Below, piece after piece: positions 1 through 64,000 of a stretch of DNA of 64,000 nt (positions within the stretch are counted from its first letter, which is position 1; each line of letters opens with the position of its first letter). The position numbers and the translations under genes were made by a program. This stretch comes from Macrostomum lignano (lineage: Eukaryota). The stretch lies in NCBI GenBank assembly GCA_002269645.1, contig NIVC01001724.1, forward strand, positions 91,919 through 155,918, written 5' to 3'. The notes below the pieces were generated by a model. That model saw nothing but the letters and a program-made list of their open reading frames with translations, was not told the origin of the DNA and did not search any database.

Positions 1-1530
1 CTTGGTGTTCGCCGCTCGTCTGTGTGAGGAAGAAAACCGGGGAAATCAGACTTTGCGTGGACTATAGAAAGCTGAATGAAGTGACGGTGAAAGATGCAGT
101 CCCGATGCCTCGAGTCGATGATGCCCTGGAGGCTCTTCACGGAGCGAAGATTTTCTCCACCATGGACTTGCATAGTGGCTTTTGGCAGGTGAGCGTCAAA
201 GAGGCCGATCGAGGGAAGACTGCATTCGCTGTACCGAATAGAGGCCAGTTCAAATGAAAGGTCATGCCCTTCGGATTGGTGAACAGCCCGGCGACTTTCA
301 CTCGGCTCATGGCAGCAGTTCTCAGCAAACAGATGTGGAGAACATGTCTCGCCTACATGGATAGCGTGCTAGTATGGTCGACGGACGTGAAGGAGCACCT
401 AACGAGGCTTGAGGAAATCTTTGGCAGACTTCGCGAACCAAACCTGTGCCTGAAGCCACAAAAATGCCATTTTTTGCTGGCCGAAGCGGAGTTCCTCGGT
501 CATAAGATCTCGGTATTCGGCGTGAGCACCGAGGCATCGAAGGTACATGAGATAGAATCCTGGCCTACACCAGCGAACGTCGCCGAACTTAGATCGTTTC
601 TGGGCCTGTGTGGATACTATAGAAAGTTTATCCAAGGTTTTGCTGAAGTCGCTTCCCCGTTGACTCGACTCGTCGGGCGTCGCATTCACATGGAACGAAA
701 AGCAGCAAAAAGCATTCGAGTCTCTGTAGAGTCGGCTAACGAGTGCTGAAGTCATGGCTTATCCGGATTTCTCCCCTGAAGCTGGCGAGTTAATTCTAGA
801 TACCGATGGCAGCTCAAAGCTGAGCCGTGCTGTCGCAAGTCCAGGCCGACAGCACTGAGCGCGTAATCGCCTACGCCTCGAAAACGTTAAATCAAGCAGA
901 GCGAAATTACTGCACAACTCGGTCAGAACTTCTGGCTGTAGTGACCTTCGTCTCTCAGTTCCGCTATTATTTGCTGGGGAAACCGTTCTGCTTGCGAACA
1001 GATCACAGTAGCTTACAATGCCTCTAGAATTTCCAAGATGCAGAAGGACAAGTCGCCCGCTGGCTAGAGAAGCTTGCAGCGTTTCAGTATCGGATCGTAC
1101 ACAGACCGGGGCGTAACCATGGAAACGCAGATGCTTTATCGAGGAAACCAAGTTAAGTCGACGACATCCAGGCGCTTCGACTTGTCCGTCCTGTGCCTGC
1201 AAAGCAACGATCCTGAACGCGATTGGTTTTGAATCGACGTTACCAGCGGACCTGGCACGTGAGCAACGCAACGATCCAGACCTGGCAGTTGTGCGTGAAG
1301 CGCTGAGGAGCAATTGAGAACTCGCAAGGGAAGAACTAAAGAGCTGGAGACTAACCGCAAGAAGCATCTACTGGGCCTTGTTGCTTCAAGAAGAGGTGCT
1401 CTTCGTCAAGGACCCAAAGACGAGGGAGCAACAGAAGTTAATCCTGCCGGTCGGTTTAATGTCGGAAACTTTGAAGAGTCTGCATCAAGGTGTGGGAGGG
1501 GGCCATGCCGGTTTCGCGAAGACAAAATTC
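1..1530 (+). mobile_element. Decayed Ty3/Gypsy LTR-retrotransposon pol fragment (RT, RNase H, start of integrase)
   Basis: Translations give RLCVDYRKLN, MDLHSGFWQV, MPFGLVNSPATF and AYMDSV (YxDD degraded). RNase H-type ELLAVV...YLLGKPFCLRTDHSSL...RWLEKL...HRPGRNHGNADALSR follows, then the integrase Zn-binding LHQGVGGGHAG. In-frame stops at ~255 and ~1025, frameshifts, and abrupt truncation into AT-rich DNA at ~1530. Confidence 0.92.
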
Positions 1531-2346
1531 AAAGTTCTGCAAATATTTTGGCCTTATTTTAATATTTTAATATTTTTATTTATTAAAGGCTGTAGAGTTT
1601 TAAAAATAATTTGTAGGCCTAAAAAGATATATTTTGTCTTTGTTTTTTTGCTTCAAAGGTAAAGGGCTAATCTTTAATTTTATACTTTGGCTTGGCTAAT
1701 AGGTACGTACATCACATCACATCACATCTCCTCTCGCGCAGCTCGCTCGCTGCCCTACTCGAGCCATTGAGCTCGAGAGCGGGTTTACGGGTTAACCGTG
1801 AGGTGTGAGAATACAGAATACACCTTGGTGCTAAAGCCCCTGGTGCTTGAGCTGTGCTAACTGGTAGTCACAATAGTTCTACCTATTCAATTTGTCAAAC
1901 CGAGAGGAAGATTTACGTATTCAAATTGTTATGAAAGACAGGTATGGTAGGTTGACCAGCCAACGAACCAAAGCAAGCACAATCTTTTCTATTTAATAGT
2001 CAGCTGTATCTGTCAGCTGACTCATTGATTATTTTCTAACTAACTGAGAGGCCTTTATAACTATCAGTAACAAGTTCAAGTGTAGAAGTGTTCAATAGGC
2101 CTACCCGAGGTCGACACGACATGAAACATTGCAGCGCTTCTGAAAAAATAGTTAGCTAACAGCCTCAGGTCTACATCTCCATTTCAACATGTCTTGATAT
2201 TGAATTTTTTTATTTTATCAATAGGCCTAATATAGTATCAGTATCCAATTATCTAGAAAGTTCTTGCACTTATCTTTTGGCTTTGTTTGCGCATAACTTT
2301 GGTTGTGTTTCACTTTATCTTTTATCTAGGCCCTACGCTGGTATAA

Positions 2347-2911
2347 GACCAAAATGGCCACACACCAAGATGGCCACAACATTGAATCTCTTTGGCTCTG
2401 CTCTCTTTTTATCATTAATTAACAACATAGTAGCTATTGTTATATTAATTATGTTTACGCCTAATCAATCATATTTATAAATACTGATGCAATAATAGAT
2501 TTGAAACTAATTACCTATAATACAAAAACTTTAATCTTTTTCAGTGTTTATGCCAATTTATTCCCTATCATTACATCTATCAAATCTATCACTATCTGTT
2601 TATTAAGAAACCATTGCTACTAGTAATGCTATACAAAAATTAAGATAAATATACAAGGCAAAGTATTTATTTTATGTTAGGCTACTTGCTGGGTGTAGGC
2701 CTAGTGAATAAATATATATATAGGTCAAGCTATAATAAAAGCTAAAGCCAAAGGAATTACTATAATATAGGGGCCTAATATAATACAATTCCAATATAGC
2801 ATCTTTTTAGCATCTATTTCTCTAATTATTATCAATAAGAAATAAGTGAAATATATAGACCTAGACTTATTATTATCTATTTAGACACTTAGAGCTGTGG
2901 CCATCTTGGTC
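2347..2911. mobile_element. Small non-autonomous TIR element related to the arms of the 52.7-59.9 kb element
   Basis: GACCAAAATGGCCACACACCAAGATGGCCAC (2347-2377) and inverted AGCTGTGGCCATCTTGGTC (2893-2911). The same motif occurs at 53741 and 58948. No TSD identified. Confidence 0.4.
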
Positions 2912-3929
2912 ATGCACCCCTGCGCTAGGCCCTAATAATAATATAGAAATTTCAGTAGACCTATCTGATGCCAATGCCCAAGCAGCCCAATGAATAAAAA
3001 AAATAAAAAATTTGCCACTTTTCAAAATGAATAAGAACTACATTGTTCAGTCTAATCATTATTTAAACCATATTTTAGCAATGAAAATAAACCAACAAAA
3101 TCTAAAGTTGTACTTGTGCTCTTTTGCTAAAAAATTTAAAACTGGCAATTTAGAAATTGGGAATAAAGGTTCTATTATATTATATTTATTTATTTATAGA
3201 CCTATCTAGCTCATTATAGCCTAAACATCTTGCAACTATGCCTATCTAGTTAGTATCTAATCAATCCAGCAACAGACAATCTGGCAACAGTCAATCTGGC
3301 AACATATATTAAATCAATATATATCAGCATATATATGGATTAGTTGAGCTATTTTTTAGCTCTTTATTATTATCTATTAACACTCAAACAAATAAATTTT
3401 AATTACATAAACTATAATTATTGCAGTTATATTTTTACAGCTGTATGTAGCTGCTGATTTTCAAAATGTTATTTTTAGAGACAATCTATTTAAGAGCCTA
3501 ATCTGCTTGGAAAGCAAGTTTGTATGACTATGATCCAATATTGTTGTATATATTGTATTTGCACTAATATTCAAAAGTTGAAGAACCAAAAAATTGCTAT
3601 TTGCACTGTAACTTGTACATGTTATTTGCCATGCTAAAAATACAATTCTATTTAATGTAACAAATGCTATGTGGATAAGTTAATAATATTACCTTAATCA
3701 TACATGCCCAACACCCGCCCAACCTGTCCAAACTGGACAGGTAAAATGGCCGCTGGCCAAGGTAAGTTGCAAAATTGAAAATGCAAAAACCAAAAAATTG
3801 GGAGAAGAAAGGAGAGGAAGAGAAAAGGAAAAGAAAGGAGGGAGAAGAGAGAAGGAGGAAAGAGGAGAAAGAAAGAAAAAGAAAAGAAAAGAGAAAAAGG
3901 CAAGAAAAGTCATATACAAAGTGAAAATT

Positions 3930-4247
3930 AAGTCGCAATTGGGAGGAACTAAGTTGCAATCGAGAGGAACTAAGTCGCAATCAGGAGGAACTAAGTCGCA
4001 ATCGGGAGGGACTAAGTTGCAATCGAGAGGAACTAAGTCACAATCGGGAGGAACTAAGTCACAATCGGGAGGAACTAAGTTGCAATTGAGAGAAACTAAG
4101 TCGCAATCAGGAGGAACTAAGTCGCAATTGAGAAGAACTAAGTTGCAATCGGGAGGAACTAAGTCGCAATCAGGAAGAACTAAGTCGCAATCAGGAAGAA
4201 CTAAGTCGCAATCAGGAAGAACTAAGTCGCAATCAAGAGAAACTAAG
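3930..4247. repeat. 21-bp minisatellite (GGAGGAACTAAGTCGCAATCG) inside the hAT-like element
   Basis: About 15 tandem copies read directly. Confidence 0.9.
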
Positions 4248-4364
4248 TAGTCTTGAATCCCATATTCTAAATCGTCTAAAAATCCTCTGTAAAGCCTTTC
4301 AAATACCATATTTTGTTTTCCCTGTTTGCAAAAACTGACTTCCATTGTCCAGACTCAGACTCTC

Positions 4365-5090
4365 ATGTCTCCTCTCTGCATTCTCGCCGTTACTCTCTCT
4401 ATTATTACTCTCCCTCTTTATTTATCTCTTCTCCCTCGTGTTTTGTCTGTATCCTCTCCTGTCTCCTCTCTTCTCTCTTATTTCTCCCCTCTTCTCTCCT
4501 CTCTTATATCTCATCTCTACTCACTTATCTATTGTCTCTCCTATACTCTCTCTCTTCTCTTTTCTCTCTCCTCTCTGCTCTTGTTTATCATATTTCCTAT
4601 ACCATCTCCTTTCTTATCTCCCATATTTCTTGCTTCCTTTCTACCATCTCGATTCTATCTTCTCCCCTTTGTCTCTTCTCTTCTCTAATCTCTCATCTCT
4701 TCTCTCTCTTATTTTCTCAATCATATCTTTTCTCATCGCATCTTTCATCTGTCCTCTCTGCACTCTTACCTTTACCCTCTTTCTTTCTCCTCACTACTTT
4801 CTTCTCTTAACTCTATCATCTCTGATCTTTCATCTCTCTCCTCTCTTTTATTTCAGCTGTATGCTCTTATCCCTCCTTTCTTCTCTCATCTCTCCTGTCT
4901 CCTCTCTGCTATCTCATAACTCCCCTCTCATCTCCACTCTCCTCTTCTCTTCTCTCTCCCTCTTCATTCCTACCTTACTCTACTTTTCTCTCCTATCTGT
5001 CATCTCTAATCTGTCCTCTCTCATATCTACTCTCTTTTCTATCATCTCTCCTTTTTTGTTCACTCTTCTCTATACTTTCTCTTCTCTGAC
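4365..5090. repeat. CT-rich low-complexity tract
   Basis: Degenerate pyrimidine-only runs. Overlapping ORFs are Leu/Ser-rich artefacts. Confidence 0.85.
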
Positions 5091-5942
5091 TCATTTAATG
5101 TGCCAAATCCATTGAAATCCTCTCTGTAAAAATGAACTCAATCAAAATCTCTCCATAAAACTGAACTTCATCAAAATCTCTTCATGAGACTGAATTTCAT
5201 CAAAATCCCCTTTGATAAACTAAAAATATATCTTTTTCTTGGAGGACTCTCACTTCTTCGGCCATCAGTCTCAGTCTCCGAATCTGAGTCCAAATGAATG
5301 GCTGTGTTGTGGTTGGATCCGCACTTCAGTACTAGCATCAGTTGATAGGCAAGATTCTATAGCAATAGATTCAGCATGAGCAATGCGCCGTCGTACAAAT
5401 TCTGTCTCAAGACTTCTAGTTTCTTCTTTATTTCAAAAACAGCTTCTCATCTGACATTACTCAAGAAGAATAATGTCGTTGCATCTGCACCATGAATTTC
5501 AATTTTTTTGCATTCTGCATAGATAGATCTCTGTTAAAAGCAACAACCTCTGGATTTTGCACTGCCATTAACAGTCCCTCTCTGTGTGAGCTTGCTGAAC
5601 ATTGGGATGGTAGTGCTTTTAGTTCCCTTGAATGTGCTGCAGCTGCACCATCACCTGATCCCCCAGGCTGCACTTAAGATTGCTGGTAAATTTTCTTCTA
5701 ATATCCAATGCGCACCACAACAATCATTAACTTCTCCAGGAGTTACATGACCAAGTTTCCATCGTGTAAAGAGCAATGGCTTTTGCTCTTCAGCTGCAGA
5801 AAGGGGACACTAGTTGATGGAATAGTCTTCATGACCATTTTCATCCCATTCATGTGCAAGATTCAATACATAGTCAGGTGTAGGTCTATCTTTAAGTGAA
5901 GTATATAATGACTCAAAGAATGTACACCTATATATATCTAGA

Positions 5943-6247
5943 GCCTGTACCCTGTAGGCTATACTCCCTACATACTGTACTGTATGTCTGGCAAACTAAC
6001 TTGTATATATACACTCATATGTACACATATGTACTCATATACCTATATATACATATAGGTGTACATATGAGTGTATATATACAAGTTAGTTTGCCAGACA
6101 TACAGTACAGTACAGTACAGTACAGTACACATATGTACACATATACCTATATATACATATAGGTGTACATATGAGTGTATATATACAAGTTAGTTTGCCA
6201 GACATACAGTACAGTATATAGGGAGTATAGCCTACAGGGTACAGGCT
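5943..6247. repeat. Foldback palindrome / long-TIR MITE
   Basis: 5943-6026 is the reverse complement of 6163-6247 (about 84 bp, 1 mismatch seen). An internal duplicate arm lies at 6059-6112. Confidence 0.8.
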
Positions 6248-7232
6248 ACAGTGCAGTTTAGTACTGCATAAGTGAATAAGTGAATGATAAATCAATCGGG
6301 AAAGAGTGAAGGTAGGAAAAGAGAAGAGAAATGAGTTACTTCCATTTTTCAATAAGCACAAGCACGCAACCCCCCCCCCCAGGTCTTTCAGTGTGGTGGT
6401 GCATAGGTAAGTCGCAAATCTGGACAAAACTAAGTCGCACTAGACAGGTGAAATTTTGAGGTTGGGCATGTATGACCTTAATAAATAATAATAATAAAGC
6501 TAAAAATAAAAGCTCAGCTAATCCATATATATGCTAATATATGTTGATTTAATATCTGTCGCCAGATCATCTGTTGCTAGATTGTCTTGTTGCCAGACTG
6601 TCTGGAAGCCATCTAGTCTAGGCCTATCAGGGGATTATTTAGCAGACACTAGGCAAGATATGCCTAGTATATAGCATAGGGTCTAGTCTAGTACATAGTA
6701 TAGCAGCAAATGGTAGAATATATCAAGGGGCAACTTTTGTATGTTGGTTAGTATAGACTAATATAAAATTAATAATAATAAAGTAATAGTACTAAGCTGC
6801 ACATTATTATATTAATATATATTATATCAATTTTCCCCATATAATAAATTCTTATTGTTTTATAACATGCACTTTTATATGATTTTTTAGTGTGCCTAGT
6901 TTTGCTCATCTTTTAGTTCATATTGGGAAAATGAAAGAATTTAATCACCTTACCCAAAACCTGATTTTTTGTATCTAATGTATTAGGAAGTTATTAGGAA
7001 GTAAAGGAATGCATACAATATTCCTTCCATTGATTCAATTCCAATGTTTGCATGAAACAAATTTAATTTGACTTTGACCCAAATATGGATCACTAGAAAG
7101 AAGAACACCTGAAAAGCAATATCCAGAAACTTAAGGATCATCTACATCCAGTACACCTAAAATAATGGCATTCCTACAAGCAGTTAGTATTGCAATAATA
7201 TTTAACAAAATGCCCCAAACTTGCAGCTGCCT

Positions 7233-9995
7233 ATGAATGGTCAGGCAGTTGGCCCGCAGCCAGATAATGCCACCGGCGCAACTGGCTGCAAAACTGTCGC
7301 CTCAGCTATTCAGCTCTCCTCAATAGCCAGTAAGAATCAAAGTACTCTTAGTACTTTGCTCGCCAATGGCTGCGTTGGCAGCTCTGCAATAAACAAATTA
7401 TCCGCAGGTGTAAATATAGAAGCTACACAAAAGTACATTGTTATATTGCAAGAGAAAATACGCGAATATGAGCGAGCATTGGATGGCGTCCGCGCCCAGT
7501 TGAAGTCGCAGGCGTCTCGCGCTGTGGTGGAGCTGGATGGCTGTTTAAGTACCGATTGCGCTAGGCAGGAGCGGACAAAACGCCGGCTTGAGCAGGAGCA
7601 TGGCGAGCTCAAGGCCAAAGCGCACAAGCTGCAAAGGACTGTGAAGAAGCTTCAATACAAATTGGCTGATCTGAGGGCTAATGGCATTCCGATCGATGTA
7701 AGTCGTTTTTATGAAGAAAAAAAATGCCCGGCTTAATTGGGGACTTCTACTTAAAACTGGAGAATTCTACTGGACAATTCTACTTAGAACTGGGTAATTC
7801 TACTGAAAATTTGGGAATTCTACTGAAAATTGAGGAATACTGCTGAAAATTGGGGAATTCTACTGAAAATTTAGGATATCTACTAGAAATTAGGGAATTC
7901 TACTGAAAATTGGGGAATTCTACTGAAAATTTAGGATATCTACTAGAAATTAGGGAATTCTACTGAAAATTTAGGATATCTACTAGAAATTAGGGAATTC
8001 TACTGAAAATTGGAGAATTCTACTGAAAATTTAGGATATCTACTAGAAATTAGGGAATTCTACTGAAAATTGGAGAATTCTACTGAAAATTTTGGAATTC
8101 TACTAGAAATTGGGGAATTCTATTGAAAATTGGGGAATTCTATTGAAAATTGGGGAATTCTACTGAAAATTGGGGAATTCTACTGAAAATTGAGGAATAC
8201 TGCTGAAAATTGGGGAATTCTACTGAAAATTTAGGATATCTACTAGAAATTAGGGAATTCTACTGAAAATTGGAGAATTCTACTGAAAATTTAGGATATC
8301 TACTAGAAATTAGGGAATTCTACTGAAAATTGGGGAATTCTACTGAAAATTGGGGAATTCTACTGAAAATTGGGGAATTCTACTGAAAATTTGTGAATTA
8401 TACTGAAAATTGGAGAATTCTACTGAAAATTGGAGAATTCTACTAAAAATTTAGGAATTCTACTAGAAAATGGGAATTCTACTGGAAATTGGGGAATTCT
8501 ACTAGAAAGTGGGGAATTCTACTGAAAATTGGGGAAATTCTTTGCCAGGCCAATGCCAGTATATTTACTGTCTATATTTATACATATCAGAGAATTTCAC
8601 ACTGTCGAGTTAAGCATCGTTGGTCGCGGTTAGTATGCAGTTGAATGTGCTGCCAGTGTCACGACCACTGGTTCGATTCCGTGAGCCGCTAAGTTAATTT
8701 AGGGCTTGTGCACCAATAAAAATTGGCCAGGGGGTTGTCGCATGATTCACACCTGTGTAAATCGTCAGGAAAAGTCAGGGCTGCTGTACACCCTCTGTGA
8801 GCGTGTGTGTGAGTGCGTGCTCAGATGTCAGCGCATGTATCTCACTTTTAAACAGGTCGTACCAGACGATTACGTGCGCCAGCTGCAGCAGCACAGGGAC
8901 GCTGGAGTAGCTGAGCCCGCCATCTCCTCCTCGGCCTCGTCTGTTTCCGCTGTACATCGCCAAAACCCGGCCGCCTTCGCTGCAACATCAGCCTCGGCTT
9001 TGAACTCCGTCGTGCACCGGACGGCCTCTTCTAGCGACCTGCTGCCCGGCCCGAGCCGCCGGCAGCCTGCCGAAGACCCGGAGCCGAACCCTGCCAGTGT
9101 CGATAATTCGAATAACGGCGTTGGCGACGCTGCGCCTAGCGTTGCTATGGGCAGATTCTCTGATGCCGACCGGTTGACCCTGTCCTCGTCTGACCCGTCG
9201 GCGCCTCTCATTTCGACGTCGCCGCCGTCGCTGCCGCTAATTCAGTCGCAACAGTCTTCGTCGTTGCTGCTGCCGGCAAATTCGTCCGCAGGCAACTCTT
9301 CGTCGGCCGAATCTGTCGAGCAGCTGCGGCTGTACTACGAGCGTCGGTTAATCGAACAGCAGGCCGCTTTCGCCGCCGAACTGGACTCTCTACGCCTGCG
9401 CGCCTCCGACGAAGCCGGCGATATTCAACGATTAGTGGACACGGAGCTGAAAAACCTGCGCTACGACCAGCAGGAGCTGGCTGCCTCCGCCGATGACGGG
9501 CACAAAGAGCTTGAAAAGATGAAGGTCTTCCTCACCAACCTGTCTAAGGAGATGAGCCGCATGCTGCTAGTTGATCAGCAGATTGACGATATGAATAATC
9601 GACTAGCTGTCATCACCCGAGACCTAGTGCAGAGCCATCAATCCGCCTGCTCCTCTCATCATCATCATCATAATCGCCCGGATGCTGGCCAGGGCGGAGC
9701 GGCTAGCGCTCGCCTACTCAACATGCTGGTTGCCCTGCTCTCCTACGCTTTCGTAGCCGCCTCCTGTTTAGTTAATCTGCTGATCTGGTTACTCCGTCTG
9801 CCTGGCAGTCGGCCGTTCTCCGCCGCCTGTCTGACTGTCTGCGCCGCTCCGCTGCTTATTCTGTGGCTTGGTGGCGACGGTGGCGGCGTCTGGTTGGCGC
9901 AGACTTTGCCAGATTTGATTGTCAGGCACCTGCCGTTGAGTGCCAGGCGCCAGCTCAGCAACCTGCTGCTGAGGCTTAATGCCACGCTCGCTTAA
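7233..9995 (+). CDS. TMCC: Transmembrane and coiled-coil domain (TMCC/Tex28/dementin-like) protein, 2 exons seen
   Basis: Exon 1 runs from 7233 (ATG) or 7408 (acceptor TCCGCAG) to 7697, donor GAT|GTAAGT. It encodes KAHKLQRTVKKLQYKLADLRANGIP, resembling the TMCC ...LQKKLEHY..KL.E...NGIP coil. Exon 2 (8856-9995, acceptor TTTTAAACAG) joins in phase 0 and encodes a second coil, then ARLLNMLVALLSYAFVAASCLVNLL and a second hydrophobic helix at the C-terminus. Confidence 0.75.
7745..8540. repeat. 20-bp intronic minisatellite (GGGGAATTCTACTGAAAATT)
   Basis: About 40 tandem variant copies in the TMCC intron. Confidence 0.95.
8615..8810 (+). mobile_element. Possible degenerate tRNA-derived SINE
   Basis: A-box-like TGGTCGCGGTTAG (8621) and B-box GGTTCGATTCC (8670-8680). 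No complete cloverleaf. Confidence 0.25.
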
Positions 9996-10014
9996 CCACG
10001 CTTAGCTATATCCT

Positions 10015-10985
10015 CAGATGACCTCAGACCGTAGTTTAGCCCAGCTGTGACCCCATGTGACCTCAGACCGTAGCTTAGCCCAGCCCTGACCCCCATGTGA
10101 CCACAAAACCGTAGCTTAGCTCAGCTGTAACCCCATGTGACCTCAGACCGTAGCTTAGCTCAGCTGTGACCCCATGTGACCTCAAAACGTAGCTTAGCTC
10201 AGCCCTGACCCCCATGTGACCTCAGATCGTAGCTTAGCTCAGCCCTGACCCCCCATGTGACCTCACATCGTAGCTTAGCTCAGCTGTGACCCCATGTGAC
10301 CTCAAAACGTAGCTTAGCTCAGCCCTGACCCCCATGTGACCTCAGATCGTAGCTTAGCTCAGCCCTGACCCCCCATGTGACCTCAGATCGTAGCTTAGCT
10401 CAGCTGTGACCCCATGTGACCTCAAAACGTAGCTTAGCTCAGCCCTGACCCCCATGTGACCTCAGATCGTAGCTTAGCTCAGCCCTGACCCCCCATGTGA
10501 CCTCAGATCGTAGCTTAGCTCAGCCCTGACCCCCATGTGACCACAAAACCGTAGCTTAGCTCAGCTGTGACCCCATGTGACCTCAAAACGTAGCTTAGCT
10601 CAGCCCTGACCCCCATGTGACCTCAGATCGTAGCTTAGCTCAGCCCTGACCCCCCATGTGACCTCAGATCGTAGCTTAGCTCAGCCCTGACCCCCCATGT
10701 GACCTCAGATCGTAGCTTAGCTCAGCTGTGACCCCATGTGACCTCAGACCGTAGCTTAGCCCAGCTGTGACCCTATGTGACCTCAAAACGTAGCTTAGCT
10801 CAGCCCTGACCCCTCCCCATGTGACCTCAGATCGTAGCTTAGCTCAGCCCTGACCCCCCATGTGACCTCAGATCGTAGCTTAGCTCAGCCCTGACCCCAT
10901 GTGACCACAAAACCGTAGCTTAGCTCAGCTGTGACCCCATGTGACCTCAAAACCGTAGCTTAGCTCAGCTGTGACCCCATGTGAC
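10015..10985. repeat. ~39-bp minisatellite immediately after the TMCC stop codon
   Basis: Unit GTGACCTCAGATCGTAGCTTAGCTCAGCCCTGACCCC(C)AT, about 25 copies. Confidence 0.95.
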
Positions 10986-11984
10986 GTTAACACCCATTGA
11001 TAGAGATATTTGGCCCTGTATCCCTATCTCCAAGACTGTTGGTTTTATTGACGTCATTTCATTCAGATTATCTTGATTCTTGAAAACAATGAATTTGCCA
11101 GTGATATTGCATGACCTAGTCAGTAGGCTTTTATTCGTAATTTTCAAGACATCACGCAGTATGCTTATTTGGTTATATTGTTATTGTCTTACTGCTGCAA
11201 TAAAAATCATTGTAACGCCGTTTCAAGGTTAAACCTTGATGTTTCGAATGTATTTTCTATTAAGGAAAGCGCGAAGTAATCTTCAGACTGCTTCTGGCAG
11301 TGGCAACCCAGTTAAATAGAAAAGCACACCAGCTAAATTTCAATAATTTTCTCATTCTAACAAGTGAGCTTTCCTTATTGAACAGCTATTTTTTATTCTC
11401 CTTTTTGTCGCCCAACTTGTGGCGTGTATAAACTGTTCATTGTTGGCTTCTGTTATTAAGTGATTGTTTTCAATTTCTCTCCGCATGGAATCTCAATCTT
11501 GAGTAGTGCAGCAGCACAATTCGCCAGATTGGTTATTTTTCACTCGTCTGTTTATTTATTTTTTAAGCCCCCTTTTTGTAGTTTTGCACAGCCAACCTGG
11601 CCGTTAGTTTCTCTCTTTCTCTATCATTGTTTTCTAGGCTTTCACAATGATGTTAATAAAAAATAGTGTTTTTCATAATGGTAGATTTTCTTGGTTTTAG
11701 CTTAGCATTGTTGTAAAGTTTAATTGTGTCTAGCAGAATGATTCAGTTGTATTAATATTACCTATATATTGCTTCTTAAATCTTGTTTTAATTGCAATGA
11801 ATGTATAAAAATATATATTTATATACTTGTAAATCCGTGACGTCACCTCAGCGCCGCTACCAAGATTTCCTGAGCTCTTAGCGGATAAAATCATACTTGC
11901 GCAATGGCCTGTCTTCGTAGAGTCATTTGGGTCTCTGATTTAGCTCATTTGTAATCATCTAAGTAATCACCTCGGTTTCTATGC

Positions 11985-12620
11985 TGAGCCACCCTACTAA
12001 ATCTTGTTGCTGGGCCAGCCTCCCAGATCGTCAGTTGCTGGGCCAGCCTCCCAGATCCTCAGTTGCTGGGCCAGCCTCCCAGATCCTCAGTTGCTGGGCC
12101 ACCCTCCCAGATCCTCAGTTGCTGGGCCAGCCTCCCAGATCCTCAGTTGCTGGGCCAGCCTTCCAGATCCTCAGTTGCTGGGCCAGCCTCCCAGATCCTC
12201 AGTTGCTGGGCCAGCCTCCCAGAGTGTCAGTTGCTGGGCCAGCCTCCCAGAGTGTCAGTTGCTGGGCCAGCCTCCCAGATCCCCAGTTGCTGGGCCAGCC
12301 TCCCAGATCCCCAGTTGCTGGGCCAGCCTCCCAGATCCTCAGTTGCTGGGCCAGCCTCCCAGATCCTCAGTTGCTGGGCCAGCCTCCCAGATCCTCAGTT
12401 GCTGGGCCAGCCTCCCAGATCCTCAGTTGCTGGGCCAGCCTCCCAGATCCTCAGTTGCTGGGCCAGCCTCCCAGATCCTCAGTTGCTGGGCCAGCCTCCC
12501 AGATCCTCAGTTGCTGGGCCAGCCTCCCAGATCCTCAGTTGCTGGGCCAGCCTCCCAGATCCTCAGTTGCTGGGCCAGCCTCCCAGATCCTCAGTTGCTG
12601 GGCCACCTACCCACAGATCC
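11985..12620. repeat. 28-bp minisatellite (GTTGCTGGGCCAGCCTCCCAGATCCTCA)
   Basis: About 22 copies. All three frames are open with a cycling 28-aa pattern, the expected repeat artefact. Confidence 0.95.
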
Positions 12621-13424
12621 TCAGTCGCTGAGTCAGCGCCACTCTCGCAGAGCCTCGGGTAATCTAACCACTAAATGTCCGGAATATTCCATCTGAAATC
12701 CAATCAATCTCTCATGCCAGAATGGTGTCTCAAATTTAGCCTTGGATCTCACTACAGTAGCCGCGCGCAGTTTGCCCCCCTTCTTTGATATTAGTTTTCC
12801 CATCTCGTTGGCTCAGGCCCGGTCCCTACAGTCAGAATAATTAAGCCGCATCCGAGCTATAGCCCCCCCCCCTCCCTGTCTGCAGGCAGTTTGGCTGTCC
12901 CTCAATCACGCCCTGTAGCCAAGCAACACAGTGGAAGCCTCCCACTCAGTACGTTAAAAGTGCATTTGCTAGCTATTAGTTGGTATAAAGCAGCTGGGCG
13001 AAGTGAAATTGCAATCTCCGCAGTCTTATTTTTTTTCTACTCCAACGGCGCGCACGCAATGGTCCGCAAGCCTCCTTTCTCGGGCTCCTACGCTTACATT
13101 GTAGGGCTTTAGACCATCGCTAGAGAGTTCATTCTAGCGAAAACTGTTCCAAACCCTTAACTGCGTGCACCCTGTGCTTCACGAGTCATGCACTTTTAAT
13201 ACCTCCCCTTCATGCGTCCTAATTTGTTCATCCTCGACCAGGTCTGTTCGCGTTTTAGTGTCTACCGCTATCCAGGACTACTAATGGTGCGGGTTCGTGG
13301 CCTACGAGTATCGATTTATATTAATGTCGTGTGCTTTGGTCTGTTATGGGATTGTTTTAGTTAAGTCTGGTGTGTGGCATTGATTTAATGGTTACAACTA
13401 GTCAGCCAGAGGACACAGCCAAAT

Positions 13425-14060
13425 TTATTCATGCAGACAGTTAGACAGACAGTTAGACAGACAGACACTGTGACATTTCTTCATGCGGTGACATTTACTC
13501 GTATTCATGCAGACAGTTAAACAGTTTTATTCATGCAGACAGTTAGACAGACAGACACTGTGACATTTAGACATGCAGGCAGACAGACACTGACATTTAG
13601 ACATGCAGACATGCAGACATGCAGGCAGACAGACACTGACATTTAGACATGCAGACATGCAGGCAGACAGACACTGACATTTAGACATGCAGGCATGCAG
13701 ACATGCAGGCAGACAGACATTGATATTTAGACATGCAGACATGCAGGCAGACAGACACAGACATTTAGACACACACTGTGACATTCAAATATGCAGACAG
13801 ACAGACACTGATATTTAGACACACAGAAGACAGACAGACAGACACTGACATGCAGACATGCAGGCAGACAGACATTGATATTTAGACATGCAGACATGCA
13901 GGCAGACAGATACTGATATTTAGACATGCAGAAACGCAGACAGACAGACACTGATATTTAGACATGCAGACATGCAGGCAGACAGACACTGACATATAGA
14001 CATGCAGACTGGAACATGTAGTCATGCAGACAGACAGACGGGAACTGACATTAGGACAGA
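13425..14060. repeat. Compound CAGA/CATG microsatellite-derived array
   Basis: Repeated GACATTTAGACATGCAGGCAGACAGACACT variants. Confidence 0.9.
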
Positions 14061-14226
14061 GCACACGGAGACAGTAAAACATTAGATGAATGGCTGACAA
14101 TGACTCATCTATCATGCACGTGATTCATCAATCCCAAACATGACCATTGCCATGATATCATGCATCATTAATCTAATTCCTACATTAATAAATGTTCGTC
14201 TCTCCCTACATCTCCCTCCACTCCAG

Positions 14227-17200
14227 GCTTCAACCTCGTCTCCGTACTTTCAGTCTGAGGAAAATTCTACAAAGAAATCCGCCGCTAGCCGTGGCGCCAA
14301 TTCAAAATCGCAAAATCGCAAGCGCCGCTCCCAGCCGGTGCCAATCGCTTACGAAGAGTCGGTCGGTGAGGCTGCTGACGAACTGGTTGCCGCGGCGCCG
14401 GCGCCGGCCAAGTGGGAGGCGCAGCTGGCTAACATTAAACTGATGCGAGCGGATAAAAGTGCTCCAGTTGACAATATGGGCTGTCACACTCTCGCCGACG
14501 GGGCGGCCGAACCCAAGGTTTGTTCGTTTTGAGAGTGCATTGATTTAGCCGGGCACCCTGCTGCGGTGAAGTAGAAGCTCTGAGCAGGGGCGTGGCCAGC
14601 ATTCTTCATTGATGGCTGCCGTTTCATTTAAGGGGATGCCATTAATTTGAGGGCAGCACCAGGGGCGCCAGCACCAAGGGCGCCAGCACCAAGGGCGCCA
14701 GCACCAGGGGCGCCAGCACCAAGGGCGCCAGCACCAAGGGCGCCAGCACCAAGGGCGCCAGCACCAGGGGCGCCAGCATCAGTGGCGCCAGCACCAAGAA
14801 GCGCCAGCACCAGGAGCGCCGGCACCAAGGAGCGTGGCAGGCGAGCATTCTACCACCGCTCTGCCTGTTTGAGGGGGCAATTAGTAGCCGTTGCAGTCAT
14901 CCACTGCGGTGGCTGCATATCGGCGTACAGGGACCCGATGTTGGACACGTGAACGGTGCCCCCCTGTCCCCAGCAGGGGGGCACCGGACACGTGCTGGGT
15001 AGGAGCGCCAGCACCAAGGGCGCCAGCACCAGGGACGTCAGTAACCCTCATAAGTAGGGCACAGTGTGGGGAGTAGCGATCCGCCCCCGCAGTCTAAATA
15101 GTTCGATGATAAATCGATTCCACAAAGTGACGACTGCCCACTAACCTGGCAAAATATATCATATTTGATTGATGATTTTTCAGGCTTTAAGCTGAACTGA
15201 GTGTGCGCCTCCCGTCCTTATGTTTGATGCTGCAAGCAACAGTAGTTGCTGCATTTCCAATTTGCGTGAGACGGAGGCGGAGAGAGAGAGTTGCCAGGGT
15301 TAGGACAGGAGAACCTACATCTAGCTGCTATAGCTTATAGCTACTCAAACTTAATTAGCCTGCTCATCAGCCGCAGTCGTTATCGCAGATCTGACTGAGA
15401 GAGATCGGCTCCTTATCATCAGCCGCCGAGCGAATTCGATTCCGCCCCAATGTCTCTCTATCTTAGAAAGAGTCCAATTTTCTTATTTCTCTTCCCTGTC
15501 CCATCGCTGCCTGCCTGCGTTATTATTTAGAAGCAAAATTTTGAGGACCTGCCTGACAGCGGGCGGGAGGCCGTTTTCTTCTTGTACTCGTAAGGATTTT
15601 GAATCCGGGGATTTCCGTGTCTATTATTGATTCTTCCCACTCAATTACTGCCGCCCGTATCTCTCTGTATTGCCTGAGGCAGGGGTGTCGGCCTTCACTG
15701 CGCCTCTTTTTATTTATCTCTAGCTATGCCGGCTCAGCCTAGGTGGGTGCGTGCCCTCTCTCGATTCTTGCTATCCACTCTCTTTTAGCTCATCCGCTTC
15801 CAGCTAAACACTTCACCCTAACCTCTCTGCCCCTCTGTCTCAAACCCTCCCTAACCCCTTCTCCTACCCCTCCGATTCTAACCCTGTACACCCCTTCCTG
15901 ACGCCTCTCGTACTTACCTCTCTACCCCTCCCTACCCTCTCTACCCCTCCCTACCCTCTCTACCCCTCCCTACCCTCTCTACCCCTCCCTACCCTCTCTC
16001 TACCCCTCCCTACCCTCTCTACCCCTCCCTACCCTCTCTACCCCTCCCTACCCTCTCTCTACCCCTCCCTACCCTCTCTACCCCTCCCTACCCTCTCTAC
16101 CCCTCCCTACCCTCTCTCTACCCCTCCCTACCCTCTCTACGCCTCCCTACCCTCTCTACGCCTCCCTACCCTCTCTACGCCTCCCTACCCTCTCTACCCC
16201 TCCCTACCCTCTCTACGCCTCCCTACCCTCTCTACGCCTCCCTACCCTCTCTACGCCTCCCTACCCTCTCTACCCCTCCCTACCCTCTCTCTACCCCTCC
16301 CTACCCTCTCTACGCCTCCCTACCCTCTCTACGCCTCCCTACCCTCTCTACGCCTCCCTACCCTCTCTACCCCTCCCTACCCTCTCTACGCCTCCCTACC
16401 CTCTCTACGCCTCCCTACCCTCTCTACGCCTCCCTACCCTCTCTACCCCTCCCTACCCTCTCTCTACCCCTCCCTACCCTCTCTACCCCTCCCTACCCTC
16501 TCTCTACCCCTCCCTACCCTCTCTCTACCCCTCCCTACCCTCTCTCTACCCCTCCCTACCCTCTCTACCCCTCCCTACCCTCTCTACGCCTCCCTACCCT
16601 CTCTACGCCTCCCTACCCTCTCTACGCCTCCCTACCCTCTCTACCCCTCCCTACCCTCTCTACGCCTCCCTACCCTCTCTACGCCTCCCTACCCTCTCTA
16701 CGCCTCCCTACCCTCTCTACCCCTCCCTACCCTCTCTCTACCCCTCCCTACCCTCTCTACCCCTCCCTACCCTCTCTCTACCCCTCCCTACCCTCTCTCT
16801 ACCCCTCCCTACCCTCTCTCTACCCCTCCCTACCCTCTCTCTACCCCTCCCTACCCTCTCTCTACCCCTCCCTACCCTCTCTCTACCCCTCCCTACCCTC
16901 TCTCTACCCTTGTTCCTCTGTCTCTATCCTCTCTTCCTGTCTGCTTCTCTTTTCTATCCTCTATCCAAAACAAATTGTCTTAGTTTGCCCCTTCCGCCCT
17001 TCTATGCAGCCGCTTCAGTCCTCACGCCCTCAGTTCATTGTTTCTACGGCTGAAGCTGAAAAATAATTTTATATGCATATTATATTTCAGATTTCCATAA
17101 TTTGAATAAAAGCACTAGTATCATATTTATTTTCCTAATTTGAGATTCAATAAGCATTCCTTTTGGCTTTGATTGCAGATAGAAGCGCGATTTATCTTTC

Positions 17201-20200
17201 CTCTCTGTGCAGGCTGAATCTATAATATGGAATAATAATTTGAGAGCTGCCAGTAAAATAAATAATTTGCCACACTCGGCTGCACTGAAGTGCCGCCAGC
17301 CAACTGGCTTTTAAGCCTACTTAGAGACTATACCGATTTAGTCTAAAAAGGAGTTGGAAAGCTGAGTCTAAAAAATCTGACTTGAAAAATAGAGGTTCTC
17401 TGGCACTTTTAGCAACAATATACTATTATTAGCATTAGCGCACTGTCTTCACCGCTCCCAAAATGCTATAGAGATTCAGATTAAAGGGCCATACTGACAT
17501 AAGCACGCATTGTCATGAGAGCATACTGACATAAGCGCTGTCATGAGAGCATACTGACATAAGCGCTGTCATGAGCGCATACTGACATAAGCGCTGTTAT
17601 GAGCGCATACTGACATAAGCGCTGTCATGAGAGCATACTGACATAAGCACTGTCATGAGCGCATTCTGACATAAGCGCTGTCATGAGAGCATACTGACAT
17701 AAGCACTGTCATGAGCGCATTCTGACATAAGCGCTGTCATGAGAGCATACTGACATAAGCGCTGTCATGAGAGCATACTGACATAAGCACTGTCATGAGC
17801 GCATTCTGACATAAGCGCTGTCATGAGAGCATACTGACATAAGCGCTGTCATGAGAGCATACTGACATAAGCGCTGTCATGAGAGCATACTGACACAAGC
17901 GCTGTCATGAGCGCATACTGACATAAGCGCTGTTATGAGCGCATACTGACATAAGCGCGCACTTCTACAAGATCTTAGCACCTTGCCCGAGGTAATTGCG
18001 CTCTTATGCCATTGCACGCTTATCACATTTGTAAGGCAACAAAGTTTATTATTAGACGCTTAGTATATGCGATGAGTACACAAGTGTGTTTACACTGCCA
18101 GCGTACCAGTGCGTGCATGTGTATGCCCGATTTAGCAAGTTGCGATTAGAAGGTTTCCATTAAAGTGTGTCCTACTGTTTTGTACCTGAAAATTCTATTC
18201 ATGCTATTATGGATGGCAGCCAAAAATAACTATTCTTGGATGAGAGGTCAACTGACCCTCTTTGACCCCTCCTAGATCCGAAACGGTCTCCAGTCTTGGC
18301 AGCCATTGCTATATTGTCACAAATGGGATTCCGAGGGCCCACAAGGCCACACAAGTGGCACAAAAGGCCTCAAGTGCCACACAAGGCCTCACAAGTGGCA
18401 CACAAGGCCTCACAAGTGGCACAAAAGGCCTCAAGTGGCACACAAGGCCTCACAAGTGGCACACAAGGCCTTACAAGTGGCACACAAGGCCTCACAAGTG
18501 GCACACAAGGCCTTACAAGCGGCACACAAGGCCTCACAAGTGGCACACAAGGCCTCACAAATGGCACACAAGGCCTTACAAACACACCCTTACAAGTGGC
18601 ACACAAGGCCTTACAAGTGGCACACAAGGCCTTACCAGCGGCACACAAGGCCTCACAAGTGGCACACAAGGCCTTACAAGTGGCACACAAGGCCTCACAA
18701 GTGGCACACAAAGCCTCACAAGTGTCGCCCTACTTAGTCATAGCGCTTCGCTCTTTATTGGTGCTGGAAAGTGAATTCTTACAGGAAGGGAAATAGCGCC
18801 GCTGCTCAGGCAACTGCCAAGATAATTTCAGCCTGTTCTGAGTAGTGCTCATAATAAACCCTCCTCTTGTCGTGTCGCCATCTCGCTCGCTAACAATATC
18901 TCCGCAGGGCATCAATAATTTGTATTCCTTTTACGACTATAGCGACTATAGCGACAGATGGGATGAATGGGTATTTTTTAGATATCCATTGCTACGCCGG
19001 AGATGCAATCAGGCACAGTCAGGCTATGCGTGCCGTTAATTTCTCGTTGTCACTTTAGCAGTCAGCTGCGCTTGCTTGAAGTGCAACGGCTTCGCTCAGC
19101 ATGCTAGAAACATCTTAGTAGCATCTTATCCACTCTGTTCTATAAGACTGGATGCTTGTTGTCGCAATCCTGCCATATATTTGGATTAATTTGTTTATTC
19201 CTAGTGTATGAAATTATTATCGATACATATCGGTGGGTTGATAGCTCGGGACAGTTTATGATTCAGTGTTTTTTATTATTACACCTGCCCCAAATCGGCC
19301 AAATGTGTAACCGACATATAAGCCGCAGCTATTGCGCGGCGCATCTGAAGACTGCGTACGCTGTTCAGTCCAAGGACTGGGGGGTCGCCACACACAGCCT
19401 CAATTAACCCAGCTAATGCTGGCACCCATTTTACAGCTGGGTGAACTGAAGCAATGCAGAGTTAGTGTCTTGCTCAAGGATGCAAATTGTTCCGAGGGGA
19501 TTGAAAATCGAACCCCCGACCTTCAAGTCGTGATTCCGACGCTCTAACCACTAGGCTACAACCCCTATTGTAGACTAGTGTAGCCTAGAAGCTGGTTAAC
19601 TAAGATTTCTCGCTCATCCCGTCAGACATTTCGCTATCAAGTCCTGCTGTCCCTGATGCTATCCAGCCAGACTAAGGACGAAGTCACCGCGGCTGCTATG
19701 GCCCGCCTGAGGCGGCACGGCTGCACTCTGGATAACATTCTGGCCACGGACAATGCGGAACTGGGCCGCCTCATCTATCCCGTCGGATTCTGGAAGGTAA
19801 GCTGCTGATCGACTTTCTATGTTTGCCCTTTCACTGCTGCTCGAATAAACTCAATTTTCTCTAATACTTTTGTTCTCTGTTCCCCTCACTCTCCTCTCTG
19901 TTCCCCTCACTCTCCTCTCTGTTCCCCTCACTCTCCTCTCTGTTCCCCTCACTCCCCTCTCTGTTCCCCTCACTCTCCTCTCTGTTCCCCTCACTCTCCT
20001 CTCTGTTCCCCTCACTCTCCTCTCTGTTCCCCCACTCCCCTCTCTGTTCCCCTCACTCTCCTCTCTGTTCCCCTCACTCTCCTCTCTGTTCCCCTCACTC
20101 CCCTCTCTGTTCCCCTCACTCCCCTCTCTGTTCCCCTCACTCCCCTCACTGTTCCCCTCACTCTCCTCTCTGTTCCCCTCACTCCCCTCTCTGTTCCCCT

Positions 20201-23059
20201 CACTCCCCTCTCTGTTCCCCTCACTCTCCTCTCTGTTCCCCTCACTCCCCTCTCTGTTCCCCTCACTCTCCTCACTGTTCCCCTCACTCTCCTCACTGTT
20301 CCCCTCACTCCCCTCTCTGTTCCCCTCACTCTCCTCACTGTTCCCCTCACTCTCCTCACTGTTCCCCTCACTCTCCTCTCTGTTCCCCTCACTCTCCTCA
20401 CTGTTCCCCTCACTCCCCTCTGTTCCCTCACTCCCCTCTGTTCCCCTCACTCCCCTCTGTTCCCTCACTCCCCTCTGTTCCCCTCACTCCCCTCTCTGTT
20501 CCCCTCACTCCCCTCTGTTCCCTCACTCCCCTCTGTTCCCCTCACTCCCCTCTGTTCCCTCACTCCCCTCTGTTCCCCTCACTCTCCTCTCCGTTCCCCT
20601 CACTCCCCTCTGTTCCCCTCACTCCCCTCTGTTCCCTCACTCCCCTCTGTTCCCCTCACTCCCCTCTGTTTCCCTCACTCCCCTCTCTGTTCCCCTCACT
20701 CTTCTCTCTGTTCCCCTCACTCTCCTCTCTGTTCCCCTCACTCCCCTCTCTGTTCCCCTCACTCCCCTCTCTGTTCCCCTCACTCCCCTCTGTTCCCCTC
20801 ACTCCCCTCTGTTTCCCTCACTCTCCTCTCCGTTCCCCTCACTCCCCTCTCTGTTCCCCTCACTCCCCTCTCTGTTCCCCTCACTCCCCTCTGTTCCCCT
20901 CTCTCTCCTCACAATTTCAAATGCATACATTCAATCGCCTGTCTCCAATTTTTTCTTACATTCGTATAGTTTATACTGATTAATTAATGTATGCTTAGAA
21001 TTTATACAGATTCAATCCATTAGTAAATTTTACGACTAAATTTGGAGAATTGAAGCCTGCTCACATCCGGAGTGAATCTTGCTATCTGAGCTGTGTGCGT
21101 TTTTCTCCTTGTCTCTGGGACACGATCCCATGTCTACAGTGCCAGTGTAGTTGACTGCGTTTAAAATGCACTTTTACACTCTGATCTTTGGTCAATGGAT
21201 CATTATTTTGACCGATACTAGTTTCTCTTTGATTTAACCTACCATTTTAAAGAAATTCATTTTCTAGAGCCCTTGTTGTCCACCTTGCCTGAATTTCGTA
21301 TGCTTTACCTGGCATTCACAGTGGTTGCTATGGCCCCACCTGAGATCCAGACTGTGGTTGCTATGGCCTCACCTGAGATCAGACAGTGGTTGCTATGGCC
21401 CCACCTGAGATCAGACAGTGGTTGCTATGCCCCACCTGAGATCAGACAGTGGTTGCTATGCCCCACCTGAGATTCAGACTGTGGTTGCTATGCCCCACCT
21501 GAGATCCAGACTGTGGTTGCTATGCCCCACCTGAGATCAAACAGCTGTTGCTATGCCCCACCTGAGATTCAGACTGTGGTTGCTATGCCCCACCTGAGAT
21601 CAGACAGTGGTTGCTATGCCCCACCTGAGATCAGACAGTGGTTGCTATGCCCCACCTGAGATTCAGACTGTGGTTGCTATGCCCCACCTGAGATCAGACA
21701 GCTGTTGCTATGCCCCACCTGAGATCAGATAGTGGTTGCTATGGCCCCACCTGAGATTCAGACTGTGGTTGCTATGCCCCACCTGAGATTCAGACTGTGG
21801 TTGCTATGCTACTAACTAAACTAACAAACGGCCCCATCAATGTCCCTAGAAAAAGGTAGACTACATCAAACGGGCCAGCCAGGCGCTCAAGGACAGCCAC
21901 TCCGGTGACATTCCGGACAGCGTGGCCGGCCTGTGCAGCCTGCCGGGCGTCGGGCCAAAGATGGCGCACATCGCCATGCGCTGCGCCTGGGACCGGCTGA
22001 CGGGAATCGGGGTGGACACCCACGTGCACCGGATTGCTGCCCGGCTGGGCTGGACTAAGAAGGCAAAGGAGCCGGAGGATACTAGGAAACAATTGGAGGC
22101 CTGGCTGCCCAGGTGAGACTACCGATATGTAGAGTGAATAATTATCTACAAAAAGTTAATAAAGTTCTAAAGCTTGTTTAAAAGGTCTTCAACACGCCTT
22201 GGTGTGGTCGGACTAGTCAACGGAGTGCAGGTCGCAGTCGGGGCCCAGCACCACGCCCTTCAGCACGCGGACGCAGCGGCCACGGACGGAGATGTTCTCG
22301 GTCTCCTGGCGGATCTCCTTGCCGCCCAGGGTCTTGGTCTTGGTCCTCGGCTCCGGCGAGCACCCGGCCTTCTCCTCATCCATTTTCCATTTTAGGCTTT
22401 CACCCTCGCAGAGGGTGTGCCTCACCCCACGGCTCTTAGGGATCGTCGTTGTCGCACTTCCTGCGGTGTCGCGCCATGTTGGTCATGTTGATCGCACCAG
22501 CAAGGTTCTTCCGATGCTTTTGGATCTCTTTTTCCTGTTTGTTTTCTCATTTGCCGTGTTCTGTTCGATGCAAGCAGATGCAAGGATGCGATGCAAGGAA
22601 GGCAAGCAGGCAGGCAGGCAGGAAGGCAGGCAGGCGGGCAGGCAGGCAGGCAAGCAGGCAGGCAGGCAGGCAGGCAAGCAGGCAGGCAGGCAAGCAGGCA
22701 GGCAAGCAGGCTATTATCCGAGCCACTGGTGTACTCTTATCTAAGTGTTGTGTAGTTGGTTTACATGTAGCTCGTATGTACATCTGTTTGGCGATATTGA
22801 TCTGTCGCTGGCTAAAATGTAAAATTTCCGGTATAAGGCCGGTAAGCACAGGACACCTGCTTATTTTTAACACAGAGCGGCTCTATACCCGCCCTCCCAT
22901 TCCAGAGAGCACTGGTCCGAGGTCAACCAGCTGCTTGTGGGATTCGGGCAGCAGCTGTGCACCCCGGTGAATCCCAGGTGCTCAGATTGTCTTAACAAGG
23001 CCGTCTGCCCCAGCGCGAAACTCTCCAAGGCTAAGATCAGCAAATCCGAAACTGTTTGA
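14227..23059 (+). CDS. NTHL1: Endonuclease III-like DNA glycosylase/AP lyase (HhH-GPD, 4Fe-4S)
   Basis: Exons 14227-14517 ([12 protein letters not shown]...APVDNMGC), 19626-19796 ([20 protein letters not shown]...LIYPVGFWK), 21850-22112 (Hh[21 protein letters not shown]) and 22906-23059 ([28 protein letters not shown]-x6-C-x2-C-x5-C, TGA). All GT-AG introns have matching phases. The start exon is uncertain; candidates are 13212-13241 or 13284-13307. Confidence 0.95.
14655..14830. repeat. 15-bp minisatellite (GCGCCAGCACCAAGG)
   Basis: About 11 copies in an NTHL1 intron. Confidence 0.9.
15915..16910. repeat. 19/21-bp pyrimidine minisatellite (ACCCTCTCTACCCCTCCCT)
   Basis: About 50 copies. The minus strand is G-rich. 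Confidence 0.95.
17488..17958. repeat. 28-bp minisatellite (GCATACTGACATAAGCGCTGTCATGAGA)
   Basis: About 17 copies. Confidence 0.95.
18335..18725. repeat. 21-bp minisatellite (CACAAGTGGCACACAAGGCCT)
   Basis: About 18 copies. Confidence 0.95.
19270..19565 (-). mobile_element. tRNA-derived CORE-type SINE
   Basis: On the minus strand: A-box TAGCCTAGTGG (19558-19548) and B-box GGTTCGATT (19514-19506). These are followed by CCTTGAGCAAGACACTAACTCTGCATTGCTTCAGTTCACCCAGCTGTAAAATGGG, which resembles the MIR/CORE central domain. Confidence 0.7.
19870..20905. repeat. 19-21-bp minisatellite (CTCTGTTCCCCTCACTCTCCT)
   Basis: About 50 copies in an NTHL1 intron. Confidence 0.95.
21325..21810. repeat. 31-33-bp minisatellite (GTGGTTGCTATGCCCCACCTGAGATCAGACA)
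   Basis: About 15 copies ending about 40 bp before the HhH exon acceptor. Confidence 0.95.
22213..22425 (-). pseudogene. Coding-like fragment nested antisense in the last NTHL1 intron, paralogous to the 24506-24826 secreted protein
   Basis: Strongly GC3-biased codons. [37 protein letters not shown] aligns ungapped with DCPSGSFSMSKNLGGKQITQVFERMQTKLGCIWVLQG. No in-frame signal peptide was found. Confidence 0.5.
22605..22710. repeat. (CAGG)n microsatellite
   Basis: Read directly. Confidence 0.95.
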
Positions 23060-23328
23060 CCTTGAGGTTATTCGCCTGAGCTAGAGCTCAGGTCAAGTAC
23101 CCACTCAATTGGGGTAAGCGAACTGGGTTTAATTGCATAAGCAGACTGAGTTTCATGCGATAAGCAGACGGACCTTTTTGTGCAATTTTTTTCATTTATT
23201 AATCCATAAAACCCCTTTGCTCTCTACTGCAGAAGTAGTGTATAGCGAACATGCTATCCGCATTTTGTTTACATTGGCTCAGTTCGAGCACTGCAAACAT
23301 TTGATCACCACAGCAATAAGCCTTTGTT

Positions 23329-23650
23329 GCTCATCTGCTGCTACTCTTGTTCTGTCTGCATTACCTGCTGAAAAGCATTTGGTTAGTACATTGTGTTCTA
23401 TTGGAATTTTATAGTACAAATATATACGCCACTTGTCTCTAGTTAGCTCTGTTGGTATGCAGTTATTTTTCTTATAATTCCGTTAATATTCCTAACGAGT
23501 TTTTTGCGTAGCAACTTTTTTATTTTATGTAGCTGCTTATGAGTGCCTTTCATTTTACATGAAATTCAAAGTTCAACAAAGTTAGCAAGAAAATAACTCA
23601 AATATTGAGCTGCATATTGCACAAGAAATCAATTGTGTTAACAGAGATTA
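23329..23650 (+). repeat. Dispersed direct repeat, copy 1 (copy 2 at 27279-27583)
   Basis: Shared GCTCATCTGC...CCTGCTGAAAAG...TTTGGTTAGTACATTGTGTTCTATTGGAATTTTATAGTACAAAT...AATCAATT. Diverged, with indels. Confidence 0.85.
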
Positions 23651-24505
23651 TTGGGACTCATTGAGATAGGAAGGCTCACCCGACCGGAAATAATTTTCCT
23701 TTCAAAAACAGTAAGTGTGCCATTTGTGCCACAGCTATGCCCTTTGGCAGAGTTATAACTGTGTTTGTCTGTCCTTTTTGGCACACTTGCCACAAATAAC
23801 CTCTATTGCTAATTGGACAATTGTCTGCGACGCCATTATTTGCTTCGATTTCGGCAGATGACCGGCAGGTTGTCATTGCGACATGATCTGTTCAGACGCT
23901 CTAAAATGGCGCAATCGCGTTTGATTGACGCCATAAAAAAAGAACTAAAGCAGCAAATCACGCAGCATCTCGCTGTCCATCTCGATCAGCTCGTGGACCC
24001 AGCCGTCACAATTGACGTCATGCTGGACGACGGCAACGAACCACTGGATGCTTCACTTATGATCGCTCACATATCTTTTTGTTACTCAAACACTCTCCAA
24101 TCCTTATATTATAGCCGGTTGGTTTCGCCTTTATGTCCAACCTCGCCCGGACCAGGGTCACGGCGCGGGTAAATATCTATAAAGATTCAACAACTCTGGC
24201 CAACCTCAGTGCGCTTCTCCGCAAGATGGTGCGAGGGTGCTTCAGCGACGAAGCGGGGGCGCCGCCGCTGATAGACAGACAGATAGCCAGGATAGAATTG
24301 AAATAGAGAAGCCGATGATTCACCTGATTCGATGCGGATAAAATCGTTAGGAAAAGCTTTACTGCTGGGGCTCTGTCTCATTCAGTATATTTCTCTCTCA
24401 ATCGAGTCTTCGGTAGGTGGAACAAACAGTTTAAACAGTCCAACTCGACTCAGCTGGAATCCAGGAGTTCAAGGGCACGGCCTTTTGTAGTTAAAGTGGT
24501 TCACG

Positions 24506-24826
24506 CTATACATTCGGCAGTCGGGGGCCCCTGATTAGTAAGCACCCTGAGCTGAGCCTCAGTCTGGGTTCCATCTTGCAGGCGATGCCTGACCCGGACA
24601 TTCGGCAGTGCTTGCACCACTTGGCCTGGACAAAGTCCTCGGGTGTGCCACCCTGAAGCACCCAGATGCAGCCCAGCTTAGTTTGCATCCGCTCAAAGAC
24701 CTGCGTGATCTGCTTGCCGCCGAGGTTCTTTGACATAGAAAAGCTCCCGCTGGGGCAATCAGCGGAGCCTACGGCGACGCCAACGAAAAGGGCCAGCAGG
24801 CAGATCGGCATTGGGATCAGTTTCAT
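24506..24826 (-). CDS. Small secreted Cys-rich protein of unknown function (106 aa, intronless)
   Basis: ATG start, signal peptide MKLIPMPICLLALFVGVAVG, six Cys in the mature part, GC3-rich codons, TATAAAT about 95 bp upstream. Confidence 0.65.
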   Translation of the reverse strand: MKLIPMPICLLALFVGVAVGSADCPSGSFSMSKNLGGKQITQVFERMQTKLGCIWVLQGGTPEDFVQAKWCKHCRMSGSGIACKMEPRLRLSSGCLLIRGPRLPNV

Positions 24827-24917
24827 TGTGCTGCTGCTTGTGGCGAGTTACTTGTTGCTCAACCTGAGTAGCGAATTGTGCCAGCTCAATCTGCGGCAGG
24901 GCTCACCTGCTCTGCTC

Positions 24918-24924
24918 ATTTATA
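24918..24924 (-). promoter_or_regulatory. Putative TATA box of the secreted-protein gene
   Basis: TATAAAT on the minus strand upstream of ATG 24826. Confidence 0.4.
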
Positions 24925-25689
24925 AGCAGCCGAATGGGATTCCAACTGCTGAGGGGCTGCATGGGTCGGGGAAAGACGGGAGCCACCGCAGTCCGCTGGC
25001 CGAAGGGGGACATCAGTCAACGTCTGCCTTCTGGACGGCAGCTGGTTCTTTTGTCGGCTTGCCTGGACATAAAAGAAAGAGGAGCCGCTGCAGGAAGGCG
25101 AGGCTTGCGGACCACCTGCCTCTCGGAGTCCCCGCTTGTCCACGGAGTTCTAGAACTAAGAGCCTGGAGTGAAGATCAGAGAGTCAGCTGCATTTCACCA
25201 AAGCCTGCCGGACTCGTGCGAGCCACAGAGCTGCATTCGATTGTAAAACTGGGGTTTGGGGTGGGTGCAGTTGGTTTCCACTCCGGATCGCTAATTCTAG
25301 AGCTCCATGGGCGGTCTGGGTCGTGGAGTCATGGCGAGACCATTGGAACAGTCAATGACTGTCGCCAGTCTGAGAGGCAAACAATGGTGCGGTTTTTCGG
25401 AGAGCCAGAAGCTCAAAGCCGGACTAGGGCTCTCTTCAAGGCAGCAAAAAATGTCAGCTGACCTACTTTTGTTACACATACGAGCTTGAACACTCGCCTG
25501 TTTCTCTGTAGGCAGCACTCTTCATACTACTGAAGCAAGTAATGCAATAAAATAAACTGTAATACTTCCTTTTATTAAGTTACAGTGTACACGTATGAAA
25601 TTAATAGGTACATTTTAAAAAACTACAGGATTGTCATTTGGGCACTGCTAAAATGAGATTAGATACATAGATAGATAGATATTAGGTGA

Positions 25690-26915
25690 CCGAAGGTATC
25701 TGGAGATTAGGGTGTCCTTAGCCAGTCTGATGTCACTCAAATAGTTCGACTTCAGTAGCGACGACAACCATAAAATGTCATCAATGCACCGCTTGAAGAA
25801 ACGAGAGGTAAACGCGGCGCAGCTTCTAAAGCTTTGGATTCCCAGCCAGACATAAAGATGTGGTGTAGGATGGCGCTGTTGTGACCGTAGGAGACACTGG
25901 TTGTACAGGAAACTCAATAAATGTATATTATTTGCAGATAGCTAATCATCGTAGCAAGGCAACGCTTTATTTGAAACCGAGGGGAGGCTGTTTAGAGCAG
26001 GACTGTCTTCAATCGCAGAAAGCTTGGTCTTGTGGTCCAGGACTGCCGTCAGGGGTTGGAATCACTTGATTGGCAGGTGCATCGTGTGGCTGATCCAGGC
26101 TCTCGTCATCAGAATTCTCAGCACCAGCGGCTATTGGAGCAAGTCGGTCGTTGCTTGCAAGGCGTAGCGTAGAGTCATTATCCAGAACCCAGAAACTCTG
26201 CGGTTGACGTTGAGGCGTCAGATGTTGGTCTATAGGCAAACTTTTCGCCCTGATCGAACGTTGACGCCACCGGAGCACGGGATCGACGACCAAACACGAG
26301 TTCTGCCGGGCTACGCCCTCGGTGGAGCGACGATATTCTGTGGTGGAAGAGCACACGCTGTAAGAAGGGGAAAAAAACTCGTCATGAGTAATCCGTTCGG
26401 TCCAAGCTCGCAATCCCCGTTTCACAGTTTGAACAGCACGCTCGGCTGCCACTTCTAAAGCTTTGCATGGATTTCCAGGCAGACATAAAGATGTTGGCGT
26501 AGGATGGCGCAAAGGCCTTTCCTATGTTTTTGCCTTCTTTGACTTGAAGGTAGGGCGTGTTGTTGAAAACAAAATCTTTTTTGCTCAAGTTTATGTCCAG
26601 GAGTGCAAGTAAGGTTTGGGGAAATTTTTGAAAGGCATCTCTAATGGCGTCCATCGCCTTGTACGAGACTAAGCAGAGAGATACGACTGAGAGTTGACGA
26701 AGCCTCTTGGCGTTTTCGGATGAAGAAGTTTTGTTCCTTAGCGATCGGCTGTAGGAAGAGATCGATAAATTTGGCGCTCATGTAGCTTTCCGAGCTGCAG
26801 TCCGAGACAACGGGTCTCCCTGGAGGCACTCCAGGAGTAGGCCATTCTTCGGGATCCTTGTGAATTTTTTTGGCAAAAGCCAAAATATTCAATCTTTAGG
26901 ATTGGCGCTTAGGAT
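25690..26915 (-). mobile_element. Fragmented Penelope-like (PLE) reverse transcriptase, interrupted
   Basis: 26480-26915 gives KIHK...PGRPVVSDCSSESY...FIDLFLQPIA and LLDINLSKKDFVFNNTPYLQVK...GKAFAPSYANIFM. 25690-25880 gives the downstream ...FFKRCIDDILW (YIDD-type motif). Frameshifted. Confidence 0.75.
26060..26470 (-). mobile_element. LTR-retrotransposon integrase C-terminal fragment
   Basis: AAERAVQTVKRGLRAW matches the NGxAERxVQTxK catalytic-Glu helix of retroviral-type integrases. Downstream similarity is degenerate. Confidence 0.55.
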
Positions 26916-27071
26916 CAGTTGCGAGTATTGATGATTAGTAATTATCTTTTCTTCCTTAAGATCTTGAAAAATGGTTTTCATAGTGGCACTGGTCTCGGCG
27001 CTCATTGCAGAGGCAAGAGGTTGGTAGAAGGTCCTGTTGGACAGCTGTATGTTATCTTGAAATATATATTC

Positions 27072-27072
<1 letters not shown>

Positions 27073-27127
<55 letters not shown>

Positions 27128-27160
27128 CAAGCAGACAGACAGACAGACAGACAGGCAGGC

Positions 27161-27201
<41 letters not shown>

Positions 27202-27208
27202 GGCAGGC

Positions 27209-27239
<31 letters not shown>

Positions 27240-27240
27240 G
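27073..27240. repeat. (CAGG)n(CAGA)n microsatellite
   Basis: Read directly. Confidence 0.95.
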
Positions 27241-27278
27241 AGTTGCTCAAAAATTCCTTGCAGCTAAAATATTTCTTC

Positions 27279-27583
27279 GCTCATCTGCAACTACTTTTGG
27301 TCTGTCTGCATACCTGCTGAAAAGTTTTTGGTTAGTACATTGTGTTCTATTGGAATTTTATAGTACAAATACGAATATATACGCCGCTTGTCTCTACTTA
27401 GCTCTGTGGACATGCAGTGATTTTTGTTATAATTCCGTTAAATATTCCTAACGAGTTATTTCATGTGACTGCTATTGCTTTTCATTTTACTCGTATATGA
27501 AATTTAAAATATAAAGGTTAGCAAGAATGCTTCAAACTTTGAGCTGCATATTTCACAATAAATCAATTATCCTAACAGATAAT
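27279..27583 (+). repeat. Dispersed direct repeat, copy 2 (copy 1 at 23329-23650)
   Basis: See copy 1. Confidence 0.85.
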
Positions 27584-28240
27584 AGTGAGATCAGTACTCA
27601 CGGAATGCTATTCATCGATATTGAGGTTGCTAGATATATGTAGATAGATTGACAGAGGTGTCGTGATTGACTGACTGGTAGCTGGGATCGAATCAAAATT
27701 TTAAAAAGACACAAATCCGGCGCATTCGATGCGGTTAAATCGGAATCGCGGATGCCAGAAAATTAAAATTGGCTGCAGGTAGTTCAAAACTGAAAGTGAA
27801 AAGGTGTGGAATCTCTAAAAATCATGCAATCACTCCTTGAGAAGTGTTAGGAGTCGGATATAGCAGCTGCGCAACACACCTAGGGCCCTCCTAGGCTGCA
27901 GCCTGCACTCCTTGAAACAACCCCCGCATTCCTAACTCTTGACTCCCGATACCTGTAGCACGCTAATTTCATCCACTCCTTGTTAAGAGCACTCTTACCT
28001 CCTAGCTCATGGATCCTATAGCACGGGCCCCAGTACTCACATGATGCCACAGAACAGAGATCAGGGATATCTGTGTTCACAGGATGCTACATATATAACA
28101 GAGATCAGATAGCTTTACAGAACAATAAAAAACAGATCAAGACATTTCTACCTAAAATCTGCATTTTCTGATAGAGAACTAATAAACGAGAAGCAAGCAA
28201 TGCGTGGCCGTGTATTTGAGTTGCAACAAATATACGGTAA

Positions 28241-28888
28241 CTAGTGCAATGGGCAGAGCGGCGACTGGACTCCGAACACTCGGCATTGGATGACGTCACC
28301 GGCAGCCGTTGGAGGCTGCAAAGCGCAGCAGGTGTACCGCCTCCCGATGTCCCAGCAGGTCAGCTGCTGCACAGTGAGCTCCAACTGCTGCCACGGCTTG
28401 CCAGTCAGGGGACTCTTGTAGGGCACCAGGCGCACCTGGACTCTGCCGCCGGATCGCAGCGGCCGGACTTCCGACATCGCCGCGCCGGCATCGTGGCTGG
28501 CGTTGAGGCAGACGTAGACGGTGCCTTCCGGCTGATCTTTGAGTTGAAACTCGACAGACTCGCCCGGCAGGCCGATGGTGTCCACGGTGGACAGGGTACG
28601 GCTGGCGGTGGCCCAGTCGAAGGTCAGCTTGGCCAGCTCGCCGTCCCAGCCTCCGTGCAGCTCCATCCGTTTCAGCAGGAGCATCGCCCGGCTCAGCGCT
28701 GCAGCAGCCGCGGTTGCCGCCGGACCGGCCGTCCGCTGATCTCGGAGCTCCGCGATAGCGTCGGCGACCTCCGAGTGAGTCGGCGGGCCGAGCCGGTTGG
28801 AAGCGTCGCCGTCTGCGGCGCCACCGACTGGGCCCGACGACAGCAGCAGCAGCATCAGCAGCTGGGCAACGAGAGGCCAAGAAAACAT
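28241..28888 (-). CDS. Secreted protein with a C-terminal Ig-like domain (215 aa, intronless)
   Basis: Signal peptide MFSWPLVAQLLMLLLLSSGPVGG. Ig-type strands GESVEFQL...VYVC...QLELTVQQLTCWDIGRRYTCC (L-x-V/I-x-x-L...D-x-G-x-Y-x-C). GC3-rich codons. Confidence 0.65.
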   Translation of the reverse strand: MFSWPLVAQLLMLLLLSSGPVGGAADGDASNRLGPPTHSEVADAIAELRDQRTAGPAATAAAAALSRAMLLLKRMELHGGWDGELAKLTFDWATASRTLSTVDTIGLPGESVEFQLKDQPEGTVYVCLNASHDAGAAMSEVRPLRSGGRVQVRLVPYKSPLTGKPWQQLELTVQQLTCWDIGRRYTCCALQPPTAAGDVIQCRVFGVQSPLCPLH

Positions 28889-29334
28889 GCTTGCAGTTAC
28901 AAATGCTTCAATTAACGATAGCTTATTAAATTATTATGCCTTCTCTGAGCATCAACTTCTAACAACAGCGCGTCTGCTGATTGGCTCGTTAATTTTTTAG
29001 CATCGATCAAATTTTTTGTACATCGAAATAGGAATACGTAAGAATCAGTGTCTGAGGTATGCAGCGAGGCAGGTGTAGGAATTATTTAAAAAGTTTTACC
29101 ACTGAGAGACAAACCCCCAAGGCATTATATGAGTAAGCAGATGAGCGAGAGAAGTCAGAGTTGCTGTACACACTGTACAGAGGCTGGTTAAATTACTCGC
29201 CAGTTGCCCCACTGGTCAAAGATGTTTTTAATTAATTGTACAATGGTTTTGAACAAAATGTGTTTTGATTTGGGCAACATTTGACCCAAAGAGCTGCTAG
29301 CTTTAATGTAAAACCGCCTTTATTTATTTATTTA

Positions 29335-30715
<1,381 letters not shown>

Positions 30716-31069
30716 TAGAAGATACATTCATCTTCTCCTGTACAAGAATGTTTTGGTGAAAGTCGCAATGCTTTGGTTCCAATGATTTTAATACGGCAAC
30801 ATTCAGCCCAGTGTATTTGCTGATTTTTAAAGAAAATAGCTAAAATGTCGTTTTACGGTAAAAGTGTGCACAGGTTTTCGTTTTTTTCTGTATAAGTGCA
30901 ATCAAACTTTATGCTGCAGATTATTCGCAATTATTAGTTAATTCCTATTTGAGTAGCAAGTAGTCAGTCCTTACTTTTGGCGAAAAAATGAATTGTAAGC
31001 AAAGATAAGCATAAATACCAGGTTAGTGTCAGCGGCGTACGGAGAAGGCTATCTGACGTTAAAAGTTAG

Positions 31070-31400
31070 GGGTGCCACTTTCTGTGCTAGGGGTGCCACT
31101 TTCTGTGCTAGGGGTGCCACTTTCTGTGCTAGGGGTGCCACTTTCTGTGCTAGGGGTGCCACTTTCTGTGCTAGGGTGCCACTTTCTGTGCTAGGGGTGC
31201 CACTTTCTGTGCTAGGGGTGCCACTTTCTGTGCTAGGGGTGCCACTTTCTGTGCTAGGGGTGCCACTTTCTGTGCTAGGGGTGCCACTTTCTGTGCTAGG
31301 GGTGCCACTTTCTGTGCTAGGGGTGCCACTTTCTGTGCCAGGGGTGCCACTTTCTGCGCTAAGGGTGTTACTTTCTGCGCTAAGGGCGCCACTTTCTGCG
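31070..31400. repeat. 21-bp minisatellite (GGGGTGCCACTTTCTGTGCTA)
   Basis: About 15 copies. Confidence 0.95.
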
Positions 31401-31603
31401 GCAGGAGTGCCAAACTCTCACAGCGTCAGCCCAAGACCCCAAACTAGACGGAAAAACCCTGCGTACGTCTTTGACCAATAAAAATGGAAGCCTGCTTCAA
31501 AAGCAAAGAAAAGCAAAGAAAAGCAAACTAGCTAAAGCAACATGTATCGGATATTTGATTGACCGTTTTGTAATGTTTATATAGCTACTATTAATAAAAC
31601 CAG

Positions 31604-34600
31604 CTAAAGTCCAAACAGAACGGGCACTCTGACTGCGTCATCTTCGTCCTCCTGATGACAGCCGGCGGCAGCGGCGGCGACTTCTGTCGGAGCAGCGTCG
31701 GTGGCGGCTGAGGAGGCCGTGGAATCCGGTTCGGCGACGAGAGACGCCAGCAGCAGGGCTCGGTGCTCGGGCCTGGCCGATGCCAGCTGCTCAGCACCGG
31801 CGTCGAGTCGGCTCAGCACCTCCTGGAGCATCGCTGACCGATGCTGTCGGTGCTGCTGCTGCTGCTGCTGTTGATGACTGCTGTCTGCTTGCTGTAGTCC
31901 GGCACGAAGTTCTGAAATTGTGGCACGAAGCAGTCCACACTGAAGTAACTGAGGGAGAGCCGCAGCCCACACTGAAGTAACTGAGGGAGAGCTGCAGTCC
32001 ACACTGAAGGAACTGATGGAGAGCTGCAGTCCACACTGAAGTAACTGAGGAAGAGCCGCAGTCCACACTGAAGGAACTGAGGAAGAGCTGCAGTCCACAC
32101 TGAAGGAACTGAGGGAGAGCTGCAGTCCACACTGAAGGAACTGAGGGAGAGCTACAGTCCACACTGAAGGAACTGAGGGAGAGCTGCAGCCCACACTGAA
32201 GGAACTGAGGGAGAGCTGCAGTCCACACTGAAGGAACTGAGGGAGAGCTGCAGTCCACACTGAAGGAACTGAGGGAGAGCTGCAGTCCACACTGAAGGAA
32301 CTGAGGGAGAGCTGCAGTCCACATTGAAGGAACTGAGGGAGAGCTGCAGCCCACACTGAAGGAACTGAGGGAGAGCTGCAGTCCACACTGAAGGAACTGA
32401 GGGAGAGCTGCAGTCCACACTGAAGGAACTGAGGGAGAGCTGCAGCCCACACTGAAGGAACTGAGGGAGAGCTGCAGTCCACACTGAAGGAACTGAGGGA
32501 GAGCTGCAGCCCACAAGCCCCATTAAATCTCGCACTGATTTCTGCATAAAAACTGCCATCTTTTCCAAATTTGTCTCAAAACAAGCTCATTTCATAACTA
32601 GGTCAGGCACACCGCTTTTACAATGGTAGAAAAGCATTGTTATGGCCTACAAGTGTACCTAGCTGGTTCGAGAGTCTGCATTTTCGGGGCAGCGGCCCCA
32701 GCATTAAAATACTATATCTATGCTCGGGCTTTCGTCCACAGGGCAGTCACAAAGGGAGAGAGAGGGGGTGAGAGGCCAGAGAAGACAATGGAAACGTGCC
32801 GTCCACGTGAACGACTGCCTACTCTGGGTTGACTGAAACGATGGCTCAATATGTAAGGGCTGTTGCAATTCATTTTTGACTATGAAGCTTTGAGCTCAAT
32901 AGGATTTTCTAGCTCATTCACCCAGCTAAACTCAGCCAACCCCCCCTCTTTCGTAGGTTTTTCCATTGAGCTTGGAAAAGCACTGTATAGTAACGTATAG
33001 GCTGTCTTGCGGCTCTCCATGCTTTGCATCTTTTTCTGGTATTTTAAAAAGGTAGTTTCAATGGAACTGAAAAGCAACCTGTATTGATGCTGACCGGTTT
33101 TTTAGTTATTATTTAACTTTGTCTAAGCTAGACTGCCTAATGAACTCTATATTAAAAACAAACATTTAGCTTACCATCCTCAGTATGCTCTCCCATGAGT
33201 AGAATGATGTCGCGAATGACATCACGCTTAGCCTCTTGTATGGTGCTCAACAATTGATTGCACATTTCGCCTATTTGCTTTGCCAAGTTCTCTGCAGTGA
33301 AAGCGATTTTAGAAGCTTAATTTTCTAAGCTAGTAATTTTTTACCAAATAATTTCGAAATCCTACCATTACTGAGCTACTTACAGAAATTTACTGTCTAT
33401 GGCCAGGCCCTTAGCTGAATGCATTGAGTGTCTATGGCCAGATCATAGCTTAATTCCTTGAGGTGTCTATGGCCGGATCATAGCTGAATGCATTGAGTGT
33501 CTATGGCCAGATCATAGCTTAATTCCTTGAGGTGTCTATGGCCGGATCATAGCTGAATGCATTGAGTGTCTATGGCCAGGCCATAGCTGAATGCATTGAG
33601 TGTCTATGGCCAGGCCATAGCTGAATGCATTGAGTATCTATGGCCAGGCCATAGCTGAATGCATTGAGTATCTATGACCAGGCCATAACTGAATGCATTG
33701 TCTATGGTCAGGCCATAGCTGAATGCATTGAGTATCTATGGCCAGATCATAGCTGAATGCATTGAGTATCTATGACCAGGCCATAACTGAATGCATTGAG
33801 TGTCTATGACCAGGTAATAGCTTAATGCATTGAGTGTCTATGGCCACATCATAGCTTAATTCCTTGAGTGTCTATGGCCGGATCATAACTGAATGCATTG
33901 AGTGTCTATGGCCAGGCCATAACTGAATGCATTGAGTATCTATGACCAGGCCATAACTGAATGCATTGAGTGTCTATGGCCAGGCCATAGCTGAATGCAT
34001 TGAGTGTCTTTAGCCTGGTTCTAGCTGAATCTAGACCAACACCGAAAAGCAAATCTTGGAAACTTACCAAACTGATCTAGAAGCGGTTCGAATTCGAACT
34101 CCCGTCCTCGCAGCAGCCATTTAAGTCGATCGACTAAAGCGACTGTAAGCAACTTTCCCGACTCAGTTGGTAGGATTAGGCAACTTGCCAAGAATTGACG
34201 CGTCGCGGAGGCCAACAAAATTGGCGCCCAATTGGCTGCAGCCGCGCCAAAGTTTCCGTTTGAATTGTCCGACCGGTGCTCCAAACGGCGCTTGTTCCAC
34301 CGGAACAGAGTGGCCAGACAGGACCGCTCCAGGTCGGTGAGTCGAGCCGCCAGAGTCTCAGGCGCGTCAAGCGGGATCAGAGCGTCGCGCACGAGTTCAA
34401 AGCTAATGGGCATGGACTCCTGGCGCGGTTGGCTGTCGTTGAGAGCGGTCCAATTGCCGGCTTCATCTTCCCAGAATCCGTCGTACTGGCTATTTTCGGT
34501 GTCTGTCGGGCTGGGTAGCGATGGACGCGGCGTCACGGCCAGGTTTGAGGACTGGTCCGCCATACGGAGCATGTCCTCAGCTTCCAGGCGAGTCCAGTGC

Positions 34601-35930
34601 CGGTGCCTCTGCGGTGGGGAGAGGGGTTATCTTAAGGTGTCGCAGATAGACTGAGACTAATGCCTTTATGACTCAAAAATCTCCGCGACCTCAGAACCTC
34701 AGGAGAAAATCTGCATGCTACTAGGCCTCGGGGAGTAAGCGTACTAGACCTCGGGGAGTAAGCGTACTAGGCCTCGGGGAGTAAGCGTACTAGGCCTCGG
34801 GGAGTAAGCGTACTAGGCCTTGGGGAGTAAGCGTACTAGGCCTCGGGGAGTAAGCGTACTAGGCCTCGGGGAGTAAGCGTACTAGGCCTCGGGAGTAAGC
34901 GTACTAGGCCTTGGGGAGTAAGCGTACTAGGCCTCGGGGAGTAAGCGTACCAGACCTCGGGGAGTAAGCGTACCAGACCTCGGGGAGTAGAATTCTACAG
35001 GTTAGGTTCATTGCAGCTTTTATATGAACCATATAAAAACGTACTGCGATGTGCTGAATAAAATGAGTAAAATGCAAACGAGGTCGAACGAACGATTGGC
35101 AGAGGATCTTACAAGATGCGGATGTGCATCAGTCTCGATGTCATTCCAAGAGCGCGGGTCTTGCAGACGGCTGCAAATTCGATTAAGAATACGAGCGGGT
35201 AAAAATTAGTGAATCCAAATAGAAGCCTGTGCAATGGAAGAACTCACTGAGCCTCACTTACCGCTGACAATCATTCCGGCATCGAGACACCTGTCCCACC
35301 TGCAGCCCTGACAGTGGTTTCTCCTCTGCAGTCGCAGGTCGCAGTCTCGATTGAAGTGGCAGTCATAGATGTGCCGGTCTTTTACCGACCGCTCGAAGAA
35401 TGACTTGCAACTGTTGAGACACATGGGCGCATTTTGAGCTAAGTTTGAGAATCATTACAGTATACACTGATTTATTGTAAAGCCATCAAGCTTCATGTCT
35501 CGGTAATGCAACTTTTTGTAAAAGGCCAACTCTAAATCATAAAAGGCACTTTTATCTGGATACATTCTCGAAATTAAAGTTTTCAACATCAAAAGAGGAA
35601 GGAAATGACAGTGGCTCACCTGTCGCAGGTGACTGCACCGTAGTGCCAGCCGGAGGCCTCGTCTTCGCACACCACGCACGCCACTTCGCTGCTCCCTGCG
35701 CTGGCGCCTTCCAAGCGGAAGCGTCTCTTCCTGTCGACTCGACTCCGACCGGCTGTCGCTCTCTCCATGACTCTGCGCGAACTCAACCGACGTCGGCTGA
35801 GCGCCTGCTGGCACACGGCGGTGCCGCAGGCGGCCAAGCTGCAGCCAGTTCGATCTTTGACAAATGGAATGCCGAACTGGCTAAAAAGCCTGTTGATCAT
35901 CTCGCTACTGCTGCGGCTGCTTTCGTTCAT
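31604..35930 (-). CDS. Divergent nuclear hormone receptor (C4 zinc-finger DBD plus degenerate LBD)
   Basis: Exons: 35930-35620 (CVVCEDEASGWHYGAVTCD), 35410-35262 (SCKSFFERSV...CHFNRDC...RRNHCQGCRWDRCLDAGM), 35170-35113 (AVCKTRALG), ~34608-34068 (LFRWNKR, NWAPILL), 33291-33175, and 31911-31604. All junctions have matching phases except exon 3 to exon 4. A short 5'UTR intron lies at 35987-35934. Confidence 0.85.
31925..32515. repeat. 32-bp intronic minisatellite (CAGTCCACACTGAAGGAACTGAGGGAGAGCTG)
   Basis: About 18 copies abutting the last NR acceptor. Confidence 0.95.
33400..34010. repeat. 34-bp intronic minisatellite (GAGTGTCTATGGCCAGGCCATAGCTGAATGCATT)
   Basis: About 18 copies. Confidence 0.95.
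34720..34990. repeat. 23-bp intronic minisatellite (CTAGGCCTCGGGGAGTAAGCGTA)
   Basis: About 11 copies. Confidence 0.95.
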
Positions 35931-36189
35931 TGTCTGTTTGCAGTGGAATAATTCACTGTGACGGCAGTTGCTTTCCCACTGACTTACAGTTAGTCGGGGC
36001 AGAGCTTCTTGTGCTGCGACTGGCTAAATAGTCTGGCCTCCCTGTCAGAGAGACTTGCTTCTAGCCAGTCCTATAGGCGGTCACTTGCTGGCTTGGGCAC
36101 GTGGCCGGTGTCTTGAGTCGGGCACGAGGCGCGGGCGCAGACTCTTCTCTGTTTGGCGCCCAACCCCAAACCCCAAACCCCCTCTCTAG

Positions 36190-36250
36190 CTGAGGACTCC
36201 GCCCTGGGGCGGCAGCTTCGGTAGCCAGGCCGCGCACTATTGGCTGCTCG
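36190..36250 (-). promoter_or_regulatory. Putative proximal promoter of the nuclear receptor (CCAAT and GC box)
   Basis: Minus-strand CCAAT (36243-36239) and GGGCGG (36204-36199) upstream of a non-coding exon ending at donor 35987. Confidence 0.35.
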
Positions 36251-36474
36251 AGGTGCAAAAGCCTGTTTATTCATTGCTTCAAGGGAACAGCTTTTCTCTG
36301 TATGTCTCTGCGCACAATAGAAGCGACTGAATGTCCTCTAAGCGTGCTCGTTAAGATGACGCTGGAAGCTAGAGTAGATGTTTTTGCAATGAAGTCTTCT
36401 TTAGTCTGAAGTCCTCTTTATCTGAATCTACCAAACGAACTGATGTTCACCTGCCTAAAAATTGGTTTTTTTTC

Positions 36475-37700
36475 GGACAAACTAGATGGCAGTTATCTAT
36501 GGCTCACTGTGACAAATTAGATGGCAGTTATCTATGGCTAACTGTGACAAATTAGATGGCAGTTATCTATGGCTCACTGTGACAAACTAGATGGCAGTTA
36601 TCTATGGCTCACTGTGACAAATTAGATGGCAGTTATCTATGGCTCACTGTGACAAATTTAGATGGCAGTTTTCTATGGCTCACTGTGGAAAAATTAGATG
36701 GCAGTTATCTATGGCTCACTGTGACAAATTAGATGGCAGTTATCTATGGCTCAGTGTGGACAAATTAGATGGCAGTTATCTATGGCTCACTGTGACAAAT
36801 TAGATGGCAGTTATCTATGGCTCACTGTGGAAAAATTAGATGGCAGTTATCTATGGCTCACTGTGACAAATTAGATGGCAGTTATCTATGGCTCACTGTG
36901 GAAAAATTAGATGGCAGTTATCTATGGCTCACTGTGACAAACTAGATAGCAGTTATCTATGGCTCAGTGTGGACAAATTAGATGGCAGTTATCTATGGCT
37001 CAGTGTGGACAAATTAGATGGCAGTTATCTATGGCTCAGTGTGGACAAATTAGATGGCAGTTATCTATGGCTCACTGTGACAAACTAGATGGCAGTTATC
37101 TATGGCTCACTGTGACAAATTTAGATGGCAGTTTTCTATGGCTCACTGTGGAAAAATTAGATGGCAGTTATCTATGGCTCACTGTGACAAATTAGATGGC
37201 AGTTATCTATGGCTCAGTGTGGACAAATTAGATGGCAGTTATCTATGGCTCACTGTGACAAACTAGATGGCAGTTATCTATGGCTCACTGTGACAAATTA
37301 GATGGCAGTTATCTATGGCTCAGTGTGGACAAATTAGATGGCAGTTATCTATGGCTCACTGTGACAAACTAGATGGCAGTTATCTATGGCTCACTGTGAC
37401 AAATTAGATGGCAGTTATCTATGGCTCACTGTGACAACTTAGATGGCAGTTATCTATGGCTCACTGTGACAAATTTAGATGGCAGTTATCTATGGCTCAG
37501 TGTGGACAACTTAGATGGCAGTTATCTATGGCTCACTGTGGACAAATTAGATGGCAGTTATCTATGGCTAACTGTGGCTAATCGGATAGCAGTTATCTAT
37601 GACTAACTTTGGCTAATCGGATAGCAGTTATCTATGACTAACTTTGGCTAATCGGATAGCAGTTATCTATGACTAACTTTGGCTAATCGGATAGCAGTTA
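36475..37700. repeat. 35-37-bp minisatellite; its terminal variant resumes at 47357-47460 after the Helitron insertion
   Basis: Unit AAATTAGATGGCAGTTATCTATGGCTCACTGTGAC, then variant GACTAACTTTGGCTAATCGGATAGCAGTTATCTAT on both sides of the insertion. Confidence 0.95.
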
Positions 37701-40700
37701 TCCTATATACTAAAAATGAGTTGTCTGTGGGTATGCGATAGATTTCAGAAAAAATGGCTCAACCGATTTTCTTCAAACTTGCACCATTCGATCAGAAATT
37801 TTCCTGGGACGGTACATGCATCTTGGCTAAGAAATTGCTATATATTAAAGGGATTAAATATTCGAAAAACATGCTTTTTTGCAAAGGTCAAGCAAAATTT
37901 TCGACTTGAAATGCATTGTAAGAATGCTAGAAAAAAACCTGACTGACTGAATTTCAATTCTGATAAAGATTGCATCACAACAAGTAGAAAACAGTGCCGA
38001 AGAAATGCACACACGACTTGATTTAAATTGCGTAACCAATATTGCTAACTTGAATTGAAACTGATACTGGCTGACTGAGAAATTGATTATGTCATAACTT
38101 TTTACTCTAATTGACTTGCTGTAAGAATTGAATTATAAGGGCCACAATTGATGTACTCCAATTGAAAAGAGATAGCCCAGATGCGAACAGACTGGAATGC
38201 TAATGTAGCGACCTGGGTTCGAATCTTAGTAGTGCAAAATAATTTTTTTATTAAAACACCTTGTAAACATGAAACTGCTAAACATAAAAGAAGCACAATG
38301 TCAAACATATCAGTGGCACCATGTCGAACATTAAAGAGCCACCATGCCAAACATAAACGAGCCACCATGTCAAGCATAAACAAGCCACCATGTCAAACAT
38401 ATTTGTGACTCCATGTAAAACATATATACGTGACTCCATGTCAAACATTAAAGAGCCACCATGTCGAATATAAAAGACCTACCATGTCAAACATAAAAGA
38501 GCCACCATGTCGAACATTAAAGAGCCACCATGTCAAACGTAAAAGAACCGACATGTCGAACATTAAGGAGCCACCATGTCAAACGTAAAAGAACCACCAT
38601 GTCGAACATTAAAGAGCCACCATGTCAAACGTAAAAGAACCGACATGTCGAACATTAAAGAGCCACCATGTCAAACATTAAAGAGCCACCATGTCAAAAA
38701 TTAAAGAGCCACTTTGTCATACTTAAAAGAGCCACCATGTCGAACATTAAAGAGCTACCATGTCAAACATAAAAAAGCCACCATGTCAAACTTTAAAGAG
38801 CCACCACGTCGAACGAGAAAAAGCCACCATGTCAAACATAAAAGAGCCACCATGTCAAACAATAAAGAACCACTTTGTCGAACATTAAAGAGCCACCATG
38901 TCAAACATAAAGGAGCCACTCTGTCGAACATTAAACAGCCACCATGTCAAATAATAAAGAGCCACCATGTCAAACATTTAAGAGCCACCATGTCGAACAT
39001 AAAAGAGCCACTATGTAAAACATTAAAGAGCCACCATGTCTAACATTAAAGAGCCACCATGTCGAACGTTAAAGAGCCACCATGTCAAACATTAACGAGT
39101 CACCATGTCAAGCATATACGTTACTCCATGTCAAACATTAAAGAGCCATCATTTCAGACATTAAAGTGTCACCATGTCGAACATTAAAAAGCCACCATGT
39201 CCAACATTAAAGAGCCACCATGTCTAACATATATGTGACTCCAAGTCGAACATTAAAGAGCCCACCATGTCGGACGTTAAAGAGCCACCATATTGAACAT
39301 AAAAGAGCCACCATGTAAAACATTAAAGAGCCACCATGTCAAACATTAACGAGTCACCATGTCAAGCGTATACGTGACTCCATGTCAAACATTATAGAGC
39401 CATCATTGCAGACAGTAAAGTGCCACCAGGTCAAACATTAAAGAGCCACCATGTCAAACAATAAAGAGCCATCATGTCGAACATTAAAGAGCCACCATGT
39501 CAAACATTAACGAGCCACCATGTCAAACATTAAAGAGCCACTTTGTCGAAAATTAAAGAGCTACCATGTCAAACATAAAAGAGCCAACATGTCGAAAATT
39601 AAAGAGCCACCATGTCAAACGTAAAAGAACCACCATGTCGAACATTTAAGAGCTACAATGTCAAACATTAAAGAGCCACCATGTCAAACGTAAAAGAACC
39701 ACCATGTCGAACATTTAAGAGCTACAATGTCAAACATTAAAGAGCCACCATGTCAAACATTAAAGAGCCACCATGTCAAACATAAAGGAGCCACTTTGTC
39801 GAAGATAAAAGAGCCACCATGACCATGTCGAACATTAAAGAACCACCATGTCAAACATTAGAGAGCCACCATGTCAAACATTTAAGAGCCACCATGAAAA
39901 AAATTTAAAGAGCCACCACGTCTAACATTAAAGAGCCACCATGTCCAACATTAAAGAGCCACCATGTCGAACATAAAAGAGCCACCATGTAAAAAATTAA
40001 GGAGCCACCATGTCAAACGTAAAAGAACCACCATGTAAAAAATTAAGGAGCCACCATGTCAAACGTAAAAGAACCACCATGTCGAACATTAAAGAGCCAC
40101 CATGTCAAACGTAAAAGAACCGACATGTCGAACATTAAAGAGCCACCATCTCAAACATTAAAGAGCCACCATGTCAAAAATTAAAGAGCCACTTTGTCAT
40201 ACTTAAAAGAGCCACCATGTCGAACATTAAAGAGCTACCATGTCAAACATAAAAAAGCCACCATGTCAAACTTTAAAGAGCCACCACGTCGAACGTGAAA
40301 AAGCCACCATGTCAAACGTAAAAGAACCGACATGTCGAACATTAAAGAGCCACCATGTCTAACATAAAAGAGCCACCATATCAAACATTAAAGAGCCACC
40401 ATGTCAAACATTAAAGAGCCACTTTGTCGAACATTAAAGAGCCACCATGTCAAACATAAAAGAGCCGACATGTCGAAAATTGAAGAGCTACCATGTCAAA
40501 CATTAAAGAGCCACCATGTCAAACATAAAAGAGCCGACATGTCGAAAATTAAAGAGCTACCATGTAAAACATTAAAGAGCCACCATGTCAAACATTAAAG
40601 AGCCACTCTGTCGAACATTAAACAGCCACCATGTCGAACATAAAAGAGCTACCATGTAGAATATTAAAGAGCTACCATTTCGAACTTTAAAGAGCCACCA

Positions 40701-43461
40701 TATCAAAGATTAAAGAGCCACCATGTCAAACATTAAAAGCCACCATGTCTAAAATTAAAAAGCCACAATGTCTTACATTAAAGAGCCACCATGAAGAACA
40801 TTAAAGAGCCACCATGTCAAACATAATAGAGCCACCATGTCAAACATTAAAGAGCCACCATGTCGAACATAAAAGAGCCACCATGTAGAATATTAAAGAG
40901 CTACCATTTCGAACATTAAAGAGCCACAATGTCAAAGATTAAAGAGCCACCATGTCAAACATTAAAAAGCCATCATGTCTAAAATTAAAAAGCCACAATG
41001 TCTTACATTAAAGAGCCACAATGTCGAACATTAAAGAGCCACCATGTCTAACATTTTAGAGCCACTATGTCAAACATATATGTGACTTTATGTCAAACAT
41101 TAAAGAGCCACCATTTCGAACCTTGAAGAGCCATCATGTCGAACATAAAAGAGCCACAATGTAGAATATTAAAGAGCCACCATTTCAAACCTAAAAGAGC
41201 CACTATGTCTAACATAAAAGAGCCACCATGTCAAACATAAAAGATCCACCATGGCAAACATAGAAGAGCCACCATGTCAAACATTAAAAAGCCACCATGT
41301 CAAACATTAAAGATATACAATTTCAAATGTAAAGGTATAAAGCGCCATGCCAATTTAAAGGAGCCACTATAAAGCTAAGGAAATTGTTAAACTAGCTACA
41401 ATACTTATTGTCTGGGGGATGCTTGCTATCTGGGGATGCTTGCTATCTGGGGGATGCTTGCTATCTAGGGGATGCTTGCTATCTGGGGATGCTTGCTATC
41501 TGGGGGATGCTTGCTATCTGAGGGATGCTTGCTATCTGAGGGATGCTTGCTATCTGGGGAATGCTTGCTATTTGGGGGATGCTTGCTATCTGAAGGATGC
41601 TTGCTATCTGGGGGATGCTTGCGGTCTTGGGATGATTTCTGTTTGCAATGCACTTCATTTGAGCAGTTTGTCTGTTGTCTTTGTGAAGGATTTTTTGGCT
41701 GTCTTTTTGTTACTTGTAGAGAACAGAGGTTCGAATCTAAGTAGAGCAAAATAATAATAACTAATAATAATTTTTTTGTTAAAACACCATCAAAACACAA
41801 AATGCTAAACATAAAGGGCCACCACGCCAAGCATATACGTGACTCGATGTCGAACATTAAAGAGCCACCATGTCAAACATTAAAGAGCCACCATGTCTAA
41901 CATTAAAGAGCCACAATGTCAAAAATTAAAGAGCCACCATGTCAAACATCAAAGAGCCACCATGTCTAACATTAAAGAGCACCATGTCGAGCATATACGT
42001 GACTCCATGTCAAACATTAAAGAGCCACCATGTCTAATATAAAAGAGCCACCATGTCGAACATAAATGAGCCACTATATCGAACATTAAAGAGCCACCAT
42101 TTCAAACATAAAAAAGCCACCATGTCAAACATAAAAGAGCCACTATGTAAAACATATATGTGACTCTATATCAAACATATATGTGACTCCATGTCGAACA
42201 TTAACGAGCCACCATTAACAACATAAAAGAGCCACCATGTCGAACATTAAAGAACCACCATGTCAAACATTAAAGTGCCATCGTGTCGAACATTAAAGAG
42301 CCACCATTTTGAACATTAAAGAGCCACCATTTTGAACATTAAAGAGCCACCATGTCAAACATTAAAGAGCCACTTTGTTGAATATTAAAGAGCCACTATG
42401 TCAAACATTAAAGAACCACCATGTAGAACATAAAAGAGCCACCATGTCTAATATAAAAGAGCCACCATGTCGAACATTAAAGTGCCATCGTGTCGAACAT
42501 TAAAGAGCCACCATGTCGAACATAAAGGAGCCACCATGTCGAACATAAAAGAGCCACTATGTTGAACATAGAAGAGCCACCATGTCAAACATTAAAGAGC
42601 CACCATTTTGAACATTAAAGAGTCACCATGTCAAACATTAAAGAGCCACCATGTAGAACATAAAAGAGCCACCATTTCTAATATAAAAGAGCCACCATGT
42701 CGAACAATAAAGTGCCATCGTGTCGAACATTAAAGAGCCACCATGTCGAACATAAAGGAGCCACCATGTTAAACATAAAAGAGCCATCATGTCAAACATT
42801 AAAGAGCCATCGTGTCGAACATTAAGGAGCCACCATGTCGAACATTAAAGAGCCACCACATCAAACATTAAAGAGCCACCATGTCGAACATTAAAGAGCC
42901 ACCATGTCAAACATATATTTGACTCCGTGTCGAACATTAAAGAGCCACCATGTGAAACATATAAGAGACTTTATTTCAAACATAAAAGAGCCACTATGTT
43001 GAGCATTAAAGAGCCACAATGTAAAACATAAAAACGACCATTTCGAACATTTAAGAGCCACCATGTTGAACATTAAAGGGCTACCATGTCAATCATTAAA
43101 GAGCCACCATGTCGAACATAAAAGATATACAATTTCAAACATAAAAGTGAGCGAATTTTAAAGGAGCCACTATAATGCTAAGGAAATTGTCGCACTAGCT
43201 ACTTATTGTCTGGTGGATGCTTGCTATTTGGGGATGCTATCTATCTGGGGGATGCTTTCTATCCGGGGGATGCTTGCAATCTGAGGGATGCTTGCCATCT
43301 GGGGGATGCTTGCCATCTGGGATGATTTCTTTTTGCATTGCACTTCATTTGAGTAGTTTGTCTGTTTTCTTTGTGAAAGCTTTATTTGGCTATCTTCTTA
43401 TTCCTTGTAGAGAACAGAAATTCTTTACAGATGTCCCCCAACGGGGGGCGAAGATTGCTAG
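37701..43461 (+). mobile_element. Non-autonomous Helitron, copy 1, with 23-bp and 18-bp internal satellites
   Basis: 5' TCCTATATACTAAAAATG. 3' hairpin CCCCC-AAC-GGGGG followed by ...GATTGCTAG. Internal arrays AAAGAGCCACCATGTCAAACATT (38300-41310, 41800-43130) and GGGGGATGCTTGCTATCT (41415-41615, 43215-43320). Confidence 0.85.
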
Positions 43462-46400
43462 TCCTATATACTAAAAATGGTCTGTCTGTGTCTATGTGAT
43501 CGATTAGAGAAAAAATGGCTGGACCGATTTTGTTCGAACTTGCACTGTTCGATCAGAAATTTTCCCGTGACTGTACATGCATCGTGGCTAAGAAATTTCT
43601 CGATGCTAAAGGCATTAAATATTCGAAAAACATGCTTTTTTGCAAAGGTCAAGCAAACTTTTCGACTTGAAATGCATTGTAAGAATGCTAGAGAAAAAAC
43701 TGACTGGTTGAATTCTGATTCTGAAATAGATTGCATCATAACTGAATTGTAACTCCGACTTGAATTGAAAATGCAGTGTGGAAGCGTAGCACCAGACTTG
43801 ATTTAAATTGCGTAACCATATTGTTAACTGATACTGACTGACTGAGAAACTGATTATGTCATAACTGCTTCGTGTGATTTACTCTATGCTTGGATTTTAA
43901 AGTGTTGAATTATATAAGTGCAAAATTTGATGTTATCAAAACGATGAGAGCTAGCCTAGAGGTGAACAAACTGAACTGCTAAATGCAGCGACGATGGTTC
44001 GAATTTTCATAGAGTACAATTTTTTAAATTAAAACTTTTCAACGTCAGGAAAACTAAAAGACTTTTTAAAAAGAAGCGTCATGTAAAAATCATAGAAGCG
44101 TCATGTAAACAATCATAGAAGCGTCATATAAACAATCATAGAAGCGCCATGTAAACAATCATAGAAGCGTCATGTAAAAATCATAGAAGCGTCATGTAAA
44201 CAATCATAGAAGCGTCATATAAACAATCATAGAAGCGTCATGTAAAAAATCATAGAAGCGCCATGTAAACAATCATAGAAGCGTCATGTAAAAAATCATA
44301 GAAGCGTCATGTAAAAAATCATAGAAGCGCCATGTAAACAATCATAGAAGCGTCATGTAAACAATCATAGAAGCGTCTTATAAAAAATCATAGAAGCGTC
44401 ATGTAAACAATCATAGAAGCGTCATGTAAACAATCATAGAAGCGTCATGTAAACAATAATAGAAGCGTCATGTAAAAAATCATAGAAGCGTCATGTAAAA
44501 AATCATAGAAGCGTAATGTAAAAAATCATAGAAGCGCCATGTAAACAATCATAGAAGCGTCATGTAAAAATCATAGAAGCGTCATGTAAAAATCATAGAA
44601 GCGTCATGTAAAAATCATAGAAGCGTCATGTAAACAATCATAGAAGCGTCATGTAAACAATCATAGAAGCGTCATGTAAACAATCATAGAAGCGTCATGT
44701 AAAAATCATAGAAGCGTCATGTAAACAATCATAGAAGCGTCATATAAACAATCATAGAAGCGTCATATAAAAAATCATAGAAGCGTCATGTAAACAATCA
44801 TAGAAGCGCCATGTAAACAATCATAGAAGCGTCATGTAAACAATCATAGAAGCGTCATGTAAAAATCATAGAAGCGTCATGTAAACAATCATAGAAGCGT
44901 CATATAAACAATCATAGAAGCGTCATGTAAAAAATCATAGAAGCGCCATGTAAACAATCATAGAAGCGTCATGTAAACAATCATAGAAGCGTCATGTAAA
45001 CAATCATAGAAGCGTCATGTAAAAACTTTTCGACTTGAAATGCATTGTAAGAATGCTAGAGAAAAAACTGACTGGTTGAATTCTGATTCTGAAATAGATT
45101 GCATCATAACTGAATTGTAACTCCGACTTGAATTGAAAATGCAGTGTGGAAGCGTAGCACCAGACTTGATTTAAATTGCGTAACCATATTGTTAACTGAT
45201 ACTGACTGACTGAGAAACTGATTATGTCATAACTGCTTCGTGTGATTTACTCTATGCTTGGATTTTAAAGTGTTGAATTATATAAGTGCAAAATTTGATG
45301 TTATCAAAACGATGAGAGCTAGCCTAGAGGTGAACAAACTGAACTGCTAAATGCAGCGACGATGGTTCGAATTTTCATAGAGTACAATTTTTTAAATTAA
45401 AACTTTTCAACGTCAGGAAAACTAAAAGACTTTTTTAAAAAGAAGCATCATGTAAAATATCAGAAAAAAGCGTCATATAAAAATCATAGATGCGTCATTT
45501 ACAAAATCATAGAAGCGTCATGTAAAAAATCATAGAAGCGTCATGTAAAAATTCATAGAAGCGTCATGTAAAAAATCATAGAAGCGTCATGTAAACAATC
45601 ATAGAAGCGTCATGTAAAAAATCATAGAAGCGCCATGTAAACAATCATAGAAGCGTCATGTAAACAATCATAGAAGCGTCATGTAAAAAATCATAGAAGC
45701 GTCATGTAAACAATCATAGAAGCGTCATGTAAACAATCATAGAAGCGTCATGTAAACAATAATAGAAGCGTCATGTAAAAAATCATAGAAGCGTCATGTA
45801 AAAATCATAGAAGCGTCATGTAAAAAATCATAGAAGCGCCATGTAAACAATCATAGAAGCGTCATGTAAACAATCATAGAAGCGTCATGTAAACAATCAT
45901 AGAAGCGTCATGTAAAAAATCATAGAAGCGTCATGTAAACAATCATAGAAGCGTCATGTAAAAAATCATAGAAGCGCCATGTAAACAATCATAGAAGCGT
46001 CATGTAAACAATCATAGAAGCGTCATGTAAAAAATCATAGAAGCGCCATGTAAACAATCATAGAAGCGTCATGTAAAAATCATAGAAGCGTCATGTAAAC
46101 AATCATAGAAGCGTCATGTAAACAATCATAGAAGCGTCATATAAAAATCATAGAAGCCTCATTTAAAAACTAATGAAAGTGTCATTTAAAAATTAAGAAG
46201 CATCATGGTACAATAAAAGAAGCATCATGTCAGACATGAAGGGTGTCATGTAAAAATTAAATGCAGCTATAATGCTGTGCTGGGGAGAAAAACTGAGACG
46301 TAAAGGCTCTCAGAGAATAACTGAGATTACGGGGGGGGGGTTGTTTCTGAGATGTCAAAGCAAAAGTCAGAAGCTACTTCAAAGTTCATGTACTTTACTC

Positions 46401-47356
46401 AATTTTTTATTGCATTCTTTGTTGGCTCGCCACGGGGGGGCGCTGATAGAAGAAGAGTCATGTAAAAAATAAAAGTAGCACTACGTATACATAAAAGAAA
46501 AGTCATGTCGAAGTTAAAAGATTCATTTGGGAATTGCTACGATGTCAAAGCTTGGTGGAAATCGTTATAGTGCTGTGATTCTTAAAGAAGGAATCACTAA
46601 AATGTCAAGGCTTAGGGGAGAAGAATTGCTGAGATTTCAAGGCTTTAGGTTGGGTTAAAGTTAGGTTTAGGTCAGGTGTGGGTTGAGGGTTATATTTTAG
46701 CGGGTTTCAAGGTTAACAGAATAACAGGGGATTTTTTAGATTAGAAGGTTTATGGGGGCCATCGCTGACATGTTAAGGCTTACGGGGGAATAGCTGAGAT
46801 GGCAAGGTTCACGGGGGTATAAATGAGATTTCAAGGCTAAAGTCAGAAGCTACATGTAGTTTATTGAAAACTTTTTATTACATTATTTGATGCCTCCTCT
46901 GGGGAGGGATCGCTGATAGAAAAAGCGTAATGTAAAAAATAAAAGAAGCTTCATGTCGAAGTTAAAAGACTCATTTGGGAATCCCTACGATGTCGAGGCT
47001 TGCAGGGAATCGCTATAATGCTGTAGTAGTGCTATAATGACTCTTAGAGAGAATTACTGAAATTTCAATGCTTTAGGGTTAGGTTAGGGTTAGGGTTAGG
47101 GTTAGGGTTAGGCTTAGGCTAGGGTTAGGGTTAGAAGGTTGACAGATATTTTTAGATTTCCAAGGCTTATTGGGGGCATTGCTGAGATGTCAAGGGGGAA
47201 GTTGATATGTTAAAGCTTGTGGGGGGGAATTACTGACATGTCGAGGCTTACAAGGTTTGACAGGAGATTTTTTAAGATTTCAAGGATACATGTAGCTTAT
47301 TAAAAAAACGTGTATTGCATTTCTTTGGCTCCCCAACGGGGGGCGTAGATTGCTAG
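43462..47356 (+). mobile_element. Non-autonomous Helitron, copy 2, head-to-tail with copy 1
   Basis: Starts TCCTATATACTAAAAATG directly after the CTAG of copy 1, and its first ~600 bp are homologous to copy 1. Internal 22-23-bp array AGAAGCGTCATGTAAACAATCAT (44075-45020, 45440-46160). Ends CCCCAACGGGGGGCGTAGATTGCTAG. Confidence 0.85.
47073..47134 (+). repeat. Interstitial telomere-type (TTAGGG)n inside Helitron 2
   Basis: About 10 perfect or near-perfect TTAGGG units, with a degenerate counterpart at ~46645-46695. Confidence 0.85.
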
Positions 47357-48067
47357 TCTATGACTAACTTTGGCTAATCGGATAGCAGTTATCTATGACT
47401 AACTTTGGCTAATCGGATAGCAGTTATCTATGACTAACTCAAGCAAATCTGATAGCAGTTGTTGTATAGAGAAAAATGAAAATTTATTCTTTCGAAACTC
47501 ATTGACTTTAAACTAAACTCATTGGCTAACAAAAAATGCAGTTTTTGTGGTAAAACCAAGCGTTATTTATTTCTCAAAATGTCGGTCATTTTTTCGCTTT
47601 ATACTTTTAAAAATATTGTTTGTGTCCAGAGAAAAAAAACAGCACAAGTTATTAGTTCATTGTGTTGTTGTGTCGCACCGCGGCTGCACCTCGGCTGGAC
47701 ACCGCAATGAGCTGGGGCGGGCACGTTTTCTTCGAGCTTTCTTAACACCCCTCACTTGGTCCCCAGGGGCAATGCTGAGTAATGGTGGGGGCAGATGGGG
47801 GCGACTGTTTGATATGCAGGTACACGCCTATTGTAGTTGAGTTCATTTTATGGACACTCTGGGTACTACTGCATGCTTACTGTACCAGTTGGGCGGCTGT
47901 TGCGGCCGAGAGCGAAATAAAATTGCGATAAAATGTTTGCTGGGTCATCTTTATCATCCAGCGACACTAAGGTGGCCTTAGGTTTACTCGTACATTTAGC
48001 AGACTACTGAGCTAGCGTCTTGGGAGTAGCTACTATCGGCCTTAAAGTGAAATTTAAGTGAAATTGC

Positions 48068-48495
<428 letters not shown>

Positions 48496-48764
48496 CTATC
48501 ATCTATGTACGAGCTATATATAGACTGCACACGTGCACAGCCTTCCTATAGTTATGCACTTGCATCGTAAGTGATGTTCTGGAAATTCTTGTGATCAGTG
48601 CTTTGACAAGTAAGAGAAAACGATACTCGAGAAAATCTGAGAAACTGGAGTGGTATTGCTAGCAGTTGCAGCCGTTTATTCGGCTTTTGAGGTAGTACTG
48701 TATATGGAAAGCTCAGAGAAACTATTAATCTACTTCTAGATAGCGAGTTTATACAGTAAATGTA

Positions 48765-49000
48765 GTTCCGCTAAGCTGTGCCTGTTCATCATCGAGTTCA
48801 TTAAGAACCCGGACCGACATGTAGCTCGTACTGCTGCTACGATGAGCTGCAGACCTGCCTGATCAGAGCCTCCCTGTGTGGCAGCAGGTGCCGCAGCGCT
48901 CTGTACAACAGCCGGCTGGCCGCCTGCCGCCTGCTGCAGTTCGCCGACGCTCCGGTCGACCCGGAAATCGAGAGGAGCCCGGACTGGGTCAAGCTGGTCA
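48765..49000 (+). pseudogene. Isolated GC-rich exon-like segment, Cys-rich and possibly PAN/apple-like
   Basis: One frame reads CSSYCCYDELQTCLIRASLCGSRCRSALYNSRLAACRLLQFADAPVDPEIERSPDWVKL, ending at a GTCAGG donor-like site. No partner exons were found. Confidence 0.3.
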
Positions 49001-49420
49001 GGGTGTGAGTGGGTCAAGCTGGTTACTGTCTAAGTGGGTCAGGGTCTGAGTGAGTCAAGCTGGTCAGAGTCTGAGTGAGTCAAGCTGGTCAGAGTCTGAG
49101 TGAGTCAAGCTGGTCAGAGTCTGAGTGAGTCAAGCTGGTCAGGGTCTGAGTGGGCCAAGCTGGTCAGGGTCTGTCGAGTGGGTCAAGCTGGTCAGGAGCT
49201 GAGTGGGTCAAGCTGGTCAGGAGCTGAGTGGGTCAAGCTGGTCAGGAGATGAGTGGGCCAAGCTGGTCAGGAGCTGAGTGGGTCAAGCTGATCAGGAGCT
49301 GAGTGGGTCAAGCTGGTCAGGAGCTGAGTGGGTCAAGCTGGTCAGGAGCTGGGTGGGCCAAGCTGGTCAGGAGCTGAGTGGGTCAAGCTGGTCAGGAGCT
49401 GAGTGGGTCAAACGGGTCAG
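49000..49420. repeat. 25-bp minisatellite (GTGGGTCAAGCTGGTCAGGAGCTGA)
   Basis: About 16 copies. The unit copies the end of the adjacent exon-like segment. Confidence 0.95.
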
Positions 49421-50089
49421 GACGCTTCTTCTCAAGACATTCCCTGCGAACAAACTGCTTAAAACCATGCAGAGAGGTATCATTATGCTACGTAGATAAT
49501 AGAATATCCATACGTCAATGTTTCTGCTGTTAAGTCACATATTACGATCGTATTTTCGACCTGGTTATTATCAAGGGGAGGCTCAAAGACGCAATTTTCT
49601 GAGTCAATTGTACATTTTTGTCTCACTATAGGTGTCCGGCCTTCAACTTTACTGGCTCACCGAGTTTATCTTCGTAGGCAGACCAATGTACAATGCACGT
49701 GTCAAAGCTTGTTTTAATCTGTCCCTTCAACTCCAACCCTGCAGTCTAATGCGTGCAGTATGACACATTTGCTCCACGCTGGAAAGAGGATTTCCTAATC
49801 TAAAAATAGACACAAAACTGTACACATAGCTACTGCATAGAAGTTAGAACTTAAGAACCCCCCTGGCTTCCAGCTTATTTACCGGTATATATTTCAGTTG
49901 GATTTGCCAGAATGACGTGTGCAAAAATGTTGGAACTCGTGACACTGTAGAAATTCTGTAGTAATATGGTCTGTAAATGTACATTTCATTTTTGTACATG
50001 CACATCAGATTATTATAAATGCAAGCGCCCTGGGAACAGTTTTTTACTTAGCTTCATCACTGGAACTCAACACCCTGAAACTGGAAGTC

Positions 50090-50866
50090 ATGTCTGACAG
50101 CATCGTTGGATTGCAAGCTCCTGCACAAGTGCAGCGTGAGGATCTGAATTCCGAACTGTTGCAAAACCGCCTAGCATTTGTCCTTCACAACGTTCTTAAC
50201 AAGTACGAGTGCGCCGCCGTGATTCGAGCTGCTGAAGGTGTCGGATTCAAGCCGGCCACAGTGCGCACTGGCTTCAAAACTATGGAGTACCAGCCAGACT
50301 TTCGCGTTGGCGATAATTCCTACCTGACCGATGTGGACATCCGAGAAACGATTTTTCAGCGCATCAGGCCGCACTTGCCGCCAAAGTTCGGCTTCGGTAA
50401 GCTGGTTGGTCTCAACGAGCGCATGACTTTGCTGCGCTATGGTCCCGGCGGGTTCTTCGGCGAGCACAGGGACGGAACCTACATCACGGCAGATGACTCG
50501 GCAATCAGCTTCATCACTGTCCAGCTCTATCTCAATGAAGGATTCGAAGGAGGCGAGACAACCTTCTTTCCAGATGGACTGATGCGCGCAGGCGACAAGC
50601 CTGAAGATCGTCGACGAGTGGCGATGATGCCGCGCACCGGTTCGGCAGTGATCTTCGAGCACAAGATTCTGCACGAGGGCAGCCTGGTGCAAAGCGGAGT
50701 AAAGTTCACACCTCGGGCTGACGTTCTCTACTCAAGGTATTATCCTCCAACTGGCACAGATTTTGATAGGGTCAATGGCAAGACGGATGAACCTACTGAA
50801 TCAGGTTTTCCACCGATATCATTGAGTGAAAGACAGAGCTTGTGGTCCAGGTGTGCGGTGCAATAG
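50090..50866 (+). CDS. 2-oxoglutarate/Fe(II)-dependent oxygenase (prolyl-4-hydroxylase-like, 2OG-FeII_Oxy_3 type), intronless
   Basis: LNERMTLLRYGPGGFFGEHRDG (HxD), FITVQLYLNEGFEGGETTF, PRTGSAVIFEHKILHEG (distal His), GVKFTPRADVLY. TATAAAT at 50014-50020. Confidence 0.9.
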   Translation: MSDSIVGLQAPAQVQREDLNSELLQNRLAFVLHNVLNKYECAAVIRAAEGVGFKPATVRTGFKTMEYQPDFRVGDNSYLTDVDIRETIFQRIRPHLPPKFGFGKLVGLNERMTLLRYGPGGFFGEHRDGTYITADDSAISFITVQLYLNEGFEGGETTFFPDGLMRAGDKPEDRRRVAMMPRTGSAVIFEHKILHEGSLVQSGVKFTPRADVLYSRYYPPTGTDFDRVNGKTDEPTESGFPPISLSERQSLWSRCAVQ

Positions 50867-51630
50867 CAATCATACATGTGATGATGAGCTCTTTCACTTG
50901 ACAAACACAAATATATTTCTATATCCTATGCAAATACTGTGCAAATCATAAAAATTAAAATAAAAAATTCAAGTTTATGCTACAGCCATTGCAAGAGAAC
51001 GTTTATTAAATTGATATAGTATTTTCATTGATTAACGTACTTTAGTTGTCCTTCCTTAGCCAAAATTAAAGTCGTCCTTGTAATTTGGATAAAAACGTTC
51101 ACACAAGGAAAACGCGCAGACGAATATGTGAAGAATTTTACATTTCCCTGAACAATGTGACATTTCGATTGTATTTTTTAACTTTTAAATAAAATATTCT
51201 TTGCAAATCGTCGTAGATATAGTTTTAGATGTACTTTAATGCCAATGAATAAAAATATCAATAAGTTTCCAGTCGGCGTTGTGTTGTTGGGAGACTTCGC
51301 GGTGCCGCGAAAAAGAGTTTAAAGTATTTATAGCGCAACATTTCTCAAACCACCAGTGCGTATATTGACTTATAAACCTTTAAAAAACGGCTTCTTTTTG
51401 TCATCTAAAAATATTTGTTTAAAACGAGACCAATAAAGAACTCGTGTGCACGCCAGCGAGTTTTTAGACGCGGCGGCCCTCCGATATCATTGTAACAGAA
51501 ATAAAACTACTTTTCACCCTCTGAGTGTATTTGAGCACCTATGCTTTCATGGCTCTGCAGAGAAGAGTTCGAGATTGATTGTGTTTGAATAGGCTGTGAA
51601 TAGTTTTATTTTATAGGTCTAATTTTGAAT

Positions 51631-52266
51631 TAGTGTTCCGCCGTAAGGAGGGTCCATGTACCGTAGCCGTAGCCGTAAGCAAAACTACGGCTTACTCCAA
51701 TTCTCCGTATTCCGTAGCCGTAGGGACCCCGAAATTACCATATTCCCGTAGTTCCCGCAGCCGTAGCCGTATAGTTTTAACAAAAAGTCTAAAAAAACAA
51801 AATATTTTGAATCAAGAAGATAACCTAGTGCTTAAACAACTGCAAATTAAATTAGAAAATAAAAGAAACACTTAATTGCCTTTGTAAGATTTCGTCTTTT
51901 TTCAGAGCAACAATACTTTATCGTTACTGAAAGTACGAATGCTGAAATTTTTTACAATAAAAAAATAGAGTTTGCTAGTGTTTTATTGTACTTTTTAGGT
52001 ATACTTTATAAGTTTCTAGGTTGATAATACAGTTTACTAAAAGTATCTTTGTTTTACTCTATCTGCTTCTAATATTTTTTTCAATTTTTAACATTAATAA
52101 CTACGGGACCTACGTGAATCTACGGGAAGCAACTACCATATTTCCGTAGTCGTAGCCGTAAGAGCAGCTAGCTACCGTAGGCGTATCCGTAGCTGCCGTA
52201 GGCACCTATTTTACCGTATTTGCCGTAGGATCCCGTAGCCGTAGCTACGGCTACGGCGGAACACTA
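51631..52266. mobile_element. hAT-like MITE (636 bp)
   Basis: 15-bp perfect TIR TAGTGTTCCGCCGTA / TACGGCGGAACACTA with exact 8-bp TSD TTTTGAAT (51623-51630, 52267-52274). Many subterminal CCGTAG motifs. Confidence 0.9.
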
Positions 52267-53114
52267 TTTTGAATTTATAGGCCCCTATAAATTCCCTATA
52301 ATAAAATCCATGGTTTAATTATTAAACAGATAGAAGCATCTATTTGCAATCTAGGATCTGATCTGGCGATGCTTGATGGCTATCTGGCTATGTGTAGGCT
52401 ATTCTGCACAACACAGTGCATGCATCACCTTACATAATAATAATATCAGCTGCATCACTTATTTGGCATGTGTCATAGTGTGATATGTCTAAGTTATGGA
52501 CCCATGATATAGGCTAGGCCCTATAGGTAGGGCCTATCAAAGCTATCATATATCTATTTTTAGACAATTGTTTTTGCAATTGAACTATACAAAAGACCAA
52601 CTGAGACCACTCAAATAATTGTCTAAATTACTTTACTAGGCCTAGGCCCTAGGCCTAGTCAATTAGTAAAAAATAGGAAGTGCTTATCTTATCCTTAGGC
52701 TATAGATGCAGTCCCATGCCGATAATTCCAATTTTATTCACACAGATCCATGTGGATAATTTTCAGCTTGTCCCCATGGCAGCTTATTGAAATAGCTGCC
52801 ACTATTCAAGTCTATAGGCTATGTCAATAAGTCTAATTTTATCTACATAGATCTATCAATAATTTTTAGCTTAGGCCTATCCCCATGGCTAAGAATCTTT
52901 TCAATCTTTAAAAGACCAATTCTTTTAAAGATTCTAAATTCAATAGGACCTATGTAATAATAATAATAATAATAATAATGACAATATCAATTTTGAATAG
53001 AGTTAACAAGATGTTAAAATGACACTGTCATACTGTAGCTTCAATGGGGCCTGGAAAGTCATACAACATTATCATAACTGATATAACAATTATTTTAAGC
53101 TAGGCCTATGCAAT

Positions 53115-53730
53115 ATATAAATTACAATAAAAAATACTAATATGTAGATGTAGCAATATTTAACATTAGTACACATACATGTGCAACCTCCAAAATTCGG
53201 TCAGCCGTGCGACTTAGTTTTAACAAAAATGCGACGTAGTTTTTGGCCAAAAATGCGACTTACATATAAAAAAACCCGAAAGCAAAATTAACGCAACTTT
53301 GGGTAAACGGCAGGAGTAACTATGACTGTTTTATTAAGCTAAAATGCCTCGTCAGCTACTTAGTACTACTCTTCAGGTTATTTTTTGGGTGGGCATTTTT
53401 GCGACTTCCTTGATTGGCCGCCAAATCGGTCGGCCGGATCGGCCGACTCGGCCGACTGTTGCGCATGTATGTTAGTACACAAAACTAAACACAAACAACT
53501 GCATAATCTTAGGCTAATTCCAATATTTAACATTAGTACACAAAACTAAACACAAACAACTGCATAATCTTGTTTGTCTATAATATATAGACAACGGCTA
53601 AGATTATGCAGTTGTTTGTGTTTAGTTTTGTGTATTTAGGCTAAGATTATGCAGTTGTTTGTGTTTAGTTTTGTGTACTAATGTTAAATATTGCTACATC
53701 TACATATTAGTCTTTTTTATTGTAATATAT
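53115..53730. mobile_element. Foldback MITE inserted in the left arm of the Mutator-like element
   Basis: CTAATATGTAGATGTAGCAATATTTAACATTAGTACA[insertion]CAAAACTAAACACAAACAACTGCATAATCTT is mirrored at 53640-53711. The sequence is absent from the right arm. Confidence 0.65.
53174..53471. mobile_element. 298-bp hAT-like MITE, same family as 3699-6474
   Basis: TIR CATACATGTGCAAC / GTTGCGCATGTATG with exact 8-bp TSD TTAGTACA (53166-53173, 53472-53479). TGCGACTTA motifs. Confidence 0.85.
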
Positions 53731-54114
53731 ATTGGCGCATGACCAAGATGGCCACACACCAAGATGGCCACAGCTCTGAATGGCTGCTTGGATAGGAATA
53801 GGTCTATATATTTCCTCATTTCCTATTGGCTGTGATTGGGGTGGGGTATGACGTAGCTTCAAGTCTCGGAGAAGACAGATTTTGTTAGTGAAATTAGACT
53901 AAGTAAAACAAAAAACACTTCCCTTTACAGCAGGTATTACTACCTACTAAAGCTAGTAGCACTACTAGCACAAGACATTTGATTTTTGTATCATGGATAA
54001 TAGTTTCAAACGTATCTCAATATACTAAAACTGACGTGTTGTTTGTATATGTTAAAAGTTAAAGGTAGAGGGTAAAGGTATTAGTTATGATAGAAGTAAG
54101 CAAAAATTGGAGTG

Positions 54115-56290
54115 CCTCTTGTCTCTCATCTTTTCTCTTATCTCTGCACTCTCGTCTCTTTTCTTTTCTCTGTCATTTCTGCCCTCTCGTCTCTAATCTT
54201 TTCTCTCTCTCTCTCATCTCTGCCCTCTCCTCTCTCATCTCTTGCCCTCTCCTCTCTTATCTATTCTCTCTCATGTCTGCCATGTTCTCTCTTTTCTCTC
54301 TCATCTCTGCCCTCTCCTGTATCATCTTTCTCTCTCTCATCTCTGCCCTCTCCTCTCATCTCTTGCCCTCTCTCTCATCTATTCTCTCTCTCATGTCTGC
54401 CCTCTTCTCTCATCTTTTCTCTCTCATGTCTGCCCTCTCCTCTCATCAACTCTCTTCTCCTTTATTCCTTCGCCTCTCCTTTATCCTATGCTTGTATTTC
54501 TCTTCTCTATTCCTTACCCTCTCTCCTCACCTCTGGCCCGCTCTGTCATCAGGACTCCTCGCTTCGCTTTGGGGGCCAACGAAGCAGACTAGAAGGGCAG
54601 TCATGAGCTGGGTTCTCAATCGAGGTAAAAAGTTTGCCAACCCCTGCACTAAAAGCACCTGGCTTAGTCACATTAGATAAAAACTACATGTATAGTGGAA
54701 TGGGATTGAGAACAACGTGAACTAGCCTCTCTACTCTCAACCTCTCTATTCTCAGCCTCTCCACTGTCAGCCTCTATCTACTCTCAGCCTCTATCCACTC
54801 TCAACCTCTATCCCCAGCCCCTCTCTACTCTCAGCCCCTCTCTGCTCTCAGCCCCTCTCTGCTCTCAGCCCCTCTCTGCTCTCAGCCCCTCTCTGCTCTC
54901 AGCCCCTCTCTGCTCTCAGCCTCTCTCTACTCTCAGCCTCTACTTTCATCTTCTCTCTCAGCTCAGCTTATATCTAGTTCTAAAATCTGAAGTCATACTC
55001 AAACAAAAACTTGTCTTTCGAAAACATGTATCGGCAAAATCTCTGGCCTCCTGTCTCTCTCTATGTCCCTCGGATCCTTTGAAACTCTATCTTCTCTTTT
55101 GTTTCCTCTCTCTTCTCTCTCTCTCTTCTCTTCTCTTCTTTCCTATCTCCTCTCTTCCATCTTCTCTCGTCGATCTTCCCTCACCTTTCTTCTCTTTCAT
55201 CTTTGCTCTCTCTTTGCTCTTTGCTAAGAGCCAAAGACTATTCTAAAAAAATCACTGGAAGGAGCATGGAGGCCTTGGAGCCCCATGTGTGAAGGCCGTG
55301 TCATGTCATTAAAGATTATAGGACTGAGAAAATTTATTTATTAGGAGTTAGTCTCCCGTTTGACCCCCGCTGAGTGGCAGAATGGAAGTCAGCCCGTGAT
55401 TGCTTAATCCCCTCCCAATTAGCGTATTGAAAGATTGCTCGTGTTGCCCCGTTGGATACCGCTTTTCGCTTATTTACATGCGCTTTCCATCATATTCAAA
55501 CTATGTTGTGACTCCGTTCTCATGTGGCGATGTTTAAATATCTAGGATTTGAGCTCGAACTTTGAGCTCAAATTTGAGCTCGTACGGTATGTGTTTATTC
55601 CCTATAAGTCAATATTATCTTGGAAACTGGAAAAATTTCTATGGGTCTGCCCCGCAGGAGGTCCTGCCCCGCTGTTTAAAATTTTGTAGGAACAATGGAA
55701 GTCTGGGACTGTTAAAATTAGCACATTTCAGTTTGATTTCTCGTGTTTGTTCGCACCTCGTAGGTCAGTGCAAAATTCTCAATTCTCTCTCCTCTATCAT
55801 CTCGACCCTCTCTCCTATTATTTATTTCCTGTCTTATCTCCTCTCTCTCATCTCTCATCTGTACTCTCCTTTAACATCTCTCCTCTTTTTTCCCAACTCT
55901 CCCAACTCTTCTCTCAACTTTCTCCCCTTTACTCTTTCACCTCCCCTCTCTACTCTCCTCCCTCTCATCTCTCCTGCTCTCCCATCTCTCTTCTCCTTTC
56001 TACTCTCTCCCTTCTCCATTCTTCTATTTCCTCTCATCTCTCTTCTCTCCCTTCCACTCTCTTCCTGTCCTCTCAATTCTCCCCTTTATTCTCCTTTCTC
56101 CTTCACTCCACTTCTCTCCCATTGTCTCTCATGTCTGCTCTCACATATTTCTCTTCTCTCTCCACTCGTCTCTATAATCTCTTCCCTCTCCTCTCTCCTC
56201 TGTTCTAGCTCTACTGTCTCATTTCTCGTCTCTGCTTTCTCATCTCTCCTTTCTCCTCTTTAATCTCTCCTATCTGATCTCTTCTCTCTT
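54115..56290. repeat. CT-rich low-complexity tracts (54115-54520, 54725-54950, 55770-56290)
   Basis: Pyrimidine-rich degenerate repeats, including a 17-bp unit CTCTCAGCCCCTCTCTG. Confidence 0.8.
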
Positions 56291-57324
56291 CTGTTTGTAT
56301 CAGACTTGTGTCTGTACATGTATTTAGAGGTTCGGCTTAATTTGACGAGATTTCAGAATTGTCAGACTTTGATTGAAGCCTTGCGTCTCTTGGGTATCAG
56401 TACTTGCTGAAAAATACATGCATCTCATATCTGTGCAAATTTGCCGCAGTGCATAAGAGTACAAATGATATTTACATAAATAAATCTGAGGCTTCATGCT
56501 AAGTGCTGCATGCAGATTCACTATATTGAGTTATTTTTTTACGAGCCAAATTGTTATCATGGTTACCAACCATAGCAGTTGGCTAAAAATGTTAAAACTG
56601 AAAAAAGATTGCAACGAAAAATAATGATATGGCTGATTTGAGGTGAGCTGTTTTATATAGATAGATTTTTATCTCCACGCAAGCCAGTCAGTTATTTAGA
56701 CTATTTATGACTTCCAATCGTATCGTATCAGTTGTCGTATCGTACAGGCCACAATTGAAAAAAATGTTGCTCTAGGGTTGGCTTGAGTGTAACGATCCGT
56801 GACCATAAATTAAGTCTTTGCTCATTCAAGCTTGAATTGAAAGCAACCCCACCTACCTTTTGTATTCAACTTAAACAAATTAATACGGCTCGTATGTGAA
56901 CTCAATAGAAGTGGAAATCAAAAATAAAAACACTGCATCAGTTGCCACCCATTCACGATACTTCATATTATTTCTAGATACCAACGGATTGACAACAGTT
57001 TGTAGCAATGAATAAATTGTTTTTCTATGAAATCTTTCATCAGGCCTAGCTGTTCTGCAAATGTGGGTGCAAAAGGTATCTCATATCTGCATTTTAATAG
57101 CTCGTATACGTAGCTCATATAATATCATGCATAATGATGGGGATGATGGGATGATGATGAATTACGGAGGCAGAAGTGCACTGAGTCACACATACATGCA
57201 GTGACTAGCCCAAGTAAAGGCTGTTTGCTCTGTAAGTGCGACGCAATGAACCCCCCCATCCCAAATTTGAGCGTAAAACAAAGTGTAAAATCTGGCAAGA
57301 AATGTGCACGGTGATTCTAAGGTA

Positions 57325-57560
57325 CGGTGGCATGGATAGATGACAAAGTTCAAGCAAATTATAGCAATGGGTGCAGTACAAATAAGTAAGTGCGGATTTT
57401 TTGGCTTTTTTAACTCATTATGATCTGAAATGGCAATAAGGTACGGGTGGCATGGATAGATGGCAAAGTTCAAGCAAATTATAGCAATGGGTGCAGTACA
57501 AATAAGTAAGTGCGGATTTTTTGGCTTTTTTAACTCGTTATGATCTGAAATGGCAATAGA
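57325..57560. repeat. Tandem duplication of ~120 bp downstream of the transposase ORF
   Basis: GGTGGCATGGATAGATG...ATGATCTGAAATGGCAATA occurs twice. Confidence 0.85.
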
Positions 57561-57593
57561 TTTGGGCGGGCGGCTTGGGTAGTTGATGAGTTT

Positions 57594-58583
57594 TTAAGCC
57601 TCCTCGTCTGCAGGCTGCTGTACCTGCCAGACAGGCTGAGTGTGCAGATGGCTGCAGGCCCTTAGAAAAGCCGCAATTGAAAGTGTACTTTCTCTAAGAT
57701 GTCTGCAATGCGTCTCGAAGGCAGCATTCACTCGTGCGTACCTGGCATGCACCTGCTGGTGATGAGTAACAGCCTGGCCCCTGTGAACTTGCTGCTGTAG
57801 CCGTCGCACCCGTTCAGCATCACGCTCTAGCAGGTCCAGCAGAAGGTAGAAGTTCAGCGGTTTCTGTCCACGCTTGTTGAGTTGACCATGCCAGGCTTCT
57901 ACGTCGTTGTTGGTCCTCTTGTACTGCTCGAAGACGCAGATAGCATCACGGTCCCAGACGGGATGCTGCAGCCAGGTAGTGCGCACATACTCGGCTAGCT
58001 GTAGGAGTAGCTCATTACCTATTGCCAGTTGAATGCAGGCTGCCAGACCATCAAGCATACAAGCGGACGGCAAGCATGGAATCGAGAGAAGCATGCGTAC
58101 AACCAACTTAACTGCTGGAACAGTGGAATACTGCACCTGAAGGCCAAGATTTTGGACACGCCTGAAGACAGCTTGACAATAATGGAAGAAGCAGCCGCGA
58201 ACTTGCGCACCTGGATATACCAGCCAAATTGCTTGCCAAGCAGCAGCTTCAAAGTCACAAGTGAACTTGATTGGCGCATTACCTGTTGACTCCCAAAGGC
58301 AACAAAAGCAGGCTTGATAATCAGCTTGAGCCTTACCGGACATCAAAAAGAAGGCAAGTGGTACCAGCCTTTCCTGCCCATCAAAGCGAATCGCGCCGTG
58401 TACACTGTAAAGCTGTTTGAAAGGTGCCTTGACAATGCTAAAAGTTCCGTCGCACTTCAAGATTCGTCGGGTTGACGGTGCACATGCACGGTGCTGCCAA
58501 TTCAAGCATTGAGAACACTCAATTGCTTCTTGTCCATCGCAAACTGGCTGCAGACAGACTACACATGGATATGCGCCTGCCAT
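57594..58583 (-). CDS. MULE (Mutator) DDE transposase with N-terminal partial PHD finger (329 aa)
   Basis: CVVC...IECSQCLNWQHRAC (PHD-like), then CDGTF (D1), VPLAFFLM, CDFEAA (D2), GCFFHYCQAV (CxxH), YVRTTW, and RTNNDVEAWH (E). No internal stops. Confidence 0.88.
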   Translation of the reverse strand: MAGAYPCVVCLQPVCDGQEAIECSQCLNWQHRACAPSTRRILKCDGTFSIVKAPFKQLYSVHGAIRFDGQERLVPLAFFLMSGKAQADYQACFCCLWESTGNAPIKFTCDFEAAAWQAIWLVYPGAQVRGCFFHYCQAVFRRVQNLGLQVQYSTVPAVKLVVRMLLSIPCLPSACMLDGLAACIQLAIGNELLLQLAEYVRTTWLQHPVWDRDAICVFEQYKRTNNDVEAWHGQLNKRGQKPLNFYLLLDLLERDAERVRRLQQQVHRGQAVTHHQQVHARYARVNAAFETHCRHLRESTLSIAAFLRACSHLHTQPVWQVQQPADEEA

Positions 58584-61500
58584 TTTGTATCTAAGTGCTT
58601 AGACTGCTGTCAGTGAATAAGACAGATGAATTTTGAACAGGGCATGAAATTTACCCAGTTTTTATCCCTTTAAACAAGTAAATTAGTCTCGACCAATAAG
58701 AGAAATGGAAAAAGCTACACCAGATTTTATATGAAGAAGAGATTTGTTTAATACGAAATATGTTTACACCTCTTAGGGGCCTACTATAAGTAGGAAATTA
58801 AGACTCGTAACCATTTTTGTCTTTAGCCCTGCAATAAACTAATAAAATTTTGACTGCCTGTCTAAACCCCCCCATTGCAACCCCACATCTCCCCACCCGA
58901 AGCTATCCAATAGTAAACCAGCTGTCATTTTCCGTGACCCCCACCCCAGCTGTGGCCATCTTGGTGTGTGGCCATCTTGGTCTTACACCTATATATTGCA
59001 TAGGCCTAGCTTAAAATAATTGTTATATCAGTTATGATAATGTTGTATGACTTTCCAGGCCCCATTGAAGCTACAGTATGACAGTGTCATTTGAACATCT
59101 TATTAACTCTATTCAAAATTGATATTGTCATTATTATTATTATTATTATTACATAGGTCCTATTGAATTTAGAATTTTGCAAGTCTCATTTGCCTTGATC
59201 TTGAGGTCACTTGGTTGTTTTAAGCAAAGCTAGCAGCTAAGCAAGTATTTAAATTTAATTTCTAAACAAGAAATTAAACATGATAATTAGTGCATCAATA
59301 GTATTCAATTAATATTGACAAAACCAATATCAACTTTTTTATCAATTTAATTAGGCCCTAGCAACTTTCATAACAAACTATTTTCTAGTATCTAAGTAAA
59401 AAACTACAAAGAAATTTTTGTGCCACACACAAAGAAGCAGTTAGTTAGTATGTTTTAAACCCTTTTAACAACAAAAAAGTTTTAACAAAAACTAAATTGG
59501 CCTACTATTCAGTATTTAGTAGTTTATTTGGAAGATTTATAAAACAGTAAGAACAAAAAGACAGTTTTTAAATAGATTTATTTTATTTTATTTTAACTCT
59601 ATTCCAATAAGCTGCCATATGGATAAGCTAAAAATTATCAGCATAGATCCGTGTCAATAAAATTGGAATTATTGATACAACCTATAGACTTGAATGGTGG
59701 CAGCTATTTCAATAAGCTGTCGTGGGGATAAGTTGAAAATTATTGACATAGTCTATAGACTTGAATAGTGGTAGCTATTTCAATAAGCTGCTATAGGGAC
59801 ACATAAATTGAAATTATTGACACAGCCTATAGACTTGAATGTTGGCAGCTATTTTAACAAGCTGCCATAGGGATAAACTGAAAATCACTAACATGGATCC
59901 ATATAAATAAAATTGGAATTATTGGCATGGGATTGTGGGGATAAACACTTCCAAAAAATAATCTGTTGGCCTAGGCCTATATATAGATATAGTTTTCTTC
60001 ATTGAAATTTTTTGATTGAATTTCTAATGAACAAGCTAGGCTTAAAATGAGTATATTCTAGGTTTTTGTATGCTGAGTATGCATTATATGCACCCTGAAT
60101 TTTGAAATTGTACTCTTAAATTGAAAAAGTGAATATAGTTTAAGTGTGGTCTCACAACTTATTTTCTATTTAAGCCTCATTTACACTGCCTTAAAATAGG
60201 CCTAAGATCTAGAAAACAAGACAAGAAGTCAAGGTAGTCTTTGGATATTAATATTAGAAAATATATATACATATGTCTATATGATTTCCATGCTTTTTGA
60301 CCTTTTGTTGATTGTTGCTTGTGCTTTTTGGTACTTGACATTTGGTATCCTAGGTATCCCAGCTTTTCAATGCCCCAGTTTATGATGCCTAAATAATAAA
60401 AAGGGCATTATGGCAATATCCTAGTTTCTAGCTTTAAATTATTTTTAATTTGATACCAGATTTTAAACAATGAATTGAAATATATTTAATAAAGTATACT
60501 TAAGATATGTGCAAGTCTAAACTATGAAGGTCTTAAAAGCAGTATTATATAGTATAGTAGGCCTAATAATGTAATGGGTTACCTAGTACAGAAAGTTGAG
60601 GCACTTCTTTTGGAATAGTCAATACTAGAAGAACTTGCTGAGATGGGAGTCAAAAAAATCAAAAAGGTTATCACTAGTGCTATTCATTTGTAACTTTAGA
60701 TATAATCTTTATAGTTAGGCCTAACTTGAACTTTAAGCATATATGTGCTTTTACTTGTTTAAGACTAAAAGCTATACTTTTACTAATATATACTTAAGTA
60801 AATTTGTTTTAGTTCATTTGTTTAAAGTTCAGTGTGAAAATAATTTAATATGGGAAACTAGGACATTGGCTAAAAATTAATCTAATAACAATGTAGTAAA
60901 TACTCTATAAAACTTTTTATTTTCCTAAGAAAAGCAGTTTCTATCCATTTTATTTAATTGATATTTTTATAGATTTGAAAAATGAAATGAATTTTTTAAA
61001 CCAATTTTATATGAAAATATCTGATAGAACTGATTTAAATACTGAATAATGCTAAATACATATATATTTGTGAATAATATCCTTTTAGTAGCCTTTGATC
61101 AATAGGCCATCATCTTTATTTATTCAATAAAAAGTGCACCTAGACCAAATGCTAACTCTACTCTTCAAGTTTATAGGAATTAACACCCTGGAATCTATGA
61201 TCTATAAACTTGATTCCTAATGTTTTTTTCTCCAAAAGCCTGAACAAAACTTGCCTTTGATTGCTTAAGCACCCCTGCCTTTCCTCAAGATGTGCCACAT
61301 GTTGTCTCATCATTAATTCCCTCCTCTCATTTATGAGTCTCAAGTCCACAACCCCTAGCACTGTCAACTCTTCAAACTTGAACTTCTTAATCTTCCATTT
61401 TTTAAGCCTTCTCAAATCTTAACATAATATACTCAATTGTTATGCCTTTAATCCTCTGCCTTTCCTTAGAGCACAACTATCACTAATTCTTTTCTTTCAT

Positions 61501-62200
61501 TTATAAGCCATAATAATAATACTTTACTTTTTTGTTCCAAATATTTGTTCCATAGCAAAGCAATTATTCAGTATTCAGATTGTCAACTTTCCATTTCCAA
61601 TTTAAATTTTATTTTTGGTCAATTTAATTCAATTTTGAGTATACCAAATATTTATCTATTGTATATTTCTTCGATTTCAAAAAATATTTTTGATTTAATT
61701 GCATTTGCTATATCCAAATGGATATATTTGAAAGACAAAGAAAACATTATCTTATATATTCCAAATAAAAGTACTAAACTATGCCTCAAAAATTGTCAAA
61801 AAAAGCTTTTGAGTTGTCTTAATGACAACATTTTTGAAACTCTTCTATTTGTATAAAGTCCATTATCTATATGAAATAAAGCAGACCAAAATATTGATCA
61901 GTTTTATAGAAATTGCTCTATTGTTAATATTATATCCTAGGCCTATTTCACTATAATAAAGGTCTTTTTATTTTAGAAATATTGTTGAGCAAAATTATTG
62001 CTTTTTCAAATTTATCAGATGTTTTTCACTTTCAAATAAATAAAAATGAAAGTTAAATTTTTAAGTTTAAAAGTGAAAGTTCAAATTGAAAGTTGAAAGT
62101 TGAAAATTAAAAATTGAAATAATTTAAAATATTTTCAATTTTAATGAAAAATGATATGTTCATTAGCTTTCAAATCTCCAATGTTTTCTGTTCCAGTGCA

Positions 62201-63773
62201 ATGGGGTCCCTACTGATTCCATCTGATGTTAGAGTGGAAACAGAGTTCAAACTTCTTCCACTAACAGAACCAGGAAGTGGCACTGCAGTCTCTTCGGGTA
62301 AATAATTAATTGGTTATCTATTTAATGTGTAATAGTGGTTTTGTTTACCAATAATCTATGATAATTGTTGATTGGTTTAGCCTTATCTATATCCAGGTGT
62401 GAATATTGGTTTACCCTTATCTATATCCAGGTGTGAATATTGGTTTACCATCATCTATATCCAGGTGTGAATATTGGTTTACCCTTATCTATATCCAGGT
62501 GTGAATATTGGTTTACCATCATCTATATCCAGGTGTGAGTATTGATTTACCATTATCTATATCCTTACATCCCTTATCTATAGATGGCAAGACCGTGTGC
62601 TACTGGAGCGGCCCCCGCCTGCACTGCCTCCATGTGCCCAGCTACAGGCCAGCCGGCGCCTGGCACCTGGGCCGCTCGTCTCCGTGCACCTGGTCTATAC
62701 GCGACGTGAAATTCTTCAGCCTAGACTCTATTCAGCATCTTCTAGTGGCAGCCGAGGCAATTGAAACGGCCGATTGTCACCTGGTGATGTTGCAGTGCGG
62801 TCGATCCGCTGCCTTGAAGCGGCTCAGACTGCCTTACCGGGCCTCCTGTCTGGCCGTGCTGGCCATGCCCGACTGTCTCCAGCCCGCTTCCGTTTGCGGC
62901 CCGTTGCTTGGCGCGTTCGCTGGCTGCGCCGCTATTGGCTGCCACTCTGGTCACGTGATGCTAATTGATCTTCGACTTGACGACGACGAGCTCGGCAGCG
63001 ATTTGGGCTTCGGCGGCGGCGACAGCGACGAAAGCGGCTGGCGGCGGCGGCGGCGCTTCTTCAGCGACTGGCCCGGAGTCGGCGGCAGCGTCGGCTTCGG
63101 CGAACACAATGCCGACATCCGCGGCAGCTCAGGCGATGCCGATGTCCACTCTGGCTGTAGTGGCGTCGGCGCCTGCGCCGGCTGACGCCGTGGCGCGGCT
63201 ACGGGATGCCGCCTGCGACAGCGGCGGGCATCTCTACTGCCTGCTGGATGGTAAGGGGGGCTGAATAAAAAGGCTTAGGAAAACAGCTTAGATCGATAGC
63301 GGTGGAAATAAATTGATGTAGAGGTAGTCGATCAGAGTGGGGAAGATTAGAGTGGGAAAATGAGAATAGAGAGAAGTCAGACTTAGGAAGATTAGAGTGG
63401 GAAAATTAGAGGGAAGACAGACTTGGGAAGATTAGAGTGGAAAAGTTAGGGAAGAAAGAATTAGGAAAATTAGAGTGAAAAAATTAAATGGGAAGCCAGA
63501 GAAGATATGCTTGTACATGCTGAGCAAAAGTTAAAGTTGTGTGATGTGTCAACATGTCACCATAAAAGTCAATAAAATCTTATTTACAGACAACCTGTTG
63601 ACAAGCAGTGCCTGTTTCAAATATAAGAAAACTAACGGAGAAGTTTGGCAGGCGTTCTCCGCCGATAGCGTGTCGGTGACGGCTCTGCACTATTCTAAGC
63701 TGACCGCCTCTCTGCTTGTCGGATTCAGCTTTGGCGGAGCTCAAATCTGGAGACTGGTTGACGGCTTTCACGA
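62201..63773 (+). CDS. AHCTF1: ELYS/MEL-28 nucleoporin, N-terminal beta-propeller exons (gene continues past the window; one frameshift)
   Basis: Exons 62201-62297, 62584-63250 and 63590-63773 have matching phases. AAIGCHSGHVMLIDLRLDD, ARLRDAACDSGGHLYCLL and VTALHYSKLTASLLVGFSFGGAQIW resemble the ELYS motifs AAVVTDVGQILLVDLCLDD, HIRESVMRQGRHLCFQL and [25 protein letters not shown]. A frame change occurs near 63039. Confidence 0.8.
62380..62580. repeat. 34-37-bp intronic minisatellite abutting the ELYS exon 2 acceptor
   Basis: Unit CCTTATCTATATCCAGGTGTGAATATTGGTTTAC, about 5 copies. Confidence 0.9.
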
Positions 63774-63809
63774 GTGAGTGCGGATCAGCAAATCAGCTTT
63801 CCTGATCCC

Positions 63810-64000
63810 TAATCTGCTTTTTCTGATGCCATGTCTTCTTTTATGATCCGTGTTTGATCTCCATGTCTGTCTGATCTCCATGTCTTCTTTTTCTGATCTC
63901 CATGTCTTCTTTTCTAATCTCATGTCTTCTTTTCTGATCTCCATGTCTTCTTTTTTTCTAATCTCCATGTCTGCTTTTTCTGATCTCCATGTCTTCTTTT
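63810..64000. repeat. ~22-bp intronic minisatellite (TTTCTGATCTCCATGTCTTC)
   Basis: Runs off the end of the window. Confidence 0.85.

Follow-up and report, generated by a model that had tools for sequence, protein, structure and literature searches.

The window analysed here, which forms the final 64 kb of Macrostomum lignano contig NIVC01001724.1, contains two short reading frames that are probably decaying copies of a secreted protein family known so far only from M. lignano, with a rough probability of 0.7. One, fragment B, would be a dead fragment and the other, ORF A, a frameshifted paralogue. We propose that transcription of intact members of the family starts from a TATA promoter and that their coding sequence, confined to one exon, includes a signal peptide. 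Fragment B is probably a non-functional remnant of a Mlig016941-type gene, sitting in antisense orientation within the last NTHL1 intron, and ORF A is probably a divergent paralogue that lost Cys7 and Cys8 to a single-base frameshift within five consecutive Cs. A real gene family was picked up from 14 common residues, and the copies that were flagged are most likely dead or dying. For annotation, the result adds two pseudogene-like copies, neither of them annotated so far, to a family that lacks a Pfam model despite nine annotated accessions.

Two copies of one secreted family

ORF A (24506-24826, minus strand) and ORF B (22213-22425, minus strand), which overlaps fragment B, align without gaps with identity at 14 of 38 positions (BLASTP 28.5 bits, pairwise E 2e-6). 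Their Smith-Waterman score was 63, a value reached by none of 5000 shuffles (mean 24.7, sd 4.5, maximum 50), and a Gumbel fit to the shuffle scores gave p of about 1e-5. The ungapped similarity claimed by the first-pass annotation thus survived shuffled controls. Its description of both copies as GC3-rich and diverged at the nucleotide level was also accurate: A has a GC3 of 0.75 and B of 0.95, and over the aligned 114 nt their nucleotide identity is 53%.

A chance resemblance between two unrelated GC-rich reading frames could be argued from the small number of identities (14/38) and from the modest E-values within the window, where tblastn of A and B against all six frames gave 1e-3 and 4e-4 and the next matches stood at 0.6-0.75. 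Against this stand the shuffles and the fact that A and B each separately match the same annotated family. Intact family proteins used as tblastn queries matched A (E 1e-12) and B (E 2e-26), with no third match in the 64-kb window, and as these are exactly the two sites in question, homology is settled independently of the pairwise alignment. A profile built from A and B finds the family and the family returns both copies, which refutes chance similarity; we give it practically no credence.

That profile, searched with hmmsearch against 1.84 billion representative proteins, matched P0019 (E 5e-26), P0020 (2e-25) and P0021 (8e-15). These are three clusters comprising nine accessions, all from M. 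lignano and all labelled hypothetical, uncharacterised or 'Secreted protein': BOX15_Mlig016941g1-3 (PAA71976.1, PAA81313.1 and PAA78254.1), Mlig034071g1/020370g1/033824g1 (PAA47438.1, PAA58920.1 and PAA52487.1) and Mlig017461g1,g2/032188g1 (PAA50312.1, PAA88209.1 and PAA94438.1). All are intact hypothetical proteins. There was no credible match outside M. lignano among the same 1.84 billion representatives. A small, secreted, Cys-rich and lineage-specific family, as first suggested, therefore exists. It is unrecognised in the sense that A, B, P0019-21, P0031 and P0032 have no Pfam match at E<=10 and that the family has no PDB sequence match, but the nine accessions had already been annotated.

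Intact members have a signal peptide and a domain of about 93 residues, net cationic by residue count, with eight Cys in register; two of the three subfamilies also carry, after the signal peptide, a long acidic spacer rich in D, E and A. The motifs of the domain are C-x9-(T/N)-LGGK-x-I-x-Q, a Cys followed by x-(R/W)-V, S-C-x2-C and GPDC-x2-H-x-VD-x2-D-x-TK-x-C. LGGK-x-I-x-Q after Cys1 is invariant in all ten aligned sequences, A and B included. The domain is predicted to be all-beta, and its eight Cys presumably form four disulfides. The coding sequences are single-exon, as the claim of intronless copies required, and a TATA box precedes the ATG by about 100 nt. A and B have the domain, motifs and Cys register in common with the annotated members, and A also the signal peptide and TATA layout. 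The annotated proteins are intact (eight Cys and a signal peptide), whereas A is frameshifted before Cys7 and B has a premature stop and lacks the N-terminal 64 codons and Cys3-6.

The state of fragment B and ORF A

The penultimate (21850-22112) and last (22906-23059, including the stop codon) coding exons of NTHL1, both on the plus strand, align without gaps to human NTHL1 (E 7e-44). With GT/AG sites they define a last intron of 793 nt (22113-22905), which holds a (CAGG)n microsatellite and, on the opposite strand, ORF B, just as the first-pass annotation had placed it. At the DNA level fragment B is a 219-bp stretch (22162-22380, minus strand) homologous to Mlig016941-type genes from codon 65 to 28 nt past the stop. 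Identity to the P0020 gene is 118/127 (93%) in one block and 80/92 (87%) in the other. Two further gene copies gave the same result, with 87-94% DNA identity to Mlig016941 genes overall.

The lesions in fragment B are severe. Between the two homology blocks 108 nt are missing, an in-frame deletion of 36 codons (junction 22253-22254, minus strand) that removes Cys3-Cys6. A premature TAG (22213-22215, minus strand) replaces an Arg codon that is AGG in the P0020 gene, and the conserved SDHTKAC follows in frame, up to the ancestral TGA (22189-22191, minus strand) located by alignment to the parent gene. Cys1, 2 and 7 precede the TAG and Cys8 follows it, so B falls short of eight Cys. As the homology begins at parent codon 65 there is no signal peptide, and with the upstream part of the gene absent there is no promoter and no acidic spacer. 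What had been described as a family member hidden in the intron is a real homologue, but one that is 5'-truncated, internally deleted and prematurely stopped rather than a hidden gene.

The earlier proposal that the family spreads as intronless copies gains nothing from fragment B if retroposition is meant. No A-run follows it, and the homology ends 28 nt past the stop, short of the parental AATAAA about 140 nt downstream of the stop, so the reading of B as a retroposed pseudogene is unsupported. The usual test by intron loss is uninformative here, as the parent coding sequences are already intronless.

Could fragment B nevertheless function, as a small gene of 56 residues (MDEEK...HSVD) or as an antisense regulator of NTHL1 exapted from the family? 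The 5' edge of the homology coincides exactly with an ATG, both duplicate contigs retain the ORF and GC3 is 0.95. The product, however, would lack a signal peptide and contain three Cys, an odd number, with four of the eight family Cys deleted and a stop seven codons ahead of the ancestral one. We saw no promoter-like element for fragment B. Both differences between the duplicates are nonsynonymous, and comparison with the parent genes gives an omega of 0.5-0.8. Identity of 93% to a GC3-rich parent accounts for the high GC3, which on this comparison was carried over from a recent parent and does not point to function. We regard a functional B as very improbable.

ORF A, 106 residues as encoded, appears to be a divergent, fourth-type copy. 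Its tblastn match to P0021/P0034 (E 1e-12) covers 24524-24820, and its protein is 35-39% identical to all three annotated clusters; like the Mlig017461 type it has no acidic spacer. In the family alignment it runs colinear with the intact proteins from the signal peptide up to and including Cys6. The signal peptide (22 codons, 24761-24826, minus strand, ending in VGSA before DC) was recognised by eye and by alignment to those of intact members; the N-terminus reads MKLIPMPICLLALFVGVAVGSA, followed by DC, and looks typical. A TATAAAT box lies about 98 nt upstream of the ATG (24918-24924, minus strand) and is kept in the duplicate contig; the P0020 and P0021 family genes have ATAAAT/TATAAAT at about -110/-105. 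Just upstream of the box is an element of about 600 bp (24954-25552, minus strand); a segment 92% identical to it lies 1.7-2.3 kb upstream of the P0030 family gene, with the relative orientation preserved.

The reading frame of ORF A departs from that of the family at five consecutive Cs (24523-24527, minus strand), where it is shifted by +1 against the GPDC of intact members. The +1 frame reads GAPDCRMYSVNHFNYKRPCP and then a stop, and its tail (24469-24522, minus strand), DCRMYSVNHFNYKRPCP and the stop, carries the family's Cys7 and Cys8, spaced as in the GPDC-x2-H-x-VD-x2-D-x-TK-x-C of intact members. ORF A shows six Cys rather than eight because the frameshift cuts off the last two. The signal peptide, six Cys and TATA box first described for it are thus all present, with Cys1-6 in frame in the mature product, but six Cys is not the family design: the pattern is eight, and A holds Cys7-8 in the +1 frame only.

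Most likely, on the sequence evidence, ORF A is a recently inactivated gene. The lesion may instead be an assembly error, or be very recent and possibly polymorphic, in which case A would be an intact eight-Cys gene. A working A would be either such a gene, with the C5 run misassembled (eight Cys, about 118 residues), or a functional, truncated six-Cys variant of 106 residues. ORF A has kept its TATA box, start codon, signal peptide and Cys1-6, GC3 is 0.75, the +1 tail is open with Cys7 and Cys8 at the family spacing, and the frameshift falls in a homopolymer, in an assembly based on PacBio reads and made with Canu (PMC5730564).

Several observations argue against this. The duplicate contig NIVC01004844.1, which was assembled independently and is 95-98% identical, shows the C5 run and the lesions of B as well, and a further 68-bp out-of-frame deletion interrupts the A copy there. 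Substitutions between the duplicate copies look neutral in both A (two synonymous, five nonsynonymous, omega 0.6-1.1) and B (no synonymous, two nonsynonymous). No AATAAA or ATTAAA, the canonical poly(A) signals, occurs within about 400 nt downstream of the ORF A stop. Both A and B are missing from the M. lignano gene annotation, which is transcript-based and built from RNA-seq (PMC5730564). A working ORF A therefore seems unlikely to us, and recent inactivation is the reading that we prefer.

Divergence and possible recombination within the family

The first-pass annotation had called the family diversifying. dN/dS does not bear this out: close duplicates give 0.16 and comparisons of subfamilies 0.7-0.8, and it exceeds 1 in a single pair (1.01) that differs by four substitutions. 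In clusters 1 and 2 the signal peptide and acidic spacer hardly vary, whereas the C-terminal half of the Cys domain is far more divergent, with dN of 0.006-0.013 in the conserved part and 0.29 in the divergent part. As synonymous divergence jumps too (dS 0.02-0.07 against 0.36), the pattern looks like a mosaic produced by recombination or gene conversion, not like selection. The mosaic dS, together with three rearrangement breakpoints that fall at identical codons, is a hint that paralogues recombine often. The family may turn over fast by duplication, recombination near the VLKGG codons and pseudogenisation, in which case the copies in the window would be recent casualties.

The family differs from toxin and antimicrobial-peptide precursors of the conotoxin or defensin type in having no dibasic processing site and an omega below 1. 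It resembles them in clusters 1 and 2, where a conserved signal and anionic part precedes a variable, net-cationic mature domain. Of the possible roles for the family, the likeliest by our inference is a binding or antimicrobial one, as a soluble extracellular protein secreted by a gland.

A possible relation to beta-microseminoprotein

The AF2 model of P0021 is all-beta (pLDDT 73). Its best Foldseek match among 350,542 chains was 6imf_B, small serum protein 2 (SSP-2), a member of the beta-microseminoprotein (MSMB) family (probability 0.96, E 0.06, TM 0.30/0.45). A second, poorer model (P0020, pLDDT 64) gave no MSMB match, so the structural comparison supports the relation with one model and not with the other. 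With hhalign the family's Cys2-8 fall on MSMB C18, C37, C40, C49, C64, C73 and C87 at E of about 0.01 and a probability of only 4%, a score reached by none of 400 column shuffles. Together these results weakly suggest that the family is a very divergent relative of beta-microseminoprotein (PSP94), whose family includes the small serum proteins and chicken MSMB3.

The family could instead be a true orphan, arisen de novo or evolved beyond recognition and related neither to beta-microseminoprotein nor to any known fold. Neither model has a Foldseek match with E<0.001, the searches of Pfam (E<=10, with PSP94, PF05825, absent from the matches of A, B, P0019-21, P0031 and P0032) and of PDB sequences were empty, and no homologue appeared outside M. 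lignano among 1.84e9 representatives. Set against this are seven Cys in the MSMB register at near-identical spacings, two short motifs common to both families, the column shuffles, and the identity of the single best structural match. An orphan origin has, in our judgement, a little under an even chance.

That this is the first flatworm PSP94-like family, with eight Cys, an acidic spacer, intronless and multi-copy genes, fast turnover and a product secreted by a gland, for instance into seminal fluid or onto a mucosa, that would bind CAP/CRISP proteins or act as an antimicrobial, is a tentative proposal by analogy, and one we hold more doubtful than not. If the link is true, a fast-evolving secretory protein of vertebrates and deuterostomes would extend to M. 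lignano, a model flatworm for work on sexual selection and seminal-fluid biology, and CAP/CRISP binding or antimicrobial action would, by the same analogy, become a concrete hypothesis for orphan genes.

Vertebrate MSMB genes contain introns, unlike the flatworm coding sequences. The flatworm proteins have eight Cys, seven to eight of them in register with MSMB, which has ten, C-x2-C-x-C and CC motifs included; MSMB C42 and C50 are left without counterparts. The flatworm proteins also carry an extra segment of about 11-13 residues that holds the LGGK motif, as well as the acidic spacer in two subfamilies. In other respects the two are alike: both are of about 90 residues, secreted, disulfide-rich and all-beta (by the model for the flatworm proteins), and the family spacing C2-x17-C3-x2-C4-x8-C5-x10-C6-x7-C7-x13-C8 runs beside C18-x18-C37-x2-C40-x8-C49-x14-C64-x8-C73-x13-C87 in MSMB, with C-x(2,3)-LKG and V-[DE]-x2-D-x2-K-x-C present in both.

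Two related reading frames at the NTHL1 locus

The sequence observation made in the first-pass annotation is confirmed. ORF A (24506-24826, minus strand) encodes 106 aa, with a typical signal peptide at its start and six cysteines after it, and has a TATAAAT box at 24918-24924. ORF B (22213-22425, minus strand) lies, as described, inside the last NTHL1 intron (22113-22905), bracketed by exons at 21850-22112 and 22906-23059. These two exons, when joined, align without gaps to human NTHL1 (E = 7e-44), and the intron ends in GT/AG. The gapless alignment noted between A and B also held, with 14 identities in 38 positions. When all six frames of the window were searched, they matched each other at E-values of 1e-3 to 4e-4, the next matches being at 0.6 at least, and none of 5000 shuffled controls (mean 24.7, maximum 50) reached their Smith-Waterman score of 63. 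Both are rich in GC3 codons (0.75 in A and 0.95 in B), similar to the local exons.

The window makes up the final 64 kb of contig NIVC01001724.1 (GCA_002269645.1), which is 155,918 bp long. The Mlig_3_7 assembly of Macrostomum lignano (prefix NIVC) is PacBio/Canu-based and very repeat-rich, with about 180 Mb in duplicated blocks of at least 95% identity, and the GenBank annotation of the M. lignano assembly was built from RNA-seq transcript models (PMC5730564). Minisatellites and a (CAGG)n microsatellite fill the introns of NTHL1 (14140-23059, plus strand), which is why the gene takes up about 9 kb. Its sequence on a duplicate contig, NIVC01004844.1 (L004), is 93-98% identical, yet has no NTHL1 gene call there. 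The window also holds a reverse-transcriptase-like fragment (264-749, plus strand), an annotated zf-C4 nuclear-receptor gene (34533-35930, minus strand), a single-exon 2OG-Fe(II) oxygenase gene (50090-50866, plus strand) with an identical copy on a second contig, and a MULE transposase ORF (57594-58583, minus strand).

Two adjoining plus-strand ORFs (23880-24306) occupy part of the interval that separates the NTHL1 stop codon from ORF A, on which they converge. They encode MAQSRLIDAIKKELKQQITQHLAVHLDQLVDPAVTIDVMLDDGNEPLD... and ...PVGFAFMSNLARTRVTARVNIYKDSTTLANLSALLRKMVRGCF...IELK*, and look protein-like. Neither has a Pfam match or an annotation, and no clean splice or frame join was seen between them. 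On the other side of A, an element of about 600 bp (24954-25552) forms the upstream flank, separated by 30 nt from the TATA box. It is 92% identical to positions 3725-4322 of the locus (L008) that carries another family member, P0030. There it lies 1.7-2.3 kb upstream of the gene in the same relative orientation; it may be either a dispersed repeat or an upstream module that the two genes share.

A family of eight-cysteine secreted proteins

The homology between A and B is real, and so is the family to which they belong. A profile built from A and B, run exhaustively with HMMER against 1.84 billion representatives, returned three proteins, P0019 (E = 5e-26), P0020 (2e-25) and P0021 (8e-15). 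A fourth match, to a repetitive protein of 930 aa (E = 6e-4), was taken as spurious. Counting the 90% cluster mates, these three represent nine GenBank accessions, every one from M. lignano (BOX15_Mlig016941g1-3; Mlig034071g1/020370g1/033824g1; Mlig017461g1,g2/032188g1), labelled 'hypothetical protein', 'Uncharacterized protein' or 'Secreted protein'. The proposal of a lineage-specific family of small Cys-rich secreted proteins therefore stands in part: the family exists and only M. lignano sequences match it, but nine accessions had already been annotated. As far as the data go, it is restricted to the M. lignano lineage and uncharacterised.

In the alignment, a signal peptide is followed in two clusters by an acidic, D/E/A-rich spacer of about 45 residues, and then by a domain of roughly 93 aa that has eight cysteines in register and the motifs LGGK-x-I-x-Q, S-C-x2-C and GPDC-x2-H-x-VD-x2-D-x-TK-x-C. 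In the five intact genes retrieved, the coding sequence is exactly as long as the protein requires, and the genes are therefore single-exon. All three gene types examined (A, P0020 and P0021) carry a TATA box some 100 nt before the ATG. No second copy was found within 6 kb on either side of the five intact genes, nor any further copy elsewhere in the window; tandem arrays were ruled out, and the genes are dispersed.

Searches of Pfam (E up to 10) and of PDB with a sequence profile gave no relevant match for the family. Exact-sequence look-ups returned nothing for A, B, spliced A, frame-corrected A or an overlapping plus-strand ORF, and the six Mlig gene identifiers gave no expression data in the full text searched or in the supplements of four M. 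lignano papers. Querying a protein word index with either A or B also gave no candidates, a result of little weight because the same index missed M. lignano's own NTHL1 (queried with 114 aa from the window).

The family had been described as diversifying, which the substitution rates do not bear out. The close duplicates P0020 and P0033 are under purifying selection (omega 0.16), comparisons between subfamilies gave 0.5-0.8, and the only pair above 1, P0021 and P0034 (1.01), is just four substitutions apart. When genes of cluster 1 (L008) and cluster 2 (L005 and L009) are compared, the first 104 codons have a dS of 0.02-0.07 and the last 56 one of 0.36. This rise of about ten-fold within the gene suggests that the two clusters are mosaics produced by gene conversion or recombination between paralogues, and not by selection alone.

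The fate of the two window copies

Rather than hidden effector genes, the window contains a fragment of one family gene and a paralogue that is probably dead. Fragment B, the family-homologous stretch that overlaps ORF B (22162-22380), derives from a gene of the P0020 type. Its positions 22254-22380 match codons 65-107 of the P0020 gene with 93% DNA identity (118/127), and 22162-22253 match its final 21 codons plus the stop and 28 nt of the 3' UTR with 87% (80/92). Between these blocks 108 nt of the parent (36 codons, Cys3 to Cys6) are missing. So are the promoter and the first 64 codons, which encode the signal peptide and the acidic spacer. A TAG stands where the parent has AGG, with the conserved SDHTKAC-stop next, in frame. 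The antisense family member thought to be hidden in the NTHL1 intron is thus a gene fragment. Its extreme GC3 is plain inheritance from the parent.

Spread as intronless copies had also been suggested. Retroposition of the classical kind is not supported for B, since there is no A-run at its 3' end and the homology breaks off long before the poly(A) signal of the parent is reached. That B sits within a larger segmental duplication, or within a transposon that carried it, was rejected, as the rest of the intron has no match to the parent loci outside the 219-bp fragment. L004 carries the same truncated fragment in a region 95-98% identical overall; the two copies differ by two substitutions, both nonsynonymous, and omega against the parent genes is 0.5-0.8. 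Fragment B is therefore the relic of a gene, and it predates the duplication of its genomic block.

ORF A follows the intact proteins colinearly from its signal peptide through Cys6 (35-39% identity). At five consecutive C (24523-24527) it departs from the family frame. Its encoded tail, RLPNV*, stands in place of GPDC..., while the +1 frame past these five C reads GAPDCRMYSVNHFNYKRPCP*, in which Cys7 and Cys8 keep the spacing of the family. The L004 copy has the same five C and, directly past Cys2, a 68-bp out-of-frame deletion. The two copies differ by two synonymous and five nonsynonymous changes (omega 0.6-1.1), neither is annotated, and no canonical poly(A) signal was seen downstream of A. 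Most likely, then, ORF A is a recently inactivated paralogue and not the effector gene it had been taken for. That it still functions as a six-cysteine variant, or that the five-C run is a homopolymer error of the assembly, seems to us rather unlikely.

An intron of about 120 nt in A (weak GTGGCA donor near 24652, TACTAAT-CAG acceptor near 24531) was proposed because the C-terminus of B matched A in another frame. It was rejected because its codons are colinear with intact members (GG-TP-E...C-x2-C...C...C) and high in GC3.

Three independent rearrangements have boundaries in the same few codons, VL(K/Q)GG: the 108-bp deletion of B (22253/22254), the 68-bp deletion (L004, about 14142-14148) and the cluster 1/2 mosaic boundary.

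A possible link to beta-microseminoprotein

The most interesting point raised by the family is its possible ancestry with beta-microseminoprotein (MSMB, the PSP94 family). An AlphaFold2 model of P0021, built with the family alignment as input, was all-beta (mean pLDDT 73). Its best Foldseek match among 350,542 PDB chains was 6imf_B (E = 0.06, probability 0.96, TM 0.30/0.45), small serum protein 2, which belongs to the beta-microseminoprotein family. A poorer model, of P0020 (pLDDT 64), gave no informative Foldseek match and none of MSMB type, and the family does not match Pfam PSP94. M. lignano possesses CAP/VAL proteins (PMC3435950), and the same paper cites work in which beta-microseminoprotein binds CRISP-3. 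No MSMB-like protein from a flatworm was described in the literature searched.

Aligning the family profile to MSMB with hhalign gave a probability of 4% and a score of 18.8, which none of 400 column shuffles reached (mean 10.8, sd 2.1). We regard the relationship as a lead, with the odds about even. Two of the ten cysteines of MSMB have no counterpart in the flatworm family, while Cys2-8 of the family fall on C18, C37, C40, C49, C64, C73 and C87, and the hhalign alignment shows C-x(2,3)-LKG and V-[DE]-x2-D-x2-K-x-C to be common to both.
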